This document shows, piece by piece, positions 1 to 64,000 of a stretch of 64,000 nucleotides of DNA. Origin of the DNA: Spirochaetia bacterium. Lineage in GTDB: Bacteria; Spirochaetota; Spirochaetia; DSM-27196; Salinispiraceae. The stretch lies in assembly GCA_038204425.1 (NCBI GenBank), contig JBBRCZ010000005.1, positions 1 through 64,000 of the forward strand, read 5' to 3'. A program made the translations under genes and the position numbers. The notes under the pieces are model-generated. The model was not told where the DNA came from. It was given only the letters and a program-made list of their open reading frames with translations, and did no database searches. Position 1 is the stretch's first letter. The number at the start of each line of letters is the position of its first letter.

Positions 1-1829
1 AGCTCGGCCTTCCAAGTTTTTACTTCCACCTTGTCAGTGCCTTCTAAGGAAACCATAACCGTGTCTTTGACTTGGTCACCATTGGGCGAAAACCAGCCAT
101 TGTCTATCGTAATTCTGACGGGTGTTATTTGATTAATAAGCAGAATGTTGTCTAAGCGTGTTTCGCTGCTATTGCCAGCTCGGTCGGTCGATGTCAGTCG
201 ATAGCTATAAACTCCATCAGCAGCCACAGCACCACCGTCGGTCTGGCCGTTCCAGGCTGCCTTGGCTGGCAAGCCACCGGTCTCAGTCTTGGACGAAAAA
301 GTCTTTACTACCTTGCCTTGAGCATCAATCACTTCTCCCAGCCATTTATCTTCAGGACTTGATGCCTGCTCAAATATAAACTCTGGTCGGTCGCCACCTG
401 GTGCAAAACCACGGTTGTCCGGGGCTTTTAGCGTTAAGGCCGGCGCCACGGTATCGATAACAACCTTGCGCTCAGGGTTGATGCCAATGTTGCCATTGTC
501 ATCAACAGCCTCAACAAAGTATGCGTAAGTTCCATCAGGCACTACCTTGCCATCGTCTCCCAATCCATCCCACACCATCTGCTCGGGTATGGCAAGTCCG
601 GTCTTGGTTCGTACAAATCGTTCAAGCAGTACGTCAAGATTATTGTTCTCTGGTCGCGATTGCTTGTTACGGATAGTCCGTACTACTTCATTCTTATCGT
701 TCTTAATTATTAGTGCAAACGAGGTAATAAACCGTTCGTCGGTAATCGCCAATGGTAAGATCAACTCGTCTTGTACACCATTGAAGTTGGGACTCACGTA
801 AATCGTCTCAGCTGTTTGCGAAACAATCTTGGGTGCGTCTTTATCGATAACGCCAATTGGTACGTTTAGTCCAAGGCCAAATGCCCAGATGCCATTGCGA
901 ATCGGCGCTACCGTTAGACTCGGTCTAAACTCACTTTGATTGAGCACTGAGTTTTCATCAGCACCACCAGCGGTAGCAGCACTCAAGTTAAAGCCAATGC
1001 CAAAGGTCAACGGAACAGGTCGGTCAGTCCCAGCAACCATGCGTGCCACATCAAGGTCATACGAAAAAGCAAAATCAAAAACCTTAAACAAGCCAATGTT
1101 TAGGCCAGTGCTAAGTTGCAGGTTTTGAAAAACAGGAAAGCCCAGCTCGGCTGAAAACCCAAGTCTTATGTCTTGGGCATCAACAAAGTTAAAACTTGTC
1201 CCAATTACTGGCGTAAAGTTGGCAGGTACTCCACCAAAGTTTGTGCCCAAAACCTTACCAAGGTTTTGAAACGCCACACCCCACGAAAAATCGGTCAAAG
1301 GACCCGTGTCTTTGGGTCGATGCACAAAGCCAAGGTCCAATCCCAGGCCCCAATCCCCAGAAGGACTAAGGCTGTTAACACCATATTGAAATCCCAAACC
1401 AAAGCCAAAAGCTAGGTCGTCAAGCACATCCTTGGAAAAACCAAGGTTGATGCCGCCAAAAGTACCAAAGTCTAGACTGGTAAAGGGTGAGGTTGCAAAG
1501 CGACCTGATGCCGTCAAGACACCAATGTTAGTTGGTATACCAATCCCCAAATTGAGCCAATGGCCTACGCCACTTTCGGCTTCAAAGCCGGGTATCATAA
1601 AGTACGAAAAATCCAAGGTCGGGCGCTGGATAAAGGCCGAGGATGCGGGGTTGGCCGCATCGGCGCCCGGCGTTTCTCCACCACTTACCTTAGATCCTGA
1701 AGCCATCGTTCGCGGATTATACCAATCAAGCGCATTGTTTTGTGCGCTCAGGCTGATTGGGAGCAAGAGGCTCCAGATGGTAGCCACTACAACTGATCCA
1801 ACTATCAGCTTATTCTTTTTGTTCCACAT
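1..1829 (-). CDS. Large exported protein with FlgD-type Ig-like repeats (spirochaete OmpA/FlgD-Ig-like family); runs off the window start
   Basis: Missing from the ORF track because no stop lies in the window. Manual translation from ATG 1829 (AGGA upstream): MWNKKNKLIVGSVVVATIWSLLLPISLSAQ (signal peptide), later repeats with VSPNFNGVQD, WDGLGDDGKVVPDGTYAY, WNGQTDGGAVAADGVYSY, FSPNGDQVKD. Confidence 0.8.
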   Translation of the reverse strand, partial: MWNKKNKLIVGSVVVATIWSLLLPISLSAQNNALDWYNPRTMASGSKVSGGETPGADAANPASSAFIQRPTLDFSYFMIPGFEAESGVGHWLNLGIGIPTNIGVLTASGRFATSPFTSLDFGTFGGINLGFSKDVLDDLAFGFGLGFQYGVNSLSPSGDWGLGLDLGFVHRPKDTGPLTDFSWGVAFQNLGKVLGTNFGGVPANFTPVIGTSFNFVDAQDIRLGFSAELGFPVFQNLQLSTGLNIGLFKVFDFAFSYDLDVARMVAGTDRPVPLTFGIGFNLSAATAGGADENSVLNQSEFRPSLTVAPIRNGIWAFGLGLNVPIGVIDKDAPKIVSQTAETIYVSPNFNGVQDELILPLAITDERFITSFALIIKNDKNEVVRTIRNKQSRPENNNLDVLLERFVRTKTGLAIPEQMVWDGLGDDGKVVPDGTYAYFVEAVDDNGNIGINPERKVVIDTVAPALTLKAPDNRGFAPGGDRPEFIFEQASSPEDKWLGEVIDAQGKVVKTFSSKTETGGLPAKAAWNGQTDGGAVAADGVYSYRLTSTDRAGNSSETRLDNILLINQITPVRITIDNGWFSPNGDQVKDTVMVSLEGTDKVEVKTWKAE

Positions 1830-1880
1830 CTATACATCCTTATATCGCTTTGTCGTTTCCAGACGTGCTGTCCGGTTGCC

Positions 1881-3029
1881 TCATGGTAAAAAGTCGAGAT
1901 CCATTCCCATCCAATCTTTTGGGTCGGCCACTTTCTCTCCAATCATCCCAATTGGCACCACTACAGTGGTTTCTGCAACCAACCATTTCTTGCCCTCAAA
2001 TTCAAATCGGGCACCCTCACCGGGCATATCAACGCCCACCAAACTATGTTTGTGCACGGGGGATATCATCAAGATACTGTCAAAACCCATATACCTCAAC
2101 AAATTCATGTAAACGAGGCTGCGTGCGTCACAATCACCAAGTTTTGCGTAAGCCGCATCCAGCGGTGCGCGCAGATCCGAAAGTGAGTCAGGCTCCTCGT
2201 AAGTAAAACTCTGGACCCATGACAATAGTTTCGCAGGAATGTCGCTTTTTTTGACTTTTAGGTTGTCAAAGGCTTGTTTAAGGTCTGATGCCAAGCCCTC
2301 AAGCCTGCCAAAACTGTCCCGCCAGGTCAATTGATAGAATCTGCGCCATGCCTTTTTTTGTACTTCGGTCTCTGCTTTGACGTAGGCTAACAAAACTCTT
2401 GCTTCTCGTTCGATTACTGCTTGTGAGGCGTCAATCTGAACACTCCTGTCCTTTATAACGCCACCAGACCAGCCATCGTCGGCAATTAATTGGGAAATGG
2501 GTCCCGGCAAAAGTTGCCCTGCCAGATCGGATTGAAACGAATCAAGCAAGGATAGTAAGAAGTCATGATAACCTTCCCAGTCTTTGATCACTGAAAAGGC
2601 TAGAACCATAAAATTGCGTACTGAGCCTTCAATTGCCATTTGATAGCCTCTGACTTCGGTGCCACCATGATTCCAGGTTGCATCAGTTAAAATAGCGGGC
2701 CGCTTATTGTAAACAAAGCTGGATGTGCCTGCATCGGCTAAGGTTGACTTGAGCGTATTGACGATAAAGGCAGAAATGCCTTTGGCGTTGCTGCTCTCTT
2801 TCGGCCAGGAAAAAACTTGAAAAAATGCCATTTGCCGCGAGTCAGAAAACGAATAGAAGGACTTAGCCGAATCTATGTCGATAGGCTTCCACGTTTCCAC
2901 CAGGTTAAAACCCCAGGCTTCGGCTTCAAAAGTGACTTCTTCGGCGTAAAGAATTGAGGGAACTATGAGCAACGACGCGAGCAGAATGATCATCGCATTG
3001 CATTTGCTGGAAAAAAATGAGAGCTTCAT
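1881..3029 (-). CDS. Exported protein with C-terminal transglutaminase-like/cysteine-protease domain
   Basis: Signal peptide; GDCDARS followed by HSLVGV and VAETT resembles a transglutaminase-like catalytic core. Confidence 0.6.
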   Translation of the reverse strand: MKLSFFSSKCNAMIILLASLLIVPSILYAEEVTFEAEAWGFNLVETWKPIDIDSAKSFYSFSDSRQMAFFQVFSWPKESSNAKGISAFIVNTLKSTLADAGTSSFVYNKRPAILTDATWNHGGTEVRGYQMAIEGSVRNFMVLAFSVIKDWEGYHDFLLSLLDSFQSDLAGQLLPGPISQLIADDGWSGGVIKDRSVQIDASQAVIEREARVLLAYVKAETEVQKKAWRRFYQLTWRDSFGRLEGLASDLKQAFDNLKVKKSDIPAKLLSWVQSFTYEEPDSLSDLRAPLDAAYAKLGDCDARSLVYMNLLRYMGFDSILMISPVHKHSLVGVDMPGEGARFEFEGKKWLVAETTVVVPIGMIGEKVADPKDWMGMDLDFLP

Positions 3030-3118
3030 ACTTTATCTATCGACAAGTTTTTTCTTTAACCCTTGCTTTTTTCGCTTTTTTCTTCATACTGACTTGCACG
3101 CTTGTGGAGGTTTTTTAG

Positions 3119-4510
3119 ATGATTCAGACCGTTCGGCCACTTGGGCCAACACAGAACTTGGAAGGCAGCATATTAATTCCGGCCTCCAAATCACACACCA
3201 TTCGCGCACTACTTATCGCTGCACTCGCTGACGGACAAAGCACGATCATTAATCCTCTCGAGTCTAAAGATGCTCGATCTTGCATAGAAGCAGTAAAACT
3301 CTTTGGTGCACAAATAGAAGAAATTTCAGGAGAACCCTGGGGTGCTGCACGGGCCATCACAGTCCAAGGTATTGGTGGAACGGATGCTGCAGGAAAAAAA
3401 CGTGGCATACTTGCCAAAGCCGCCGAGAACGTAGTCGACACGGGTAACTCAGGAACTACACTTTATTTGGCTGCAAGTTTGGCGGCGCTCTCGCCAGAAT
3501 GGACTATCTTTACCGGCGACCACCAGATTCGTAACCGACCAATCGGCAAACTTTTGACTGCACTACGCGACCTCGGGGCACAAGCCATTTCTGCCAAAGG
3601 AAACGAATGTGCGCCGGTAATGATCCGCGGTCCAATAAAGGGTGGCAGCACCACGATTGAATGCCCAACCAGCCAATACTTATCTAGCCTATTGATCGCC
3701 CTGCCCTTAGCAGATGTTGAACAATGTGAGATCAATGTAACGCTTTTGCATGAGCAACCCTACGCAGAAATGACGCTGCGTTGGTTGGACGAACAAAACA
3801 TCAGCTATCAAAATGTGGACGCTGCATGGAAGAAGTTTATAATCCCTGGCCGCCAGAGCTACTCTAGCTTTAGCAAAGTAGTCCCCGGTGATTTTTCTAG
3901 CGCTACCTTTTTTGCTTGTGCCGCCGCCATTTGTGCGAGCAAGCTAACCTTGCTTGGCTTAGATATGAGCGACAGTCAAGGCGACAAGCAGGTCTTGCAG
4001 ATTCTCAAAGAAATGGGCTGCCTGGTGAGTTATGATGCCAAAGATTCTTCCCAAGGCATTACCGTTATTGGACCTGGTCATGCCGAAAACCCCAAGAAAG
4101 AACTCTTGGGTGGTAGTTTTGACCTCAACGATATTCCAGACGCTCTGCCTGCCCTAAGTGTTACCGCCGCCTATGCCAGCCAAGCTGTAGTTTTGGGCAA
4201 TGTCCCTCAAGCCCGGCTCAAGGAGACCGATCGCATTGCGGTTATGTGCCAAGAGCTCAAGAAAATGGGTGTCTTGATTGAAGAAATGCCTGATGGTCTC
4301 AAGATTAAGCCGTCTTCAAAATTGATACGAGGCACCACCGTCGATGGCCATGACGACCACCGCGTGGTGATGAGTTTGGCTTTGGCTGCTCTGCGAGCTT
4401 CGGCGCCAAATCGCATCAGCAGTGCAGAATCCGCCTCAGTTACCTTTCCTGATTTTTTTGAAATTTTGGCAAGACTCGGAGCCCAAACCGAAGAAGGACA
4501 TAGCTCATGA
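3119..4510 (+). CDS. aroA: 3-phosphoshikimate 1-carboxyvinyltransferase (EPSP synthase)
   Basis: Motifs PASKSHTIRA, GNSGTT, TSQYLSSLL, RLKETDRI, HDDHRVVM; GGAGG RBS. Confidence 0.97.
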   Translation: MIQTVRPLGPTQNLEGSILIPASKSHTIRALLIAALADGQSTIINPLESKDARSCIEAVKLFGAQIEEISGEPWGAARAITVQGIGGTDAAGKKRGILAKAAENVVDTGNSGTTLYLAASLAALSPEWTIFTGDHQIRNRPIGKLLTALRDLGAQAISAKGNECAPVMIRGPIKGGSTTIECPTSQYLSSLLIALPLADVEQCEINVTLLHEQPYAEMTLRWLDEQNISYQNVDAAWKKFIIPGRQSYSSFSKVVPGDFSSATFFACAAAICASKLTLLGLDMSDSQGDKQVLQILKEMGCLVSYDAKDSSQGITVIGPGHAENPKKELLGGSFDLNDIPDALPALSVTAAYASQAVVLGNVPQARLKETDRIAVMCQELKKMGVLIEEMPDGLKIKPSSKLIRGTTVDGHDDHRVVMSLALAALRASAPNRISSAESASVTFPDFFEILARLGAQTEEGHSS

Positions 4511-5232
4511 GAAAAAAAAATAGGCAGCTTAAAATCATGCGCGACTTCTCTCGCCGCGTTGACGAACTAGAAGCCATGAAGGCAAAACTCTTTATCTTTG
4601 ATGTTGACCATACCATTACCAGTCGTTCCACCGGTGTTCGCATGGGACAAGATGGCGTGCGACAAGGCCATGTTTCGCGCTGGGTGATTATGAAGTTTCC
4701 ACTGTATTATTTACGCTATCGTGCAGGCGTTTATAACTTGAACAATCTTCCTGGTGAACTTGCACCCTTTGTTGGCATTACCAAACAGACACTAGAATCC
4801 TGGGGAACATCGACCTTTGACCGGATCATTAAGAATGACATATTTCCTGAGGTTGAAGAACTCATCAAGCACCTGCGTGAGACTGGCAAGCACGTGATCT
4901 TGTGCACCAGTTCTGTCGACTTTATGGTTAAACATTTGGCAGAATACTTAAAGATTGATGAAGTTATTGCGACCAAGCTTGGTTTTGATGGCGACGTCTG
5001 CAATGGCAAGATACTCGGTATGCCGGCCTTTGGCGAAGGCAAGGTGCACTTAGTCAATGATTATATCAAAGAACATGGCATTGCTAAGGAAGACGTAGCT
5101 TTTTTCTCCGACAGCATCAACGACTTGCCACTCTTAAAGGAAGTTGGATTTCCCGTGCCAACCAACCCCGATCGACCCTTGCGTCGACGCGCAAAGGAAT
5201 CCAATTGGCCGTTTCTCGACTATCGAACTTAG
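4507..5232 (+). CDS. HAD-IB family hydrolase (SerB-like)
   Basis: FDVDHT motif I, FSDSINDLPLL motif IV; ATGA overlap with the aroA stop. Confidence 0.88.
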   Translation: MRKKNRQLKIMRDFSRRVDELEAMKAKLFIFDVDHTITSRSTGVRMGQDGVRQGHVSRWVIMKFPLYYLRYRAGVYNLNNLPGELAPFVGITKQTLESWGTSTFDRIIKNDIFPEVEELIKHLRETGKHVILCTSSVDFMVKHLAEYLKIDEVIATKLGFDGDVCNGKILGMPAFGEGKVHLVNDYIKEHGIAKEDVAFFSDSINDLPLLKEVGFPVPTNPDRPLRRRAKESNWPFLDYRT

Positions 5233-7187
5233 GCCAAAGTCTCAAAGAACACTTTGGCTTTGAATCGTTTCGTCCTTTGCAAGAGGATATTATCTCCGAA
5301 GTTATGCAGGGACGCTCAGCGGTAGCCATATTGCCGACTGGTGCCGGCAAATCGATCTGTTACCAATTGCCAGCCCTCTTGCTCGACGGTTGCACCATAG
5401 TCATTTCACCACTGATTTCCCTCATGAAGGATCAAGTTGATGGCCTTCTGGAGCGTGGCATAAAGGCGCTGGCCATCACTAGCCACGATACTTTGGAAGA
5501 AGCGAGACAAAAGCTAGCCAGCCTGGCCACGGGTCAGGCCAAAATAGTCTTTGTCTCACCAGAGAGATTGGGCAACGAGCGTTTTTTGTACGCCTGCTCA
5601 CAAAGTAAGATTTCTCTCTTGGCGGTTGACGAAGCTCACTGTGTATCGCAATGGGGCCACGACTTTAGACCAGAATACCGACTCATACCTGAGTTCCATG
5701 ACAAAATAGGCTCACCGCCCTTGATGGCACTTACCGCAACCGCCCAAGCCAAGGTTCAAATTGATTTGATGAAAGGGCTTGGCATTGAGCATGCGGCCAT
5801 GTTTAAAGCGAGCATTGATAGGCCCAACTTGTGGATTGGAATGCAGCATTGCGAAACCCAGCAAGCCAGACGCTCAAGTATTGCTTGGTTGATCGCCAAT
5901 CAAACAAGCGGCAGCACGATAGTCTATGCCACCAGTCGCAAGGATTGTGAAGAGCTGGCAGACTATTTATCACAAGCCCTGCCGCCCGAATACCGTAAGC
6001 AAGTAGCTTCCTATCACGCCGGCATGAATGCCGAAAAAAGAACCTCGGTACATAATCGATTTATGTCGGGCTTCCTCAAGGTGGTAGTGGCTACCAATGC
6101 CTTTGGTATGGGAATTGATAAAAGCGACATTAGGCAAGTAATACATGCCGGCGTCCCGGACAGTCTAGAAGCCTACTTTCAGGAAATTGGCCGCGCCGGC
6201 CGCGATGGACTCGGCGCGCGCTGCATGATGGTCCTATTGCCGGGTTCCGATGTAAAAAGGCGTGAGTTTTTGATGCGCGAAAGCTCTGACCGCCAAGCAC
6301 TTGCTCGATTTGCCAAAGTTCGTGACTGGGTTTGGCTTGGCGATCGCTGCAGACGTGGTTTTCTGCTGGACTACTTTGGAGATACACACGACGGGAAGAA
6401 CCCTGTTTGCTGTTCGACCTGTCATCCGCTGACCATCCCTGACAGCGCCCTCTACGCTGCAAAAACAATCAAAAAAAACTCAAAGACCACAAGTCCCAGC
6501 TCTCGCTCGCGTTCACCAGATGATGTTGCTCAGCTTCTAAGTGATGCACTTGCTGACCTACTCTTTGAACAACTGAGAGAATGGCGAGCGGCAGTAGCTC
6601 AAAAAGCCGATTTACCTGCTTACATCGTTTTTGGCGACCGTGACTTAATGGGAATTGCCCAAGCTGCCCCGGTGGATCTTGAGTTACTGGCTGCCTGCCG
6701 CGGGGTTGGCCCACACAAACTGAGTATTTATGGCCAAGACTTGGTGGAGATAGTTAAGTGCTTTGTTGCTACTTTAGCTCCTGGAAGTTTGCATCAGACG
6801 GCCGTAGTTCCACAGATGGAAGCCAAAAGAGAAAAAAAAACATTGCACCAGCTGCGCAAAAGTGCAGCGGCTTTGCTCGCGGCAGGAAGTGGTATTGAGG
6901 AAATTACCAAAAGGCTCGACCGAAGCGCTGATACCATAGTTCAGTACTTGTGCGACTGGATTGCTACGGCGCCCGATGACTCGTGGAAGGAAATACCACG
7001 CAAACTTTTGGGAAATGAAGACTATAGAATTATGAGCGCCCATTTTGCTAGCATGGCAGATCTTGAAGTGCCACTTAAATCCATCTACCAAATGTTTGCC
7101 GGTAGCTTCCACTATGACAAGCTTCGACTTGGTCTTGCCGTGTGGCAACATCGTGACTCACGCTCAAAACTTGGACCTACTGGCTAA
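5205..7187 (+). CDS. recQ: RecQ family ATP-dependent DNA helicase with HRDC domain
   Basis: PTGAGKSICYQLP, VDEAHCVSQWGHDFRPEY, QEIGRAGRDG, Zn motif CRR..CCSTC, HRDC (LREWR...PAYIVF). Confidence 0.92.
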   Translation: MAVSRLSNLGQSLKEHFGFESFRPLQEDIISEVMQGRSAVAILPTGAGKSICYQLPALLLDGCTIVISPLISLMKDQVDGLLERGIKALAITSHDTLEEARQKLASLATGQAKIVFVSPERLGNERFLYACSQSKISLLAVDEAHCVSQWGHDFRPEYRLIPEFHDKIGSPPLMALTATAQAKVQIDLMKGLGIEHAAMFKASIDRPNLWIGMQHCETQQARRSSIAWLIANQTSGSTIVYATSRKDCEELADYLSQALPPEYRKQVASYHAGMNAEKRTSVHNRFMSGFLKVVVATNAFGMGIDKSDIRQVIHAGVPDSLEAYFQEIGRAGRDGLGARCMMVLLPGSDVKRREFLMRESSDRQALARFAKVRDWVWLGDRCRRGFLLDYFGDTHDGKNPVCCSTCHPLTIPDSALYAAKTIKKNSKTTSPSSRSRSPDDVAQLLSDALADLLFEQLREWRAAVAQKADLPAYIVFGDRDLMGIAQAAPVDLELLAACRGVGPHKLSIYGQDLVEIVKCFVATLAPGSLHQTAVVPQMEAKREKKTLHQLRKSAAALLAAGSGIEEITKRLDRSADTIVQYLCDWIATAPDDSWKEIPRKLLGNEDYRIMSAHFASMADLEVPLKSIYQMFAGSFHYDKLRLGLAVWQHRDSRSKLGPTG

Positions 7188-7364
7188 ACGACCGATTATT
7201 TTAGTCGTTCCAGTACGGTAAAGTGTGCGGTTGCTGCATTAAAACTACCTAGGGCTCGCAGGATAGGCTCATCAAATGACTGCCGCCAGTTGGCGACAGA
7301 TCACAGCATCACTTACTGACTGCTTGTTATGGCAGGCTTGTTCTTCAATGTTTATATGGTCTCC

Positions 7365-8603
7365 TTATTGGACCTGCGCATTATTTTGCGCCTTTTCTTT
7401 CTTGATTGCTACAAAAAACAACACTGCGGCCGCACTTTGCGCCAACAAAGAAAACGCCACCATCGGCCAAGCGCCCAAGCCATCGTAAAGTGCACCTATG
7501 ATCACGCTACCAACAAACCACGCTGCCCCAAAAAGTGTGTGAAAGACTCCATAAGCGCGGGCACGCCTGTCTTCGCTCACTCGATCGCCAATAGCAGCTT
7601 TTAGGATAGATTCTTGGGTGCCAACGCTTATGCCCCACAATGCCATGCCAACCAGGATGCCGGGTAATGGTGCTAAGAACAAGAGTGGTGCAGTGCCAAT
7701 TTCTACCACAAACAAAACAGCTAAGGCCTTGAGGCCAAAGCGATCATACAGATAACCCACTACCATGGCGGCGGCAGCATCAACCGCCATCGCACCGGCA
7801 TACAAGAGTGGTATGGCAGCTTCTAGAAAAGTACCAGTCTTGGTAAGGTGCAATCCCACCAGCGGAAAGTCGGTGATGCCCATGGCAAGTAAGGCAGCAG
7901 CGCCAGAAATTAGCCAAAAGACCACGGGAAAGCCAGCTATGGCAAGTTGCGGCGTTTTGTTTGGTATTTCAAACTTTTCTGGATGGGGAAAGCGAAAACG
8001 CGCCACCACACAAATTGCCACCGCGAGTCCGGCTGGTACAAAGAGCCAAAGCAAACCTGTTTTGTAAACTTCTAAACTAGGAGAACCTTGGGCTGAGAAC
8101 AGCAAGCTAGAAAACAAAACAGGTCCAATAAAGGCTCCAATTTGGTCCATGGCCTCTTGCAAACCAAAGCCAAAGCCACTACCAGTTTGTTTGGCAGCGA
8201 AGCTAATCATGGCATCATGCGCCGGCTTGCGGACAGCTTTGCCTAGACGTTCCAAAAAAAGGAAAACGATTGCCAACTCCCATCCAGATACAAAGGCGAT
8301 CGCTGGAAGTGCCGAAAGCTGGATGATATAGCCACCGATGATAAACCACCAGTACTTTCGTGTGCGGTCTGCTAAGGCACCCGAGATGAGTCTAAAAGCA
8401 TAGCCCACAAACTCGCCGAGCCCGGCGGCCATACCAAGCGCCAAAGCGCTAGATCCCAATAATTTGAGATACTGGCCAACAACGCTGCGGCCGCCTTCAT
8501 AGTTCATGTCGGCAAAGAGACTAACTACACCGGTCAGTACTAAGAAAAAAACTGCAGCCCCTTTGCTATAGAGTCCTGTCTTCTTGTTTTCTATCGCTGT
8601 CAT
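7365..8603 (-). CDS. MFS transporter
   Basis: About 12 hydrophobic segments; GALADRTRK and GYLYDRFG MFS loop motifs. Confidence 0.9.
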   Translation of the reverse strand: MTAIENKKTGLYSKGAAVFFLVLTGVVSLFADMNYEGGRSVVGQYLKLLGSSALALGMAAGLGEFVGYAFRLISGALADRTRKYWWFIIGGYIIQLSALPAIAFVSGWELAIVFLFLERLGKAVRKPAHDAMISFAAKQTGSGFGFGLQEAMDQIGAFIGPVLFSSLLFSAQGSPSLEVYKTGLLWLFVPAGLAVAICVVARFRFPHPEKFEIPNKTPQLAIAGFPVVFWLISGAAALLAMGITDFPLVGLHLTKTGTFLEAAIPLLYAGAMAVDAAAAMVVGYLYDRFGLKALAVLFVVEIGTAPLLFLAPLPGILVGMALWGISVGTQESILKAAIGDRVSEDRRARAYGVFHTLFGAAWFVGSVIIGALYDGLGAWPMVAFSLLAQSAAAVLFFVAIKKEKAQNNAQVQ

Positions 8604-8725
8604 TTGGCGTCTCCTCAGAATTTATTATCTTTACAGAGATTAGTTGATGCTTACAAGTAGCTTTTTTAAACGCTGATGTCAAAACCAAGTCGACATTGGA
8701 CTATAGTTTGGTAGAGGTGGGAAGC

Positions 8726-11656
8726 ATGAAAGCAACTAATGACAAGCAGTGGCACCGTAGAACGTGCGTTATTTGTTTGGTTTTTTTTCTGGCAATGAAC
8801 AGCCAAGTCTTTGGCCAGACAGTTTCTGAACTTGAAGATCAACGACAGCTCTGCGTAGACAAAATCAACGTAGCTCGCTCAATGGCGGGACTATCATTAA
8901 TAACCGTCGACCCAATACTCAGCGGCGCAGCACAGGAACATGCCAGTTATTTGCTTGTCAACAAAATAGATCCAAGGGACGACGTGCATACTCAGAACCC
9001 TCAGCTAAGAGGCGCTAGCCTTGCTGGGGCCAAGGCCGCTCAAGCGTCAATAATTATGGAAAAGGTGCCACCCAGCGACGTTATAGCCTTCCATTTGTCC
9101 ACACTTTTTCACAGGCTTCCTTTGTTAAACCCCGGTTTACGACGAGTTGGTATTGGTGCCGTCAAAGGAGAGCCCTGGGTCTGGGCGAGTGTGATTGATG
9201 TCCAAAGTGGCGTCGAAACAAGCAATTGGAAGCAAGCAATTTGGGTCCCTGGCAATCAAAGTCAAAATATACCAACTACTTTTGGTCTGGCGAGACCAGG
9301 TCTTGTGGTTCACGAGTCTCCCAACCCGCTCGGCGACGATCAAAGCGCGGGTTATCCGATAACCGTTACCTTTCCTAAGAAGACTATCATCGCCAAGGTT
9401 AGCTTTGAACTTCGCGGCCCCTTGGGTCCTGTTCCATGCTACCTGTTTTGGCCAGACAATCCCCCAGCTGGGATTCCCGGAAGCTACTTGTTTGATAGTA
9501 TCGGGGCAATACCCAAGGACCCCTTGAGCATTGACACCAAGTATATCGCAAACCTTGAGGCTCAGATCAATGGTCAACCCTACCAGCAAACAATAGAATT
9601 TACCACAGGCGACAACAGCAAAATTCCCAGCGTAGCTCCAACGGGTAGTCAAGATCCCGCGCATGCCTACTGGTTTCAAGACTCCCAGACTGATCTTTGG
9701 GGTCTGATGAACGTCTGGGGCCAGACCATACTCGATCCCCAATTTGACGCGGTGGAGTACTTTGAGCAGGCACGATCTGTCGTAAACAAAGGTGGCGAAG
9801 TCGACTTGGACGGGTCTGTTGCCGGTGGCAAATGGGGTGTAGTGAGCACCAACGGTGCTATCCTTGTTGCGCCGCGCTATGATGATCTCTTAAGTTATGT
9901 AGATGGTCGGGCACGATTTAGAAATCAAGGCAGCTGGGGTTTCTTGGATTTGACCGGCAACGCCATTATACCGGCGAGCTTCCAAGAAACTCGAGATTTC
10001 TCTCAAGGACTTGCAGCGGTAAAAAAGAATCAATTGTGGGGGTTTGTGGATCTGTCCGGCAAACAAAACATTCCGTTCTCCTATCAAGCTGCTGACAGAT
10101 TTTATGAAGGTCTTGCGGCAGTCAAAATTGACCAGAAGTATGGCTACATTGATAGTAACAACAAGCTGATAATAGCAGCCGCGTTCGACCTAGCCCGGCC
10201 TTTTTCTGAGGGTTTTGCGCCCGTAAAGCTGGGTCAAAAATGGGGCCTGATAAACAAAACAGGGGCCGTCGTCGTCAGTGCTCGCTTTGATGGCATTCAA
10301 GCAGTTAAAGAAGCCCACATGGTGGTTACCATCGCCGGCAAACAGGGCCTGGCAGATACCCAAGGCAACCTAATAATTGCAGCCGAAAACCGCCGCGTCG
10401 AAGATATGAGTGACGGCATGGTAGTAGTAGAAAAGCCCAACTACCACCTGGTTTACTATGACAGAACCGGCAAACAAGTTGGTCAGCGCTTCATTTGGGC
10501 CCAGCCTTTTGTCAACGGCAGAGCTGCAGTTTCCCAAAGCAGAATTTCAGGCTTTGTCGACAAGAGCGGCGCTTGGATTCTGGAAACTAACAAGTTTTTG
10601 CACATCCAAGAATTTCAGGGTGATCTAGCTCGAGCAAGTGTTAACGATATGGACCAGATTATTGACGATTCTGGCAAGGTACTTTGGTATGGCGATATAA
10701 ACAGCATTAGTCATAGCTCTAGCGGCCAAGAAGTGCTTGCCTACAATGGACTCAAGCCAGGTTTCCTGCGACAAGATGGCACATGGGCACTGAGCGATCT
10801 TTCCAGTTATTCGGTCTCCTCCTTTTCCAATAATCTGGCCGTCTTCACTGATAAGAAGCGAAAGGTTGGTTTTATTGGACTTGACGGTACCATTAAGATT
10901 GCTGCTCAGTTTGACGATGCAAAAAACTTTGGTAATGGTCTTGCACCTGTGAAAATTGCTAAGCTTTGGGGCTACTGCGACAGTTCTGGCCAGATGCGTA
11001 TACCTGCTCATTACGACTTTGCAAGTACCCATGTCGGAAACTTCGCCATTGTAAGGAAGGATGAGCTCAGTGGAGTCATTGATTTAAACAATAACTTTGT
11101 AATTGCCCTTGCCAAACGCAGCTTTGAACCACGCTTAACCAGCACAGGGCCGGAGGGTTGGTTTGTCGTCAAAGAAAATGGAAGAGCCGGTTTTATGGAT
11201 GCCCAAGGTCAATGGCAAATCCGACCTACTTTTCTTGATGCAAAGCCATTTACCCAAGGGCGCGCCGCCGTTAGGCTTGGATCCGACTGGGGCTACATAG
11301 ACGACAAGGGCAGTCTTGTGGTCAAACCAAGCTACGTCTTTGCACTGCCCTATTGCGAGGGCTATGCCATGGTAAAAAAGGGTAGCAAGGTTGGATACCT
11401 AGACCTCAACGGTAAAGTCGCCATTCCCCTTGAGTTTGAAATGGGCCAGAATGTCGTCGCCAACCGAGTCTGGCTAGCGATAGAAAACAACGTTTTAGGC
11501 ACGCGTTGGGGACTGGCCGACCTGCAAGGAAACTGGATAATTCCACCGCGCTTTGACAGTGTTATGGCAACTTGGAAAGGTGGTGCTGCGGTGCGAGTAC
11601 GCGATGGACTATCCTGTTATATTGACAAGAATCTTAGGATCATTAGGCAGTGGTAG
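8726..11656 (+). CDS. Exported CAP (SCP) domain + WG-repeat protein
   Basis: Signal peptide; CAP signature (INVARSMAGL..AAQEHASY..FHRLPLLNPGLRRVGIG); many ~35-aa repeats of type WGFVDLSG..FSEGFAPVK; start taken at ATG 8726 after GAGG. Confidence 0.85.
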   Translation: MKATNDKQWHRRTCVICLVFFLAMNSQVFGQTVSELEDQRQLCVDKINVARSMAGLSLITVDPILSGAAQEHASYLLVNKIDPRDDVHTQNPQLRGASLAGAKAAQASIIMEKVPPSDVIAFHLSTLFHRLPLLNPGLRRVGIGAVKGEPWVWASVIDVQSGVETSNWKQAIWVPGNQSQNIPTTFGLARPGLVVHESPNPLGDDQSAGYPITVTFPKKTIIAKVSFELRGPLGPVPCYLFWPDNPPAGIPGSYLFDSIGAIPKDPLSIDTKYIANLEAQINGQPYQQTIEFTTGDNSKIPSVAPTGSQDPAHAYWFQDSQTDLWGLMNVWGQTILDPQFDAVEYFEQARSVVNKGGEVDLDGSVAGGKWGVVSTNGAILVAPRYDDLLSYVDGRARFRNQGSWGFLDLTGNAIIPASFQETRDFSQGLAAVKKNQLWGFVDLSGKQNIPFSYQAADRFYEGLAAVKIDQKYGYIDSNNKLIIAAAFDLARPFSEGFAPVKLGQKWGLINKTGAVVVSARFDGIQAVKEAHMVVTIAGKQGLADTQGNLIIAAENRRVEDMSDGMVVVEKPNYHLVYYDRTGKQVGQRFIWAQPFVNGRAAVSQSRISGFVDKSGAWILETNKFLHIQEFQGDLARASVNDMDQIIDDSGKVLWYGDINSISHSSSGQEVLAYNGLKPGFLRQDGTWALSDLSSYSVSSFSNNLAVFTDKKRKVGFIGLDGTIKIAAQFDDAKNFGNGLAPVKIAKLWGYCDSSGQMRIPAHYDFASTHVGNFAIVRKDELSGVIDLNNNFVIALAKRSFEPRLTSTGPEGWFVVKENGRAGFMDAQGQWQIRPTFLDAKPFTQGRAAVRLGSDWGYIDDKGSLVVKPSYVFALPYCEGYAMVKKGSKVGYLDLNGKVAIPLEFEMGQNVVANRVWLAIENNVLGTRWGLADLQGNWIIPPRFDSVMATWKGGAAVRVRDGLSCYIDKNLRIIRQW

Positions 11657-11675
11657 ACTGCAGTTCAAAGCTGCC

Positions 11676-12257
11676 TTAGAAAAGCTTGCTCACACTCACC
11701 ACTACGCTGGCTATTCTGACAGCTTCCCACACCATTGCCTCGGTTGCGCCCTCGGCAAGCACTGACTGCTCGTGAGAATTAACGCAGGCCTCACAGCCAT
11801 TTACTGCACTAACCGCCAAGCTTGCCAGCTCAAAAAACTGCTTGCCCGAAACGGGTTTTACCATAATGTTCATGCGCAAACGAGCTGGACTCTTTTGGTA
11901 GCTTTCTTTGCCCACAAAATGCCTAAAGCGATAGAGCACGTTGTTGGCAGACAAGAGACTGGCACAGGAAGCCATCTCGGCAATCTCTTCTGCGCTTGCA
12001 CCGGCCTTGCTAGCCAGACCCGCAAAGCCATCAACTAAAGCCGTACAGCGCTGGTTTACTGCAATCGCGTAGGCGATCAAACTTGACTGCTTGGCATCGA
12101 GTGCCTCAGATACAAGAATGCTTTTGAGATTGAGCTTGCTGTCTTTTATCCAGCTTGACTGCCCGGCAAGCAGGACTAGGCTGGCTGCCGTTTTTTCTTG
12201 CGCAGCTAGGCCAAGTTCTTGTGTCAGTTCATCAAAACTTTCTTCAAATTCACTCAT
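11676..12257 (-). CDS. ahpD: Alkyl hydroperoxide reductase AhpD
   Basis: ELASLAVSAVNGCEACVNSH (CxxC..H); directly downstream of ahpC. Confidence 0.9.
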   Translation of the reverse strand: MSEFEESFDELTQELGLAAQEKTAASLVLLAGQSSWIKDSKLNLKSILVSEALDAKQSSLIAYAIAVNQRCTALVDGFAGLASKAGASAEEIAEMASCASLLSANNVLYRFRHFVGKESYQKSPARLRMNIMVKPVSGKQFFELASLAVSAVNGCEACVNSHEQSVLAEGATEAMVWEAVRIASVVVSVSKLF

Positions 12258-12276
12258 AGTGTATTGCTCACTTTAT

Positions 12277-12304
12277 AAAAAAATAGCCGGGCACAGGCCC
12301 GGCT
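12277..12304 (-). terminator. Intrinsic terminator-like hairpin between ahpC and ahpD
   Basis: Stem AGCCGGGC/GCCCGGCT with 4-nt loop, followed on the minus strand by a T tract. Confidence 0.65.
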
Positions 12305-12323
12305 TCAAAAAAAAACGACAGCG

Positions 12324-12866
12324 TTAAGCGGAAAGTGTCTTCTGGCCTTTTTCCCAGTTGCAGGGGCACAACTCGTCGGTCTGCAAAGCATCAAGGGTGC
12401 GAACCACTTCCTTAACGTTGCGGCCAACATTCAAGTCATTTACGCTTACCCAGCGAATAATTCCTTCTGGATCAACGATAAAGGTGGCTCGGTACGCAAT
12501 CTTTTCTTCACTTTGCAAGATACCCAAGTCTCCTGCCAAACTTTTTGAGGTGTCGGCCAAGAGAGGAAACTTGAGACCCTTAAGGTCTTCATGATTGTTG
12601 CGCCATGCCAAGTGTGCAAACTCTGAGTCGGTGCTTGCACCAAGCAAGATTGCATCTCGGTCCTTAAAATCTCCGGCATGCTTGTTAAACTCTGCAATTT
12701 CTGTTGGACAAACAAAGGTGAAATCTTTTGGATACCAAAAAATTACCAGCCATTTTTTTTGTTTAATATGATCTTCGCTGCTGATGGTGGCAAACTCTTT
12801 ATCCTTCTCGAGGGATACAACTGCCTTTTTTGAAAACTTTGGAAACTTGTCGCCGATGCTTAACAT
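12324..12866 (-). CDS. ahpC: Peroxiredoxin AhpC
   Basis: YPKDFTFVCPTE peroxidatic motif; ELCPCNW resolving motif; AAGGAG RBS. Confidence 0.96.
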   Translation of the reverse strand: MLSIGDKFPKFSKKAVVSLEKDKEFATISSEDHIKQKKWLVIFWYPKDFTFVCPTEIAEFNKHAGDFKDRDAILLGASTDSEFAHLAWRNNHEDLKGLKFPLLADTSKSLAGDLGILQSEEKIAYRATFIVDPEGIIRWVSVNDLNVGRNVKEVVRTLDALQTDELCPCNWEKGQKTLSA

Positions 12867-12879
12867 TTTGGCTCCTTAT

Positions 12880-12928
12880 TAAGAATAATTCTTTATATAA
12901 ATGTAACGAGAAGACCCACAAATGACAA
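12880..12928 (-). promoter_or_regulatory. ahpC sigma-70 promoter with PerR/Fur-like operator
   Basis: Minus strand TTGTCA(12928-12923)-N17-TACATT(12905-12900); palindrome AAGAAT-A-ATTCTT at 12881-12893 over the predicted start site. Confidence 0.6.
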
Positions 12929-13006
12929 GTCAAAGCTGAGCGCCGACTTGTGATTTGCTTGCAGCGTGCCAAGTGGCCGTGCTATGCACATAGCAAGTGA
13001 GGATCG

Positions 13007-14020
13007 ATGGCCCAAGATGATTTCTTAAGTCTTAGTTTTTTTACCTCAAGCACCGAGTCGGGTCTTAGCTTGGAGTCGCTAGTCTTAGATCGAATAGCAA
13101 ACGAACTCTCCCAGGCCAAGCCGACCATGCAGGTATCAAAACATAGAATTCGCAGTTTAATCATGGCCGGCTGTGTGCAAGTCGACCAAAAGCCAGTGCG
13201 AAATCCCAAGCTACTAATTGCTCAACGCATCAAAGTGTCAGTCGCCTGTGATTCAAGTCGATTTTTTGCCGTTAAGGCACTGGAAGACACAGCCTTTGCC
13301 CTAACCAAAAAAAGCATAGTCTACGAGGACGTAGACATTCTCGTCATTAATAAGCCGGCTGGCATCCCAAGTGATGCTAGTTTTGTGCAAAGTCGAGATC
13401 ATGCTTTGGCTGCTACAAAACGTTATTTGAGTTTGCGCGATAAGATAGAGCAGCCTTACTTAATCTTGCACCATCGCTTAGACAAAGACAGTTCGGGGCT
13501 CTTGCTTTTTAGCAAAAACACGGCGGCCAACCCCGGTCTGCACCAGCTATTTGTCCAACACCAGATACAAAAAACTTACCGTGCGCTTTGCCCAACACCC
13601 ACAAAATCGAGTCAGATTCCCGACCAGCTAATGTCGGGCGAGACCTTTAGATTAAGTAAGCAAGTCGCAAGGGTCAGTCCAAAAAGCCAAGCAGCCAAAT
13701 GGGGCATAGTTTTAGAAAATGGCGAGCTGGCAATTACCGACTTTAGACTACTGCAATCAAGTGGCATGATGCTCGAGTTTGAGGCGCAGCCACTTACCGG
13801 CCGTACCCACCAAATCAGGGTTCACTTAGCCAGCTGCGCCCTACCAATCTTGGGGGACACCCTCTATGGTGGCGCCGCAAGTCTGGCTGGTATGCCAATT
13901 GCTCGCCATATGCTTCATTCATGCAAGCTCGAATTTAAACATCCACTCACTGCAAAGCCTTTGATTATTGAGGCGCCACTTCCAGCTGATTTTATTGCTT
14001 GTAGACAACGCTTTTTTTGA
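13007..14020 (+). CDS. RluA family RNA pseudouridine synthase
   Basis: INKPAG, HRLDKDSSG, TGRTHQIRVHL, ILGDTLYG; S4-like N-terminus. Confidence 0.93.
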   Translation: MAQDDFLSLSFFTSSTESGLSLESLVLDRIANELSQAKPTMQVSKHRIRSLIMAGCVQVDQKPVRNPKLLIAQRIKVSVACDSSRFFAVKALEDTAFALTKKSIVYEDVDILVINKPAGIPSDASFVQSRDHALAATKRYLSLRDKIEQPYLILHHRLDKDSSGLLLFSKNTAANPGLHQLFVQHQIQKTYRALCPTPTKSSQIPDQLMSGETFRLSKQVARVSPKSQAAKWGIVLENGELAITDFRLLQSSGMMLEFEAQPLTGRTHQIRVHLASCALPILGDTLYGGAASLAGMPIARHMLHSCKLEFKHPLTAKPLIIEAPLPADFIACRQRFF

Positions 14021-14357
14021 CCTTGGCTTTGCTCTTGCTCTGAATACACTCATACGAGTGACAAACAAGCCACTGTATCTTCTCGTCGGAAATCGTGCCG
14101 TCGACGGTCAGCGTATTCCAGTGGCGCTTGTTCATATGATACCCGGCTTGTATCTGCTGCGGCCAAGTGCGCCGCAGATCAAGCGCCAAGTCTGGATCAC
14201 ACTTTAGATTGACGTTAAATACCATGCCTTGTGTCTTATCACACAAGGCAAAAATCTTACCGCCAAGGCGAAAAACCTCAGTTGTGGCATCAAAGGGGAA
14301 GTCACTCGTTGTTTGTGGCAGTTCCAGACATAGATCGCGAAATTCAAGAATGTTCAA
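13992..14357 (-). CDS. MmcQ/YjbR family protein
   Basis: PFD..VFRLGGKIFA, NLKCDP, GYHMNKRHWNT; start placed at TTG 14357 after GAGG. Confidence 0.88.
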   Translation of the reverse strand: MNILEFRDLCLELPQTTSDFPFDATTEVFRLGGKIFALCDKTQGMVFNVNLKCDPDLALDLRRTWPQQIQAGYHMNKRHWNTLTVDGTISDEKIQWLVCHSYECIQSKSKAKVKKSVVYKQ

Positions 14358-14379
14358 ACCTAGTTCCTCTAGTGCGCTG

Positions 14380-15318
14380 TTACTTAGCAAAGGATGCGAG
14401 TGTTGCTTTTATGCCTTGGTCATACGCTGTCACGGCAAACTGCGGATACTTTTTTTCAAACTTGGCGCTCGAAAATACATAGTCGGTAGTGGTTTGGTAG
14501 CCCATTTCTGCGACCTCGCCTAAAATCGGAATAAATAAAGCGAGAATTTTGAGCAAAAACTTTGGCAGTATTTGTATGCCTTTGGGAGCATTGAGTTTGT
14601 CAGCAAATAGGTCAAGAAATTCTGCGTTGCTATAGCTCGCCGGTCCGGTAGGAAGGTGCCAGGCTTGTCCATAGGCACTAGCATCTGTCGCAAGCTGGAC
14701 CAAAGCTCGGCCCGCATCGGGAACGTAGGTGTAGCTATGCTTGGAATGAGGATTGCCAATGAACTGGGCCTTCTTGCCAACCAGAAGGTTTTCCAACGCG
14801 CTAGCGTACATGATGCTATTGGTGACATTGGGGCCATAAAAGTCAGCTGATCGTCCAATTACTACGCTGACCTCGCCTCTCTGATGCGCAGACAGCAAGC
14901 GGTCTGCAATTTGCTTTCGAACCGCACCTTTTTTAGATGGTGGATTCTGAGGGTGATCTTCGGTAATTGGATTTTCCAAAGGAGCGGGTCCATACATGTA
15001 TATATTGTCAAAGAAGGCGATTTTGAAGCCGTTGGCTTTTGAGGCAGAAATTACGTTCTCAATTATCAACGGCCACTGTTTTCTCCATATTTTGAGATCG
15101 TACGGCACGCCCAGAGTTATATAGAGATGTGAAACTCCCTTGGTAATGGCCAATAGACTTGCCGCGTCTGATGCATCCGCAAATAAGAAATGTTCGCCAG
15201 TACCAGGATCGTGGCGCCCCGCTATAGTGTACTTGTGCCCGCGTGCTGCAAGTTCTACGGCGACCGCTTTGCCTATGTTGCCATAGCCTAGAACTAGGTG
15301 TGAATGTGCATTGCTCAT
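14380..15318 (-). CDS. NAD-dependent epimerase/dehydratase family protein
   Basis: VLGYGNIG Rossmann motif, DNIYMYG, RSADFYGP. Confidence 0.88.
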   Translation of the reverse strand: MSNAHSHLVLGYGNIGKAVAVELAARGHKYTIAGRHDPGTGEHFLFADASDAASLLAITKGVSHLYITLGVPYDLKIWRKQWPLIIENVISASKANGFKIAFFDNIYMYGPAPLENPITEDHPQNPPSKKGAVRKQIADRLLSAHQRGEVSVVIGRSADFYGPNVTNSIMYASALENLLVGKKAQFIGNPHSKHSYTYVPDAGRALVQLATDASAYGQAWHLPTGPASYSNAEFLDLFADKLNAPKGIQILPKFLLKILALFIPILGEVAEMGYQTTTDYVFSSAKFEKKYPQFAVTAYDQGIKATLASFAK

Positions 15319-15740
15319 GACTGCTCCTTTATAAGTAGGTCTCTAATTTTTGTATTCATGTCAGTGTACTGTACGGTATCGACACCAGCACGAACTAGTT
15401 TCTGCAGAAAGTCTTCCTCTAAGGCCTTGGCCGCTACGGTTACCAGACTATCGCCTGCTTCGGTCAGCGTCACAAGACGTTTGCGCTGGTGGCTTGGATC
15501 CACTATTACTTTGACGTAACCGGCAGTTGTCAACTTGGCGAGCAATTTACTAACCGCGGCGTCAGAATAGCTGAGACAACTGGCTAAATCGTGCTGGCTG
15601 ACCGGCTGTACCGGCTGTAAAGTAACCATTAGCAAAAACCAACTGAAAGAAATGCCAAACTCGGCTCTTAGCCGTCGTTCGGCATGTTGATTCATGAGCC
15701 AGACCATTTCGCTGACTAAAAATGTTACCGGCTTATCCAT
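15315..15740 (-). CDS. MarR family transcriptional regulator
   Basis: wHTH with SQHDLA..AAVSKLLAKL..GYV..DPSHQRKRLVTLTEAG; ATGA overlap with the epimerase gene. Confidence 0.9.
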   Translation of the reverse strand: MDKPVTFLVSEMVWLMNQHAERRLRAEFGISFSWFLLMVTLQPVQPVSQHDLASCLSYSDAAVSKLLAKLTTAGYVKVIVDPSHQRKRLVTLTEAGDSLVTVAAKALEEDFLQKLVRAGVDTVQYTDMNTKIRDLLIKEQS

Positions 15741-15746
15741 GCAGTA

Positions 15747-15778
15747 ATATTAACTAGTTAATCTTAACTAGTCAAGAT
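15747..15778 (-). promoter_or_regulatory. marR promoter overlapped by two palindromic operators
   Basis: TTGACT(15775-15770)-N17-TAATAT(15752-15747); perfect palindrome ATTAACTAGTTAAT (15749-15762) and near-palindrome ATCTTAACTAGTCAAGAT (15761-15778). Confidence 0.75.
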
Positions 15779-15927
15779 ATATTCGCGGGTTCGTTACTCG
15801 CAGTCTGCTGCAATGTGCTATAGCTGTCTATTTGGTGCTCTGGTGGCCCATTTATGATAAGCAAACTGCTTGACCATAGTTAAATCATCCAATAAATCGT
15901 ACGCTATCGTCACGAAGAGAGGTCACT

Positions 15928-17103
15928 ATGCCAGAACAAGGATTTTCTACAAGGTCGTTACATGCAGGTGAAGATGCCGACCTCAACATGGTAAGCCGAC
16001 CAAAAACTATGCCCATCTACGAAACATCGGTTTTCGTTTACGACAATCTTGCCCAAGCTGACGACTTCTCTTCGGGCAATCCTGATAACTTTATGTATAC
16101 ACGCTTGGGCAACCCCAATCAGCGCGCGCTGGAAATCTGGGCCGCGGAGATGGAGTCCGGTGCCGACGCTGTTTGTTGCGCCAGCGGCATGGCGGCTTTG
16201 ATGGCCGTCATCGCCTCAGAATGTGGTGCGGGCGACAAAGTCGCCGCTGCGCAAGAAATCTATGGTGGAACACAAAGTTTGCTTTCAAAGGAACTTGAGC
16301 GATTTGGTATAGAAGTCTATTTTTTAAATTCCCACCATACCGAAGCCATTTCGGCCGAACTCAGGCCAGCAACTAAAATACTGCTCGTTGAAACCGCATC
16401 GAACCCCTTGGTCAAATTGGCCAACATTCCCTTGCTAGCAAAAGCTGCGCACTCTGTCGGGACCAAATTAGTCGTAGACAATACGTTTTTGTCGCCGGTC
16501 TTGTTTCAGCCGCTTAAACACGGAGCTGACGCGGTCATTCATTCAACTACAAAATACATTAATGGCCATAGCGACGCGACGGGCGGATTAGTAATCGCCG
16601 ATGCTGACTGGGTAAGCCGCGCTCGGCGCTTTGTACACAACGGCGGAGCAAGCTTGAGCCCGTTTGAGGCCTGGCTGACCATGCGTGGAGCCAAAACCCT
16701 GGCACTCAGAATGGAACGACATGTTGCCAATGCCCAAAAAATTGCAGAATGGCTTCAAACTCGGCCAGGTGTGGTCCGTGTTCATTTTCCTGGACTAGAA
16801 AGTCATGCACAACACTTGTTGGCGCGTACACTCTTCCACAAAGGTACAGGAGGCATTTTGAGTTTTGACCTGCGTGGAGGACTTGCCGCGGCGGACGAGC
16901 TTGTTCAGACACTCAAAATGATTAAATTTGCACCATCGCTGGCTGGTGTAAGTACCACGATTTCCCATCCTGCTAAAACCAGCCATCGCTCCTACAGTTC
17001 AGAATCACTTGCCAAACTTGGAATTACAGCAGGCACAATTCGACTTAGCGTAGGAATCGAAGACCTATTAGATATTATTGCTGACTTGAGCCGGGCCATA
17101 TAA
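15928..17103 (+). CDS. PLP-dependent transsulfuration enzyme (cystathionine gamma-synthase / methionine gamma-lyase family)
   Basis: YTRLGNPN, ASGMAA, VVDNTF, HSTTKYINGHSD (PLP lysine), IRLSVGIED. Confidence 0.92.
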   Translation: MPEQGFSTRSLHAGEDADLNMVSRPKTMPIYETSVFVYDNLAQADDFSSGNPDNFMYTRLGNPNQRALEIWAAEMESGADAVCCASGMAALMAVIASECGAGDKVAAAQEIYGGTQSLLSKELERFGIEVYFLNSHHTEAISAELRPATKILLVETASNPLVKLANIPLLAKAAHSVGTKLVVDNTFLSPVLFQPLKHGADAVIHSTTKYINGHSDATGGLVIADADWVSRARRFVHNGGASLSPFEAWLTMRGAKTLALRMERHVANAQKIAEWLQTRPGVVRVHFPGLESHAQHLLARTLFHKGTGGILSFDLRGGLAAADELVQTLKMIKFAPSLAGVSTTISHPAKTSHRSYSSESLAKLGITAGTIRLSVGIEDLLDIIADLSRAI

Positions 17104-17181
17104 AATAGTGAGATTTTTTGTTGTAGTCAGCTAAACTAATTTGGTTTACCTTCTAGTTACACGCCACACAAAGGATAAACC

Positions 17182-18045
17182 ATGGACACTAAAGTATTTG
17201 AATCGCTGGACGAGCCAATTCGATCACACATAGATGCTCTGTCAAAAGCCCCTGAGACCCCAAAACTAAACGACATTCGGGAGCTGCTTGCAATCAACTG
17301 GACAGAAAAATTTGAGCTTTTTGTTTCTCAAAGCCATTTGCTTGCTATGCACGAACTCAATGAACTTGAGAACTCTGACGACCGCGGTCTGATTGCATTG
17401 ACGTATTCGGGCTCACTTGTAAGCATCGGGCCACGTAGGAACAAGGGACGTTGGATCGAATATGTCTCTATCCACCAGCGCGCTGACGTACCAGAAATTG
17501 TCTCGAGTCACGACATTGATTTCAATGGTCAAGTAAAACTTGGGCTTCCTCTTTTGTTTAACGGTGGCCCGCTCAAAGAAACGTCGCCGGTCTTTCGCCT
17601 GGCCGTCTGTGCGGCCGACGTATCCGCCGAGGACCAAGACAAGCGTATTCGCGAAGCGGCTATTTTCTTAACCAATGGATTTATGAAGATTAACCGTGGC
17701 CTGTCAGAACATCGCGAAAAATCAGCTGACCAATTTACCATCAAAGGCATTGCCTCTTACTTGGCTCGCAAGAACGACATTACCGTAGCCTTGGCCAGAA
17801 AACTGATGGAAGATTATCTATCTACTATAGAATCGGGTCTGCTTTTGGGTGAACGTGTTTCGTTTGGCAAGCTTGGTCAGGCTCAGCTAAAGAGCAAACC
17901 AGCGCAAAAAGCTCGTATTCTCAAGAACCCAAAAACCCAAGCGGAAGTGCTTGTCGCGGCCAAACCAGAAACAGCTGTTCCGCATTTTTCGTTCTCATCA
18001 AATCTCAAAGAAAAAGCTCTTACTGTCGATCCAAGCAAACTATGA
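17182..18045 (+). CDS. Protein with unknown N-terminal domain and C-terminal HU/IHF-like DNA-binding domain
   Basis: C-terminal GERVSFGKLG..KARILKNPKTQAEVLVAAK..PHFSFSSNLKE fits the HU fold. Confidence 0.75.
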   Translation: MDTKVFESLDEPIRSHIDALSKAPETPKLNDIRELLAINWTEKFELFVSQSHLLAMHELNELENSDDRGLIALTYSGSLVSIGPRRNKGRWIEYVSIHQRADVPEIVSSHDIDFNGQVKLGLPLLFNGGPLKETSPVFRLAVCAADVSAEDQDKRIREAAIFLTNGFMKINRGLSEHREKSADQFTIKGIASYLARKNDITVALARKLMEDYLSTIESGLLLGERVSFGKLGQAQLKSKPAQKARILKNPKTQAEVLVAAKPETAVPHFSFSSNLKEKALTVDPSKL

Positions 18046-18060
18046 TGTTTGCTTGGATCG
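18027..18060. terminator. 14-bp hairpin between convergent genes
   Basis: CGATCCAAGCAAAC-TATGAT-GTTTGCTTGGATCG; no U tract. Confidence 0.5.
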
Positions 18061-18077
18061 CAGGCAGATCTTCTAGT

Positions 18078-18737
18078 TCATTTCTTGATTTCTAGATCGA
18101 CTAGCTGTACAGGAATCAACTTATAACTTGGAAAGTCGATACCAAACTGAGCGTTGGCAGCCTCAAAGTCGTTTTCAATTGTATAGGAACTAGCAAGGTA
18201 GTTTTCGTCTCTATTAATAATGATGTGACCAATATAGATTGCTCTGGCAGCCCTTGGAACTTGAGCGCTAAAGCGCATTTGATAGTCGGCAGCCAACACC
18301 GTGGTGTTTTTTGAAGTCTGCGCAGGATCACGAGCAAAGCTATCGTCGATTACTAAACCAAAACCGCGCAGATAGAGCAATTCTGTTGCTTCGGTCTTAA
18401 CTATAAAGGTCTGACCTGCCCGAATGTAGTCAACAAAGGGGTTTGTTTGAGCGGAGCCAAGCCCGGCGTTCAAAATACTGTTCTCGCTGTGGCTCGCAAA
18501 CGTCAGAATCGGATCAGTGGCGCGAACCATAGACTTAGTTTTTTTTCCAAAGGCATCAAGACTAGTTACTTCGGTGTCGTAGACGATACTCGGACTAAAC
18601 GAGACTCGCCCAACCACTAGTAAGTCTGTTGCGCTGACCTCAAGTGGGTCAACACCATTTCGCTCCTTTGGACTCACACAGGAGCCAAGGCCAATGACCA
18701 GAGCCACTGCCAGCAAGATACTTATTAAGCTTTTCAT
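18078..18737 (-). CDS. Hypothetical lipoprotein
   Basis: MKSLISILLAVALVIGLGSC lipobox; ATGA overlap with the upstream gene. Confidence 0.75.
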   Translation of the reverse strand: MKSLISILLAVALVIGLGSCVSPKERNGVDPLEVSATDLLVVGRVSFSPSIVYDTEVTSLDAFGKKTKSMVRATDPILTFASHSENSILNAGLGSAQTNPFVDYIRAGQTFIVKTEATELLYLRGFGLVIDDSFARDPAQTSKNTTVLAADYQMRFSAQVPRAARAIYIGHIIINRDENYLASSYTIENDFEAANAQFGIDFPSYKLIPVQLVDLEIKK

Positions 18738-19336
18738 TTGGTTGACTCCTGTAGGTCTTTTAGGTCGTTTAGTTCTTTAAGTCGAGCTTCAACCAGACGC
18801 TTCCATTGTGGGGTGTCATCAAGATGCGGCAACACTGACTCCAAAACATGGCTTTCGGCCAGCTCAAAGTCACCGCTGATCTCTTGCCTATAAGAATAGG
18901 AACCAACATAGTTTATACCGGGTGTAACAACCTTAAACTGTAGTTCGCTACCAGAGATACCGGGTGCGACAACGTAAGTCTCAAGCTCTTTGTCAACAGA
19001 AACTGTCCAGACGAAGTCGTAGAGCTTGTAAACTTCGCCAAGTTTGACTGCGTCAAAGAAAAAGACACGCTTGTCACCAAAGAGGCGAACATCCCGTTTT
19101 GGGACAATTCTTTGACCGATAGATGGCTGCACTTTGACAAACGACATCGAACTTGGCCCCTGTTTGACACCAAAATCGCTGGTCATTACGTCTACAGAAC
19201 CTATTACTAGAACCGGGTTAGTTTCAGACTGATCAAGAAGAATACTGTCTGAACCGTGAGTATCGCTCATGCCACCGGCAAAGACTGTACTTAGAAAGAG
19301 ACCTGACAGAACGAGAATAAGCACCAATTTTTTCAT
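18734..19336 (-). CDS. Hypothetical exported protein
   Basis: AAGGAGG RBS before ATG 19336; signal peptide MKKLVLILVLSGLFLSTVFA. Confidence 0.75.
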   Translation of the reverse strand: MKKLVLILVLSGLFLSTVFAGGMSDTHGSDSILLDQSETNPVLVIGSVDVMTSDFGVKQGPSSMSFVKVQPSIGQRIVPKRDVRLFGDKRVFFFDAVKLGEVYKLYDFVWTVSVDKELETYVVAPGISGSELQFKVVTPGINYVGSYSYRQEISGDFELAESHVLESVLPHLDDTPQWKRLVEARLKELNDLKDLQESTK

Positions 19337-19459
19337 GGCACCTCCTTTTTTATTTATAAGAGCATTTTTGCCAAATAAATATTTATTAAATCTAAGATCG
19401 CTAAATATTCCAAAAACGACAAGCAGAAGCACTATTTGCGACTAGTTTTCAGAATGCGC

Positions 19460-19488
19460 TTGCCCGTATATGGCTGCTTTTGTATATT
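19460..19488 (+). promoter_or_regulatory. Putative sigma-70 promoter of htpG
   Basis: TTGCCC-N17-TATATT. Confidence 0.5.
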
Positions 19489-19539
19489 TAACAGCAAACA
19501 AAATACCAACGCGCCGCACCGCTGGAGGAACGAGCAATC

Positions 19540-21411
19540 ATGGCCCAACACCAATTTCAAACCGAAGTCAGCCAACTTCTGCAACTCATTATTCATTCTT
19601 TGTATAGCCACAAGGAAATATTTTTACGTGAACTTATCAGCAACTCTTCTGACGCCTTAGACAAGTTCAAGTATCTGACCTTAACTGATCCCACATTTAA
19701 GGAATCTAAGTGGCACGGAGAGATCGAACTGCGTTTTTCTGAGAACGATCCCAAGACGCTAGAAATTAGCGACAACGGCATAGGAATGTCTGAAGCCGAA
19801 TTGATCGAACATCTTGGAACTATTGCAAAGTCCGGCACCAAGAGCTTTTTGTCAAAACTTTCTGGCGATGCCAAAAGAGACTCCAATCTGATTGGTCAAT
19901 TTGGGGTTGGTTTCTACTCAGCCTTTATGGTCGCCGACAAGATAGACGTTATTAGTCGCAAGGCAGGCGAAGACAAAGCATCCAAGTGGTCAAGCGACGG
20001 CAAGGGTGGCTTTGAGGTAACTGCTGCAGAACGAGCCGGTCAAGGTACAACCGTTGTATTGCACCTCAATGAAGAAGGCCACGAATACGCGAGCCGATGG
20101 ACTGTTCAAGAGCTCATCAAAAAGTACTCAGACCATATCGCCTTTCCTATTTTCCTCAATTACGAAAAGGTGGAACATGACGACAAGGGCAAAGAAAAAG
20201 GTCGCACACCAACTCGTGAGCAGGTCAACAATGCCAGTGCACTTTGGAAGCGCTCCAAGTCAGATCTCAAAGACGAAGACTACAAGGAATTCTATAAAAC
20301 AATTAGTCACGACTATGAAGATCCACTGTTTTGGATGCATACCCAAGCAGAAGGCAGCTTAGAGTATTCAACCCTGTTCTTTATTCCAAAGAAGGCCCCC
20401 GCTGACATGAACTACGCCGACTACAAGCCAGGTGTTAAACTCTACGTCAAACGGGTTTTTATCACCGACGATGACAAGGAACTTTTGCCAAGCTGGCTGC
20501 GCTTTGTACGCGGAGTAATTGACAGCGAAGACTTGCCGCTCAACGTTAGCCGCGAAATTTTGCAACAAAACAAAGTTATGGCCAATATTCGCAACGCTTC
20601 CGTCAAAAAGATACTTGGCGAATTTGCCAGAATTAGCCTCGAAGACCCAGAGATGTACAAAACCTTTGCCGCGAGTTTCAATCGCCCGCTCAAAGAAGGT
20701 TTGTACGGCGACTTTGCCAACAAAGAAGCCCTACTCGAGTTGGTTCGCTTTAAATCTAGCAAAGTTGATGGTCTCACCTCCTTAACTGACTACAAAACTA
20801 GGATGTTGAACGACCAAAAGGCAATTTACTACATCTCAGGAGGCGACGAGTCAAAACTACGTGCCTCGCCACTCTTGGAAGCCTATCGCAAGAAAGACAT
20901 TGAAGTTCTGATTATGGACGACGAGATAGATGAAATTGTTGTGCCTTCAATTGGCAAGTACAAAGAACTGGAGCTCAAGCCGGTCAACCGAGCCGATGCA
21001 GGCGAAGATCTCAAGAACGAAAAAGACGAAAAGAAGGAAAAAGACCTTGCGCCGGTAATCGAGAAGATCAAAAAATCCTTGGGCGAACGTGTAAAAGACG
21101 TCAAGGCAAGTGTTAGATTGTCCGACAGTCCCAGCTGCATCGTCGTAGACCAAAACGATCCTACTTACCAAATGCAGGCTATGATGAAAACCATGGGCCG
21201 TGGCATGGAAATGCCAGAGATCAAGCCAATTTTAGAAATAAACTTGGAGCACAAGATAGTTGCAGGGCTGCTAAATGTAGAGGATCAAGAACGAATAGAC
21301 GACGTTTCTGGCCTGCTTCTTGACCAAGCGATGTTGATGGAAGGTGTTGAACTCAAAGACGCTGCCGGCTTTGTTCAGCGTCTCAACCGAGTTGTGTCGA
21401 GCACCTTTTAG
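19540..21411 (+). CDS. htpG: Molecular chaperone HtpG (Hsp90)
   Basis: YSHKEIFLRELISNSSDA, IGQFGVGFYS, DSEDLPLNVSRE. Confidence 0.98.
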   Translation: MAQHQFQTEVSQLLQLIIHSLYSHKEIFLRELISNSSDALDKFKYLTLTDPTFKESKWHGEIELRFSENDPKTLEISDNGIGMSEAELIEHLGTIAKSGTKSFLSKLSGDAKRDSNLIGQFGVGFYSAFMVADKIDVISRKAGEDKASKWSSDGKGGFEVTAAERAGQGTTVVLHLNEEGHEYASRWTVQELIKKYSDHIAFPIFLNYEKVEHDDKGKEKGRTPTREQVNNASALWKRSKSDLKDEDYKEFYKTISHDYEDPLFWMHTQAEGSLEYSTLFFIPKKAPADMNYADYKPGVKLYVKRVFITDDDKELLPSWLRFVRGVIDSEDLPLNVSREILQQNKVMANIRNASVKKILGEFARISLEDPEMYKTFAASFNRPLKEGLYGDFANKEALLELVRFKSSKVDGLTSLTDYKTRMLNDQKAIYYISGGDESKLRASPLLEAYRKKDIEVLIMDDEIDEIVVPSIGKYKELELKPVNRADAGEDLKNEKDEKKEKDLAPVIEKIKKSLGERVKDVKASVRLSDSPSCIVVDQNDPTYQMQAMMKTMGRGMEMPEIKPILEINLEHKIVAGLLNVEDQERIDDVSGLLLDQAMLMEGVELKDAAGFVQRLNRVVSSTF

Positions 21412-21430
21412 GCGACCGGTAGCAAAAAAA

Positions 21431-22927
21431 TTATTTGCTGCTCTGATGAAACTCAACGATCAGGGCGCTTGCATCTTCGCCGGCAGCATCCGTAGGCTGT
21501 CGGCGTTTTTCTATTAGCGCCTCAAGCGTATCTTGGATTGGATTGCCAAGAAATTTGAGGCCTATCGAACCGCACATGTCAAGTGCGTTGCTGAGATTGC
21601 CGTTTTCTTCCCTATTTATTCTTGTCAAAAATCCGTCAGAGAAGAGCATCAGTCTTTCGCCTGGCACCAAGGCTCCTGCAGCAGCTTGATAGATGGCTTG
21701 TTCAAAAACACCAATCGCTGGACTATTGCCAATCTTTACTTGCGATGCTCCCTTAAGGCCAAGCAAAACGGCCGAGGGGTGCCCAGCATGAACTATCTGA
21801 TAGCTTCCATCACGACGGTCAATTACGCCTAAAACTATCGAGAAGTAGCGCGTGTTGCTTTCGCGGCGTTGGTACTTTTTATTGAGTTTTTCCAATATCG
21901 TCGCGGGAGAAAAATCTCTCGACTGTTCAACACTTTGCTTGAGTTCTTGCTCGCAATTGGACCTGATAACCTCGTGCAACATACAGGCGAGCATAGCGGA
22001 CATAGTGCCGTGTCCCATTACATCGAGCAGATAAAATACTGCCCTGTCCTCATCAATGTCAAATACATCGTAAATGTCGCCCGAACCACTCTCGCTTGGC
22101 AACACAACGCCATCGATTGAAAAGTGAGGAAAAAAGGTCGTGTTTTGGGGCAAGAGCGACATCAGTTCGTTGTTGATATCGCTTCCAATATGCTCCATGA
22201 GCTTTCGCTCACGCGGGTCAATATCCTCTAACAAGAGCAAAGTTCCTGGACGGGTGTGCTGATCCTGTGGCAACAATTCTTTGCGGACATGCAAGTTTAG
22301 TACCGCGCCGTCGTGCCCAACCCAAGGCAATCTAAAAAAGGTGCGCAAGGCTTCTCGCTTCCAACTATCGTCAAGCAAGTGTTCTTGAAAGTACGTTCCG
22401 GTCAACGGATGGCCTGGTTCTTCGTTGAGTATCTGACGGGCCGCTGGGTTTACAGCCCTAATAATTTGGTCGGCATCCAAGAGAATCGCCGCCGAATAGA
22501 GGGCATTGATGATGGTACTGCCTAAGTTTGCTTGATTGTCCTGTGCTTGGCTTGGCATAAGCTTAGAAAGCGCAAGCTCGATATGGATTTGCAACTGTTT
22601 GGGATCTACCGGTTTGAGCAAGTAGGCAATTGGCTCGGTCTTGATAGCACGGTCTAACATTTCTGGTGTGGAAAAGGCACTCATGTAAATAATTGCCGCT
22701 TGGGAAATTGACTTGATGCGACCGACAACTTCTATACCATCGGTAAATCCTTTAAGCCTAATGTCCATCAATATTAGGTCAGGCTTGTGCCGAAGCACTT
22801 CTTCCATAACTTGATCTCCACAGTTTACCACTTCAGGAACCTGGTACCCCAGTGCGAGTAAGCTTTCACGCAGTTCAAGTCCGACCAAGGGCTCGTCTTC
22901 CACAACTAAAATTACTGCTTTTTCCAT
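21431..22927 (-). CDS. Response regulator: REC + PAS-like + SpoIIE/PP2C phosphatase
   Basis: VVEDE..DLILMDI..LLKP receiver; SGDIYD, LLDVMGHG, HAGHP, FSDG phosphatase motifs. Confidence 0.88.
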   Translation of the reverse strand: MEKAVILVVEDEPLVGLELRESLLALGYQVPEVVNCGDQVMEEVLRHKPDLILMDIRLKGFTDGIEVVGRIKSISQAAIIYMSAFSTPEMLDRAIKTEPIAYLLKPVDPKQLQIHIELALSKLMPSQAQDNQANLGSTIINALYSAAILLDADQIIRAVNPAARQILNEEPGHPLTGTYFQEHLLDDSWKREALRTFFRLPWVGHDGAVLNLHVRKELLPQDQHTRPGTLLLLEDIDPRERKLMEHIGSDINNELMSLLPQNTTFFPHFSIDGVVLPSESGSGDIYDVFDIDEDRAVFYLLDVMGHGTMSAMLACMLHEVIRSNCEQELKQSVEQSRDFSPATILEKLNKKYQRRESNTRYFSIVLGVIDRRDGSYQIVHAGHPSAVLLGLKGASQVKIGNSPAIGVFEQAIYQAAAGALVPGERLMLFSDGFLTRINREENGNLSNALDMCGSIGLKFLGNPIQDTLEALIEKRRQPTDAAGEDASALIVEFHQSSK

Positions 22928-23034
22928 TTTGCCTAACCTCTTGAGAAACAAGTCAAACTAGAGCATGTGACAGATAGACTGGCATATATCCGATTTCGCT
23001 TTTTGGCAAGCAAAAAATGAAAAAAACGACCCAT

Positions 23035-23478
23035 TTAGTCATCTGCCCACCATGGCGGTCGAATACTGCCTTGATCATAGAGCTCTTCTCTAAAAGTAAA
23101 TAGCATTCCCAAATTGATAAGACTCCCATCGTAGAGTATCAAAAACTCACGCGGGTCAACAATTACTCCATTTATCAAAATGTCCCATCGACTTGGGTCA
23201 AAGGGACCATACGCCAAATACCAAGGACCATCAGCGCCAGGAAAGTCCTGCCCTGCTATCGTCCGTCGTTGGATGCTAACCTTGCGTGCCCATATCGAAA
23301 CCTTACTTTGATCAGGTAAAACTCGCAAAAGACCAGGTTGTTGCTTAAGTATTGTCAGGACCTGCTTGGCATCAAGCCAACGAAGTCCAGGCCATTCGCT
23401 TGCGGCACTAGTTTGGGCAGCTAACAAATTTGGTAGAGTAAAGACAAAGATAAGTATCGCTACGTGCATCCTGAGCAT
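23035..23478 (-). CDS. Hypothetical exported protein
   Basis: 147-aa ORF with signal-peptide-like N-terminus; no recognisable motif. Confidence 0.55.
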   Translation of the reverse strand: MLRMHVAILIFVFTLPNLLAAQTSAASEWPGLRWLDAKQVLTILKQQPGLLRVLPDQSKVSIWARKVSIQRRTIAGQDFPGADGPWYLAYGPFDPSRWDILINGVIVDPREFLILYDGSLINLGMLFTFREELYDQGSIRPPWWADD

Positions 23479-23618
23479 TACTAAACTATCGGTAGTTAAA
23501 CAGGATCACTTTTACAAAAGTTTGACGTACACAAAACCAAAAAAATAGTATAAAATTACTACTAGTATATGCTGATCTCGGATCTTGTTCTATTTTTGAA
23601 GACAGAGGAAGGTAAAAA

Positions 23619-23906
23619 ATGCCGATTGATTCATTAAATGAATCACTGCGTCCAGCGGTGACCAAGGTAGTAGAAGCGCTAAAAGCCGCGGGTGCCAGTG
23701 AAGCCCACGTATACGGTGCGAGCCTTAGTGGCTTTAAGTCTGGTGATGATATTTTGATTGCTGTTGCGGGTCTTGATGACGACCATTTACTCAAAGTAAC
23801 CGGCCGTTTGATGATGGACCAGAAGATTGGCGTAGACCTCTGTAGAAGCGATGACAGTGCGGGTCCTTTTGCCAGCGCCGGATCCAACGGCGAAAAAGTC
23901 CTTTAG
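23619..23906 (+). CDS. Small MNT-like nucleotidyltransferase-fold protein with degenerate active site
   Basis: ALKAAGASEAHVYGA..DDILIAVAGL..GRLMM..VDL resembles the MNT pattern; RBS present; followed by a terminator. Confidence 0.55.
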   Translation: MPIDSLNESLRPAVTKVVEALKAAGASEAHVYGASLSGFKSGDDILIAVAGLDDDHLLKVTGRLMMDQKIGVDLCRSDDSAGPFASAGSNGEKVL

Positions 23907-23938
23907 TTAAGTAGTTTGGTTCCAAGCACCTAAAATAC

Positions 23939-23969
23939 AAAAAGCAGCCCCTCGTGGAGCTGCTTTTTT
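23939..23969. terminator. Bidirectional intrinsic terminator
   Basis: AAAAAGCAGC...GCTGCTTTTTT between convergent genes. Confidence 0.8.
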
Positions 23970-23986
23970 ATTTGGCTAAATTTTAC

Positions 23987-25201
23987 TCAGCCTAGTTTTT
24001 TGTCCAAGACTGCCGCTATAGCCTTGATAAAATCCAAGGAATTGAGCGTTTCTTTGGCGGCTGGAACTGCCAAGCGGGCCAAGTCTCCAGTCATGCTGCC
24101 ACTTTCAATTACTTCCAAACTTGCCTGCTCAAGAAGATCTGCATAACGCTTTAGCTCTGGAAGATTGTCGAGTTCTGCCCGTTTGCGAAAGGCACCTGAC
24201 CAAGCAAAAATAAGTGCGATTGGGTTAGTGCTGGTCTTTTGGCCCTTGAGATGACGATAGTAGTGTTGTTGAACCGTGCCGTGAGCGGCCTCGTATTCAA
24301 AGTGCCCGTCTGGCGAAACTAGAACACTGGTCATCATAGCAAGCGATCCAAAGGTAGACGCCACCATGTCCGACATTACGTCGCCATCGTAGTTCTTGCA
24401 GGCCCACAAAAAGCCACCGTTGCTCTTCATAACACGCGCAACTGCATCATCTATTAAGTAGTAGCCATATTGAATGTCGGCTGCCTTAAATCTGGCATCA
24501 AATTCCTCAGCATAAATCCGGTTAAAAATGTCTTTAAATCGACCATCGTAAATCTTAGAAATAGTATCCTTGGTGCCAAACCAAATATCCACTTTTTCGT
24601 CCAAGGCATAGAGGCAGCAGGCTCGGGCAAAGCTCTCCATACTCTTGTCTATATTGTGCATGCCTTGAATAATACCGGGTCCATTGAAGTCATGAATCAG
24701 TTTTCTGACTTCTTTGCCATCAGCACCAGTAAAAACCAGTTCTGCCTTACCGGCACCTGGAATTGCAATTTCGGCATTTTTGTAGACATCACCATAGGCA
24801 TGTCGACCAAGAATGATAGGCTTGGTCCATGCTGGAATCGAGGGCTTTACATTGGAAACTATAATTGGCTTGCGAAAGACTGTTCCGTCCAAAATTGCTC
24901 GTACGGTAGCATTTGGGCTGGGCAGCAGACTCTTGAGATCGTATTCTTTTACGCGCTCATTGTTAGCAGTAATGGTTGCACACTTTACGCCAACGCCATA
25001 TTTTTTTATGGCCTCGGCAGACGCAAAGGTAACTTTGTCGTCGCTGTCATCGCGCGCCTTCAATCCCAAGTCATAGTAGTCGACCTTGAGGTCCACGTAA
25101 GGGAGTATCAACAGATTCTTAAGGTCAGCCCAAAGCACCCTCGTCATTTCATCGCCATCGAGTTCGACAAGCGGAGTTTTCATTGCAATTTTAGTAGCCA
25201 T
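23987..25201 (-). CDS. icd: NADP-dependent isocitrate dehydrogenase
   Basis: [33 protein letters not shown]. Confidence 0.96.
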
Positions 25202-25279
25202 GCGTTTTCCTTTCGATTCTTATTGTATAGTAAAATTATCAGAATAGAACCTATCGCAGAGTTATTTATCGCTCAAGAG

Positions 25280-26371
25280 CTATTTTTTTTCTGTGGAACC
25301 CGGGCCATCTGACTTCTTTTTGAGCCTAATCGTATGCAGTTTTCCCGAACCTGAACCCGAGCCCGATCTGGATCCTGGCTTTGTTCGCGAGCTATCACTC
25401 CGTGGTCCTCGACTCGGACGGTCCGATTGTTGACCGCGACCAGGGCCGCTGCGTTGGCGACTTTCCCGTCCTTCCTTAACTGTGGCGGCATGGACCTGCT
25501 GGCTGCGCACTGATGGACCACGACGGGCGGCCTGTGCACCTTGTGCGGGAGCAAAATAGTACATAAAGACGGCTGCTGCTTGAGCGACGTTGAGCGACTC
25601 AACAAGGCCAGCACCATCAATTCGAGCAGAAAGTATACACGCGGCTTTGACTGCCTTGGACAAGCCATACTCCTCGTTTCCCATTACCAAGGCAATTGCA
25701 GAACCTTGCACCCGACCAGTGCTGCTGTCTGCACCTGGTAAAAGCGCAATACGACCTTGTAATTGTCGCAACTCGTCACGACTATATTGATCGGCAGCTA
25801 TACCCAAGACCGAGGGAGTACCGCCAAAAGGATAGGCCTTTAAGAACTCAGCGGCATCGGCATGTCGCCACAAAGTCACGTGCTCAAGACCCCCTTCGGC
25901 CGTTCTAAACAGCGAAGAAGTAATTGGATTGTTGCTCTTGTCTTCGCGGCCGCAAATCAAGATGTCTTTTATGCCCAAGTAAGCTGCAGTACGAACCATA
26001 GTGCCCAAGTTGTGGTTGTTTGCCACGGCATCGAGAATAAGTACCGTCCGATTCTCGCTGCTCCACTTTTCTACGTCGTTCTTCTGCAGGTACGCCGGCA
26101 TTGGTACGCGGATAGCCGCAGCAATACCTTGATGGTGCACGCTCTCGCTGATGCGTTCTAGTTCTTTGTCGTCTACCATACGATAAATCTTGCGTTGTTC
26201 GGCCAACTTTGCGCAGGTTCTGCCGAGATCGGGGGCTAGGTCTTTGTTAAAAAAAAGGCGCTCGACTTGGGTGATACGGTTTTGCAGCACTGCCATAACA
26301 GCTTTACGACCACAAATTGTAAGTTCAATTTCTTGTTTATTTTCCACCAGCAGACGATAGCACAGAGTCAA
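25280..26371 (-). CDS. TrmH/SpoU family RNA methyltransferase with low-complexity C-terminal tail (start uncertain)
   Basis: HHQGIAA, NLGTMVRTA, MGNEEYGL, VESLNVAQA. Confidence 0.9.
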   Translation of the reverse strand: MTLCYRLLVENKQEIELTICGRKAVMAVLQNRITQVERLFFNKDLAPDLGRTCAKLAEQRKIYRMVDDKELERISESVHHQGIAAAIRVPMPAYLQKNDVEKWSSENRTVLILDAVANNHNLGTMVRTAAYLGIKDILICGREDKSNNPITSSLFRTAEGGLEHVTLWRHADAAEFLKAYPFGGTPSVLGIAADQYSRDELRQLQGRIALLPGADSSTGRVQGSAIALVMGNEEYGLSKAVKAACILSARIDGAGLVESLNVAQAAAVFMYYFAPAQGAQAARRGPSVRSQQVHAATVKEGRESRQRSGPGRGQQSDRPSRGPRSDSSRTKPGSRSGSGSGSGKLHTIRLKKKSDGPGSTEKK

Positions 26372-26428
26372 GCTTTACTACCATATGTCGCTATCAAGAA
26401 CCAATCCTGACAACTAAAGTCATCATTT

Positions 26429-26472
26429 CCTTGACCTAGGTCAAGGCGCGTAACATAGACCCGCCCTATGAT
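26429..26472 (+). promoter_or_regulatory. CRP/FNR-type site and class II promoter of the nitrate operon
   Basis: Perfect 18-bp palindrome CCTTGACCTAGGTCAAGG (26429-26446); -10 TATGAT at 26467-26472. Confidence 0.75.
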
Positions 26473-26491
26473 CGAACTAAAGAGGTCAAGC

Positions 26492-27796
26492 ATGATGGAT
26501 ACAACAGCGACACGTTTCAAAGGCAGTCCTAGTCAAGGATTGGCCGCCGGCACGATAGCCTTCTTTATTGGCCTGGCATCAGTGGCACTATTTGGACCGA
26601 CTGCCAAAAAGCTCAACCAAACCTTGCTGCTTGAGCCTGCCATGTTAGGCTTCTTGATAGCGATCCCGTCATTGACAGGATCGCTTTTACGCATCCCATT
26701 TGGTGCTTGGGTTGATCGCATTGGTGGAAGAATTCCAAACCTGATCCTGTTACTGACATCGCTTTTTGGCATGATCGGTTTGGCTATCGGTTTTGTTACC
26801 GACCAAGCAAGCTTCTGGTGGCTGACTATTTTTGGCGCCATTGCTGGTTCAGGGATCGCCACCTTTTCTGTAGGTATAGGGCAAGTTTCGTACTGGTACC
26901 CAAAGGCTCGTCAAGGTACAGCACTCGGACTTTACGCCGGCATCGCCAACACCAGCCCTGGCATAGTTTCGTTTCTAATTCCATTGGCTTTGACCAGCAT
27001 TGGCTTGGTAAATACCTATCTAGTTTGGCTTGGTTTCCTTGCAATGGGAATAGTGGTCTACTTTTTATTAGCTCAAGATGCCTGGTACTTCCAATTGCGC
27101 AAAGCAGGCAAGAGCGTAGAGCAGGCCAAATTTGAGGCAGCCCAACAGGGCCAAGAACTTTTTCCATCTGGCAAAGTAATCCAAAGTCTCAAGACGTCGG
27201 CCAGTTATTGGCAAACTTGGGTCTTGGTTGTTATCTACTTTACCACTTTTGGTGGCTTCCTTGCCTTAACGGCTTGGTTTCCAAGCTTTTGGCAGGGATT
27301 GTACCAGATTGACCTAGTGACAGCAGGCATCTTGACGGCCATTTTCTCGGTAGGGGCCAGTTTGGTCAGAGCTGGTTCTGGTTTTGTCACCGACCGACTT
27401 GGAGGCGAAAAGTCGGCCTTGCTGGCGCTATCAATCGTGACGGTCGGTGCCTTTATTATTATGTTAGTTCCTCTCCTGCCAGCCGCTGTGCTTGGCATGG
27501 TCTTGATTGCCGTCGGTATGGGCATGAACAATGCGGCAACATTTAAAATTGTTGCGGCCGTTATGCCTAACGCTATGGGAGGAGCAAGCGGTTGGATAGG
27601 CGGTCTCGGCGCACTTGGCGGCTTTGTTTACCCAATAGTAATGTCAAATTTTTTACACAAAGGACTTGAGAACGACAGCGGCTACAACCAAGGCTATATC
27701 ATATTTATAATATCAGGCTTACTATCAATTGCCTTACTGCTGGCGCTGATGACTGTCAGCAAGACCATTCAACACAAGCAAAAAAAGCAAGGATAG
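26492..27796 (+). CDS. narK: NarK/Nrt-type nitrate/nitrite MFS transporter
   Basis: GSLLRIPFG, nitrate-signature-like GSGIATFSVGI..WYP..QGTALGLYAG, YFTTFGGF; upstream of the nitrate reductase; start after GAGG. Confidence 0.85.
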   Translation: MMDTTATRFKGSPSQGLAAGTIAFFIGLASVALFGPTAKKLNQTLLLEPAMLGFLIAIPSLTGSLLRIPFGAWVDRIGGRIPNLILLLTSLFGMIGLAIGFVTDQASFWWLTIFGAIAGSGIATFSVGIGQVSYWYPKARQGTALGLYAGIANTSPGIVSFLIPLALTSIGLVNTYLVWLGFLAMGIVVYFLLAQDAWYFQLRKAGKSVEQAKFEAAQQGQELFPSGKVIQSLKTSASYWQTWVLVVIYFTTFGGFLALTAWFPSFWQGLYQIDLVTAGILTAIFSVGASLVRAGSGFVTDRLGGEKSALLALSIVTVGAFIIMLVPLLPAAVLGMVLIAVGMGMNNAATFKIVAAVMPNAMGGASGWIGGLGALGGFVYPIVMSNFLHKGLENDSGYNQGYIIFIISGLLSIALLLALMTVSKTIQHKQKKQG

Positions 27797-27800
27797 TGTC

Positions 27801-29930
27801 ATGGAAACAAAAATCGGCGACGGCATAGTAAGAACTATCTGCAGCTATTGTAGTGTTGGTTGTGCACTTGATATACAAATTGTAGACGGCAAAGCAACAA
27901 AAGTTCTACCTGCCAAAGACTATCCGGTTAACCTTGGTAGAACCTGCACCAAAGGCTTCAATCTGCTCAAGGCCTATGATTCACCGGATCGGCAGCTCTA
28001 CCCAGAACTACGCCAAAGTGATGGCAGCTACCAAAGAATTGACTGGGATAGTGCTGCGACAATTTTTTCTACAAAGTTCAAACAGATCCAAGAGAGGCAT
28101 GGTAAAGATTCTGTTGCCTTTATTTCCACAGGACAAGTTCCATTTGAGGAGATGGCGGTACTCGGTGTGCTTGCAAAATTTGGCATGGGAATCAAACATG
28201 GTGACGGAAATACGCGCCAATGCATGGCAAGTGCCGTGGTAGCCTACAAGCAAAGTTTTGGTTTTGACGCGCCGCCTTTTTCGTATCAGGACGCCGAAGA
28301 ATCAGACCTACTCATCTTCGTAGGCGCCAATCCAGTCATTGCCCATCCAATTTTTTGGCAACGTGTAAAGATGAACCAAAACAATCCAAGTATTGTTTGC
28401 ATTGACCCACGATTGACCGAAACAGCAAAAGAAGCAATTCTGCACCTAGCAATCAAGCCCAAGAGTGATCTGAGTCTTCTCTACGCTCTGAGCAAATATT
28501 TGATTGATCATGATGCACTTGACAAACAGTTTATTCTTGACCATACGCAAGGATTTGATGAAATGGCCAAGCACGTGCAAGAATTTAGTATTGAGCGTGC
28601 TGAGCGGGACACGGGGATAGCGGCCTCAGAAATCACAAAACTGGCTCAGCTCATACAATCAAAAAAGAAGGTCAGCTTTTGGTGGACGATGGGAGTCAAT
28701 CAAGGTCATCAAGGTGTTCGCACCGCGCAAGCAATGATCAACATCGCTTTGATGACTGGCAATATTGGGCGGACAGGAACCGGTGCCAACAGCCTGACAG
28801 GACAATGTAACGCCATGGGTAGCCGACTGTTCTCCAATACTTCTAGTCTCATTTCGGGCCATGATTTTGCCGTCCCAGAACACCGACAAAAAGTTGCGGA
28901 TGCTCTTTCGATTCCTGTTGAAAGCATTCCTGACAACGCAGGCAAGAGCTACGATCAAATCTTGTCAGCGGTTGATGACGGCAGCATCAAAGGACTTTGG
29001 ATAATCTGCACCAACCCGGCGCACAGTTGGATTGACAAGCACGCTTTTTTTGAGACTATGAAAAAGCTGGACTTTTTGGTAGTGCAAGACATCTACAACT
29101 CAACCGAAACTATGATGATCGCCGACTTACGTCTGGCAGCTGCCGGATCTACCGAAAAAGAAGGTACTTTGATCAATAGCGAACGTCGCTTGGGCATCGT
29201 TCAAAAAGTAATGCAAGCTCCTGGCGAGGCGCTAAGTGACTTTGACATCTTTCATAAACTAGCCAAGTCCTGGGGATGTGAGCAAGTACTCGCCAAACTT
29301 CAGACCCCCGACCAAACATTTGAAGTCTTGGCCAGTTTGAGCAAAGGACGACCCTGCGATATTTCTGGTATCAGCAGTCGGGCACTTTTGGTCAAAAATG
29401 GTGGCATCCAGTGGCCTTGGCCACAGGGTGCAAACCCCGATGGTCCAGGACTTGGTGGCCAACACCGCTTATTATTTGCCGATGGCAAGTTTTTTCACCC
29501 CGATGGCAAGGCAAAGTTCCTGACAATCGAACCCGAGCCAGCTGGCGAATTACCTGATAATGACTACCCTTTTTGGCTGCTCACGGGACGTGGTACGATG
29601 CATCAATGGCATACGCAAACTCGTACCAGTAAAGTGGAACTGATAAAAAAAATGTACCCGTCCGAGGCCTACGTGGAAATTAACCCACTGGACGCTCAAA
29701 GACTAAACTTGGTCGACAAAGGCAAGGTTAAGGTAGAAACTCGTCGTGGGTCGATTTTGGTAGATGTCGCCATCAAAGACAGTGTGCAAGCCGGACACAT
29801 TTTTTTGCCGATGCACTACGCGCAGACCAACTATTTGACCTACTCATCATTTGATAGCTTTAGCCGCCAACCTTCGTACAAGATAGGTGCGGCTCGACTA
29901 ATTGCAACAGATGGCAGCATCGGTGGATAG
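27801..29930 (+). CDS. Cytoplasmic molybdopterin nitrate reductase catalytic subunit (NasA/NarB-like)
   Basis: CSYCSVGC..C 4Fe-4S motif, NTRQCMASA Mo-ligand motif, SLTGQCNAMG, QWHTQTRT, SRQPSYK; no Tat signal. Confidence 0.88.
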   Translation: METKIGDGIVRTICSYCSVGCALDIQIVDGKATKVLPAKDYPVNLGRTCTKGFNLLKAYDSPDRQLYPELRQSDGSYQRIDWDSAATIFSTKFKQIQERHGKDSVAFISTGQVPFEEMAVLGVLAKFGMGIKHGDGNTRQCMASAVVAYKQSFGFDAPPFSYQDAEESDLLIFVGANPVIAHPIFWQRVKMNQNNPSIVCIDPRLTETAKEAILHLAIKPKSDLSLLYALSKYLIDHDALDKQFILDHTQGFDEMAKHVQEFSIERAERDTGIAASEITKLAQLIQSKKKVSFWWTMGVNQGHQGVRTAQAMINIALMTGNIGRTGTGANSLTGQCNAMGSRLFSNTSSLISGHDFAVPEHRQKVADALSIPVESIPDNAGKSYDQILSAVDDGSIKGLWIICTNPAHSWIDKHAFFETMKKLDFLVVQDIYNSTETMMIADLRLAAAGSTEKEGTLINSERRLGIVQKVMQAPGEALSDFDIFHKLAKSWGCEQVLAKLQTPDQTFEVLASLSKGRPCDISGISSRALLVKNGGIQWPWPQGANPDGPGLGGQHRLLFADGKFFHPDGKAKFLTIEPEPAGELPDNDYPFWLLTGRGTMHQWHTQTRTSKVELIKKMYPSEAYVEINPLDAQRLNLVDKGKVKVETRRGSILVDVAIKDSVQAGHIFLPMHYAQTNYLTYSSFDSFSRQPSYKIGAARLIATDGSIGG

Positions 29931-30951
29931 ACTTGCCGCCAGTACGGAGGTCTTGGATGCCCGTCAACGTAAACTCTTTGATTTGCGCATCTCAGTTACT
30001 GACAATTGCAACATGCGTTGTACCTACTGCATGCCAGCCGAGATTTTTGGTCTCAACTATAAGTTTTTAGAGCACAACAAGCTGCTTAGTTTTGAAGAGA
30101 TTGCCCGGGTTGCGAAACTTAGCTACCAGCTTGGCGTGCGTACTTTCAAAATTACTGGTGGCGAACCGCTCACCAGACCTTTTATCCACCATTTAGTTGG
30201 CTTAATTCGAGAGGTCGCTCCTGAAGCGACCATTGCCCTAATTACCAACGGGCTACTTCTAGAGTCTCTGGCCCAACGGCTCAAAGACGCGGGACTGGAT
30301 CGACTGACGGTCAGTCTCGATACACTTGATGCCGCACGCTTCGCCACAATAAGCGGTCGCGGCCACCACTTAGAGCAAGTCATCGCCGGTATAGCAGCTG
30401 CGCGAAAAGCGGGGTTTAAACCTATTAAGATTAACATGGTTGTCATGCGAGGAAGCAATGACGACGAAGTACTAAGCATGGCTGAATACTTCAGAAACAC
30501 TGGCGATATTCTTCGTTTCATAGAGTTTATGGATGTAGGTACCTTAAACGATTGGCAAAGTACTAAAGTGGTGCCCTCCAGTGAGATTCTGGCTAGGCTG
30601 ATGCAAATTGGCAATCTTGAAGCCCAGCACCCAGCCCGAGCTGGTGAAACAGCCAAGCGCTACACATGGTCTGATGGTAGTGGCGAACTTGGTTTTATTT
30701 CCAGTATCAGCCAACCTTTTTGTGGAAACTGCACCCGCCTACGTTTGAGCGCCGACGGTCAAGTTTACAACTGCCTTTTTGCCAAAAAAGGTTGGGATCT
30801 ACGTAAACTCCTGCGAGATTCGAGTATAGAAGATGGTCAAGTCTCCCGTCTACTATCGCAGCACTGGCGACTAAGAGATGACCACTATTCGGCCGAAAGG
30901 GCTCAACAAAAACAGGCTGACAAAGTCGAGATGTTCTACATTGGAGGGTAA
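29911..30951 (+). CDS. moaA: GTP 3',8-cyclase
   Basis: [17 protein letters not shown] radical SAM motif, [11 protein letters not shown]-terminal MFYIGG. Confidence 0.96.
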
Positions 30952-30952
30952 T

Positions 30953-31450
30953 TTGACGCACTTAAATGCCAAGCTTCAAGCTCAAATGGTGGATGTTTCT
31001 GGCAAAGAACCAAGCACTCGCACAGCTCGCGCCCAAGGTCTGGTCTATTTACCAGATCAAGCCGCTCAGGCCTTGGGGCTTAAACAAAGCCAAGACTTTC
31101 CTCTTGGAAAGCACGAAATTATAGGTCCCAAGGGGCCAGTTTTTCAGACCGCTATTATTGCCGGCATTATGGCCGCCAAAAAGACTAGCAGCTTAATTCC
31201 GCTCTGCCACCCACTCGCGCTAGACAAGGTTGAAATAGACATAGTAGTTAACGAGGCAGGTCTGATAGAAATTGTGGCATGCTGCAAAACCCAGCATAAG
31301 ACTGGTGTAGAAATGGAAGCTCTGACCGCGGTCAGCGTAGCTGCGTTGACAATTTATGATATGTGTAAAGCGCTTAGTCACGACATCGAGATTAGGTCGA
31401 TTCGATTGTTGGAAAAAACGGGCGGAAAGTCAGACTATGGAAAGCACTAG
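30953..31450 (+). CDS. moaC: Cyclic pyranopterin monophosphate synthase
   Basis: [36 protein letters not shown] start after GGAGG. Confidence 0.95.
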
Positions 31451-32618
31451 GCACCCAAAACCCGGCTTGCAGCCTCATTATCATCAGTTTGAACTAGCTA
31501 TTTGCGGTTATAAAAACAGCGGCAAGACCAGCTTGATCGTGTCCTTGGTTCGAGCTCTATCAAAAAAATACAACTTGGCCTATCTCAAACACGATGCCCA
31601 TCACTTTGAACTGGACCATCAAGGCAAAGACACTTGGCTCGTCAAACAAGCCGGCGCTCACGAAGTGACGATTGCTAATGCCGAAAAATTCGGGCACTAC
31701 GGTGGCGGCGAGCAAGCCAGCATGCTCGATACTTTTCAGTTCCTGTCATGTGATGCACTTTTGGTCGAGGGTCACAAAATGAGCTCAATGCAACGCGTAA
31801 TGTTGGTGGATCAAGAAGCGACTATTTTTGACGATCCAGCCTGGACAGACAGTCCACCGCTAGCTGTTGTGATGCCTTGGCAAACAAATACTGCAGCATG
31901 GCAACGCTGCATTGACCAAGCTCGGGCTCGTTTTGGCACTATTCCATGTTTTTTTCGCAACGACATAGACCAAATTGCTTCGTTTGTAGAAGGTTTATGG
32001 CAGCGCAAGAAACCTGCCCTATTTGGCCTGATCCTGACGGGAGGAAAATCGCAGCGCATGGGCAGCGACAAGGCATTGTTGCCGTACCATGGCCAAAGTC
32101 AGATAAAACGAGCCGCAGCGCTCTTGGAGCAGACCTGCCAAGAGGTTTTTGTTTCGTGCCGTGCTGACCAAGAGCATGACCCTGTTAGGAGCAAGTACGA
32201 AAGCATTGCGGATAGCTTTGCAGCTATGGGACCAACATCGGGCATACTTTCGGCACTGCGTTTTGGCAATGAGCGCGCCAAGCAAACTGCGGGGTTGCCG
32301 CCTGCTTGGTTGGTCTTGGCTTGCGACTTGCCCAAGGTGGATGCTCATGTTTTGGCCCAATTGACCCAAGCGAGAGATTTTTTTCGCTTTGCGACTGCAT
32401 TTTACAACAGCGATGGTTTGCCAGAACCGCTTTGTACCATCTATGAGCCCAAGGCCTACGGCAGACTATTGCAGTTTATTGCCCGTGCTTATGAATGCCC
32501 AAGAAAGTTTTTGATCAATAGCCGCATCAAGACTTTGGCGCCACCAAGCCCAGATTGCCTCGACAATGCCAATTCTCCCGAGGACTACCAAAGGATTAGC
32601 CATGATCTCAGTAGCTGA
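31437..32618 (+). CDS. mobA: MobB-MobA fusion (molybdopterin-guanine dinucleotide biosynthesis)
   Basis: N-terminal [18 protein letters not shown] (MobB); C-terminal [27 protein letters not shown] (MobA). Confidence 0.9.
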
Positions 32619-33843
32619 AGCCGACGCAGTTATCAGCAAGGCTGTAAAAGAGAGTTATGCTGAGCGAGTTTACGTCCAACCCTATCAAAAAGTCTCACTT
32701 GAGTCTTCATTGGGAAGAACTATGACCGAGGACTTGCTTGCAGACCGAGACCAGCCACCTTTTGACAGGGTTGCTATGGATGGTTTATCCATCAAGTTCG
32801 ATCCTGCCGTTTTGGACCAAACACTCAATAAAGTTGCATATCTGCAGGCTGGAAGCCCAAACATTTTTGGTTCACCATGGACGCAAGCTAATGATGCACT
32901 GGAAGTAATGACGGGTGCCGCCTTAATAGAGCCATGGAATACCATCATCCCGTGGGAGGACTTGGACCAAGTCGGCACCGACAACCTTGGTAGTTGGCGC
33001 ATTAAGGCAGGACTTAGGGTCCGTGAGGATCAACACATTCATCATCGCGCTAGTGATTATGCAGCCGGACAAAACTTGCTGCAGTCCGGCACTACCATCG
33101 GACCTGCACATATTCACTTGCTAGCAAGCAACGGCGTAAGCAACGTAAGTGTCTACCGCCAGCCTCAAATTGCACTTGTATCTACAGGTGACGAGCTTGT
33201 GGCGGTGGAAGATACACCCTTGCCCCATCAAATCCGGCGCAGCAACCTAATAGCGATAGCCGCCGCCTTACACCGCCTTGGCCTAACGAGCAAGTATAAC
33301 GCTCATGCCATTGATGAGCGGGAAGACTTACATACCAAGCTGGCTCTTGCCCTCCAGACCTGCGACATTGTGATTGTTTCTGGTGCCGTTTCAATGGGCA
33401 GTTTTGACTTAGTGCCTTCCATCTTGCAAGAACTGGGCTGCTCGTGCCTCTTTCACAAGATTGCGCAAAAGCCAGGCAAGCCATTATGGTTTGGCAAAGG
33501 GCCACACGGCCAATTGATTTTTGCGCTTCCTGGCAATCCTGTTTCTAGTTTAGTATGCTTTAGACGCTTGGTTCTTCCTTGGATATGCCCCGCTTTAAAT
33601 GCTGCCAACATGCTTCACCTTCCCTTGGCAGAAGACTGCAATCCTGCTCACAGTGGCTTTACCCGTTTTGCACCAGCATGCCTTGTGGATCAAGGATTTG
33701 GCCCGAGCCAACTCAGCCTAGGCAAAGCACAAGGCTCAGGAAACTTTTTTAGTTTGATACCCAGTGATGGAATAGTAGAAATTCCGCCAAATGATAAACC
33801 CTACCCGGCGGGAAGCGTCGTTCGCTTCTTTCCTTGGTATTAA
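32602..33843 (+). CDS. moeA: Molybdopterin molybdotransferase
   Basis: PPFDRVAMDG, STGDEL, SGAVSMG, KPGKP, LPGNPVS. Confidence 0.95.
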   Translation: MISVAEADAVISKAVKESYAERVYVQPYQKVSLESSLGRTMTEDLLADRDQPPFDRVAMDGLSIKFDPAVLDQTLNKVAYLQAGSPNIFGSPWTQANDALEVMTGAALIEPWNTIIPWEDLDQVGTDNLGSWRIKAGLRVREDQHIHHRASDYAAGQNLLQSGTTIGPAHIHLLASNGVSNVSVYRQPQIALVSTGDELVAVEDTPLPHQIRRSNLIAIAAALHRLGLTSKYNAHAIDEREDLHTKLALALQTCDIVIVSGAVSMGSFDLVPSILQELGCSCLFHKIAQKPGKPLWFGKGPHGQLIFALPGNPVSSLVCFRRLVLPWICPALNAANMLHLPLAEDCNPAHSGFTRFAPACLVDQGFGPSQLSLGKAQGSGNFFSLIPSDGIVEIPPNDKPYPAGSVVRFFPWY

Positions 33844-33853
33844 GGATACAGCT

Positions 33854-34093
33854 ATGACCGTTCGTCTTCGATACTTTGCGGCATTTAGAGAAATCTGCCA
33901 ATTGGACCAAGAGACCTATTGCGGCCAGTTTAAAACTGTGGCCGATCTATATGAGCTTATTTGCAAAAAATATCAGTTTACGCTGAATATGCAACAAACT
34001 CGTCCTGCGATTAACGACCGTTTTTGTGCTTGGGACAATGCTCTTCAAGAAAATGACTTGGTAGTGTTTATTCCTCCTGTGGCTGGAGGCTGA
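33854..34093 (+). CDS. moaD: Molybdopterin synthase sulfur carrier
   Basis: YFAAFRE; C-terminal FIPPVAGG. Confidence 0.93.
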   Translation: MTVRLRYFAAFREICQLDQETYCGQFKTVADLYELICKKYQFTLNMQQTRPAINDRFCAWDNALQENDLVVFIPPVAGG

Positions 34094-34095
34094 GT

Positions 34096-34554
34096 ATGTC
34101 ACTACAAAACGAGGCCAACACTCGGGCCAAATTTATGTTGAGTCAAGGCCCTGTACATTTAGAGTACCAGCATTCTTGCAGTCCAGAATCGGGCGCCTTA
34201 GTCAGCTTTGATGGTTTAGTTCGCAACAACAACGAAGGCAAAGACGTCTTACGACTTGAATACTCGGCCTATGCCGAACTAGCCCTGCACGAAGGTAGTC
34301 TGATCGTTAAAGAGGCTGTTGACTGTTTCGCTTTGCAGGCCGCCCTTTGCAGTCACGCTCTTGGTGTACTTGAAATAGGCCAGCTTGCGGTCAGCATTAG
34401 GGTTTGGGCCTCGCATCGCGGTGAGGGCTTTGAAGCCTGCCGTTGGATTATTGACCAAGTAAAGTCTCGCGTCCCTATCTGGAAGAAAGAAAGCTACACC
34501 GACGGGACATGCGAATGGGTCTTGTGCCAGCATGTGGGACACCATGGACACTGA
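34096..34554 (+). CDS. moaE: Molybdopterin synthase catalytic subunit
   Basis: GALVSFDGLVR, LEYSAY, HR.EGF, KSRVPIWKKE. Confidence 0.95.
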   Translation: MSLQNEANTRAKFMLSQGPVHLEYQHSCSPESGALVSFDGLVRNNNEGKDVLRLEYSAYAELALHEGSLIVKEAVDCFALQAALCSHALGVLEIGQLAVSIRVWASHRGEGFEACRWIIDQVKSRVPIWKKESYTDGTCEWVLCQHVGHHGH

Positions 34555-35653
34555 CGAAGCGCCCTCCAGCCAACGCTATCAACGCCACTTTGGCCTCGAA
34601 GGCTGGGGTTCGGCTGGTCAGAAAAAGCTAGGCAAGACCAGAGTATTGATTGTTGGACTGGGCGGACTTGGTTGTCCGGCCGCGCGCTATTTGGCGGCCG
34701 CTGGCGTCGGCACTCTGATCTTGATGGACCCTGACAAGGTAGAACTGAGTAATCTTCAAAGGCAAGTTCTCTACGATGATGCCGACTGCGGCTCGACCAA
34801 AGTCAGCGTAGCCGGCCACAAGTTGCGCGCACAAAATCCCTTAATCAAGGTCGTAGAAATAAAGGACTATTTTAGAGCAGACATCGATCCAGATTTTGTT
34901 GCGTCACTTGACCTAGTTCTTGATTGCACCGACAATTTTGCAAGTCGCTTTGCAATTCATGATATTTGCAGACAATTTTCAATCAACCTTGTACAAGCTG
35001 CCCTCTACACATGGGAGGGTCAACTGGCAGTTTTTGACTTTGGCGAACAGACGCAAGGTCCTTGTCTACGCTGCCTGTGGCCAGAGCAGCCGCTCGACGG
35101 TTGTGTTGGAACTTGTGGTGAACTTGGCGTAGCCGGAGCCCTGGCAGGTGCGCTCGGAAGCCTTCAGGCCTTAAGTGGACTACGTATTTTGCTCGGCCTG
35201 CCATGCCAAAAGCGCGGCGAGCTCTTTATTCTCGATGGACGTAACATGCAAAGTCGCATCTTAAACTGGGAAGTCTGCACCACATGCAGCTGCCAACGAG
35301 TCGCCAAGTACGATAAAGCGCACGTCCTGGCAACACACCCGACCAGCGACTTTGATCAATTGAACCAGAAAGTGATACTCGATATTCGAGAAACCCACGA
35401 AATCGGCCTGGATGACTACAGCATCTTAGAAAATTATGGCGCTAGCCGCATCACCCACCTTTCCAAAAGCAAACTGGTGAGCATGTCAGCTCAAGCCATT
35501 GCTCAACACTGCGGTCCCAACAATGAGCCAGTCACTATCATCTGCTCCGCCGGAGTGCGCAGCGCCATAATAGTCGACTATCTAAAAAAAAACGGTTACC
35601 AGAACTTTGTTTCTTTGGATGGGGGCATGATGGGTATCAAGCAAAGGCGCTAA
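34544..35653 (+). CDS. moeB: MoeB/ThiF adenylyltransferase with C-terminal rhodanese domain
   Basis: RYQRH, GLGGLG, SNLQRQ, DCTDN, PCLRC; rhodanese ICSAGVRS..SLDGG. Confidence 0.92.
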   Translation: MDTDEAPSSQRYQRHFGLEGWGSAGQKKLGKTRVLIVGLGGLGCPAARYLAAAGVGTLILMDPDKVELSNLQRQVLYDDADCGSTKVSVAGHKLRAQNPLIKVVEIKDYFRADIDPDFVASLDLVLDCTDNFASRFAIHDICRQFSINLVQAALYTWEGQLAVFDFGEQTQGPCLRCLWPEQPLDGCVGTCGELGVAGALAGALGSLQALSGLRILLGLPCQKRGELFILDGRNMQSRILNWEVCTTCSCQRVAKYDKAHVLATHPTSDFDQLNQKVILDIRETHEIGLDDYSILENYGASRITHLSKSKLVSMSAQAIAQHCGPNNEPVTIICSAGVRSAIIVDYLKKNGYQNFVSLDGGMMGIKQRR

Positions 35654-35660
35654 TGGAACC

Positions 35661-35699
35661 TTGACTCACCAGTCAATATATGTACATATGTACATATAT
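35661..35699 (+). promoter_or_regulatory. ars promoter/operator
   Basis: TTGACT at 35661; perfect 24-bp palindrome ATATATGTACATATGTACATATAT (35676-35699) overlapping the start codon. Confidence 0.7.
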
Positions 35700-36576
35700 G
35701 CACTCTTTCAGCTACTTTCAGGCACTTTCCGACGAAACGCGACTGCGTTGTTTTAGGGTTTTGGCTTCTAGCCCAGTAAGTCTATGTGTAGCTGAGTTGG
35801 TCGATATAGTGCAGAAAGCTCAATACAGCATTAGCCATTCACTGGCCGAACTTCGTAAAGCAGAGCTCGTGCTTGAAGACCGTCAAGGAAAACTAGTTTT
35901 TTACTCACCAAACTTTAACGGTGCCACAGGTGCCGCCATAAAAGAACTCTCTCGTTGGGTAATCAATCACTGTGAATGCCATGACTTAAGCCAGGCTGCT
36001 AAAAACAAGAACAATGACGGCTCGTCGCGTCCTGGCAACAAAACGTGTGGCTACGACCATGAGCGACTGCAATGGCGGCTGGCGATGCGAAACGACGGAA
36101 ACGTTGTATACACTTACCGTCAGCAGAGTTCTCTCACAAAAACGGCCACCTACAAAGCTAGGGTACTGTTTGTTTGCACTCACAACGCTGCCCGCAGCCA
36201 GATCGCTAGCGCCTACTTACGTCAACTTGCCCCAGATTCATTTGAGGCACAGAGCGCTGGAATAGAACCCGGCCAACTCAACCCTTATGTGATTAAAGTT
36301 CTCGCCGAACAAAGTATCGACATTTCTGCCAATAAGCCGCGCTCGGTCGCCGAAGTCTATCAGAACGCCAATACTTACGATTACGTGATAACTGTTTGCA
36401 GTCCGGAAGCCGAGGCCGACTGCCCGGTCTTTCCTGGGCCTGTCCAACGCCTTTCTTGGCCTTTTGCCGATCCGAGCAAATTTACTGGAACTGAAGAAGA
36501 AATTATGCAAGGCGTTAGGTCGCTTTGCCACAAGATAAAAGGCAAGATTGAGGAGTTTATTGATGAACAAAGTTAA
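35698..36576 (+). CDS. arsR: ArsR/SmtB regulator fused to LMW-PTP-type arsenate reductase
   Basis: FQALSDETRL..LCVAEL..ISHSLAELRKA HTH; C-terminal FVCTHNAARSQ..TVC..CPVFPG..WPFADP. Confidence 0.88.
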   Translation: MHSFSYFQALSDETRLRCFRVLASSPVSLCVAELVDIVQKAQYSISHSLAELRKAELVLEDRQGKLVFYSPNFNGATGAAIKELSRWVINHCECHDLSQAAKNKNNDGSSRPGNKTCGYDHERLQWRLAMRNDGNVVYTYRQQSSLTKTATYKARVLFVCTHNAARSQIASAYLRQLAPDSFEAQSAGIEPGQLNPYVIKVLAEQSIDISANKPRSVAEVYQNANTYDYVITVCSPEAEADCPVFPGPVQRLSWPFADPSKFTGTEEEIMQGVRSLCHKIKGKIEEFIDEQS

Positions 36577-37648
36577 GCCCTCGGGCGCGGGGATCAGTTT
36601 TTTTGAACGCTACCTAACTTTATGGGTTTTAATCTGTATGGCAGCCGGCATTGCTATCGGCCAGTTTTTGCCGAGCATACCGCGCTTTCTTGGACAGTTT
36701 GAGTACGCCAAAATCTCGATACCAATCGCTATACTTATTTGGGTGATGGTCTACCCCATGATGATGAAGGTAGACTTTAAAAGCATCTTAAATGTCGGCA
36801 AAAACCCTCAAGGATTGTTTGTCACATGGATTGCCAATTGGGTCATCAAGCCGTTTACCATGTTTGGTATTTCGGCCTTCTTCTTCTATGTAGTATTTCA
36901 GGCGCTAATTCCACCGCAACTGGCCAAAGACTATTTGGCTGGAGCTGTCCTCTTGGGTGCGGCACCGTGCACTGCCATGGTCTTTGTCTGGAGTCATCTA
37001 ACCAAAGGAAACCCAGCTTATACGGTAGTGCAAGTTGCCACCAATGATCTTATCATTTTGGTCGCCTTTGCACCGATTGTAGCCCTACTGCTTGGTGTTT
37101 CAGGCGTTCCAATCCCCTGGGATACCTTGCTCTTGTCAGTTTTACTTTTTGTCCTCATTCCCTTGAGCGCTGGCATAATTACTCGGCTGGCAATTGTAAA
37201 GAAAAGTGGCCTCGACTTCTTCCAGAAAGAATTTTTGCCAAAGTTTAACAACGTCACCATAATTGGCCTGCTACTAACTCTGGTAATAATCTTTTCCTTC
37301 CAAGGAGAAGTGATTCTCGCCAATCCGCTACACATACTCTTAATTGCAGTTCCTCTGATTATTCAAACAGTGCTAATTTTTGCCCTTGCCTATGGGGCCT
37401 GTAAAGCACTCAAACTGCCACACGACATCGCCGCTCCAGCCGGCATGGTGGGAGCTTCTAACTTTTTTGAACTCTCCGTAGCAGTTGCAATCGCAATCTT
37501 TGGCCCAAGCTCACCAGTGGCCTTGGCGACTATCGTAGGCGTTTTAGTGGAAGTTCCGGTGATGCTTGGCTTAGTTAAGTTTGCCAATCGAACCAAAGCT
37601 TGGTTTCCACCAAGTCAACCGCAATCAAAAATAGAAGGAGCACAATGA
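36563..37648 (+). CDS. acr3: ACR3 family arsenite efflux transporter
   Basis: FFERYLTLWV, APCTAMVFVW, ASNFFEL, GVLVEVPVML. Confidence 0.96.
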   Translation: MNKVKPSGAGISFFERYLTLWVLICMAAGIAIGQFLPSIPRFLGQFEYAKISIPIAILIWVMVYPMMMKVDFKSILNVGKNPQGLFVTWIANWVIKPFTMFGISAFFFYVVFQALIPPQLAKDYLAGAVLLGAAPCTAMVFVWSHLTKGNPAYTVVQVATNDLIILVAFAPIVALLLGVSGVPIPWDTLLLSVLLFVLIPLSAGIITRLAIVKKSGLDFFQKEFLPKFNNVTIIGLLLTLVIIFSFQGEVILANPLHILLIAVPLIIQTVLIFALAYGACKALKLPHDIAAPAGMVGASNFFELSVAVAIAIFGPSSPVALATIVGVLVEVPVMLGLVKFANRTKAWFPPSQPQSKIEGAQ

Positions 37649-38076
37649 TGGACAAAAAACGAGTAATATTTATCTGCATCCACAACTCCGGTCGCAGCCA
37701 AATTGGCGAAGCATTTTTGCGCCACATGGCCGGCGATCGCTTTGAAGTGCATAGCGCAGGTATAGAAGCTGGTAAACTCAATCCCTTGGTCGTCAAGGCC
37801 ATGGAAGAACGCAAGATCAGCATGGAAGGACATTTTGCCAAAAAAGCAAGTGACTATATTGAGCGAAGCGAACAGTTTGACTACATCATTACGGTTTGTG
37901 ACGAGATCAACGCCGAACGCTGCCCAGTTTTTCCAGGAAAAGCAAAACGCCTGCATTGGGGATTTCCAGACCCCAGCGCGCTTGGCGGCAGCGATATCGA
38001 AAAGTTGGCCGCCATTCGGCCAATACGAGACAACATTGAAGCCAAGATTAAAGAATGGATCAGTGATCCAGTTTAA
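37645..38076 (+). CDS. arsC: Arsenate reductase (LMW-PTP fold, thioredoxin type)
   Basis: FICIHNSGRSQ, TVC..CPVFPG, HWGFPDP; ATGA overlap with acr3. Confidence 0.92.
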   Translation: MMDKKRVIFICIHNSGRSQIGEAFLRHMAGDRFEVHSAGIEAGKLNPLVVKAMEERKISMEGHFAKKASDYIERSEQFDYIITVCDEINAERCPVFPGKAKRLHWGFPDPSALGGSDIEKLAAIRPIRDNIEAKIKEWISDPV

Positions 38077-38105
38077 AAAAAGCGCCCCGCTAGGCGCTTT
38101 TTTTT
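38075..38105. terminator. Intrinsic terminator after arsC
   Basis: AAAAAAAGCGCC-CCGCTA-GGCGCTTTTTTTT. Confidence 0.85.
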
Positions 38106-38185
38106 GCTTATTCTTGTCAACTATTCATTAATTTTTTTACAAAACCCTCTTTACAAACATACTATACGGGTTTACATTGTAGTTA

Positions 38186-38202
38186 GGTTTATTCTATAAA
38201 CC
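38186..38202. promoter_or_regulatory. Candidate operator upstream of the membrane protein/wHTH operon
   Basis: Inverted repeat GGTTTAT-TCT-ATAAACC just upstream of the RBS. Confidence 0.4.
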
Positions 38203-38219
38203 AGTTTATGGAGGAACAA

Positions 38220-38906
38220 ATGAACGAAAATGACCAGAACCCATCAAAAGAGGCGCTCCTAAAAGACCTTTTACTCATTAAAGAAGCTGCCCAAAAAAGC
38301 AACAACCTGTTTAGGTATTTATCCCTGGCTCAGGGAATAAAAAAGCTGGCCTTGTGGGGAACTGGTCTGGTGGCTGTAAGTTGTGGCATCGTTATTTGGC
38401 TACCCCAAAGCCCGTCAATCGAAGCCAGCCAAGAGCTTGCCGTTCAGGTTCTGCTTTACTCACTGCTTGCCGTAAGTGTCGTATTGCTAGGCATCTATAA
38501 AATTCGCCTATTTCTCAACCTTGGTAGAGCCTATCGCAAAGACATCACCTTTTCTCAACTGATGCATGCAGCATTCAGCAAACCGCTCTTGCGCCACTTA
38601 ATTCCGCAAGCTCTTGTCATGATTGCGTTGATAATCTTTTTTTCCTGGCGCGGTGAGCATATTTTTATAGTGCCAATTGTCACGCTCTTTTTTTCGATCA
38701 TCATATTTTCGATGATTGCCCACCTAGGCATGCGTGAGCTCTTTGGCTTTGCATTTTGGCTCTTAATTAGCGGAATTGCAAGTCTGTTTCTCGCTCCCTA
38801 TCTGTCCACGCCACTAATGATACTAAGCAACTTGGGCATTGGAATGCTTGCGCTTTACTTCGGTGCACTTGTGGTAAGCCGCCGACAAAACCGGGGCCAA
38901 AAGTGA
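38220..38906 (+). CDS. Hypothetical membrane protein
   Basis: About 6 TM segments; GGAGG RBS; coupled to the wHTH regulator. Confidence 0.8.
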   Translation: MNENDQNPSKEALLKDLLLIKEAAQKSNNLFRYLSLAQGIKKLALWGTGLVAVSCGIVIWLPQSPSIEASQELAVQVLLYSLLAVSVVLLGIYKIRLFLNLGRAYRKDITFSQLMHAAFSKPLLRHLIPQALVMIALIIFFSWRGEHIFIVPIVTLFFSIIIFSMIAHLGMRELFGFAFWLLISGIASLFLAPYLSTPLMILSNLGIGMLALYFGALVVSRRQNRGQK

Positions 38907-39223
38907 ACAAGAAACCTGAGCATGGGCTGGACAAGGTCATACACGAACGCGCTCGACTCTTGATTATGACCAAACTATCCAGCAGTGACGAGCCCAAGGT
39001 GAGTTTTAACGAACTCAAATCTTCACTCGAGATGACTGCTGGCAACTTATCGGTCCAGCTCGCCAATTTGGAAACTGCCGGCTACGTGTCTATAGAAAAA
39101 CAGTTTGTGGACAAAAAGAGCTCCACCTGCGTGTCAATCACTATGGAAGGTCATCAAGCTTTTTTGTCCTATCTTGACGCGATGGAGCACCTTATTCGAA
39201 GCATAAAGGAGACAAAAGAATAA
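38903..39223 (+). CDS. Winged-helix transcriptional regulator (ArsR/MarR-like)
   Basis: LDKVIHERARL..FNELK..MTAGNLSVQL..LETAGYV. Confidence 0.88.
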   Translation: MNKKPEHGLDKVIHERARLLIMTKLSSSDEPKVSFNELKSSLEMTAGNLSVQLANLETAGYVSIEKQFVDKKSSTCVSITMEGHQAFLSYLDAMEHLIRSIKETKE

Positions 39224-39418
39224 TGTTTGACGTTAAAGATTTGCAGTTTCGTTACGCAGGTGCCAAAGAAGACACCATTAAAGGAAATAGCTTTTCGTTT
39301 CAAAAAGGTGAAATTCTTTGAGCTAATCAAAAAGCAGCCCATTCAAACTATACATAGTGGCGAAACAACGCTCGACGAGATCTTTATTAAGGTCACGGGG
39401 GTACAACCCAATGAATAA
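39223..39418 (+). pseudogene. ABC exporter ATPase pseudogene with internal deletion
   Basis: ATG 39223 gives MFDVKDLQFRYAGAKEDTIKGNSFSFQKGEIL* (stops before Walker A). Another frame gives FFELIKKQPIQTIHSGETTLDEIFIKVTG, a typical ABC-2 ATPase C-terminus. Confidence 0.85.
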
Positions 39419-39735
39419 CTTCTTTGTCCTAATTGCCGGCGACCTAAAACGGCTTCGTCGCTACGGCATCTTCTGGGCGAGCTTGGCCGTTAGCCTCTTG
39501 TGGATAATTTTTATCCAAATTGTTGACCTTAAGAATCTGTCGCAGTTTTTTGGGCTCTTTGTGATGGCCGATGCCACGCTGATGTCGTTTTTGTTGGTCG
39601 GCGTTTCGATAATCTAAGAAAAATAAGAGCACGCTCTCAAGACACTCTTGGTAAGTCCGATTAGCGCCGTCGGCTATCTCGGTTCAAAAATCGCTTTTAC
39701 CATCGCTTCAGCGCTAAGTTCTTTGCTTATCCTAT
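39411..39735 (+). pseudogene. ABC-2 permease 1 pseudogene
   Basis: In-frame TAA at 39615 and 39624 within LVGVSII*EK*EHALKTLLVSP; truncated by a junction into permease 2. Confidence 0.8.
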
Positions 39736-40392
39736 ATGGCTGGCTTTTCATTGCTCTTGGCGCTTATTGTGCGCTTGCTGGTTCCCTATTTGGAAACCCA
39801 GCTATCGTACTCACTTGCACCTTGGTACCAAATTATCGTCCTAGGGCTTATTCTGCTTGGAACAAGCATCAGCGGTGGCATGGTTGGCTTTTCTATCATA
39901 GACGATAGAGACGATCAGATACTGCAAGCCATCGAAGTTTCGCCGGTCAGCTTTGAGCTTTTCTTGGACATACGGCTTGGCCTGTGCATAGTGCTCGGCT
40001 GGGTCATGGGCATCTTGATTCCGCTTATTGCCCAGCTTGGCGATATCCCATTTCACGTGCGCTTTTTGGTTCCCATTTCGGCCGGCTTGTTTTCTAGTTT
40101 ATGTGCCATGCTGGTCAATTTTTTTGCAAGCAATAAAGTTGAGGGCTTTGCAATGATGAAGGCAGTCGGCTTTATCGTGGCCTTTCCTATTGCATCACAG
40201 TTCTTTAGTGACTTTAAGCAGTATTTTTTTGCCATAGAACCAAACTTTTGGACGGCCAAAGCATTCTCACTTTCGCTCACTGAACATGTCGATTCCGGCG
40301 AGTTCTGGTTCTTTTGGGCGGTAGGAATCGTCTATTTGCTCTTACTAAACTTGCTTGTTTTCAAAATCTTTAAGAAGAGAATCACACGATGA
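39736..40392 (+). pseudogene. ABC-2 permease 2, probably 5'-truncated
   Basis: GFSIIDDRDD..AIEVSP, ASNKVEGFAMMK resemble fluoroquinolone-export-type permeases; no RBS or normal N-terminus. Confidence 0.65.
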
Positions 40393-40411
40393 TTCACCAA
40401 GGAGGAATGAT

Positions 40412-40549
40412 ATGGAATGGTATTTTTGGGTACTGATTGTGCTGGCGGTAGCTTTGATTGGATTCCTTAAAGTTAAGTTCTTTAAGTCAATTATTGCCAA
40501 AAAGCACAGAAAAAAGACGACGTCTAGTTCTAATGATGGCCAAGGCTAG
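40412..40549 (+). CDS. Small single-TM protein (45 aa)
   Basis: AAGGAGG RBS; MEWYFWVLIVLAVALIGFLK then a basic tail. Confidence 0.65.
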   Translation: MEWYFWVLIVLAVALIGFLKVKFFKSIIAKKHRKKTTSSSNDGQG

Positions 40550-40585
40550 CACTGCAAGATCTGCCTTGGCCATGTCTTTGGCCAT

Positions 40586-41155
40586 TCAGCTAGGCACGGA
40601 ATTATAAAAGACCCTTGTGTCAAAGGGCTGACGGTCGCGGGGCCCCACTTCACTGGCGCGGTGCTTGTCGCTCAAATAGGCTGACTCATCACGATATGAC
40701 AACGCTATTACACAAGCGATCACCCAATCAGATGGAATAGAGAGTTTTTCACGCAATCCAGGCGCGTTAAAACCAGCCATTGGATGGGCAACCACTTCTT
40801 CGTGACTAGCCTGAACCAAGAGGCTCATTACAGCCAATCCAGCGTCAAACATAGCATAGGCTCGGTCATCATCAAGGTTGCAACTTTGACGCCGGTCTGC
40901 GCATGCCACAACAAATACGGGCGCCACTTTGGCCCAATAATTGCCGTCACTCAAACAGGAAACCACGGTTTCGCGCATTGGATCTTCACTGGCGACTACA
41001 AAACGCCAGGACTGCTTGTTGGCACATGATGGCGCAATACTAGCTGCAAATAAAATTCGTTGCACAAGCTCTGGTGCTAGGCTCTTGTTTGACAGTGCAC
41101 GGTACGATTTTCGCTTGGCAAGTACGGGAATCAAGCTCTCTTCGTCAATATCCAT
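40586..41155 (-). CDS. Nitroreductase family protein
   Basis: KRKSYR, APSCANKQSWRF, FDAGLA, HPMAGF. Confidence 0.92.
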   Translation of the reverse strand: MDIDEESLIPVLAKRKSYRALSNKSLAPELVQRILFAASIAPSCANKQSWRFVVASEDPMRETVVSCLSDGNYWAKVAPVFVVACADRRQSCNLDDDRAYAMFDAGLAVMSLLVQASHEEVVAHPMAGFNAPGLREKLSIPSDWVIACVIALSYRDESAYLSDKHRASEVGPRDRQPFDTRVFYNSVPS

Positions 41156-41295
41156 CTACAAACCCTCCACAATGGCCTCGATAGGCACCTATAGTTTACC
41201 AAATTTTTGGTGCATCGACTGTACTTATGTAGAGTAAAAAGTGATTGTGTAAAAAACATTTGAACAACGCTTGGCTTTTAAACTATCTTTAAGGC

Positions 41296-41892
41296 ATGGC
41301 CGACGACGTGCTTAACAAAAAACCAATTAATCTCACTGGGCACTTTTTGGTTGCCGAAGCCGAACTGGGCGACCCAAATTTTAGCGAAACTGTGGTGCTT
41401 ATCATTAGTCATGATGACGAAGGTGCCTTTGGTTTGGTGGTCAATCGACGTTCGGACATAAGTCTTGGTCAAGCTGCAGAGCCTTATACAAATTCGCCCT
41501 TTGCTGGTCTTCCGCTGTTTGTAGGCGGCCCTGTAGAACAAGAGTTTCTGTTTTGCTTGCATAGCGGCCTGCCAGATGGCAACGATAGTCCTTATGTTAT
41601 CAAGCTCACCAGCAATCTAGTGTTTGAACCGCAGTTTGTAGCTTTGGAAACCCACATCCTAGCCAACCCCAAGCTAAAGCCCCCTGAGATTAGACTCTTT
41701 GCTGGATATTCGGGCTGGACCGCCGGTCAGCTTGAGTCTGAGTTGGAAGAAGGCGCTTGGATGACCATGCCAGCCAGTTCGGATCTTGTCTTTAATCCCC
41801 ACCCACAGGGTGGCTGGAAACAGGCCCTCAAACGCAAGGGCGGAGTCTATTGGCTGGTAGCAGAAACCGGCTACAAGCCATCACTCAATTAG
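41296..41892 (+). CDS. YqgE/AlgH (DUF179) family protein
   Basis: DPNFSETVVL, GAFGLVVNR, GGPV, GYSGWTAGQLESE, C-terminal PSLN. Confidence 0.93.
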   Translation: MADDVLNKKPINLTGHFLVAEAELGDPNFSETVVLIISHDDEGAFGLVVNRRSDISLGQAAEPYTNSPFAGLPLFVGGPVEQEFLFCLHSGLPDGNDSPYVIKLTSNLVFEPQFVALETHILANPKLKPPEIRLFAGYSGWTAGQLESELEEGAWMTMPASSDLVFNPHPQGGWKQALKRKGGVYWLVAETGYKPSLN

Positions 41893-41905
41893 CCCTATCG
41901 TCGGC

Positions 41906-42820
41906 CTAGACCCACTTTTCTTCCAAGAGCTTGCCGTCTAAACTCAAAACCGCCAGCTTGAGCGGAACCTTTCGTTCGGCCTGAGCGACAGCTTTCTGAG
42001 CAAGTTGCAATAGACCGCGGCAACAAGGCACTTCCATAATCAGCACGGTAATGGTATTAATTTTGGATTGATCTATCATGGCAACAAGCTTAGTAGCATA
42101 TGAATCTTGTCCATCGTCGAGTTTTGGACAGGCTATGGCCAAGGTTTTTCCCTTAAGAAACTGGGCATGAAAGCCACCGGCAGCGTAAGCGCTACAGTCG
42201 GCAGCCAGGAGCAAATCGGCCCCGGAAAAATAAGGTGCTTGCGGATTAAGTAAGTGCAGCTGCACCGGCCACTGGCGCAGTTCACTGCTTTGGCTAGCTG
42301 GTCCATCTGACCTTGATTCTGTTGTTTGCATTGTTTGAGCTGCTGGCGCAAGACTGCGTGCCATCGCACCCGGACATCCCCCTTGGTGGCTGTGGACTGA
42401 AGCAGCACTAACATGGCCAGCATCTGCCGTATGGATAGCTATTGGTTTTAAGTTGGCGTTCTTAGTAGGCATTGGATTGTCGATTCCTTTCTGTTTGAGA
42501 ATATCTAAAGCTTGAGCCAAATAAACATCTTGCTTGTGCTGTTGTAAGTGTTCTAGATGAGCTCTAATGACGTTGTTGCCACCAGCAATGATTTTTTCCA
42601 TAACCTGCGCTTCGTCATAGGCTTGGGCCTCGCGTTTGGAGACACGCATAGCACCAGTTGGACAATGGCCAACGCAAGCACCCAATCCTTCGCACATCAA
42701 GTCAGAAAGCAAGCGAACTTTTCCGTCGATTATTTGCAGTGCGCCTTGGTGGCAATTTGGTACACAATTACCACACCCAACACAGAGTTCTTCGTCAATT
42801 TCAATTATATCTCTCAACAT
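41906..42820 (-). CDS. 4Fe-4S dicluster protein (type often linked to hcp)
   Basis: CVGCGNCVPNC, CEGLGACVGHCP, GGCPG, LRQWPVQL, AADC, IACPKLD, MEVPCC. Confidence 0.85.
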   Translation of the reverse strand: MLRDIIEIDEELCVGCGNCVPNCHQGALQIIDGKVRLLSDLMCEGLGACVGHCPTGAMRVSKREAQAYDEAQVMEKIIAGGNNVIRAHLEHLQQHKQDVYLAQALDILKQKGIDNPMPTKNANLKPIAIHTADAGHVSAASVHSHQGGCPGAMARSLAPAAQTMQTTESRSDGPASQSSELRQWPVQLHLLNPQAPYFSGADLLLAADCSAYAAGGFHAQFLKGKTLAIACPKLDDGQDSYATKLVAMIDQSKINTITVLIMEVPCCRGLLQLAQKAVAQAERKVPLKLAVLSLDGKLLEEKWV

Positions 42821-42838
42821 GCTTTGGCTCCTATTACT

Positions 42839-42880
42839 AAGCTAACATAGTGAGTGACAACTACCATTGACTTAGGTCAA
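42839..42880 (-). promoter_or_regulatory. CRP/FNR-type site and class II promoter of the 4Fe-4S gene
   Basis: TTGACTTAGGTCAA at 42867-42880; minus-strand extended -10 TGtTAGCTT (hexamer 42844-42839). Confidence 0.68.
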
Positions 42881-42909
42881 CAGAAAGTACATCCGGTCAG
42901 TAAGCAGGC

Positions 42910-44004
<1,095 letters not shown>

Positions 44005-44006
44005 TC

Positions 44007-44035
44007 AGCATAGACGGTAAATCTTCATTTTTCAA
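44007..44035 (-). promoter_or_regulatory. Putative sigma-70 promoter of leuB
   Basis: Minus strand TTGAAA-N17-TATGCT. Confidence 0.55.
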
Positions 44036-44143
44036 GTTGCAGATAGTACTGAATCACCAATCACCGCAATCGATGTGTGCAAGAGACCCGCTTGGCTATT
44101 TGCCAAGGATTCAAGTACAATTTAGACGAATGGGAGAACTATT

Positions 44144-45982
44144 ATGGTAAAAAAAATAGCACTATCGATAGTGGCTTTCTGTCTGTTTGGCCTAGGCGCA
44201 GTTTTTGCCCAAGGCTCGAGCGCTTCGCCAGGCATAGAGCTTGTGCTAGTGCCTCAGACAGCTACAACCGAGGACAAGAATCAGTACTGGTTGGAAGCTC
44301 ATTTTACCCTGCCCGAAAAGCTCCATCAAACATTGCAAGAAAAGTACTTTGGACTGGTCATAAATCAAAGCGCTTTGCCCGCTGGAGCAGTGCTCGGAAA
44401 GTTGGTCTACCCACCATCAGAGAAGAAAATTTTGGACATACTTTCTTACGAAAAATTTGTACTAATCAAACAAGCGATTAGTTTTAAACAGATACCACCG
44501 TCCAATTTTGAAATTGAAGGTAGCGTATTTTGGCAGCTGTGCTACGACGATGGCGTCTGCTTGGTGCCGCAAAAAAAAGACTTCATCTTTACCGTGCAGA
44601 GCCAGGCTGGCTTGCTAGGCAGTGCAAAGACCAACATAAATCGCTTGGTCCAAGATGGCAGCGGTCAAACCTCACTTGGCTCACCCTTTGCGCTAAGTGA
44701 CGCTCAAGAAGCACCTGCAATTGAGCAACAAAGCCCTAACGACGAGGAGAGACTCGATTTTGCAGGTGTTCTTTTAATCCTACTTTTTGCCTTTTTGGGT
44801 GGCGCCATTCTTAACTTGATGCCTTGCGTTTTGCCTGTGCTTTCTATAAAGGCACTTTCCTTAATCAAAAACGCCGGTGAGAACCCCAAGCGCCGCTGGG
44901 CCCATGCCTGGATGAGTGCTGCCGGCATTGTAAGCTCCTTACTTGCCTTGGCACTAATCTTGGTCATCCTGCAGTCGGCCGGGCTATCAATAGGTTGGGG
45001 AATACAGTTCCAAAACCCTTGGTACATGCTAGGCTTGGTGGTTCTTGTCTTGGGTTTTGCTCTTTCTCTATTTGACATTTTTATTTTGACTGCGCCGTCG
45101 GTCAAACAAAACAAAAGAACAGGCCTTAGCGGAAGTTTTTTTTCGGGTTTCTTGACGGTTGTTTTGGCAACTCCTTGTACCGCCCCTTTCTTAGGCACTG
45201 CCCTTGGCCTAGCCTTTAGTAGCCCTTGGTGGGTCATAATTTTAGTCTTTGGCTTTATCGGTATAGGACTCGCACTACCTTTCTTCTTACTCACTGTCAT
45301 ACCCGGCGCACTTAGGTTTTTGCCAAAACCAGGCAAATGGATGGAGACCTTCAAGGGCGTCATGGCATTCGCACTAATCGCTACCGGTATCTGGCTCTTA
45401 ACCGTGCTTAACACGCAACTTGCCACTGACAGCTTCAGCAATGTGCTGTGGTTTTTGGGCAGCTTCTTCTTTCTTGCATGGATCTGGGGTCTCGTCCAAC
45501 GCAGCGCTCTGGGCGGCCTCAAACGTAAGCTTGCCCAGTTCCTGGTTCTTGCTCTATTGGTCGCAGCCGGTTGTGCCTTCTTGTCCTTGTCACCTCGCAC
45601 CAGTGCAACAAGTCAGGACTCATCGGCCAAGCTACCGGATGGTTGGCAGGTCTTCTCGGAGCAAGCAGTGGACACCGCGCTTGTGCAAGGCAAGACTGTT
45701 TTTGTGGACTTTACGGCCGACTGGTGTCTCACCTGCCAAATCAATAAAGCTGGACCGCTCGCGGATCCGAGAGTCTTGAATGCCCTTAATGAGTCGAACG
45801 TCGTCAGACTACAGGGAGACTATACCAATGCCGATCCGATAATCGCTGCTTGGCTCAAACGATATAAACGAGCAGGGGTTCCCTTTAATGCTTTCTTGCG
45901 CGCAAACAAAGCCACCCAAGTTCTGCCGGAAATACTCACTAGCGATGGTGTGCTGGCCGCGCTCACCACTATTAGTTTGTAA
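44144..45982 (+). CDS. dsbD: DsbD family thiol:disulfide interchange protein
   Basis: Signal peptide; LCYDDGVC, LNLMPCVLPV, ATPCTAPF, thioredoxin motif DFTADWCLTC. Confidence 0.88.
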   Translation: MVKKIALSIVAFCLFGLGAVFAQGSSASPGIELVLVPQTATTEDKNQYWLEAHFTLPEKLHQTLQEKYFGLVINQSALPAGAVLGKLVYPPSEKKILDILSYEKFVLIKQAISFKQIPPSNFEIEGSVFWQLCYDDGVCLVPQKKDFIFTVQSQAGLLGSAKTNINRLVQDGSGQTSLGSPFALSDAQEAPAIEQQSPNDEERLDFAGVLLILLFAFLGGAILNLMPCVLPVLSIKALSLIKNAGENPKRRWAHAWMSAAGIVSSLLALALILVILQSAGLSIGWGIQFQNPWYMLGLVVLVLGFALSLFDIFILTAPSVKQNKRTGLSGSFFSGFLTVVLATPCTAPFLGTALGLAFSSPWWVIILVFGFIGIGLALPFFLLTVIPGALRFLPKPGKWMETFKGVMAFALIATGIWLLTVLNTQLATDSFSNVLWFLGSFFFLAWIWGLVQRSALGGLKRKLAQFLVLALLVAAGCAFLSLSPRTSATSQDSSAKLPDGWQVFSEQAVDTALVQGKTVFVDFTADWCLTCQINKAGPLADPRVLNALNESNVVRLQGDYTNADPIIAAWLKRYKRAGVPFNAFLRANKATQVLPEILTSDGVLAALTTISL

Positions 45983-46008
45983 ACATCAGACAAATCAAGA
46001 GCAACATT

Positions 46009-46033
46009 AAGCCACCCACTCGCGGATGGCTTT
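46009..46033 (+). terminator. Possible terminator after dsbD
   Basis: AAGCCACCC..GGATGGCTTT imperfect hairpin. Confidence 0.45.
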
Positions 46034-46083
46034 ACTATTTTTCGTGCATGATCAAAGGAAAGAACGAGGAGGTTTTGCCAGCG

Positions 46084-46369
46084 TCAACGTGTAACGATGC
46101 TCATGTCTAAGTTAAGCAGACTGGATTCTGCGCCAGAATTGAACTTGCAAAGTGTTTGTTGGCGCCCTCTACCCGCGATGCAATATTGACCGCATGACCC
46201 ACTCTTGGCGTGGTCAAATATGATACCCGACATAAACTCCAAGTAGCTGTTGAAAAGTTTTTCCAATTCCAGCGGCGCAAAGCTCTGAGCCAAACCGCAA
46301 AAGCTTTCTGCGTAGCTGGATTTTATTTCCAGTTCCAATAGTTAGCGGCCGCATGTTCTGGCCTCCCAA
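46084..46369 (-). pseudogene. Class III adenylate cyclase remnant
   Basis: FCGLAQSFAPLELEKLFNSYLEFMSGIIFDH followed, in a shifted frame, by GHAVNIASRVEGANKHFASSIL. Confidence 0.7.
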
Positions 46370-46703
46370 AAAATCGGTTATCCCGTGTAAATTTTTGCAG
46401 CACTTGCTGGATTAACCGCTTCGTTGGACGTAATGGTTTGTAAACCTGCCTTTGGTTGGAACGCTGGACTTGACCTAAGAGACTATTTTAAATAGCGAAG
46501 GTGCGCCGCGCCTCGGATTGCAAGCTGTTTACTCAAGTAAGAATTCGCTATTTCCGATTCCACTCAATGCTCTGGATCAAAAACTACCCATTTTGGAGCA
46601 AGCACAATTGAAGCCGTAGGATTTGACCAAGCTTTGGCGCAGTTTAGTCTCAAGTTTACTTGGTAATTTGACTCGCATACTTGGTTTTTATCTTGATTTT
46701 AGT

Positions 46704-46733
46704 TTGACGAGAAAATTACGAATGATTATCATT
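46704..46733 (+). promoter_or_regulatory. Sigma-70 promoter overlapped by a Fur-box core
   Basis: TTGACG(46704)-N17-TATCAT(46727); AATGATTATCATT at 46721-46733 (reverse complement AATGATAATCATT is the Fur consensus core). Confidence 0.65.
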
Positions 46734-46786
46734 ACATTGCAGAGGAATTTATTCGGTCAAGGTGCAACGAAGAGGAGCGTCCCAAT

Positions 46787-46825
46787 ATGAGAAAATCTAC
46801 AGTTCGCGTAGTTTCTGTATTTTGA
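46787..46825 (+). other. 12-codon mini-ORF MRKSTVRVVSVF
   Basis: GAGGAG RBS; stop TGA overlaps the TTG start of the next gene (TTGA). Confidence 0.45.
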
Positions 46826-47796
46826 GTATACTTCGTCGTTGTAAGCCCTGGTTATTCCAAGGCTTACGTAAAAAAAACACCTACTTTGAGGGCTGGTACT
46901 TTAAGATTAGCGACCAAAACCAGCGTTCTTTTTCATTTATTCCTGGCATCAGCCTTAGTGCCAACGACAGTCACGCATTTATACAATTTATAGACGGCTC
47001 TAGCGCCTCCACGACCTACCATCGTTTTGAATTGGAAGAGTTTTCTACCAGCGACGAGCCTTTTTTTATAAAAATTGGCAAGAACTATTTTGGCCAAGAC
47101 TCGCTCAACGTTGACTTGGAACAAGATGGCTTCGTCTGTAAAGCCAAGCTCCAGACAAGCACTTGGACGCCCTACCCGAGTGGGCTTTTTAGGCCTGGCA
47201 TTATGGGTCCATTTGGTTTATTGGGTTTTTTGGAATGCTACCACGGCATAGTTAGCGCCAATCACACTGTTTCTGGCGACTTTGATATAAATGGCATTAA
47301 ACAATCGATTGAAAATGGAAAGGCCTATATAGAAAAGGACTGGGGTCATTCCTTTCCGCAAGACTATATTTGGACCCAAGCAAACTCTTTTGCCGATCGG
47401 CAAACCAGCGTCTTTGTGTCCATGGCAACCATACCATTTAAGGGGCTTGAGTTTCCGGGCTTAATTGCTTTTGTTCACTTGCCCAAACGCAGCTACGTGA
47501 CCTTTGCTACTTGGAACAGAGCCAAGATTCTCCACTTGTCTAACCAAAATGGAGGCTTTTCTGCCGAAATAAAGCGCGGCGCCTACCTTCTCAAAATTAA
47601 GGTGCGCGAGTCTCGCAGCGGCTCGCTGGCTGCTCCACGACTGGGCACTATGGATAGAATCATCAAAGAAAGTGTAGATGCCGTGCTCGACTTTGAACTC
47701 TTTGAACACGGAAATCCAATTGCATCGGGTAGTTCGGCAGCTGCTGGACTAGAAATGTCGGGAAACCTAGATAAGTTAAAGCCTAAGAACAACTAA
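46822..47796 (+). CDS. Tocopherol cyclase family protein
   Basis: FQG..YFEGWYFK, GIMGPF..LECYHG, YIEKDWGHSFP..W.Q.N. Confidence 0.88.
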   Translation: MSILRRCKPWLFQGLRKKNTYFEGWYFKISDQNQRSFSFIPGISLSANDSHAFIQFIDGSSASTTYHRFELEEFSTSDEPFFIKIGKNYFGQDSLNVDLEQDGFVCKAKLQTSTWTPYPSGLFRPGIMGPFGLLGFLECYHGIVSANHTVSGDFDINGIKQSIENGKAYIEKDWGHSFPQDYIWTQANSFADRQTSVFVSMATIPFKGLEFPGLIAFVHLPKRSYVTFATWNRAKILHLSNQNGGFSAEIKRGAYLLKIKVRESRSGSLAAPRLGTMDRIIKESVDAVLDFELFEHGNPIASGSSAAAGLEMSGNLDKLKPKNN

Positions 47797-47839
47797 AGAC
47801 TCGCTTGTTCACTTCTGGGTGCCTTGCTACTATCGAGTG

Positions 47840-50308
47840 ATGTTTGACCTCAATTTACCCTTTACCAACCCAGTTGCAGTTTTTGCTGTTCTGATAGGGC
47901 TTATTCTGATAGTCCCACTTATATTCAAACCACTTCGCATTCCAGTAGTAGCAGGATTGATACTTGGGGGCCTTTTGATTGGGCCACACGGTTTGGGTTT
48001 ATTGGTGCGTGGCGAAACACCTCAACTGCTCGGAAAAATCGGCATTATCTATATTATGTTTTTGGCTGGGCTAGAAATAGATCTACACCAACTGTCCAAG
48101 CGCAAGGGTCAAACTATCCTATTTGGTGTTTTGACCTTTCTTGTTCCATTGGGCATGGGCTTTGCTGGTGCTTTTGGCCTTTTTGGCATGGCTGCAGTAC
48201 CGGCTTTACTCTTGGCCTCTATGTTTTCGTCACACACTTTGTTGACTTACCCAGAAATTAGCCGATTTGGCCTTAGTCGTAACCGCGCTGTTACCGTGAC
48301 CATCGGCGGAACCATGATCACCAATCTATGCGCTCTCTTGATCCTTGCACTTAGCGCAACCTGGGCACAAGGCAAGCTTGACCAATGGTATTTTGTACGC
48401 TTGGCTATTTCACTCTTGATCTATTGTGTGGTGGTTTTTGCTGTAATACCGTTTATGGCACGACGTGCTCTCAAGAGTTTGTCTGCTGACGGCGATATTC
48501 AGTTCCTGTTGATTTTCTGCATCATGTTTATCTCGGCTGCATTGGCACAGCCTGCAGGACTTGAGCCAGTTATTGGTGCATTTTTGATCGGGATCGCCCT
48601 CAACCGCCTAATTCCTGATAGCAGTGTACTTATGAACCGACTCAACTTTGTTGGCAATAGTCTATTCATTCCACTTTTTTTGGTAGACGTTGGTTTAATC
48701 ATTAATCCAAGTCAGTTTTTTGGCAATATACAGTCCTGGTTTTTTGCGGCTTTTATGGTTTTTGTAGCCATCGTCTCCAAGTGGATTCCAGCCTGGGTCT
48801 CCCAGAAGGCTTTTAAATTTAGCCCGGCCGAGCGAGGCATAATTTTTGGTCTGTCGGTCAACCAGGCTGCGTCTACTTTGGCGGCCGTCTTGGTGGGTAG
48901 GGAACTGGGCCTGTTTGATGACATTGTCGTAACGGCTACTGTCGTCATGATTTTGGTAAGCTGTATTGTTGGCAGTGTAGTCAGCGAACGTAGCGCACGC
49001 AAACTCAAAATGGCCTTTGCGAGCGTTAGTCATGACGAAAAAGAAGAATCAATTCGGTTGATGGTGAGTCTATCAAATCCTGAAACGGCTCCTGCCTTGG
49101 CCGAACTTGCCACCTATCTAGTTCCAAAAAATAGCAGCGAAGCCATTTATCCTACCGTTATGGTGCAAGATGGCACTCATGTCGAAGAAGACTTGGCCAA
49201 GGCCGAATCAGTTATTGCGCTAGCGATGACGCGAATTTTGCCCTTGGGCTTAAAGGCTATTCCCGTTTCTAGTTTGGATGTTAACATTGCAAGTGGTCTT
49301 CTGCGAGTTTCTAAAGCACGTCGTATTCAAGTCATGCTCTTGGGCTGGAACGGGCACTTTGGTGTCGGGCGGGCCTTGTTTGGTAGCATCCTAGATCAGC
49401 TAATCAGCAACAGCCCCTTGAGACTGGTAGTCGCCAGACTGTTTGGTTCTATTTCAGAGGTCAAACGAGTGGTGTTGATCCTTCCGCCATTTATCGAACA
49501 CCAGCAAGATATCTGGCCGAGTCTTGGAATTGTGTTTGACTTAGCCAAGCGACTTGGTCTTAAAATACTGCTGCTAAGTCAAGCTCTCACTTTAGACAAC
49601 CTGTCAAAGAACATAAAGGGTCTTCACCAATCACTTGAAACCGTAGAACTCAAGGACTGGTCAGATTTGTTGCCTAGCATGACTAAGCTGAGCAACAAGA
49701 CTGACCTGATTGCTTTGGCTCATGTCCGCAAGCACCAATTGGCTTGGCGACCCAGCCTAGATAGGCTACCAAAGAGCCTCAGCGAGACCTTCCTTGACAA
49801 CAACCTTTTGATTGTCTATCCGGGCACAAAACCGGACACCAAACGACAGCATTCTATAGCAGATGATTTGTCTGATAACGCAAGCCACTATGACAGTCCA
49901 GCAGACCAAGCACCTATTTCTTACGCACGCTACTTTGAAAGAACCAGCAAACCGGAACAAGCAATTCTAGAAGTCCTCGCTCAACAATTTGACGAACACA
50001 AAGCCTTTAGACTCCTTCATACTTTTAGCCCCGACGGAAAGTTGCAGGGGGTAGAACTCAAACCCGGTGTCATTCTCTTGCACCACCATGATGAAAACGT
50101 GGAGCAGTTTTGGATTGGCTGCGCTGTCTACTCAGACCTAGGACGACCAATCGACAGCGAGAATCCAATAGACTGTATTGTTCTGTTGGTGAGTCCTGCC
50201 CAAAAGGCGGCAGAAGAACACTTGGTGGTTCTATCTCGGATTGCGCGCTGGGTTGGGCAGGATGACTTCAAAAAAACTATCACTAGCTTGTGTACGAGCT
50301 TTTCTTAG
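47840..50308 (+). CDS. Cation:proton antiporter (CPA2) with USP-like and PTS EIIA-like C-terminal domains
   Basis: GLLIGPHG, MFLAGLE, EPVIGAF, PLFLVDVG; soluble tail ending GVILLHHH..LLVSP..EEHLVVLSRIA. Confidence 0.85.
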   Translation: MFDLNLPFTNPVAVFAVLIGLILIVPLIFKPLRIPVVAGLILGGLLIGPHGLGLLVRGETPQLLGKIGIIYIMFLAGLEIDLHQLSKRKGQTILFGVLTFLVPLGMGFAGAFGLFGMAAVPALLLASMFSSHTLLTYPEISRFGLSRNRAVTVTIGGTMITNLCALLILALSATWAQGKLDQWYFVRLAISLLIYCVVVFAVIPFMARRALKSLSADGDIQFLLIFCIMFISAALAQPAGLEPVIGAFLIGIALNRLIPDSSVLMNRLNFVGNSLFIPLFLVDVGLIINPSQFFGNIQSWFFAAFMVFVAIVSKWIPAWVSQKAFKFSPAERGIIFGLSVNQAASTLAAVLVGRELGLFDDIVVTATVVMILVSCIVGSVVSERSARKLKMAFASVSHDEKEESIRLMVSLSNPETAPALAELATYLVPKNSSEAIYPTVMVQDGTHVEEDLAKAESVIALAMTRILPLGLKAIPVSSLDVNIASGLLRVSKARRIQVMLLGWNGHFGVGRALFGSILDQLISNSPLRLVVARLFGSISEVKRVVLILPPFIEHQQDIWPSLGIVFDLAKRLGLKILLLSQALTLDNLSKNIKGLHQSLETVELKDWSDLLPSMTKLSNKTDLIALAHVRKHQLAWRPSLDRLPKSLSETFLDNNLLIVYPGTKPDTKRQHSIADDLSDNASHYDSPADQAPISYARYFERTSKPEQAILEVLAQQFDEHKAFRLLHTFSPDGKLQGVELKPGVILLHHHDENVEQFWIGCAVYSDLGRPIDSENPIDCIVLLVSPAQKAAEEHLVVLSRIARWVGQDDFKKTITSLCTSFS

Positions 50309-50490
50309 ACGACCCGACTACTATTCGATCTGTTGCTGAAATTTACCTACGTATTAGTTGCCTCTTTTTTATATAACTACGCTTTTGTATATTTATGGTG
50401 AACAAGGGCTGGCAAAAATCTGCTGGGATCCATCAGGAAAGTCTTAAGCTGTCGGTCTTTAAGCCAGACGTCACTGAATCGACATCAATC

Positions 50491-50507
50491 TTGGCACGAT
50501 TATTGCA
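50491..50507 (+). promoter_or_regulatory. Sigma-54 (-24/-12) promoter
   Basis: TTGGCACGATTATTGCA matches TGGCACG-N4-TTGC with GG-N10-GC spacing, just upstream of the cheY-like ATG. Confidence 0.8.
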
Positions 50508-50529
50508 TGTAATTGGTAGAGGTAAAAAA

Positions 50530-50895
50530 ATGAAGTTGCTAATCGTAGACGACTCCAACATCATGCGCCGGGCCATAGAAAAATATCTAACAGATTTTAA
50601 TCTCGAACTGGTAGGAACTGCCGGTGACGGCGAAGCAGCACTTCAACTCTTTAAGGCTCATCTTCCTGAATTGGTTACGCTTGATATCACCATGCCGCGC
50701 ATGGACGGCTTGGCTTGTCTTGATGAGATTATGCGTTTGCGCCCTGAAACTAAGGTCTTGGTAATTAGCGCTCTAAAGGACCCGTCTACTGGTCTTCAGG
50801 CTTTGCGCAAAGGTGCTAAAGGATTCTTGGCCAAGCCTTTTTCTCCAGAAGAAATACGTAGTGAAGTTCAGCAGATCCTTGGGCTATCATCATGA
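50530..50895 (+). CDS. Single-domain CheY-like response regulator
   Basis: LIVDDS, TLDITMPRMDG (Asp52), VISA, AKPF; GAGG RBS. Confidence 0.92.
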   Translation: MKLLIVDDSNIMRRAIEKYLTDFNLELVGTAGDGEAALQLFKAHLPELVTLDITMPRMDGLACLDEIMRLRPETKVLVISALKDPSTGLQALRKGAKGFLAKPFSPEEIRSEVQQILGLSS

Positions 50896-51338
50896 CTGAA
50901 GTAGAACTAAAAGCATTTACTCGTGTTGTTACTCAATACTTTAACAACGTCACCGGTACAGCGGCTCAACTTGGGCTACCCTACATCAAAGGAGAACGCC
51001 AAGAAACCTTTGATTATACTGGCGTGATTGGCATTTCTGGCTCCCGCAAGGGTGGTGTTTATTACACCGCTGGCAAACAGCTTTTAGAAGCATTGGGCGC
51101 CTTTATCCTTGGGGATGAGCCACTCGATGATGAAGCGCTTTACGATTTGGTAGGCGAGCTTACCAACACTATTGCTGGCAACATGCGAGAGATTTTTGGC
51201 TCCAACTTTTTGATTTCGGTCCCAATCATCATGAAGGGTAAAATTGATGATATCGTTATCAAACTCAAACCACCAGTCTTTATAATTCCAATAATCTGGA
51301 ATGGCATGAACAGTCACCTAGCGATTGGCCTGGAGTAG
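50892..51338 (+). CDS. cheX: CheX family phospho-aspartate phosphatase
   Basis: YTGVIGISG, GELTNTIAGN (E-x2-N motif), ISVP. Confidence 0.9.
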   Translation: MTEVELKAFTRVVTQYFNNVTGTAAQLGLPYIKGERQETFDYTGVIGISGSRKGGVYYTAGKQLLEALGAFILGDEPLDDEALYDLVGELTNTIAGNMREIFGSNFLISVPIIMKGKIDDIVIKLKPPVFIIPIIWNGMNSHLAIGLE

Positions 51339-51341
51339 AAC

Positions 51342-54080
51342 ATGGAACATTCAATGCTCGACATAATGTGGGTGATAATGGCTGCAAGCTTGGTTTTTGT
51401 TATGCAGGCCGGCTTTGCCATGGTAGAATCTGGCCTTACTCGCTCCAAAAATAGTATCAACGTAGCTATAAAGAATCTGACAGATCTTGGCGTCTCTTTG
51501 ATCGTATACTGGCTAGTGGGCTTTGGCCTCATGTTTGGACTGAGCTTTTCTGGCATTTTTGGCACTAGCGAGTTCTTCTTTGACAGCGGCGACGCCTGGC
51601 CAATGGTCTTTTGCCTTTTTCAGGCCGTGTTCTGCAGCACTGCTGCCACCATCGTGTCGGGCGCAGTGGCGGAGCGCATGCGCTATATTTCGTACATCTT
51701 TGCCACCATACTTATGGCGCTGGTGATCTACCCAGTATTTGGCCACTGGGCCTGGGGCGGCGCCTTGCAAGGGTCAGCAAGTGGTTGGCTGGCTAAGCTT
51801 GGCTTTGTTGACTTTGCAGGGTCTACCGTTGTGCACAGTGTGGGCGCTTGGGTAGCGCTGGCGATTCTAGTTATTATTGGACCTCGCGCCGGTCGCTACA
51901 AGAGCGATGGAACGGTTGCGCCCTTGAGCGGTAGTAACATCCCCATGGCAGTATTGGGAGTAATACTCTTGTGGTTTGGTTGGTTTGGCTTTAACGGCGG
52001 AAGCACTCTGGCAGCGAGTGAAAACGTAGCGGGGATAATCCTTCGCACTTGTTTGGCCGGTGCGGCTGGAATGCTATCTGCATTGCTAATCGGTTGGCCA
52101 CTACTCAAAAAACCCGACGTCAACTTAGTCATCAACGGCGCATTGGCTGGACTTGTTGCCATCACCGCTGGCTGCCACGCCGTCAGTGCGCCTCAGTCAA
52201 TCTTGATTGGTCTGGTTGCTGGCGTGCTGATGTTCGCAAGTAGCATTCTTCTCGACAAATTGCGCATAGATGATGCGGTTGGTGCAATTCCTGTGCACTT
52301 GGTAGCCGGCATCTGGGGTACCTTGGCGGTTGCAATTTTTGGCAATCCAGACATTTTAGGAACCGGCTTGAGCCCATTAGAACAGCTTGGTATACAGGGC
52401 TTAGGTATAACAGTTTGTGGTATGTGGTCGTTTGGCGTGGCTTGGTTAGTTGTAAAGCTTATCAATGCTATCACGCCAATTAGAGTAAGCCAAATAGACG
52501 AAGCCAATGGACTCAACAAAGCAGAACACGGAGTAAGCACCGAGATCTACGATCTATTCTCAGTATTGGATCAGCAAGCAAAAACGGGCGATTTGAGCCT
52601 ACGCGCGCCTGAAGAACCATTTACTGAGGCCGGACAAATTGCCGGGATGTACAACAACGTTATGAGCAAACTGGAAGCCGATACTATTGCCAAAGATGAA
52701 TACTTGCAGATACTGCACAATGTCAGTGACGGTCTTTTTTTGCTGGACCAAGATGGGGTTATTGGGCCGTATTACGCCGCTTCGCTCAACAAGATATTTG
52801 AAACAGATCAATTAGCAGGCCAAAAACTCAGCGCTGTTCTGGCACGTTTTGTGGCCGAAGAAACACGTGCAGTAGCCGAAGACTTTTTGCAGTCCTGCTT
52901 CGATTCAAGAATTGCTTGGCGTCATTTAGAAAAAATGAATCCATTGCTGGACGCCATGGCCTATTTTGACAACGGACAAGGTGATTTTTTGGAAAAAAAC
53001 TTGCAGTTTCTTTTTAGGCGCCTGGAAGACGGTAGTGTCGTTAAACGATTGTTAATTTTAGTACGTGACACAAGTGCCGAGAAAAATCTAAGCGAAGAGA
53101 TAGAAAAAACGCGCGAACTAGGCAAGCAGGAAATGGAAATGCTGTATCGCGTAATGCACGTTGAACCAAAGACTTTGCAAGAATTTCTTGACGGTCTACA
53201 TCGGGATCTTGAAGCTATAAATGGCCAGTTTAGGGCTGGAGAAGGCAATGTTCACGAAAGGCTCAGCCAGGTTTTTCGCTTAACACATGCCATAAAAGGT
53301 GACGCTGAGCTACTTCAACTTGATTTTATTGGTGGCAAAGCAGAAGAACTAGAGAATCGTGTGCGAGAACTTTTGAAGGTTTCTGAGCCCGGCGGAGAAG
53401 AATTTTTGGCACTGACCCTGCTGTATTCGGAACTTGCTTCGGCATCTACCAAACTGAGAGAACTTTTACAAAAATGGACTGGCTTCCAAGCGCAAACTCA
53501 GTCTATCGGATTTGATGGTTACTTGCGCCAATCTTTGGCCAGCATGGCCAGCCGTTTGGCAAGCCGCTACAACAAAGAGGTAAGTCTAGATGCAAGCGGC
53601 CTCAGTTTGCAGTTTTTGTCACCGCAACTGCGAAAGCCCATCAAAGATATCCTGGTGCAGTTTGTCAGAAACGCAGTGTTTCACGGTTTTGAGACGCCCG
53701 ATGTGCGTGGGAACCAAGGAAAGGCTAGCGCCGGCCTTATTCAAATTAGCGGGCTCCGCCAAGATAAAATGCTAGTTGTACGTTTTAGGGATGATGGCAA
53801 GGGACTTGACACGGGCGCACTACGACAAGAAGCGGTAAAAAGAGGCTTGATGGACAGTGCCAAAGCTAGTGCTATGAGTGAACGCGATGCACTGGGCTTA
53901 ATCTTTCAAAGTGGCTTTACCACGGTAGCGGTCGCAGATTCGGTGGCGGGCAAGGGTATAGGCATGTCACTGGTTCGCAGCTTGGTCAAGGAAACTGGTT
54001 CTAGCCTGAGTATGCGTACCAAAAAGGGTGCCTACACTGAGTTTGTTCTAAGTATTCCGTTGTCGGGAGCCAAGCAATGA
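51342..54080 (+). CDS. Ammonium transporter fused to HAMP-like, PAS-like, Hpt and CheA-type HATPase domains
   Basis: Amt: MQAGFAMVESG, FQAVF, HWAWG, DFAGSTVVH, WFGWFGFNGGS, DDAVGAIPVH. Hpt: FRLTHAIKGDA. HATPase: VRNAVFHG, DDGKGLD, IFQSGFTT, GKGIGM. Confidence 0.92.
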   Translation: MEHSMLDIMWVIMAASLVFVMQAGFAMVESGLTRSKNSINVAIKNLTDLGVSLIVYWLVGFGLMFGLSFSGIFGTSEFFFDSGDAWPMVFCLFQAVFCSTAATIVSGAVAERMRYISYIFATILMALVIYPVFGHWAWGGALQGSASGWLAKLGFVDFAGSTVVHSVGAWVALAILVIIGPRAGRYKSDGTVAPLSGSNIPMAVLGVILLWFGWFGFNGGSTLAASENVAGIILRTCLAGAAGMLSALLIGWPLLKKPDVNLVINGALAGLVAITAGCHAVSAPQSILIGLVAGVLMFASSILLDKLRIDDAVGAIPVHLVAGIWGTLAVAIFGNPDILGTGLSPLEQLGIQGLGITVCGMWSFGVAWLVVKLINAITPIRVSQIDEANGLNKAEHGVSTEIYDLFSVLDQQAKTGDLSLRAPEEPFTEAGQIAGMYNNVMSKLEADTIAKDEYLQILHNVSDGLFLLDQDGVIGPYYAASLNKIFETDQLAGQKLSAVLARFVAEETRAVAEDFLQSCFDSRIAWRHLEKMNPLLDAMAYFDNGQGDFLEKNLQFLFRRLEDGSVVKRLLILVRDTSAEKNLSEEIEKTRELGKQEMEMLYRVMHVEPKTLQEFLDGLHRDLEAINGQFRAGEGNVHERLSQVFRLTHAIKGDAELLQLDFIGGKAEELENRVRELLKVSEPGGEEFLALTLLYSELASASTKLRELLQKWTGFQAQTQSIGFDGYLRQSLASMASRLASRYNKEVSLDASGLSLQFLSPQLRKPIKDILVQFVRNAVFHGFETPDVRGNQGKASAGLIQISGLRQDKMLVVRFRDDGKGLDTGALRQEAVKRGLMDSAKASAMSERDALGLIFQSGFTTVAVADSVAGKGIGMSLVRSLVKETGSSLSMRTKKGAYTEFVLSIPLSGAKQ

Positions 54081-55171
54081 ATAACCCTGACGGTCCAGTC
54101 TGCAATCACGAGCGCTGCAAGCTCAACCAGTTTTTTCACCACTCTCGAGAAGCCATGTTCATAACCGAGCGGGATGGCAGCTTTGTAGATGTCAACCCGG
54201 CTTTTGAGGATTTACTTGGTTACTCGCGTAGCCATCTTTTGACCAGTCAAGTCAGCTTGGTGCTAGCAAACGAAGATGATAGAGTCGACTATCAACGCAG
54301 CATCGAAACCGATGGTGTGGTACATGACTACCCAATAGCCCTGCGACACCAAGATGGCACACTCTTGTTTGGCATGATTGACGCCATTGTATGGCGCTCC
54401 AATGGACGAATAGCTGGCTACCACGGCATAATCCGCACACGCGCTGCACTTATGGAGTCGTTTCGCAGCTATCTCAACCGACTCAAAGCTGAGAAACATC
54501 AAGTGAGGCAAGAGCGCCGCAATCTCATTTCTGATACGCAAATGCTGACCCGCTATTTGACTGATGACTTGATTGAATACATCAAAAAAACTGGCCGCAA
54601 TCCACTAGAAACCAGCCAACAAAGGGTGAGCGTCTTGTTCTTTGACATTCGCAACTCAACCGGAATTGCCGAAAAGCTTAGCCCGGATCAGTTTGCTTCT
54701 TTTTTGAGTGACATCCTGACCGACATTATGGATCTAATTTACGGCTGCCAAGGCTCGGTTAATAAAATACTGGGCGACGGCATTATGGCTACCTTTGGTG
54801 TGCCACTCTCTACAGGTACCGACTCTTTTCATGCTGTTGAGGCGGCTTTGCACATTCGGGACTACCTCAAGACTTTTAACGATGTTAGGCCCGATTTTCT
54901 CATACAACCAGTTGCTGCCGGCATTGGCATTGCAACCGGAACGGTCTTCGCCGGTGTTATTGGATCGGTTAGACGGCAAGAATACACCGTACTTGGTGAC
55001 GCAGTAAATATCGCTAGTCGATTGGAGTCTCTCACCAAACAAGCAGGAGAAACTATACTACTCGACGAAACCACTTTTCAAGAGGTGCGCGAAACCTATG
55101 CCTGTCGCCCGGTTCTGGAAGGTCGCCTGCGGGGTCGAGAAGAAGAAGTGCGTATTTACGGCATAAGATAG
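54077..55171 (+). CDS. PAS-domain class III adenylate cyclase
   Basis: PAS (VDVNPAFEDLLGYSR..LRHQDG); FFDIRNST, VNKILGDG, EYTVLGDAVNIASRLE. Confidence 0.92.
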   Translation: MNNPDGPVCNHERCKLNQFFHHSREAMFITERDGSFVDVNPAFEDLLGYSRSHLLTSQVSLVLANEDDRVDYQRSIETDGVVHDYPIALRHQDGTLLFGMIDAIVWRSNGRIAGYHGIIRTRAALMESFRSYLNRLKAEKHQVRQERRNLISDTQMLTRYLTDDLIEYIKKTGRNPLETSQQRVSVLFFDIRNSTGIAEKLSPDQFASFLSDILTDIMDLIYGCQGSVNKILGDGIMATFGVPLSTGTDSFHAVEAALHIRDYLKTFNDVRPDFLIQPVAAGIGIATGTVFAGVIGSVRRQEYTVLGDAVNIASRLESLTKQAGETILLDETTFQEVRETYACRPVLEGRLRGREEEVRIYGIR

Positions 55172-55261
55172 TTTCTTGCATAGTTAAATTGGCAACATTC
55201 GCTTGCCAAAATGTAAAGCTTACCTTACATTTTAGCGTATGCACTTGGGGGTGTTATAGGA

Positions 55262-56563
55262 ATGATCAAGCGAAGCAGACTCTCCATATATACGTTTATT
55301 GCGGTATTTAGTTCTATCTTAATCGTTGGCACGCTTGCGATGCCTTTGGCCTTGGATAGTATTCAAAAAAACTACATTTCCATCCAAGCAGACGTTAACG
55401 CCCGTCAAGCAAAAGCTATGGCTCAGTTTATTCGCTCACGCGTGGCTCAAGGCGTAAGTCGTGAGCAGGTGATCGAGGACTTCCAAGCAAGCATCCAAGG
55501 CAGTGCCACCGAACGTGGTTATGTCTGCATTGTGGACCGCATAAGCACCAATTTTTTGTGTCATCCCATGACTTCGATGCTTGGCCAATCGGTGGCGGTT
55601 AAAAAAGCGGTCTTTGACCGTAGTTTTAACCGCAATCAATTTGAACCTTGGGAACAAGCTATCACGAACCCGCAAAGTGGGAGCGGACTTTTGGCTTTTG
55701 ACAACTTTAAGGCCGAGGAAGTTGTCCACTCAGAAGTTATTGAAGAACTTGGTTGGGTTGTAAATTCTCATGAGAACACAGAACGAGTCCAAACCGAAAT
55801 AGCAAACATCCGCACCTATGTTGTCATCGGCGCTGCTATTTTTGCTTTTCTTTTGGCGTTTCCAATTTCGTTTGCTGTGCGATCGGTTAGCCGCAGATAC
55901 GAAAGACAAATCGAACATAGCAACATGCTGATTGCTGCAGAACAAGAAAAAGCTGACAACTTGCTGCTTAACATCTTACCTTCTTCTATTGCTCGTCGTA
56001 TGAAAGACGGCCAAAAAATTATCGTCAATCACTTTGAAAAAGTAGGCATCCTGTTTTGTGACATAGTCAACTTTACGCGATTTTCTGCGCGCACTACGCC
56101 AGACAACGTGGTTCGTTTGCTCAATCGCATTTTTTCTGACTTTGACGCCCTGTGCAACAAATATGGCATAGAAAAAATAAAGACTATCGGCGACGCCTAC
56201 ATGGCAGTTGGCGGACTACCGCTCGCGAGTGACAGGCCCTTGCAAAGACTGGCCGACCTTGCTTTGGAAATGCTTACAGTTGTTGAGAAGCTCGACCTAA
56301 ACGTGCAAGTGCGTATCGGTTTGCACGTTGGAGATGTAGTTGCAGGAGTAATTGGTACCAACAAGTTTAGCTACGACCTTTGGGGCGACGCGGTCAATGT
56401 TGCATCAAGACTAGAATCCAGCGGTCAAAAAGGCCGAGTGCACGTTAGTCAAGAAGTCAAAGATGTACTTGGAGACGCGTATAGCTTTGTAGACAATGGC
56501 TTAGTTGCGCTCAAGGGTAAAGGCAAACTCCAAACCTGGTTTTTAGAAAAGAAACCAGTTTAA
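55262..56563 (+). CDS. Membrane-bound class III adenylate cyclase with extracytoplasmic sensor domain
   Basis: Two TM segments flanking a Cache-like region; LLLNILP, FCDIVNFT, EKIKTIGDAYM, SYDLWGDAVNVASRLES. Confidence 0.92.
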   Translation: MIKRSRLSIYTFIAVFSSILIVGTLAMPLALDSIQKNYISIQADVNARQAKAMAQFIRSRVAQGVSREQVIEDFQASIQGSATERGYVCIVDRISTNFLCHPMTSMLGQSVAVKKAVFDRSFNRNQFEPWEQAITNPQSGSGLLAFDNFKAEEVVHSEVIEELGWVVNSHENTERVQTEIANIRTYVVIGAAIFAFLLAFPISFAVRSVSRRYERQIEHSNMLIAAEQEKADNLLLNILPSSIARRMKDGQKIIVNHFEKVGILFCDIVNFTRFSARTTPDNVVRLLNRIFSDFDALCNKYGIEKIKTIGDAYMAVGGLPLASDRPLQRLADLALEMLTVVEKLDLNVQVRIGLHVGDVVAGVIGTNKFSYDLWGDAVNVASRLESSGQKGRVHVSQEVKDVLGDAYSFVDNGLVALKGKGKLQTWFLEKKPV

Positions 56564-56623
56564 GGTCGCTCTTTTAAAAGCCACACTTCTGCCGGCGCGG
56601 TAAACAAGGCAAGAGGTGGATTT

Positions 56624-57508
56624 ATGTTTCTAAAGTTTTGTCGCCGTGTAGCGGCGCTCTTGGCACTCAGCATGCTGAGCATGGTCTCTGGGTCGTGTGG
56701 CGGACCCAATCTGGTTCCAATTGCAACAGGCGAGATACCAACAGTCTCTACAGGCATTGCCATCACCATTCAGAGCACTAGCTCACGAGCGGTGCTGGTT
56801 CCAGAGCAGTCTTCTATTCTAGCCAACACCTGGGAAGTCATTATCTTGCAAAACGAGATTATTGTCTTTACTACAGCATTGGAGGCTGGTAGCAACTCGA
56901 TTGTGGCACTCGAGCCTGGACTTTATGATTTGGTTGTACTGGCAGGCTATCGCAAGTCAAGCAGCTCTAGCACTACAAGTCTATTGGGCAGTGCGTCCAC
57001 CGACAACCAAGTCCAAGTGATTGCCGGAGCAGTAAGCACTGTTTCATTGGCACTGAAAGCAATTGATTTTGAATTTGCTGTTCCAAGCCAAGTCGACCAG
57101 GGCTCACAACTTAGTCTCAGTGTAAGCGGTCAAAGCCGTAACTACCGGCTTGGTATGTGCCTGACTGGTTCTACAAGCGAACGCCCGCGGCTTCGCTCTA
57201 GCTACCTTTGGAACGGCTACCAGGACTTCATCTCAGTTTCTGGAAGTCCAAGTGACTGGGTGGCTACCACCAGTCTTGCGCTGAACAAGCCAGCTGGCAT
57301 CGCCGACCTCGACTTTAATGGAGCCTACATTAGTTTATGCAACTCAGGCGCAGCTGACGGCTCACTATATCAACGTACGCGCTACATCTGGAAATGGCTC
57401 AATCGCTACGACATGGCGGACGACGGCCCACTGACCAGCCTTGTTTCGCGGCAAATACAGATCAATCCGCCGTCGACCGGCGTCAACATAGGCATAGGAT
57501 GGGAGTAA
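56624..57508 (+). CDS. Hypothetical lipoprotein
   Basis: Signal peptide ending VSGSC; Ser/Thr-rich body; GAGG RBS. Confidence 0.7.
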   Translation: MFLKFCRRVAALLALSMLSMVSGSCGGPNLVPIATGEIPTVSTGIAITIQSTSSRAVLVPEQSSILANTWEVIILQNEIIVFTTALEAGSNSIVALEPGLYDLVVLAGYRKSSSSSTTSLLGSASTDNQVQVIAGAVSTVSLALKAIDFEFAVPSQVDQGSQLSLSVSGQSRNYRLGMCLTGSTSERPRLRSSYLWNGYQDFISVSGSPSDWVATTSLALNKPAGIADLDFNGAYISLCNSGAADGSLYQRTRYIWKWLNRYDMADDGPLTSLVSRQIQINPPSTGVNIGIGWE

Positions 57509-57541
57509 AAACAGCTGTGCAAGACAGGGGAATAAGGTCAA

Positions 57542-57872
57542 CTACAAGATGTTGAATGCATTGACTCTACTGGCTCCCGACACCACTAAACTTGTCGCTG
57601 CTGTTTCGTTAGAGCCATTTGCGTTGACCGAGCTTGCGTACATCAAGATAGGGCAGAAAATTTTAGTCAACAACCATTTCTTCCGTGCTTTTATTTGATT
57701 AACTAATGTTTGCGGCAATGGCACTGGAAATGTTTATTCTGTCGAAGGAACCTAAGTTATAGTCTTGCCTAACTACAACGACGCTCGGCATAACTGCAAA
57801 TAGGCAAGAACTCAGACTGGTAAAAAATACTAGTCCTAACAAAGCCAAACGAAAAATTGCCTGGCGGTTTAA
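57542..57872 (-). pseudogene. GIN-domain (DUF2807-like) lipoprotein remnant
   Basis: LSSC lipobox, LGSFDRINISSA, then in-frame stops around NFLPYLDVR, then LVVSGASRVNAFN in another frame. Confidence 0.55.
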
Positions 57873-57945
57873 ACCGCCGGACTGATTTCTGCCCGGCGCG
57901 CCTTTTGCATTTTTTCTCATTGTAACCATACGTAAGTCCTTGGCC

Positions 57946-58098
57946 CTCGTTGAGGGTCACTTTGCCGTCACCATTGGCATCTGCCGCACCGTCCAAGTCC
58001 TGCATTAAACTACACCTACGGCGCGCGTCATTTATGGCCCACAAGAGCCGTTGTCGTTCTTGCCCACCATTGTTGGCACCAACAAAAAGCGCGATTCT
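57946..58098 (-). pseudogene. Caspase-family (peptidase C14-like) protein remnant
   Basis: RIALFVGANNGGQERQRLLWAINDA joined almost directly to GAADANGDGKVTLNE; catalytic region absent. Confidence 0.65.
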
Positions 58099-58103
58099 CT
58101 CAA

Positions 58104-58415
58104 CTATTCCGCTGGACTCAGATTGAGCTTAAAGTGGTCTTCGAGTTTCAATTGCCAGTTTGACCGTTTGAGAATGCTAGTAATCTGCAAACAAGTTTGA
58201 TCGACCGGGATTTCGCTACTGGCAGTAATAAAGTAGAAATTTTCAAAACCTGGTTCGTCATCAAACTGATAGGCGTACGGCAATAGAACTGAACCTTGCT
58301 GCTTGCCTTCACTCGTTGTATGTAGTGTTGATGGATAGCGTAGTGTCATATGCTGACTTCCATCAATGGAAATAATGATGCCAAATGGGCTACCATTTGC
58401 GACATACAATACTTG
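58104..58415 (-). pseudogene. C-terminal fragment of an anti-sigma/ActD-like protein
   Basis: QVLYVANGSPFGIIISIDG..LRYP..LLPYAYQFDDEPGFENFYFITA. Confidence 0.55.
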
Positions 58416-58509
58416 CCGCTTGTCTACGCTCTACTTGGACAAAGACCTCTTGCATGGTGTCCATCAGTGCTTCCTGATCCTTGAGCAAAAACTTACAACG
58501 CCGCAGCAC
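58390..58509 (-). pseudogene. ECF sigma factor region-2 remnant
   Basis: GGAGG RBS then VLRRCKFLLKDQEALMDTMQEVFVQVERRQ; stop after 39 codons. Confidence 0.65.
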
Positions 58510-58654
58510 CCTAGTTCCTCCGGAATCTGTCAAGACTGGTTTTACCCGCTTTCTTTGAGTACCAAAAACGTATATCTTATGTTCTGATCGTTGGTTTGAT
58601 GGAAAAACTACGGTTTGATTAGCGTCCCCAAAATCACGGATAGGAGATTCTCAG

Positions 58655-59641
58655 GTGCGAAAAGACTTTCTTCTCAAAGACAACAAGATGACTGCCTGTG
58701 CTGCAAATGAATCCACAGTAATGATATTTACTAATCCCGACACAAACGAAAGAGAATGGCTGGCCGAGGCTTTTGACATTTCTGCTCATACACTTAGCTC
58801 AGCAATCGATCATGACGAGCAAGGTCGCCTTGAGGTGGGCCCAAATCACATTTCGCTTATTCTCAAAATACCAAAAAACTATTGCTCAGAAGACAATTTT
58901 GTTTTTAGAGTTTTATCGTTGGGCATGTTTCTCTTTAAGGATCGGCTCATCATCGTTTCTCCCAACGAGAACGTCCCTTTGGACGAAAGCTCTTCGATAC
59001 ACGTCATCAATGACCCCATAGATATTGTACTTAGAGTCTTTGGTGGCACCATTTCCCATTTTTTGGGGCACCTAAAGGTCATCAACCTTTTGTCAGAAGC
59101 CCTTGAGAAAAAAGTCACCAACTCTATGGCAAATGAGCATCTCTTGGATATGTTCACTATAGAAAAGAGCTTAGTCTACTACCTAAACGGCCTGGGTTCT
59201 AATCAAAGCCTAATGGAAAAGTTTAAACTCAACGCTAAGCGCATTGGACTTGATGATGACCACCTAGAGTTTTTGGACGACATCATCATCGACAATGCGC
59301 AGTGCAACAAACAAGCCGAAATTTATTCCAATATTTTAACCGGACTAATGGAAGCGCGTGGATCAATTGTAAGCAACAATCTCAACTTGTTGATCAAACG
59401 ACTAACCATCGTCAACGTGGTTTTTATGCCACTCAATCTGATTGCCAGCATGGGCGGAATGTCTGAGTTCTCTCAAATGACCCTCGGGGTCCCCTTTTGG
59501 ATCAGCTACCTGCTTTTTGCTTTTGGTATTACCATTATTGGCTTTTTTACCTTTTTTTTGGTCAGACGCTATTCGGGAGATAACAAGGTTCAGCGCCATA
59601 GGCCCAAACAGCACAATCTAAGACGACGAGCGCGGGATTAG
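58655..59641 (+). CDS. corA: CorA family divalent cation transporter
   Basis: SIVSNNLN..KRLT..FMPLNLIASMGGMSEF and two C-terminal TM helices. Confidence 0.88.
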   Translation: MRKDFLLKDNKMTACAANESTVMIFTNPDTNEREWLAEAFDISAHTLSSAIDHDEQGRLEVGPNHISLILKIPKNYCSEDNFVFRVLSLGMFLFKDRLIIVSPNENVPLDESSSIHVINDPIDIVLRVFGGTISHFLGHLKVINLLSEALEKKVTNSMANEHLLDMFTIEKSLVYYLNGLGSNQSLMEKFKLNAKRIGLDDDHLEFLDDIIIDNAQCNKQAEIYSNILTGLMEARGSIVSNNLNLLIKRLTIVNVVFMPLNLIASMGGMSEFSQMTLGVPFWISYLLFAFGITIIGFFTFFLVRRYSGDNKVQRHRPKQHNLRRRARD

Positions 59642-59642
59642 T

Positions 59643-60593
59643 ATGCCAGTGCAAATAACTGATCCGCAAAATCTAAGACCACTGTCTTGGCCTTCCTTTA
59701 TGCCGGAAACCTTACCAGACTACGAAGCGCTATTGGCATCAATTCCTGAACACCGATACCAAAATATTAACGACTATCGCATAAGCCTCTACAGTTTTGG
59801 CAGGGAAAATGCGCCAATCACGCTGCTATTTCTGCATGGTTTTGCAGGGCAAGGTGCAGAGGCCTTAAGTCTTGGTCGACATTTGTCAGCTGATGGTCAA
59901 ATTAGAGTGCTTGCACCAGACTATCCTGACTGTGGCTTTTCACAGCTCTGTCAGACCAGCCCTGGCATGGATGGATTTGTTGCTTTTACCCAGAGCTTTA
60001 TTGACTGGGCAGCAGCATTGGCCAAAAAGAACAAAAGTCGCTTGGTGCTCTCCGGCCATTCAACAGGGGTGCAGATGATCTGCAATGCATTACTAGACAC
60101 TAGCTATCAAGCTCCCTCAATCCACAGGCTTATTTTTGTGGCACCAAATGGTTTGCAAGGGGAGGAAGGCCCAATGCTCAAGCTACGAGCTCGCTGGCTC
60201 ACCAAACTTGCAAAACCTTTTTTTAACCATGGGATCTATCGAAGTCTTGCAAAATTTAGGGTCTACTACCAGATCAAAAATGTTGATCCAGTCATTCTCC
60301 AGTTGGGACTTGCCAGTATGTTTAGACCCGGTGCTTGGGAAGCCTCCGAGAACTACCTACTCGATACTATTGGTCACGATCCACTCGACGGCCGATTGGC
60401 TGCCCTCGACCAAGCCACGCTAATTTTGTGGGGCCGCAAAGATAAAGTGCTCAACTTCTCGTATTCTCAGACCTTTTTGGCTCAACTGCCCAACGCCAAG
60501 CTAGTAAGCGCCGATAAAACTGGCCATGGCCTGCACAGTGAAGCAGCCGCATGGGCAGCAAATCAGATCAAAGATTTTCTATTTAAAAGCTAG
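59643..60593 (+). CDS. Alpha/beta fold hydrolase
   Basis: FLHGF, GHSTG nucleophile elbow, WGRKD, TGHGLH. Confidence 0.9.
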   Translation: MPVQITDPQNLRPLSWPSFMPETLPDYEALLASIPEHRYQNINDYRISLYSFGRENAPITLLFLHGFAGQGAEALSLGRHLSADGQIRVLAPDYPDCGFSQLCQTSPGMDGFVAFTQSFIDWAAALAKKNKSRLVLSGHSTGVQMICNALLDTSYQAPSIHRLIFVAPNGLQGEEGPMLKLRARWLTKLAKPFFNHGIYRSLAKFRVYYQIKNVDPVILQLGLASMFRPGAWEASENYLLDTIGHDPLDGRLAALDQATLILWGRKDKVLNFSYSQTFLAQLPNAKLVSADKTGHGLHSEAAAWAANQIKDFLFKS

Positions 60594-60655
60594 TCTTGGG
60601 GCTACTTTTGTTTTTATAAAGGCAAGTAAACTTTTGTATTCCCGTCCTCTCAACT

Positions 60656-60955
60656 TCAAAGATTTAAAACGGAAACTTCTTGACCTTTCGCAGGCATTTC
60701 TGCTAACAGTGGCATAGCCTCTGAGATGAGTTTTCCAACACCTTCTACGGCGAGAGATGCCTCGTGATCTTCTTTTGTTTCCCAAATCTCCGTGATGAAG
60801 ACCGCATTGACATCAGCGTTACTATGTCCTACAGCATACATCTCACAACCCTTAGCTTTTGCCCGCATTAGTTCTGAGGCTTTAAGCATTATGGTTGTTA
60901 GCTCATCCAGCATACCTAGCTTTGCGGTCAATTTTCCTTGTAGCAAGTATTTCAC
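60656..60955 (-). CDS. Antibiotic biosynthesis monooxygenase (ABM) family protein
   Basis: GKLTAK.G, GCEMY, VFITEIWETKEDHEASL; GTG start after GGAG. Confidence 0.82.
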   Translation of the reverse strand: MKYLLQGKLTAKLGMLDELTTIMLKASELMRAKAKGCEMYAVGHSNADVNAVFITEIWETKEDHEASLAVEGVGKLISEAMPLLAEMPAKGQEVSVLNL

Positions 60956-61238
60956 AGCCTTTTCTCCCTTTCCAATCGGCTGCCTTGATTTTGATTTCCA
61001 GCAACGCAATTCTTTAGTCGAATGTAGAATCAGCTTATTTTGCTGTCAAGATTTGAATTCCCAGAAAAGGTAGAATCTCACAAAGGTTTGTTACCTCCAT
61101 AACCAGAAACCAAACAGTTCCTGCTCGGCCATCTGCGAAAAAAATTAAAGTTTGCACCACACCTAAGATGGAGTTATCTTCTACGTTGACACTGCATCAG
61201 CGAGCAGTGAGACAGTACAATTAGCTAAGGAAGCAACT

Positions 61239-62621
61239 TTGCCAAGACCCAACCGTCGCATAACAGACTCTTCGTCTATCGAACTTAAACTACCCCCCGT
61301 TCAGATGGCTAAGGCAACCTTAGTTGTGCTGCTCGGATTGGGTACAGCGTTAATTGTGCTGCAATTGTTAAACGTCATGGTTATGGTTTTTGTAGCGTTG
61401 GTCATCGCCACGACCGTACACCCCCTACTCGCAACGTTGCAGAGGATTAAGATTCCCAAACCACTTGCAGTTCTGATCATTTATCTATTGGGCTTTGGAG
61501 TATTGGCTGCCCTTTTTGTCTTGGTTATTCCCGTTTTGATTACCCAAGGAAGCGAATTGATTCAGAACTTGCCCCAGATATACGCAGATTTGATAGCCTC
61601 ATTGCAAACAAATAGCAACGAATTTATGCGCGATCTTGCCCAGCGCTTACCCAATGCAGACCAATTAGCGACGCAGATACAAACTCTCAGCGGGGCCATA
61701 TTGACCGGTGCTGTAGGTATTGGAGCGAGCGTACTCGGCTTTTTGGCGCAGGTCGTCAGTATAGTGGTGTTGAGTATTTATCTGACCTATAACCAGTCCA
61801 AGCTTGAGCGATTTTGGGTCTCGTTAGCGCCCCCAAAACGAAGAAGCGAAGTTTTAAACGTGTGGAGAGCCATGGAAGCCAAATTGGGCGGCTACGTTAG
61901 AAGCGAGCTCTTACTTATGGCTTCAGTTGCCGTGTTAGCAAGCGTTGGTTACGCTATTATGGGCCTACCCTACGCTATCGCTTTGGGAGTTTTGGCAGGC
62001 CTCTTGGAGTTTGTTCCAATAGTAGGCCCCATCTTAGGCGCAGTACCCGCTCTGCTGGTGGCACTTTCAATTTCTCCCACGGCGACAATATCTGTTTTGG
62101 TCTATTCGCTTGTCATCCAAGTGCTAGACAATGCGTTTTTAATACCTCGACTGATGGGAAAATCAGTAGGCGTTAGTCCGATAACCGTCATTGTCGCGGT
62201 GTTTGCTTTTTCTACCCTAATGGGGTTAACTGGAGCATTCTTAGCGATACCTTTGGCGGCCATTATCCAAGTTTTAGTCGATCACATGGTTACCAGTGCT
62301 GGCAAGAAAGGCAACGTAAATGCCGTGCTTTCGCCCGACAGTGCAACGGTCAGAGCTCGTATTCAACTTTTGCGGTCAGAGGCTCAATCAAGGTTGCGCG
62401 GTGGATCAAAACGAATAGCCCTAGTCCATGGCGATGCCGACGATCTGGATTTCCAAGCAGATCAGCTGCTAAGCAAGGCGGAGCAAGAGCTGTCAGGCGC
62501 AGATGCGACAGCCCTAACCGATACTGAAGAAGTACACAGCGAACGCTTGGCCGCCGTAGAAATTTTGATCGCGCAGGCAGCAGAAATGGTGGCAGTGGCG
62601 GTAAAGGAAAACAAATCCTAG
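61239..62621 (+). CDS. AI-2E (PerM/TqsA) family transporter with C-terminal soluble extension
   Basis: LEFVPIVGP, QVLDNAFLIPRLMG, GAFLAIP. Confidence 0.9.
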   Translation: MPRPNRRITDSSSIELKLPPVQMAKATLVVLLGLGTALIVLQLLNVMVMVFVALVIATTVHPLLATLQRIKIPKPLAVLIIYLLGFGVLAALFVLVIPVLITQGSELIQNLPQIYADLIASLQTNSNEFMRDLAQRLPNADQLATQIQTLSGAILTGAVGIGASVLGFLAQVVSIVVLSIYLTYNQSKLERFWVSLAPPKRRSEVLNVWRAMEAKLGGYVRSELLLMASVAVLASVGYAIMGLPYAIALGVLAGLLEFVPIVGPILGAVPALLVALSISPTATISVLVYSLVIQVLDNAFLIPRLMGKSVGVSPITVIVAVFAFSTLMGLTGAFLAIPLAAIIQVLVDHMVTSAGKKGNVNAVLSPDSATVRARIQLLRSEAQSRLRGGSKRIALVHGDADDLDFQADQLLSKAEQELSGADATALTDTEEVHSERLAAVEILIAQAAEMVAVAVKENKS

Positions 62622-62666
62622 CCGCTGCAACTGCAACTGCAAAATAGACCCGGCACCAAGGCTGGT

Positions 62667-64000
62667 TTACAAGAGCCCGCGTTTAAAGACAATAAAGACT
62701 GTCATAGTGATGGGCAGCAGTATTAACATAAAGAGCTCGCGGTTGAGGTTGGCAAATAGCAAACGTCTGTCAAAGTTATGTAAGAAGCTGAGTTTGGGCC
62801 AAAGGTAGCGGCCCACCAAAATTGCAGCTGCTATGACCAGCAAATCTATTGCAAGGTCCAGCAGGGATAGGCCAGGATTTGCAAGCAGTGAGTGACCAAA
62901 AAGCATCAGATAGAGCGCGCCAAAGACAAGCACCGCCAAGACTGGCCAGAATCGCTTGCCCAAAGCTTTACGCAGTCCGAGTCTATGTTTGGCAAATGCT
63001 GCCACAACAAAGAACGACATACCGAACAATAAGACCTTGTAGACGGACTGACCAGACAAAAAGGCCTGTTTTAAAAAATAAACTGGGCTTGCAAAAAGCC
63101 CAGCCATTGAAAAAATAGCCAAACCTATAATTGGAAGACTGAGTCTGCGCACAAGATAGCGTCCTCCGCGCTGAGAAAGGTCTTCATAACTATAGAACAT
63201 AATACTCTTGTGAAGTGCGTGTATTGGCATATACAAAAATGCAAGATCGTAGTTTTTAAACGAACACATTAAGCCAACCAAACCTACCGTCACCAAGGTG
63301 TTGTGTGCAATAGTTCGTTTTAGGTCGGTTTCAAAAAACATACACAGCGCACCGACAATCATAGTTGCCAACGAGAGATACCTTAGCAGTTCAAAAAATT
63401 CCATCATACCAGCTCGCTCGGCCGGTACTAAGACAAATATATAGAAACCTCTTATGCCGGAAAAAACAGTGAATGAAGCTAGGAAAGACGAAACCAAAGA
63501 ATTGGTCGCCCCATGACAGCTGGCCACCCACCCGGACGCTGGAAAGAGTGCTGCTTTGATCGCAAATGCAATGGCGCACAAAAGCAATCCGAGATCTAAC
63601 CATGGTCGCGCAATTATCTCATGACTTGGATCATAACCAAAACCCATTCCAGCGCCGCCCGCATAGAGCACAATTATGCCAGCCAAGAAGAACAACGAAC
63701 TTATCCCGCCAGTTAGCATGTATTTGATAGAAGCGCCGTAGTTTCCTTTTAGGCCAATTAAGACGTAGGCAGCCATAATCATCAGCTCGTAAAAGACAAA
63801 AAAATTAAAGATGTCTCCAGTAACCAAAAGTCCGATACTACCAGCCAAGAAGAAAAGAAATACCAGCCTAACATTGATTGAGTCCAAACTCTTTAATCGG
63901 AACAAGGCGAAAGCCATAGGAATAAAGAGATTGGCCATAAAAAAAATCTTTTCTTGGCTAAAGTGAAACTGGATGGAAAACGGAAGAGCACTGAGTGCAA
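62667..64000 (-). CDS. MrpD/NuoN-like proton-conducting membrane subunit (5' end outside the window)
   Basis: TGDIFNFFVFYELM, IKAALFP..W, DLKRTIA, HALHKS; the frame stays open to the window end. Confidence 0.85.
   Translation of the reverse strand, partial: ALSALPFSIQFHFSQEKIFFMANLFIPMAFALFRLKSLDSINVRLVFLFFLAGSIGLLVTGDIFNFFVFYELMIMAAYVLIGLKGNYGASIKYMLTGGISSLFFLAGIIVLYAGGAGMGFGYDPSHEIIARPWLDLGLLLCAIAFAIKAALFPASGWVASCHGATNSLVSSFLASFTVFSGIRGFYIFVLVPAERAGMMEFFELLRYLSLATMIVGALCMFFETDLKRTIAHNTLVTVGLVGLMCSFKNYDLAFLYMPIHALHKSIMFYSYEDLSQRGGRYLVRRLSLPIIGLAIFSMAGLFASPVYFLKQAFLSGQSVYKVLLFGMSFFVVAAFAKHRLGLRKALGKRFWPVLAVLVFGALYLMLFGHSLLANPGLSLLDLAIDLLVIAAAILVGRYLWPKLSFLHNFDRRLLFANLNRELFMLILLPITMTVFIVFKRGLL

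Follow-up and report, generated by a model that had tools for sequence, protein, structure and literature searches.

In our study, a four-gene operon lying in a 64,000-nt window of a Spirochaetia bacterium was found rather likely to encode an ammonium-receptor phosphorelay with fast reset, in which a 912-aa protein is an Amt receptor of the Sd-Amt1/Ks-Amt5 type and cAMP is the likely output. The four genes encode a CheY-like receiver, CheX, the Amt fusion and a PAS class III cyclase (Table 1). From the observed domain content, the conservation of catalytic and ligand residues, the conserved gene order and the promoter motif, we infer the following biochemical steps. Ammonium in the N1/N2 pocket would change, in whichever direction, the rate of His649 phosphorylation by P4, the Amt receptor driving the Hpt and P4 kinase core through the HAMP-like linker and the PAS-like domain. 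The phosphate would then pass from His649 to Asp52 of the co-encoded receiver and CheX would quickly remove it, so that receiver phosphorylation is proposed to track ammonium in near real time. The phosphorylated receiver may act on whichever effector the following gene of the operon encodes, in this case the PAS adenylate cyclase, leading to cAMP.

Table 1. Features of the operon and its downstream region (positions in the window; residues of the 912-aa fusion).
Feature	Position	Strand	Basis
Sigma-54-type -24/-12 element, TGGCAC-GATTA-TTGCA (TGGCAC-N5-TTGCA)	50492..50507	+	zero-mismatch motif match
Single-domain CheY-like receiver, 121 aa	50530..50895	+	Pfam Response_reg 6.4e-28
CheX-family phosphatase, 148 aa	50892..51338	+	Pfam CheX 3.9e-15
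Amt fusion kinase, 912 aa	51342..54080	+	Pfam, NCBIfam, AF2 model, structure matches
Amt domain, residues 10-398	51369..52535	+	Pfam Ammonium_transp 3.8e-115 (residues 10-398); solved relatives Sd-Amt1, Ks-Amt5
HAMP-like two-helix linker, residues 402-459	52545..52718	+	AF2 helices, Sd-Amt1 alignment
PAS-like domain, residues 464-576	52731..53069	+	AF2 model, structure match
Hpt (P1-like) helical bundle, residues 608-711	53163..53474	+	Pfam Hpt 1.1e-06 (residues 612-699), structure match
CheA-type ATP-binding domain (P4), residues 723-909	53508..54068	+	Pfam HATPase_c 5.7e-10 (residues 767-908), structure match
PAS class III nucleotidyl cyclase, 364 aa	54077..55171	+	Pfam PAS + Guanylate_cyc 4.4e-23
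Second class III cyclase, 433 aa, two TM-like segments	55262..56563	+	Pfam Guanylate_cyc 1.9e-59, hydropathy
Lipoprotein-like ORF, 294 aa	56624..57508	+	signal-peptide-like N-terminus with Cys

An earlier, sequence-only reading of this DNA had described four genes with tight junctions, and the ORF coordinates agree with it: the receiver and CheX genes share a 4-nt ATGA overlap, a 3-nt gap separates CheX from the kinase gene, and the kinase and cyclase genes overlap by 4 nt. Its start at 50491 marks the promoter and not the receiver gene, for which 50530 is the likeliest ATG (MKLLIVDD...); the upstream ATG at 50395 given in the ORF list was considered less likely. Downstream, a 90-nt gap with no terminator-like site precedes the second cyclase gene, and the first terminator-like hairpin lies at 57861-57880. 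It is uncertain whether the second cyclase, which has no counterpart after the first one in related loci, and the lipoprotein-like ORF, which has no match in Pfam or NCBIfam, are part of the transcription unit. A Pfam sweep of the 45 other ORFs of the window found no MCP, CheW, CheR, CheB or P-II gene, and genome-wide every CheW and P-II match lies on contigs other than the window's, in line with the earlier remark that none of these genes, nor glnK, is nearby. A receiver-SpoIIE protein is encoded elsewhere in the window (21431-22951).

The sigma-54 promoter proposed earlier ahead of these genes corresponds to a perfect -24/-12 motif located 22 nt before the ATG of the receiver gene, and no other site in the window matches without a mismatch. 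If one mismatch is tolerated, 6 sites match in the window against 4.4 expected, so that such loose matches do not exceed chance. The whole 2.84-Mb genome has 12 perfect motifs, three of which precede amt genes, namely those of the Amt-kinase operon and of both ordinary amt-glnK operons, which thus stand behind the same promoter type. The genome also carries rpoN together with six strong bEBP genes; a binding site for an activator was not identified at this promoter. The operon is probably transcribed from the sigma-54 promoter together with the amt-glnK operons, i.e. under nitrogen control. On the other hand, of 34 related loci just 12 have the motif ahead of the receiver gene with at most one mismatch, 6 of these being perfect, which would count against the promoter reading.

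The fusion is ordered as Amt, HAMP-like linker, PAS-like domain, Hpt (His649) and CheA-type P4, and its AF2 model has a pLDDT of 84. In structure matching (VIA), the PAS-like domain, a five-strand sheet with helices in the AF2 model, matched the sensor region of the sensor histidine kinase 2YKF (Z 12.8, rmsd 2.1, 106 residues), and the Hpt bundle matched CheA P1 1TQG (Z 14.6, rmsd 2.0, 100 residues). P4 matched CheA 1B3Q with Z 21.4 (rmsd 2.5, 175 residues), whereas classical histidine kinase catalytic domains reached a Z of 16 or less; NCBIfam CheA models align at residues 737-909. The phospho-acceptor His649 (codon 53286-53288) lies in an HxxKG motif, and H649, K652 and G653 as well as the N, G1 and G2 box residues of P4 are invariant in 33/33 members compared. 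The P3 and P5 domains are absent from the fusion by Pfam, AF2 model and structure matching, and therefore it is CheA-like and not a CheA; the earlier label of an Amt-CheA-type kinase is apt for P1 and P4 only. In the survey by Berry et al. 2023 (PMC10782961), every CheA sequence (100%) has the CheW domain, and wherever the dimerisation domain occurs the kinase and CheW domains are present too. The fusion has more than 100 full-length relatives (46-59% identity), and those listed are all named 'ammonium transporter' or 'hypothetical protein' in their source.

The Asp52 of the receiver (codon 50683-50685) and the ELTN motif of CheX (residues 89-92), both named by the earlier reading, were found in the sequence. 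Receiver residues D7, D8, D52 and K102 are invariant in 35/35 family members, with F99 nearly so; CheX scored 56.1 bits against a Pfam cut-off of 27, and its D85, E89, N92 and P111 are likewise invariant in 35/35. Receiver and CheX lie directly upstream of the kinase in 34 of the 35 related loci with enough upstream sequence to be assessed; at one locus, L033, neither gene accompanies the kinase. This part of the predicted gene order is thus conserved and, with no MCP, CheW, CheR or CheB, the module is self-contained as had been suggested. The same genome has two further receiver-CheX-kinase cassettes with other inputs, one ordered cyclase, receiver, CheX, kinase (C7) and the other with a 520-aa protein bearing a C-terminal receiver encoded after it (C21). 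Besides Spirochaetota loci, one Bacteroidota MAG cluster and a single locus titled 'MAG: bacterium' were found to have the Hpt/P4 form. In family f28 of the same phylum, the Amt-linker part alone matched 35 of 75 sampled genomes at E <= 1e-150, and both loci examined there are Amt fused directly to SpoIIE.

The fourth gene could be assessed in 28 relatives and is of cyclase type in 16 (including two receiver-cyclase fusions, L061 and L062), a CBS-PP2C (CBS-SpoIIE) phosphatase in 6 and unrelated or absent in 6; it is enzyme-type in 22, and 20 of these enzyme genes are tightly coupled to the gene of the kinase. The expected cyclase-after-kinase order holds for the 16, the rest having another type of gene there or none. 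In the window, the PAS cyclase reported earlier as fourth gene (Guanylate_cyc 82 bits) keeps the canonical catalytic D190, K230, D234, D308, N311 and R315, and orthologues with 50-56% identity occupy the same position in L029, L035 and L044. Since the effector encoded next is a PAS adenylate cyclase with intact catalytic residues, cAMP is the likely output here. The PAS-PAS group makes up 8 of the 16 relatives with a cyclase-type gene; its cyclase domains have neither the first metal Asp nor, in the other half-site, the Asp, Asn and Arg, and for this reason they are probably inactive, so that cAMP could not be the output in all relatives. The window cyclase contains no receiver domain. A predicted complex of two cyclase copies with the receiver scored 0.47 (runs 0.47, 0.51, 0.46; best of 3 controls 0.00), with at least 77% of contacts agreeing between runs and partner pLDDT of at least 82. 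Among solved complexes 116 of 157 pass the score mark, and among mismatched pairs 2 of 215 do so; 18 of the 157 and both passing mismatches do so with a score at or below 0.60. The calibration, unlike this prediction, did not use own alignments and two copies. The prediction gives weak support to the receiver acting on the cyclase.

The main alternative, judged somewhat unlikely, is ammonium taxis without chemoreceptors, in which the phosphorylated receiver would bind the flagellar switch in a CheY-like manner, CheX would end the signal fast and the cyclase would be a passenger. In spirochaete chemotaxis, CheX is the phosphatase acting on CheY-P, and the receiver, being single-domain and CheY-like, has retained K102 and F99 and shares 37% identity with the CheY of the che operon (C10:104881-105318), which itself adjoins a CheX; its closest paralogue in the genome (41%) is, on the other hand, the receiver of the non-che C21 cassette. 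A Planctomycetota locus pairs Amt with taxis machinery in another way, through a canonical CheA, an Amt-MCPsignal fusion, MCP and CheW. The 6 relatives with no effector gene after the kinase would suit taxis, whereas the enzyme-type fourth genes of the other 22, 20 of them tightly coupled, the receiver-cyclase fusions at two loci and the lack of CheR and CheB (adaptation) or CheW nearby argue against it.

It is unlikely that the lone receiver and CheX are only a phosphate sink, draining the Hpt and setting its lifetime while the output runs from His649 to another receiver protein, for instance a receiver-cyclase or receiver-PP2C encoded elsewhere. L061 and L062 do have the receiver-cyclase after the kinase plus a stand-alone receiver and CheX, receiver-bearing candidates occur in the window (receiver-SpoIIE) and after the C21 cassette (the 520-aa protein), and a sink role of CheA-fused CheY-like domains is discussed in Berry et al. 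2023 (PMC10782961). However, most loci, the window included, have no second receiver in the operon, and a sink normally substitutes for a phosphatase, 93% of single CheA-receiver-fusion genomes in that source being without CheC, CheX and CheZ.

The ammonium-receptor phosphorelay is further favoured by the Amt part, whose best solved relatives are Sd-Amt1 (8QJ3, E 2.3e-118) and then Ks-Amt5 (6EU6, E 3.6e-101). Its N1/N2 ligand set (Q22, E29, K44, N45, D48, T103, S106, Y118), with the twin His165/His319, includes all the N1/N2 ligands named in PMC11152129, and the ammonium-type membrane input of the earlier reading is in accordance with it. Of 35 family members, 30 retain every one of these sites; the other 5 carry Q22R and N45V. 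The set is not specific to receptors: the glnK-linked Amt on contig C4 of the same genome has it too, and some proteins with the N1/N2 motif do transport (PMC11152129). The linker has the conserved motif RAPxEPFTExGxIAxxYN and forms helices at residues 2-15 and 29-59 of the AF2 model. Pfam HAMP has no match in the fusion, linker included; the linker aligns with the Sd-Amt1 region named HAMP in PMC11152129, and in dCache-type relatives the domains that Pfam recognises as HAMP align at the same profile positions. That the Amt transports, with the cytoplasmic PAS-kinase part reporting flux or internal nitrogen status in place of GlnK control, is distinctly improbable: the ligand set shared with the glnK-linked Amt, the known transporters in the same motif cluster (PMC11152129), the PAS-like domain between receptor and kinase and the lack of glnK beside the fusion's amt in a genome-wide P-II search would fit, but both characterised fused relatives bind and do not transport ammonium (PMC5764959, PMC11152129) and two amt-glnK pairs already serve uptake in the genome.

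The earlier statement that no characterised system is known to have this composition is upheld insofar as our literature search found no paper describing an Amt-Hpt-P4 kinase with receiver, CheX and cyclase, whereas Ks-Amt5 (PMC5764959) and Sd-Amt1 (PMC11152129) are already characterised. An Amt receptor with a fused transducer is thus a known principle, and it looks as if the wiring is what is new here. Sd-Amt1 of Shewanella denitrificans is an Amt-HAMP-GGDEF protein (PDB 8QJ3, 8QJ4, 8QPF; PMC11152129) which aligns over residues 3-441, that is, the Amt core and helical linker, and has all N1/N2 ligands and the twin His in common with the fusion. There the receptor runs straight into a diguanylate cyclase as its output, whereas here a PAS-like domain and an Hpt/P4 core needing a separate receiver are found, accompanied by an effector gene and a phosphatase dedicated to the module. 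Ks-Amt5 of 'Candidatus Kuenenia stuttgartiensis' (PDB 6EU6) likewise joins an Amt receptor to a histidine kinase and has ammonium-responsive phosphorylation; as described in PMC5764959, its kinase is a classical dimeric DHp-CA with no HAMP, and the response regulator is given as 'yet to be identified'. In the present case a monomeric Hpt bundle carries the acceptor His, catalysis falls to a CheA-type domain, and the kinase gene shares its operon with those of receiver and phosphatase. The spirochaete CheA-CheY-CheX pathway, for which CheA-, CheW-, CheX- and CheY-like genes adjoin in the che operon of this genome (contig C10), shares the P1/P4 folds, the single-domain receiver and CheX, whereas the present module is without P3, P5, CheW, MCP, CheR and CheB and has its sensor built into the kinase. 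Other Amt-linker-PAS fusions have the Amt domain and the linker motif in common with the present one and differ in their outputs, which are HisKA-HATPase with or without a receiver, GGDEF with or without EAL, SpoIIE or MCPsignal.

The four genes for a CheY-like receiver, a CheX protein, a 912-aa Amt fusion kinase and a PAS class III cyclase form an operon module which is real and conserved. In the ORF list of the window they occupy the + strand from 50395 to 55171, and the tight junctions described in the sequence-only reading are borne out: the overlaps at 50892 and 54077 measure 4 nt each, and 3 nt separate CheX from the kinase start at 51342. Pfam identified the products as a receiver, a CheX, an Ammonium_transp-Hpt-HATPase_c protein of 912 aa and a PAS protein with a class III cyclase domain. 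More than 100 full-length relatives of the kinase were found at 46-59% identity, carrying only the names 'ammonium transporter' or 'hypothetical protein' among the matches listed, and the named relatives belong to Treponema, Spirochaeta and other Spirochaetota. One orthologue from a cultured species is WP_460054415.1 of Spirochaeta dissipatitropha. In a phylum sample of 401 genomes, 17 (including this genome) match through at least residue 906 and three more are cut by contig ends. The gene order was compared in 41 distinct related loci, the duplicates L046 (= L023) and L053 (= L024) being dropped; two of them, L060 and L063, have another architecture and 35 of the remaining 39 have enough upstream DNA. 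Receiver and CheX lie directly upstream of the kinase in 34 of these 35 loci, by which chance adjacency of the genes is ruled out. The kinase of L033 has neither of the two partners, and in L039 and L042 the CheX gene is cut by the contig end.

Features of the operon, its surroundings and other loci (G000, genome of the window; C1, C7 and C21, contigs of G000; L numbers, related or other loci)
Feature	Locus	Position	Strand	Content
Sigma-54 -24/-12 motif	Window	50492-50507	+	TGGCAC-GATTA-TTGCA; 22 nt before receiver ATG
Receiver gene	Window	ORF from 50395; start most likely ATG 50530	+	Pfam receiver; MKLLIVDD..., 121 aa, Asp52
Second class III cyclase	Window	55262-56563	+	Two TM-like segments around a ~145-aa outside region
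Lipoprotein-like ORF	Window	56624-57508	+	No family match
Receiver-SpoIIE (PP2C) protein	Window	21431-22951	-	28 kb upstream of operon
Molybdenum-related gene run	Window	26468-35653	+	MFS transporter; 709-aa molybdopterin oxidoreductase (Fe4S4, Molybdopterin, Molydop_binding); cofactor genes MoaA-like, MobA/B, MoeA, MoaD/E, ThiF-like
TTGACA-type promoter with palindrome	L022, L023, L024	about 5800-5970 (L022)		ACAC-ACGAT-TGTGT or ACAT-ACGAA-TATGT
Sigma-54 motif, perfect	G000:C1	539564	+	Precedes by 9 nt the gene of a 296-aa sigma factor (sigma-70 family)
C7 cassette	L108 (G000:C7:114000-126000)	3108-7810		HAMP-cyclase, receiver, CheX, membrane kinase
C21 cassette	L109 (G000:C21:15000-25000)	2820-6693		Hpt-HATPase kinase, CheX, receiver, then 520-aa protein
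PAS-PAS fourth gene	L022	9519-11054		Aligned PAS-PAS protein
PAS-PAS fourth gene	L023	6726-8279		Aligned PAS-PAS protein
PAS-PAS fourth genes	L042, L045, L051, L052, L054, L056			Aligned PAS-PAS proteins
Chemotaxis gene run	L088 (Planctomycetota MAG contig)	4139-10729		CheA (Hpt, H-kinase_dim, HATPase_c, CheW), Amt-MCPsignal fusion, second MCP, CheW
Amt-SpoIIE/PP2C fusion	L191 (f28 genome)	2532-4661		Direct fusion
Amt-SpoIIE/PP2C fusion	L192 (f28 genome)	2259-4433		Direct fusion
Amt-PAS-HATPase_c_2 protein	L193 (another Spirochaetota family)	2087-4357		RsbW-like
Short Amt protein	L060	4747-6630		Spirochaete Amt protein
Short Amt protein	L063	4666-6603		Spirochaete Amt protein
Short Amt protein	L194	2313-4115		Spirochaete Amt protein

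A sigma-54 promoter had been proposed in front of the operon, and its features were found to be in agreement with such a promoter. The test asked for a TGGCAC-N5-TTGCW motif upstream of the start and for rpoN and activators encoded elsewhere in the genome; the putative promoter is the sole perfect -24/-12 match in the window, and the genome encodes rpoN and six strong sigma-54 activator (bEBP) genes. One-mismatch matches in the window (6 vs 4.4 expected) are not above chance. Perfect motifs number only 12 in the 2.84-Mb genome, and three of these precede amt genes, namely this operon and the operons of the two ordinary amt-glnK pairs; no shared activator site was seen by eye upstream of the three. 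Among the relatives, the motif is found 5' of the receiver in perfect form in 6 of 34 and with at most one mismatch in 12 of 34. In three loci without it (L022, L023 and L024) a TTGACA-type promoter upstream of the receiver overlaps a palindrome, which could be the operator for a regulator. Another perfect motif of the genome lies on contig C1 before a sigma factor gene, an arrangement which we take to be reminiscent of the Borrelia RpoN-RpoS cascade.

The self-contained character of the operon is supported. A Pfam sweep of the 45 further window ORFs gave no MCP, CheW, CheR, CheB or P-II protein, and the CheW and P-II genes of the genome are located on other contigs. Terminator and sigma-70 scans of 50000-58800 gave counts not above those of shuffles and hence serve descriptively only. 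The operon is followed by a second class III cyclase gene and a lipoprotein-like ORF, with no terminator-like site before 57861; a second cyclase gene after the first is absent in the related loci. Elsewhere in the window, the molybdenum-related gene run possibly encodes an assimilatory nitrate reductase with its cofactor synthesis.

In the 912-aa protein, Pfam assigns residues 10-398 to Ammonium_transp (the 11-helix Amt core, PF00909, 385 bits), 612-699 to Hpt and 767-908 to HATPase_c. As in the ammonium receptor class AmR (Pfluger et al. 2018, 2024), the Amt domain carries a C-terminal cytoplasmic transducer, which extends over residues 402-912 in the order HAMP-like linker, PAS-like domain, Hpt and P4 (a CheA-type ATP-binding domain). 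The best solved relative of the Amt part is Sd-Amt1 (8QJ3, E 2.3e-118, aligned over 3-441), followed by Ks-Amt5 (6EU6, E 3.6e-101) and by the AmtB-type transporters at about 1e-37. Sd-Amt1 is an Amt-HAMP-GGDEF protein, and the text of PMC11152129 names the ligands of its ammonium sites N1 and N2. The reference set in Sd-Amt1 consists of Q22, E29, K44, N45, D48, T104, S107, Y119 and the twin His; upon alignment all these ligand and switch residues are present in the 912-aa protein as Q22, E29, K44, N45, D48, T103, S106 and Y118, with the twin His at H165 and H319. Of 35 family members, 30 retain the full N1/N2 set and the other five carry Q22R and N45V. The same set is found in one glnK-linked Amt of the same genome, and some transporters fall in the same motif cluster as receptors (PMC11152129). 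The set is therefore not diagnostic of receptors, and its use as proof of a pure sensor is ruled out.

Amt fusions from many phyla share the linker motif. The outputs of 30 Pfam-scanned Amt-linker fusions are HisKA-HATPase with or without a receiver, GGDEF with or without EAL, SpoIIE and MCPsignal, and a few of them have PAS domains only or nothing after the Amt domain. In f28, a family of Spirochaetota, 35 of the 75 sampled genomes have a strong match (E <= 1e-150) that covers the Amt domain and linker alone, and in both f28 genomes examined the Amt domain is fused directly to a SpoIIE/PP2C phosphatase. A protein from another Spirochaetota family joins Amt and PAS domains to an RsbW-like HATPase_c_2. 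Three spirochaete Amt proteins of 600-646 aa (L060, L063 and L194) have about 190-220 extra residues without a Pfam match, and in L060 and L063 these residues align with the linker and PAS-like region of the 912-aa kinase; these three loci are without the kinase, and receiver and CheX are not adjoining. In a Planctomycetota contig, an Amt-MCPsignal fusion is immediately preceded by a canonical CheA and followed by a second MCP and a CheW, and the Amt domain apparently provides a chemoreceptor with its input.

The cytoplasmic part (residues 401-912) was modelled with AlphaFold2 from an alignment of 33 loci, with a mean pLDDT of 84 and a pTM of 0.43. The model has helices at 402-415 and 429-459 connected by a conserved RAPxEPFTE, a PAS-like sheet at 464-576, a helical bundle at 609-721 and an alpha/beta domain at 723-909. 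In a VIA-align comparison with 48,161 chains, the P4 domain matched CheA 1B3Q with Z 21.4 (rmsd 2.5 over 175 residues) vs at most 16 for classical histidine kinase catalytic domains, and the PAS-like part matched the sensor region of the sensor histidine kinase 2YKF with Z 12.8 over 106 residues. The P1 (Hpt) bundle matched CheA P1 1TQG with Z 14.6 (rmsd 2.0 over 100), a match which carries weight only in combination with the Pfam Hpt domain and the invariant H649-x-x-K-G, as helical bundles score high in VIA-align by default; both of these are present. NCBIfam CheA models align only at 737-909, with scores far under their whole-protein cut-offs. P3, the dimerisation domain (H-kinase_dim), has no Pfam match in the protein and the solved P3-P4 structures align to the model over P4 only; for P5, the CheW-like domain, there is likewise no CheW match. 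Since the last P1 helix ends at 721, P4 starts at 723 and the protein ends three residues past P4, both P3 and P5 are missing. In the CheA survey of Berry et al. 2023 (PMC10782961), the CheW domain was present in 100% of the sequences and the dimerisation domain always occurred together with the kinase and CheW domains. For these reasons, assignment of the 912-aa protein as a CheA is ruled out; it is CheA-like in chemistry, not a CheA.

This core is not confined to Amt inputs. A profile of the cytoplasmic part recovered 28,587 representatives at E <= 1e-30, presumably including canonical CheAs, and the best 150 of the 28,587 all have a C-terminal PAS-Hpt-P4 part, preceded by N-terminal regions that differ greatly in length. 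The sensors in 20 scanned PAS-Hpt-P4 proteins include Amt, Reg_prop/Y_Y_Y, dCache-HAMP, CHASE4-HAMP, PilJ and ROK-PAS; the matched proteins P0126-P0271 have this core without P3 and P5, with GAF among their N-terminal sensors. No description of such a PAS-Hpt-P4 group without P3/P5 was found in the literature searched. One Amt form of the kinase came from a Bacteroidota MAG; when metagenomes were scanned with P0128, an Amt-PAS-Hpt-P4 protein of the Bacteroidota type, 79 loci were obtained, none with a CheX or Hpt-P4 match, and only L114 extended, to residue 704. The genome of the window itself has two more receiver-CheX-kinase cassettes, on contigs C7 and C21, with the P3/P5-less kinase core and other inputs. 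The C7 membrane kinase is 27% identical to residues 458-908 of the 912-aa protein, and the 520-aa protein of the C21 cassette has a receiver at its C-terminus.

The CheX active-site motif is D-x3-E-x2-N ... P. The CheX protein of the operon scored 56.1 bits with PF13690 against a cut-off of 27, and its D85, E89, N92 and P111 are invariant in 35/35; the NCBIfam Thermotogales CheX equivalog, a narrow model, was not reached (30 vs cut-off 280). The receiver is a single domain of CheY type, with the acidic pocket, Ser/Thr, aromatic residue and Lys of that family: D7, D8, D52 and K102 are invariant, F99 is nearly so, and Ser stands at position 80. It has 37% identity to the CheY of the che operon, CheY being the motor-binding response regulator that acts on FliM or FliN at the switch. 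All catalytic and ligand residues of the system are present, and the genes for receiver, CheX and kinase stay together across the loci. In the mechanism which we infer, ammonium in N1/N2 would shift the Amt C-terminus, as in Sd-Amt1, and the HAMP-like and PAS-like parts would relay this shift to P4. His649 would then be phosphorylated and pass the phosphate to Asp52 of the receiver, from which CheX would strip it quickly. A possible alternative phospho-acceptor is the receiver-SpoIIE protein encoded upstream in the window. A trimer/dimer conflict has been discussed for Amt receptors (PMC5764959 and PMC11152129), and the present kinase design may avoid it because the acceptor His is placed on a monomeric bundle, not on a dimeric DHp.

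The favoured output is the enzyme encoded next, here the PAS-cyclase. A class III adenylate cyclase needs two metal Asp residues, a Lys/Asp specificity pair and the transition-state Asn and Arg. The window cyclase (PF00211, 82 bits) and three close orthologues keep D190, K230, D234, D308, N311 and R315, and from its residues the window enzyme is apparently active. The gene after the kinase could be assessed in 28 relatives, four further loci breaking off inside the PAS-encoding start. It is of the cyclase type in 16 (three PAS-cyclases as in the window, nine of the PAS-PAS type, two with the cyclase only and two receiver-cyclases), and unrelated or absent in six. In the other six (L038, L040, L041, L048, L049 and L050) the gene of a SpoIIE-type phosphatase stands in place of the cyclase gene and either overlaps the kinase gene or directly adjoins it; four of the six products have a CBS domain. 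Eight aligned PAS-PAS proteins carry substitutions at the first metal Asp and, in the other half-site, at the Asp, Asn and Arg; they are likely to be pseudo-cyclases or obligate partners in heterodimers. An enzymatic output is favoured by a fourth gene that is variable and usually enzymatic, by the two receiver-cyclase fusions, by the cyclase in the C7 cassette and by the direct Amt-SpoIIE fusions in the two f28 genomes. The predicted complex of the receiver with two cyclase chains supports it weakly, with a score of 0.47 (best of three controls 0.00); on calibration, passes at <=0.60 comprised 18 of 157 solved complexes and both of the 2 passing mismatches (of 215). Control of the motor by the CheY-like receiver is a live alternative to the enzymatic output, and so is a role of receiver and CheX as a phosphate sink.

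Our tentative reading, possible rather than probable, is that the operon represents an undescribed pathway type derived from chemotaxis. A P1+P4 core free of arrays would be placed on sensors, here the trimeric Amt, with no trimer/dimer mismatch. With a CheY-like protein as adaptor and CheX as reset, external ammonium would be converted within seconds into second-messenger output, here cAMP, or into partner switching, elsewhere by PP2C, and not into motor switching. For spirochaetes, the operon points to ammonium as a signal for cAMP or PP2C-type switches, or possibly motility. That a CheA catalytic core is joined to diverse sensors and used away from chemoreceptor arrays bears on the definition and evolution of chemotaxis kinases.

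No description of the Amt-Hpt-P4 architecture or of the operon was found in the literature searched, which lay outside subscription journals; the domain organisations listed in Fig. 7B of PMC11152129 may include it, and the terms Hpt, HATPase, CheW and Spirochaet do not occur in one supplement text of that paper. In the accessible part of a 2023 Amt review, Ks-Amt5 is the only fused form mentioned (PMC10433425). Research on Amt-based ammonium receptors is young and covers two proteins, and for Ks-Amt5, the kinase-type receptor, the response regulator is described as yet to be identified (PMC5764959). The present operon brings together a full candidate pathway of receptor-kinase, receiver, phosphatase and effector enzyme, and with the complete pathway in one place, in vitro reconstitution from ammonium to output is directly possible. 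Its transducer is a new form within the known class of Amt receptors, accompanied by a complete candidate pathway with a function predicted from sequence and context.

Follow-up and report, generated by a model that had tools for sequence, protein, structure and literature searches.

Organization of the locus

The DNA analysed here, referred to below as the window, is a stretch of 64,000 nucleotides whose host is likely a spirochaete; the gene fusion that it carries recurs in related genomes. Four genes follow one another in the order cheY-cheX-kinase-cyclase to constitute an operon, in which the kinase gene lies immediately 3' of cheX and encodes an Amt domain fused to a histidine kinase (Table 1). 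The start of cheY was placed at the ATG at 50530, rather than in the longer frame that begins at 50395, because of the purine-rich stretch upstream of it and of the starts found in its relatives.

Table 1. Features of the fusion gene and of its operon (positions in the window; residues in the encoded protein)
Feature	Position	Strand	Remarks
Sigma-54 (-24/-12) promoter-like site	50492..50507	+	putative promoter; its 3' end lies 22 nt from the cheY ATG
cheY-like single-domain response regulator, 121 aa	50530..50895	+	D7, D8, D52, S80, K102; Response_reg E 6e-28
cheX phosphatase, 148 aa	50892..51338	+	E89-x2-N92; start overlaps cheY stop; Pfam CheX E 4e-15
Amt-HAMP-PAS-Hpt-HATPase fusion gene	51342..54080	+	single open frame, 912 aa
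Amt domain, aa 1-398	51342..52535	+	W138/S221, F97/F217, H165/H319; Pfam and structure match
Amt N1/N2 ligands Q22, E29, N45, D48, T103, S106			switch K44, Y118; exit residue N265; mapped from PMC11152129
HAMP-like linker, aa 399-449	52536..52688	+	most conserved segment, median 67% identity
PAS-fold domain, aa 452-580	52695..53081	+	followed by coupling helix, aa 578-604
Hpt four-helix bundle, aa 609-713	53166..53480	+	H649, K652, E671; Pfam Hpt
CheA-type ATPase (P4-like), aa 724-906	53511..54059	+	N, G1, F, G2 boxes
PAS + class III nucleotide cyclase, 364 aa	54077..55171	+	start overlaps kinase stop; Pfam PAS and Guanylate_cyc

The uninterrupted reading frame described in the initial annotation was confirmed, and the motifs cited there are all found in place: STVVH at 161-165 (His165), IPVH at 316-319 (His319), HWAW at 135-138, the Phe gate formed by Phe97 and Phe217, the linker motif at 416-434 and His649. 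The three expected Pfam domains were matched as well, namely Ammonium_transp (10-398, E 4e-115), Hpt (612-699, 29.2 bits for a cut-off of 24.6) and HATPase_c (767-908, 40.1 bits for a cut-off of 26.4). In the same protein, CheW, P2 and H-kinase_dim gave no Pfam match at E<=0.1, and the HAMP-like and PAS-like segments had no Pfam match. The claim that no CheW-like domain closes the protein also holds, the chain stopping 6 residues past the ATPase; at most 24 residues follow position 908 in all 120 proteins compared, which leaves no room for P5. The protein also lacks P2 and the P3 dimerisation hairpin; neither this nor the cheY-cheX-kinase-cyclase operon is mentioned in the initial annotation.

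A fusion of two pre-existing cassettes

Misassembly of the Amt-kinase fusion was considered and ruled out. Among the matches listed, 118 of the 119 other proteins contain the whole fusion (at least 97% query coverage at 46-59% identity), and the fusion is therefore not a misassembly. Complete genomes are found among the carriers, and two public contigs cross the Amt-kinase junction with zero differences: X2 (51782-54363), possibly from the source sample, and X3 (50983-52952), from another sample of the same study. A cultured carrier, Spirochaeta dissipatitropha (WP_460054415.1), is also on record.

The fusion consists of two pre-existing cassettes joined at about residue 450. The first, Amt plus HAMP, derives from a clade of fused ammonium receptors, its closest structures being Sd-Amt1 and Ks-Amt5; the second, PAS-Hpt-ATPase, has its origin in a CheW-less family of sensor kinases. 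A profile of the HAMP-like linker matches 9/9 Amt fusions with other outputs and 0/39 non-Amt CheW-less kinases. The profile of the PAS segment matches 39/39 of these kinases, 0/59 CheW-bearing CheAs and 0/9 of the other Amt fusions. The whole PAS-Hpt-ATPase half is common, end to end, to 37 non-Amt CheW-less kinases, whereas the 59 CheW-bearing CheAs cover just 30-57% of it. Among the relatives of the fusion, median identity reaches 64-67% for the pore, N1/N2 and HAMP residues, versus 37-40% for the kinase half.

The assignment of the HAMP-like linker and of the PAS-like segment, already proposed in the initial annotation, is backed by several observations. In an AlphaFold model, the linker forms two helices (401-415 and 429-447) and residues 464-576 adopt a PAS-type fold, the confidence of the model being lowest at the HAMP-PAS junction (aa 448-460). 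The alignment to Sd-Amt1 extends to residue 441, within the predicted HAMP of that protein. A PAS_9 match is present in 5 of the 22 aligned relatives, and the segment superimposes on the LOV/PAS structure 7r5n (Z 12.3, rmsd 2.8, 141 residues aligned). A second input, or even the main one, might enter through this PAS domain.

The Amt domain belongs with fused ammonium receptors

The pore residues W138, S221, F97, F217, H165 and H319 are each found in 120/120 listed proteins. In Sd-Amt1, the N1/N2 ligands are Q22, E29, N45, D48, T104 and S107, and the switch is formed by Lys44 and Tyr119 (PMC11152129). In the fusion proteins, E29, K44, D48, T103, S106, Y118, both His and N265 are kept in all 120 listed, and Q22 and N45 in 109, a paired change of Q22R with N45V being found in 10-11 of the 120. 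The published AmR signature, Q-X6-E-X15-N-X2-D-[F/T]-X54-60-T-X2-[S/T] (PMC11152129), is not matched literally by the protein studied here, which has Leu49 at the F/T position and a spacing of 53. When F/T is required, only 17/120 proteins match, even with the spacing widened to 52-62; when this requirement is dropped, 109/120 do. Phe49 of Sd-Amt1 is not a ligand (PMC11152129). The Amt domain of the fusion is classed here as a variant that probably functions in the manner of an AmR.

The N1/N2 signature was rejected as a proof of receptor function. Of 20 further Amts encoded in the same set of genomes, 12 have all six residues (11 stand-alone proteins with glnK and one Amt-PII fusion), and one of the two stand-alone Amts of this genome also has the complete set. 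Since the signature does not discriminate, the argument for a receptor rests on the tree and on the HAMP cassette. A quick tree was built from 71 Amt domains. It groups the 33 signalling fusions without exception in one branch (SH-aLRT 100), 23 of them being of the present type and the other 10, which come from five phyla, having different outputs; the stand-alone Amts, including those of this genome, lie outside this branch. This tree and the ATPase tree mentioned below are both quick trees with no bootstrap. A whole-protein locus search returned 80 loci, mostly general Amt matches with no fusion of this type, which served as outgroups only. In structure, the Amt domain comes closer to two receptors, Sd-Amt1 and Ks-Amt5, than to transporters; as in Sd-Amt1, a HAMP-like linker attaches the C-terminal transducer. 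The earlier proposal that the Amt domain is the input of the kinase and replaces an MCP/CheW array is supported and very likely holds.

A kinase half of probable class III design

The Hpt domain with His649 and the CheA-type ATPase claimed in the initial annotation agree with Pfam, with the box residues and with known structures: the Hpt bundle matches CheA P1 (1tqg; Z 15.0, rmsd 2.3, 102 aligned) and the ATPase matches CheA (1b3q; Z 21.7, rmsd 2.5, 177 aligned). H649 and K652 are present in 120/120 proteins, E671 and the ATP boxes in 119/120, the exception being an incomplete record. The absence of P3 was deduced from the sequence, which leaves no room for this hairpin, only about 10 residues separating the end of Hpt (713) from the start of the ATPase (724). 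The structural alignment to CheA P3-P4 begins at residue 356 of the T. maritima protein, with no P3 segment aligned; on the other side, in a profile alignment part of P3 is covered by an extension of Hpt helix D, and a second model merges residues 685-742 into one helix.

Class III histidine kinases (HKIII) combine a sensor input, an Hpt domain and a CheA-type ATPase but have neither a dimerisation domain nor a CheW domain, and their genes neighbour those of a single-domain response regulator and of CheX. By this definition, the fusion protein has an HKIII-type architecture, and the two neighbours are found here and in 21/21 relatives. The kinase half thus fits a class III design rather than a class II kinase or truncated CheA, because P3 and P5 of the CheA core are missing, the protein has its own sensor and the half is common to CheW-less kinases; the class II label given initially was abandoned on these grounds. 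In the quick ATPase tree, however, 4 of 6 non-Amt CheW-less kinases are placed on the CheA side.

Conserved partners and putative promoter

The two genes cheY and cheX lie immediately 5' of the fusion in 21/21 loci having upstream DNA. The best PDB sequence matches of the first product are chemotaxis CheY proteins, and its catalytic set is intact in 21/21 relatives; the second product matches CheX structures in the PDB and keeps its E/N pair in the same proportion. The downstream cyclase contains D190, K230, D234, T304, N311 and R315, residues which suggest that it is active as an adenylyl cyclase. No PII gene adjoins the fusion here or at 22 related loci, the only case close by (locus L131) being about 3 kb off on the opposite strand.

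A search with the -24/-12 consensus of sigma-54 found 12 strict sites in the genome, of which three precede the fusion operon and the two amt-glnK operons, one each; no more than 5 of the 12 are intergenic and in front of a gene. A site is present 5' of cheY in 6/21 relatives, compared with 0/144 other upstream regions, and 11/21 relatives are devoid of even a wider pattern. A strict site occurred in 14/100 shuffles of the window, so that a lone site is not beyond chance. The rpoN gene is over cut-off in 22/23 carrier genomes. No enhancer motif common to the upstream regions of the three amt operons was found, a generic scan for sigma-70 promoters and terminators stayed at chance level, and nifH did not exceed its cut-off in this genome. 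Sigma-54 probably drives the transcription of all three amt-bearing operons, that of the fusion and the two with glnK.

Proposed function

The best explanation of the locus, with a probability of about 0.72, is that it encodes an ammonium-regulated kinase which would phosphorylate the adjacent CheY, itself reset by CheX. By analogy with Sd-Amt1 and Ks-Amt5, the Amt part would form a trimer, in which NH4+ would pass the Trp/Ser, Phe and twin-His filter before being diverted to the N1/N2 pocket, with scant ammonium crossing the membrane. The E29/K44/D48/Y118 switch would then shift the C-terminal HAMP helices, as may be expected from the same two proteins. Because P3 is missing, the paired HAMP-PAS segments of two protomers would form the dimer interface by which the ATPase reaches His649. 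His649 would be autophosphorylated and its phosphate handed to CheY, whose gene lies two genes upstream; CheX would in turn reset this regulator. Because sigma-54 transcription is probably shared with the amt-glnK operons, the cell would produce the receptor when nitrogen is limiting, and the receptor would report the return of ammonium. The single best guess for the target of CheY is the flagellar switch, at somewhat less than even odds; the outcome would be a non-adapting change of the reversal or flexing bias, since the module has neither methylation sites nor CheR/CheB. The presence of fliM in 23/23 carrier genomes tells little in this respect because it is expected in most spirochaetes. 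In the motility reading, one chain would replace the chemoreceptor array, CheW and the CheA dimerisation domain.

The CheY might almost equally well control the co-encoded cyclase or phosphatase rather than the flagellar switch. Such an ammonium receptor, its CheY acting not on the motor but on a partner of the second-messenger or phosphatase kind, for instance the translationally coupled PAS-adenylyl cyclase, would depart from the best explanation in its output alone, and is a serious if tentative competitor. The overlap of the cyclase start with the kinase stop is in its favor, as are a cyclase 3' of the fusion in 6 of the 19 relatives with downstream DNA, a CBS-SpoIIE phosphatase in the same place in 5/19, and the cyclases that also flank non-Amt CheW-less kinases (C7 in this genome and locus L137). 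The motility of this organism is moreover served by separate CheA/CheW/MCP systems, true CheAs being encoded elsewhere in the genome. However, only those 6/19 relatives have the cyclase and 8/19 have neither gene downstream while cheY-cheX is invariant, neither the cyclase nor the phosphatase has a receiver domain, and the CheY is best matched in the PDB by chemotaxis proteins.

The initial annotation had described the Amt domain as a transceptor, and a true transceptor, importing ammonium as well as regulating the kinase, is compatible with a pore in which every residue is intact and with the sigma-54 site in common with the uptake operons. The N1/N2 and Asn-exit residues also occur in glnK-linked stand-alone Amts, which are probably transporters, and the plant AMT1 transporters fall in the AmR signature cluster (PMC11152129). 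Both characterised fused relatives, Sd-Amt1 and Ks-Amt5, nevertheless chiefly bind ammonium and barely transport it (PMC11152129), and the Amt domain studied here is placed in the fused-receptor branch, not with the glnK-linked Amts. It has no adjacent glnK, and a further Amt is encoded in 23/23 carrier genomes, this one having two stand-alone copies, each followed by a PII-like gene. The transceptor is for these reasons rather improbable.

The Amt domain might also be mainly a membrane anchor or oligomerisation scaffold, the kinase being under the control of an internal signal or another ligand that acts on its PAS domain. The existence of the PAS-Hpt-ATPase cassette without Amt, even as a soluble protein in this genome (C21), would fit such an arrangement, as would the low confidence of the model at the HAMP-PAS junction and the paired change of two ligand positions in some relatives. 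The pore, N1/N2 and HAMP residues form, however, the most conserved part of the protein, beyond the need of a passive anchor, which makes this explanation very unlikely. A role in type IV pilus motility has been proposed for HKIII, which reportedly co-occur with pilT; the architecture and the cheY/cheX partners match the HKIII design. A weak match to the pilT model (TIGR01420) exists in 15/23 carrier genomes, but its cut-off is reached in 0/23, complete genomes included, against 5/14 control genomes. In this genome the weak match is, from its length (540 aa) and neighbours (pilC/gspF-like and secretin-like genes), a PilB/GspE-like ATPase, and regulation of pili is still harder to credit than a passive anchor. 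An assembly artefact or accidental read-through, despite the 24 contigs of the assembly, has a negligible probability given the full-length relatives, the complete genomes and the contigs across the junction.

Significance and comparison with known systems

Both halves are of known kinds, and fusions of Amt to many outputs are expected. No paper on an Amt-PAS-Hpt-ATPase fusion or on HKIII-type kinase design was found in the literature searched; the architecture may figure in Adebali et al. 2017 (J Bacteriol 199:e00218-17, on HKIII), Wuichet and Zhulin 2010 or Tremblay and Hallenbeck 2009. The written main text and two supplementary files of PMC11152129 contain no mention of Hpt, CheA, Treponema or spirochaetes, and the supplementary files none of HATPase; Fig. 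7B of that paper depicts domain organisations. If the proposed function is right, the HKIII-type design would gain a cheap, defined ligand with a known binding site. Two questions would thereby become testable in vitro, namely the working of a CheA-type kinase that has no P3, CheW or array, and the means by which a trimeric Amt controls an output of the dimer type. The locus would also supply what Ks-Amt5 is without, a candidate cognate response regulator and phosphatase, and the carrier genomes, none with pilT over cut-off, would challenge the pilus role proposed for these kinases. An array-free and adaptation-free motility pathway, in which a trimeric ammonium receptor sets the motor bias by the absolute ammonium level through its own CheY/CheX under sigma-54 nitrogen control, with an HKIII-type kinase of defined ligand in pilT-less genomes, is a rather unlikely extension.

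Compared with HKIII, the fusion has an entire Amt receptor of 11 helices as its input, its operon encodes no soluble chemoreceptor, and the carriers (23/23) depart from the proposed pilus link. Like the assimilatory Amt-GlnK pair, the fusion has the Amt fold and pore, and a sigma-54 site as before both amt-glnK operons; it differs by the lack of an adjacent glnK, by 510 extra C-terminal signalling residues and by a separate branch in the Amt tree. With CheA (T. maritima, PDB 1B3Q, 1TQG; PMC10782961) it shares a P1-like Hpt, a P4-like ATPase and the CheY and CheX partners, but it is devoid of P2, the P3 hairpin and P5/CheW, and has its own membrane sensor.

The two closest systems are Amt receptors. 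Ks-Amt5 (Ca. Kuenenia stuttgartiensis; PDB 6EU6; PMC5764959), with 44% identity in the Amt domain, also places an N1/N2 site on a histidine kinase. Its kinase is, however, of the class I DHp-CA type, without HAMP and without identified response regulator (PMC5764959), whereas the fusion carries its phospho-His on an Hpt bundle, has a CheA-type ATPase with HAMP and PAS in between, and belongs to an operon that encodes a candidate regulator and phosphatase. The best match is Sd-Amt1 (Shewanella denitrificans; Amt-HAMP-diguanylate cyclase; PDB 8QJ3, 8QJ4, 8QPF; PMC11152129), with 47% identity and an rmsd of 1.7-1.8. The two proteins have in common the pore, the N1/N2 ligands, the Lys/Tyr switch, the Asn exit residue, the HAMP-like linker and, in their genomes, a separate amt-glnK pair. 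The fusion differs from Sd-Amt1 by Leu49 in place of Phe49, by a signature spacing one residue shorter, by an output that is a PAS-Hpt-ATPase kinase instead of a GGDEF domain, and by the dedicated cheY and cheX genes that accompany it.

Authenticity and distribution of the fusion

The Amt-kinase fusion is real, conserved and well formed. As the initial annotation had read it, a single uninterrupted frame of 912 aa is present in the window, and every residue cited there was found in place. The announced Hpt and CheA-type ATPase are borne out by Pfam, in which Ammonium_transp (residues 10-398), Hpt (612-699) and HATPase_c (767-908) each score over cut-off. No further Pfam family, CheW included, was found in the protein at E<=0.1, and the chain stops 6 residues past the ATPase, in agreement with the claimed absence of a CheW domain. 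The HAMP-like and PAS-like segments correspond to two helices and a PAS-type fold in an AlphaFold model computed from a 119-sequence input (mean pLDDT 92.5, pTM 0.60).

Among the 119 other proteins listed, 118 align over at least 97% of the query with 46-59% identity. None of the 119 is annotated with a CheW or dimerisation family, and the organism names, where given, are those of spirochaetes every time. At most 24 residues lie beyond position 908 in all 120 proteins listed. The Amt-kinase junction is spanned with zero differences by single public contigs from one run that is maybe the source sample and from another that is a second sample of the same study. A misassembly, the objection foreseen in the initial annotation, is ruled out by the 118 near-full-length relatives and these identical contigs.

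The distribution of the fusion across the phylum is patchy, since the kinase half is matched at E<=1e-75 in only 20 of 401 evenly sampled genomes (own genome included), one of which carries the kinase without Amt (locus L137). A full-length match was obtained in 7 of 40 relatives. The protein combines two known kinds in a new way; no published account of it was found in the literature searched, which omits most subscription papers.

Coordinates of the operon, the fusion domains and related proteins
Feature	Position	Strand	Remark
cheY	50530-50895		window; first gene of operon
cheX	50892-51338		window; second gene
Amt-kinase fusion	51342-54080	+	window; third gene
PAS-cyclase	54077-55171		window; fourth gene
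Amt bundle	N-terminal to the two helices		AlphaFold model
Two helices	residues 401-415, 429-447		AlphaFold model
PAS-type fold	residues 464-576		AlphaFold model
Helix between PAS and Hpt	residues 578-604		AlphaFold model
Four-helix Hpt	residues 609-713		AlphaFold model
ATPase	residues 724-906		AlphaFold model
Membrane-bound CheW-less kinase (weak MASE6 match)	C7:117092-121806 (L140)		own genome; after HAMP-cyclase, cheY, cheX
Soluble CheW-less kinase	C21:17822-21695 (L141)		own genome; then cheX-like, cheY, another receiver protein
Stand-alone glnK-linked Amts and Amt-PII fusion with full ligand set	among L142-L161; G000 C4:34880-36271
N45V subgroup	P0088, P0090, P0093, P0099, P0100, P0106, P0109, P0115, P0117, P0119, P0120; L127

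Two cassettes and the class of the kinase

The class II (CheA-like) label initially given to the kinase is not supported in that form. The cytoplasmic half, modelled separately from the full-length protein before structure comparison, resembles CheA P4 (1b3q; Z 21.7, rmsd 2.5, 177 aligned) and P1 (1tqg; Z 15.0), as well as the LOV/PAS protein 7r5n (Z 12.3). The P1-like Hpt and P4-like ATPase are thus common to both proteins, whereas P2, the P3 hairpin and CheW are found only in CheA, and the fusion chain has no space for P2 or the hairpin. Helix 685-742 may be a P1/P3 hybrid, because the profile alignment to CheA runs from the ATPase back across Hpt helix D into part of P3 and because this second model shows a single helix there.

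Segment profiles built from the 120-protein alignment split the fusion cleanly into an Amt-linker cassette and a PAS-Hpt-ATPase cassette. The 399-449 linker profile matches all 9 of the Amt fusions tested whose output is of another kind (GGDEF/EAL, class I kinases, SpoIIE or PAS only) and 0/39 non-Amt CheW-less kinases. The 452-580 PAS profile matches all 39 of these kinases, none of 59 CheW-bearing CheAs and none of the 9 other Amt fusions. A low-confidence stretch of the model (448-460) falls on the seam. The PAS-Hpt-ATPase half is aligned over at least 95% by 37 non-Amt proteins, some annotated with HAMP, NIT, CHASE4 or four-helix sensor families, and over 30-57% by CheW-bearing CheAs. A quick tree of 37 ATPase rows separates the 20 fusions and 2 non-Amt CheW-less kinases from 11 long-tailed CheAs (SH-aLRT 97), with 4 other CheW-less kinases on the CheA side. 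The own genome encodes two canonical CheAs, 9 MCPs over cut-off, flagellins and two further CheW-less Hpt/ATPase kinases, each adjoining cheX/cheY-like genes. On these profiles, coverages, tree and genomic counterparts, the kinase is of a CheW-less sensor type with swappable input, which we take to be class III (HKIII).

The Amt domain as a probable receptor

By analogy, the Amt domain is better supported as a receptor than as the transceptor initially proposed. The structures nearest to it are those of Sd-Amt1 and Ks-Amt5, which mainly bind rather than transport according to PMC11152129, and another Amt is present in 23/23 carrier genomes. The N1/N2 ligands, Lys/Tyr switch and Asn exit residue, defined for Sd-Amt1 in the same source, are all present and nearly invariant in the 120 proteins, although the literal receptor signature fails in the fusion at two non-ligand points (Leu49 and a spacing of 53). 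The six ligands are present at 21/22 fusion loci. This argument is weakened by their presence in 12 of 20 other Amts from the same genomes (11 stand-alone with glnK, one PII fusion; 20 of 35 such matches were taken) and in one of the own genome's two stand-alone Amts. The published signature would therefore over-call receptors, or the matching Amts may be dual-function.

A quick tree of 71 Amt domains constitutes better receptor evidence: 33 signalling fusions form one branch (SH-aLRT 100) in a set of 23 fusions of this type, 22 other Amts from these genomes, and 10 fused and 16 stand-alone Amts from 80 related loci, with outgroups selected for their resemblance to the query. In addition, conservation is much higher in the Amt and HAMP parts than in the kinase half.

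Several variants were observed. Q22R accompanies N45V in 10 of the 120 listed proteins, and an eleventh has V45 and is truncated at position 22; Arg22 could act as a built-in cation, the receptor being locked or retuned. The Amt-PII fusion L161:1073-2824 (genome G342) clusters with stand-alone Amts, outside the receptor branch. Nested among the spirochaete fusions (node support 94) is an Amt-PAS-GGDEF-EAL protein from an uncultured Desulfocurvus (L001:290-4090), which hints at receptor-cassette exchange.

Operon, putative sigma-54 site and nitrogen context

The starts and stops of the four operon genes overlap or nearly abut. In 21/21 related loci having upstream DNA, which come from kindred genomes and are not independent cases, cheY-cheX directly precedes the fusion (the 22nd contig stops there), and the CheY acidic pocket, D52, T/S80 and K102 are retained, as are CheX E89/N92. 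The fourth gene is variable: over 19 loci with downstream DNA, it encodes a cyclase in 6, a CBS-SpoIIE (PP2C) phosphatase in 5 (L127, L128, L129, L131 and L136, where it replaces the PAS-cyclase) and neither in 8.

Other neighbours were recorded in the window. Just 5' of the operon lies an 829-aa Na/H exchanger (47819-50308, +) whose C-terminal domains are Usp-like and, weakly, PTS EIIA-like. A second nucleotide cyclase of 433 aa (55262-56563, +), 90 nt 3' of the PAS-cyclase, has an N-terminal region without family match flanked by two hydrophobic stretches. Two short frames of 91 and 101 aa (57769-58409, -) are maybe fragments of one broken gene.

Sigma-54 promoters are defined by -24/-12 elements. 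A match occurs at 50492-50507, its last base 22 nt ahead of the cheY start; since 14 of 100 window shuffles also hold a match, this single site is weak alone. The own genome contains 12 strict sites, against 4 in one Markov simulation: 7 lie within long ORFs and 5 before genes, 3 of the latter preceding the three amt-bearing operons. A strict site lies no more than 150 nt upstream of only 5 of 2174 ORFs (>=150 aa), two of which are the other amt genes. A looser pattern is found upstream of cheY in 6/21 relatives, versus 0/147 coding windows and 0/144 other upstream regions; a wider one, picked post hoc with the variants already known, is found in 10/21 (absent in 11/21) versus 0/144 other upstream regions. 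No shared enhancer motif was found upstream of the three amt operons. The rpoN gene is present in the own genome and over cut-off in 22/23 carriers. A NifA-like protein (L164:2338-3900, G000 C1), narrowly over the TIGR01817 cut-off (534.5 vs 528.85), is a candidate activator of a nitrogen regulon; no nifH was over cut-off in the own genome. At L131:8192-12503 (genome G196), the cheY-cheX-fusion operon is divergent from genes that, to judge by the N-termini of their products, apparently encode NifH, two PII proteins and NifD. Another strict site (G000 C1:539564, +) immediately precedes an apparent sigma-70-family factor gene, an arrangement presumably resembling the RpoN-RpoS cascade of Borrelia.

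Output of the pathway

The best PDB matches of the operon CheY are chemotaxis CheYs, and fliM is present in 23/23 carriers, which is only permissive for a motor output because this gene is expected across the phylum. The flagellar switch is tentatively the first candidate target, at somewhat less than even odds; an output via a cyclase, a phosphatase or another partner comes close behind. The pilT gene is reportedly a marker for the proposed HKIII role. It was over cut-off in 0/23 carriers, versus 5/14 control genomes; weak matches to its model occur in 15/23 carriers, that of the own genome being PilB/GspE-like.

Proposed mechanism and comparison with known receptors

Beyond the observed architecture, intact sites, operon order and two-cassette make-up, a mechanism can be proposed. 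By analogy with Sd-Amt1 and Ks-Amt5, the Amt part would be trimeric and would capture ammonium at N1/N2, transporting little of it, and capture would move the HAMP segment. Going further than these two models, HAMP-PAS pairing would substitute for P3, the phosphoryl group would pass to CheY D52, CheX would reset CheY, and the operon would be expressed under nitrogen limitation. The two receptors respond differently to ammonium: the activity of Sd-Amt1 is raised by it (PMC11152129), whereas phosphorylation of Ks-Amt5 goes up at low and down at high ammonium (PMC5764959). The regulatory sign of the fusion could follow that of either Sd-Amt1 or Ks-Amt5.
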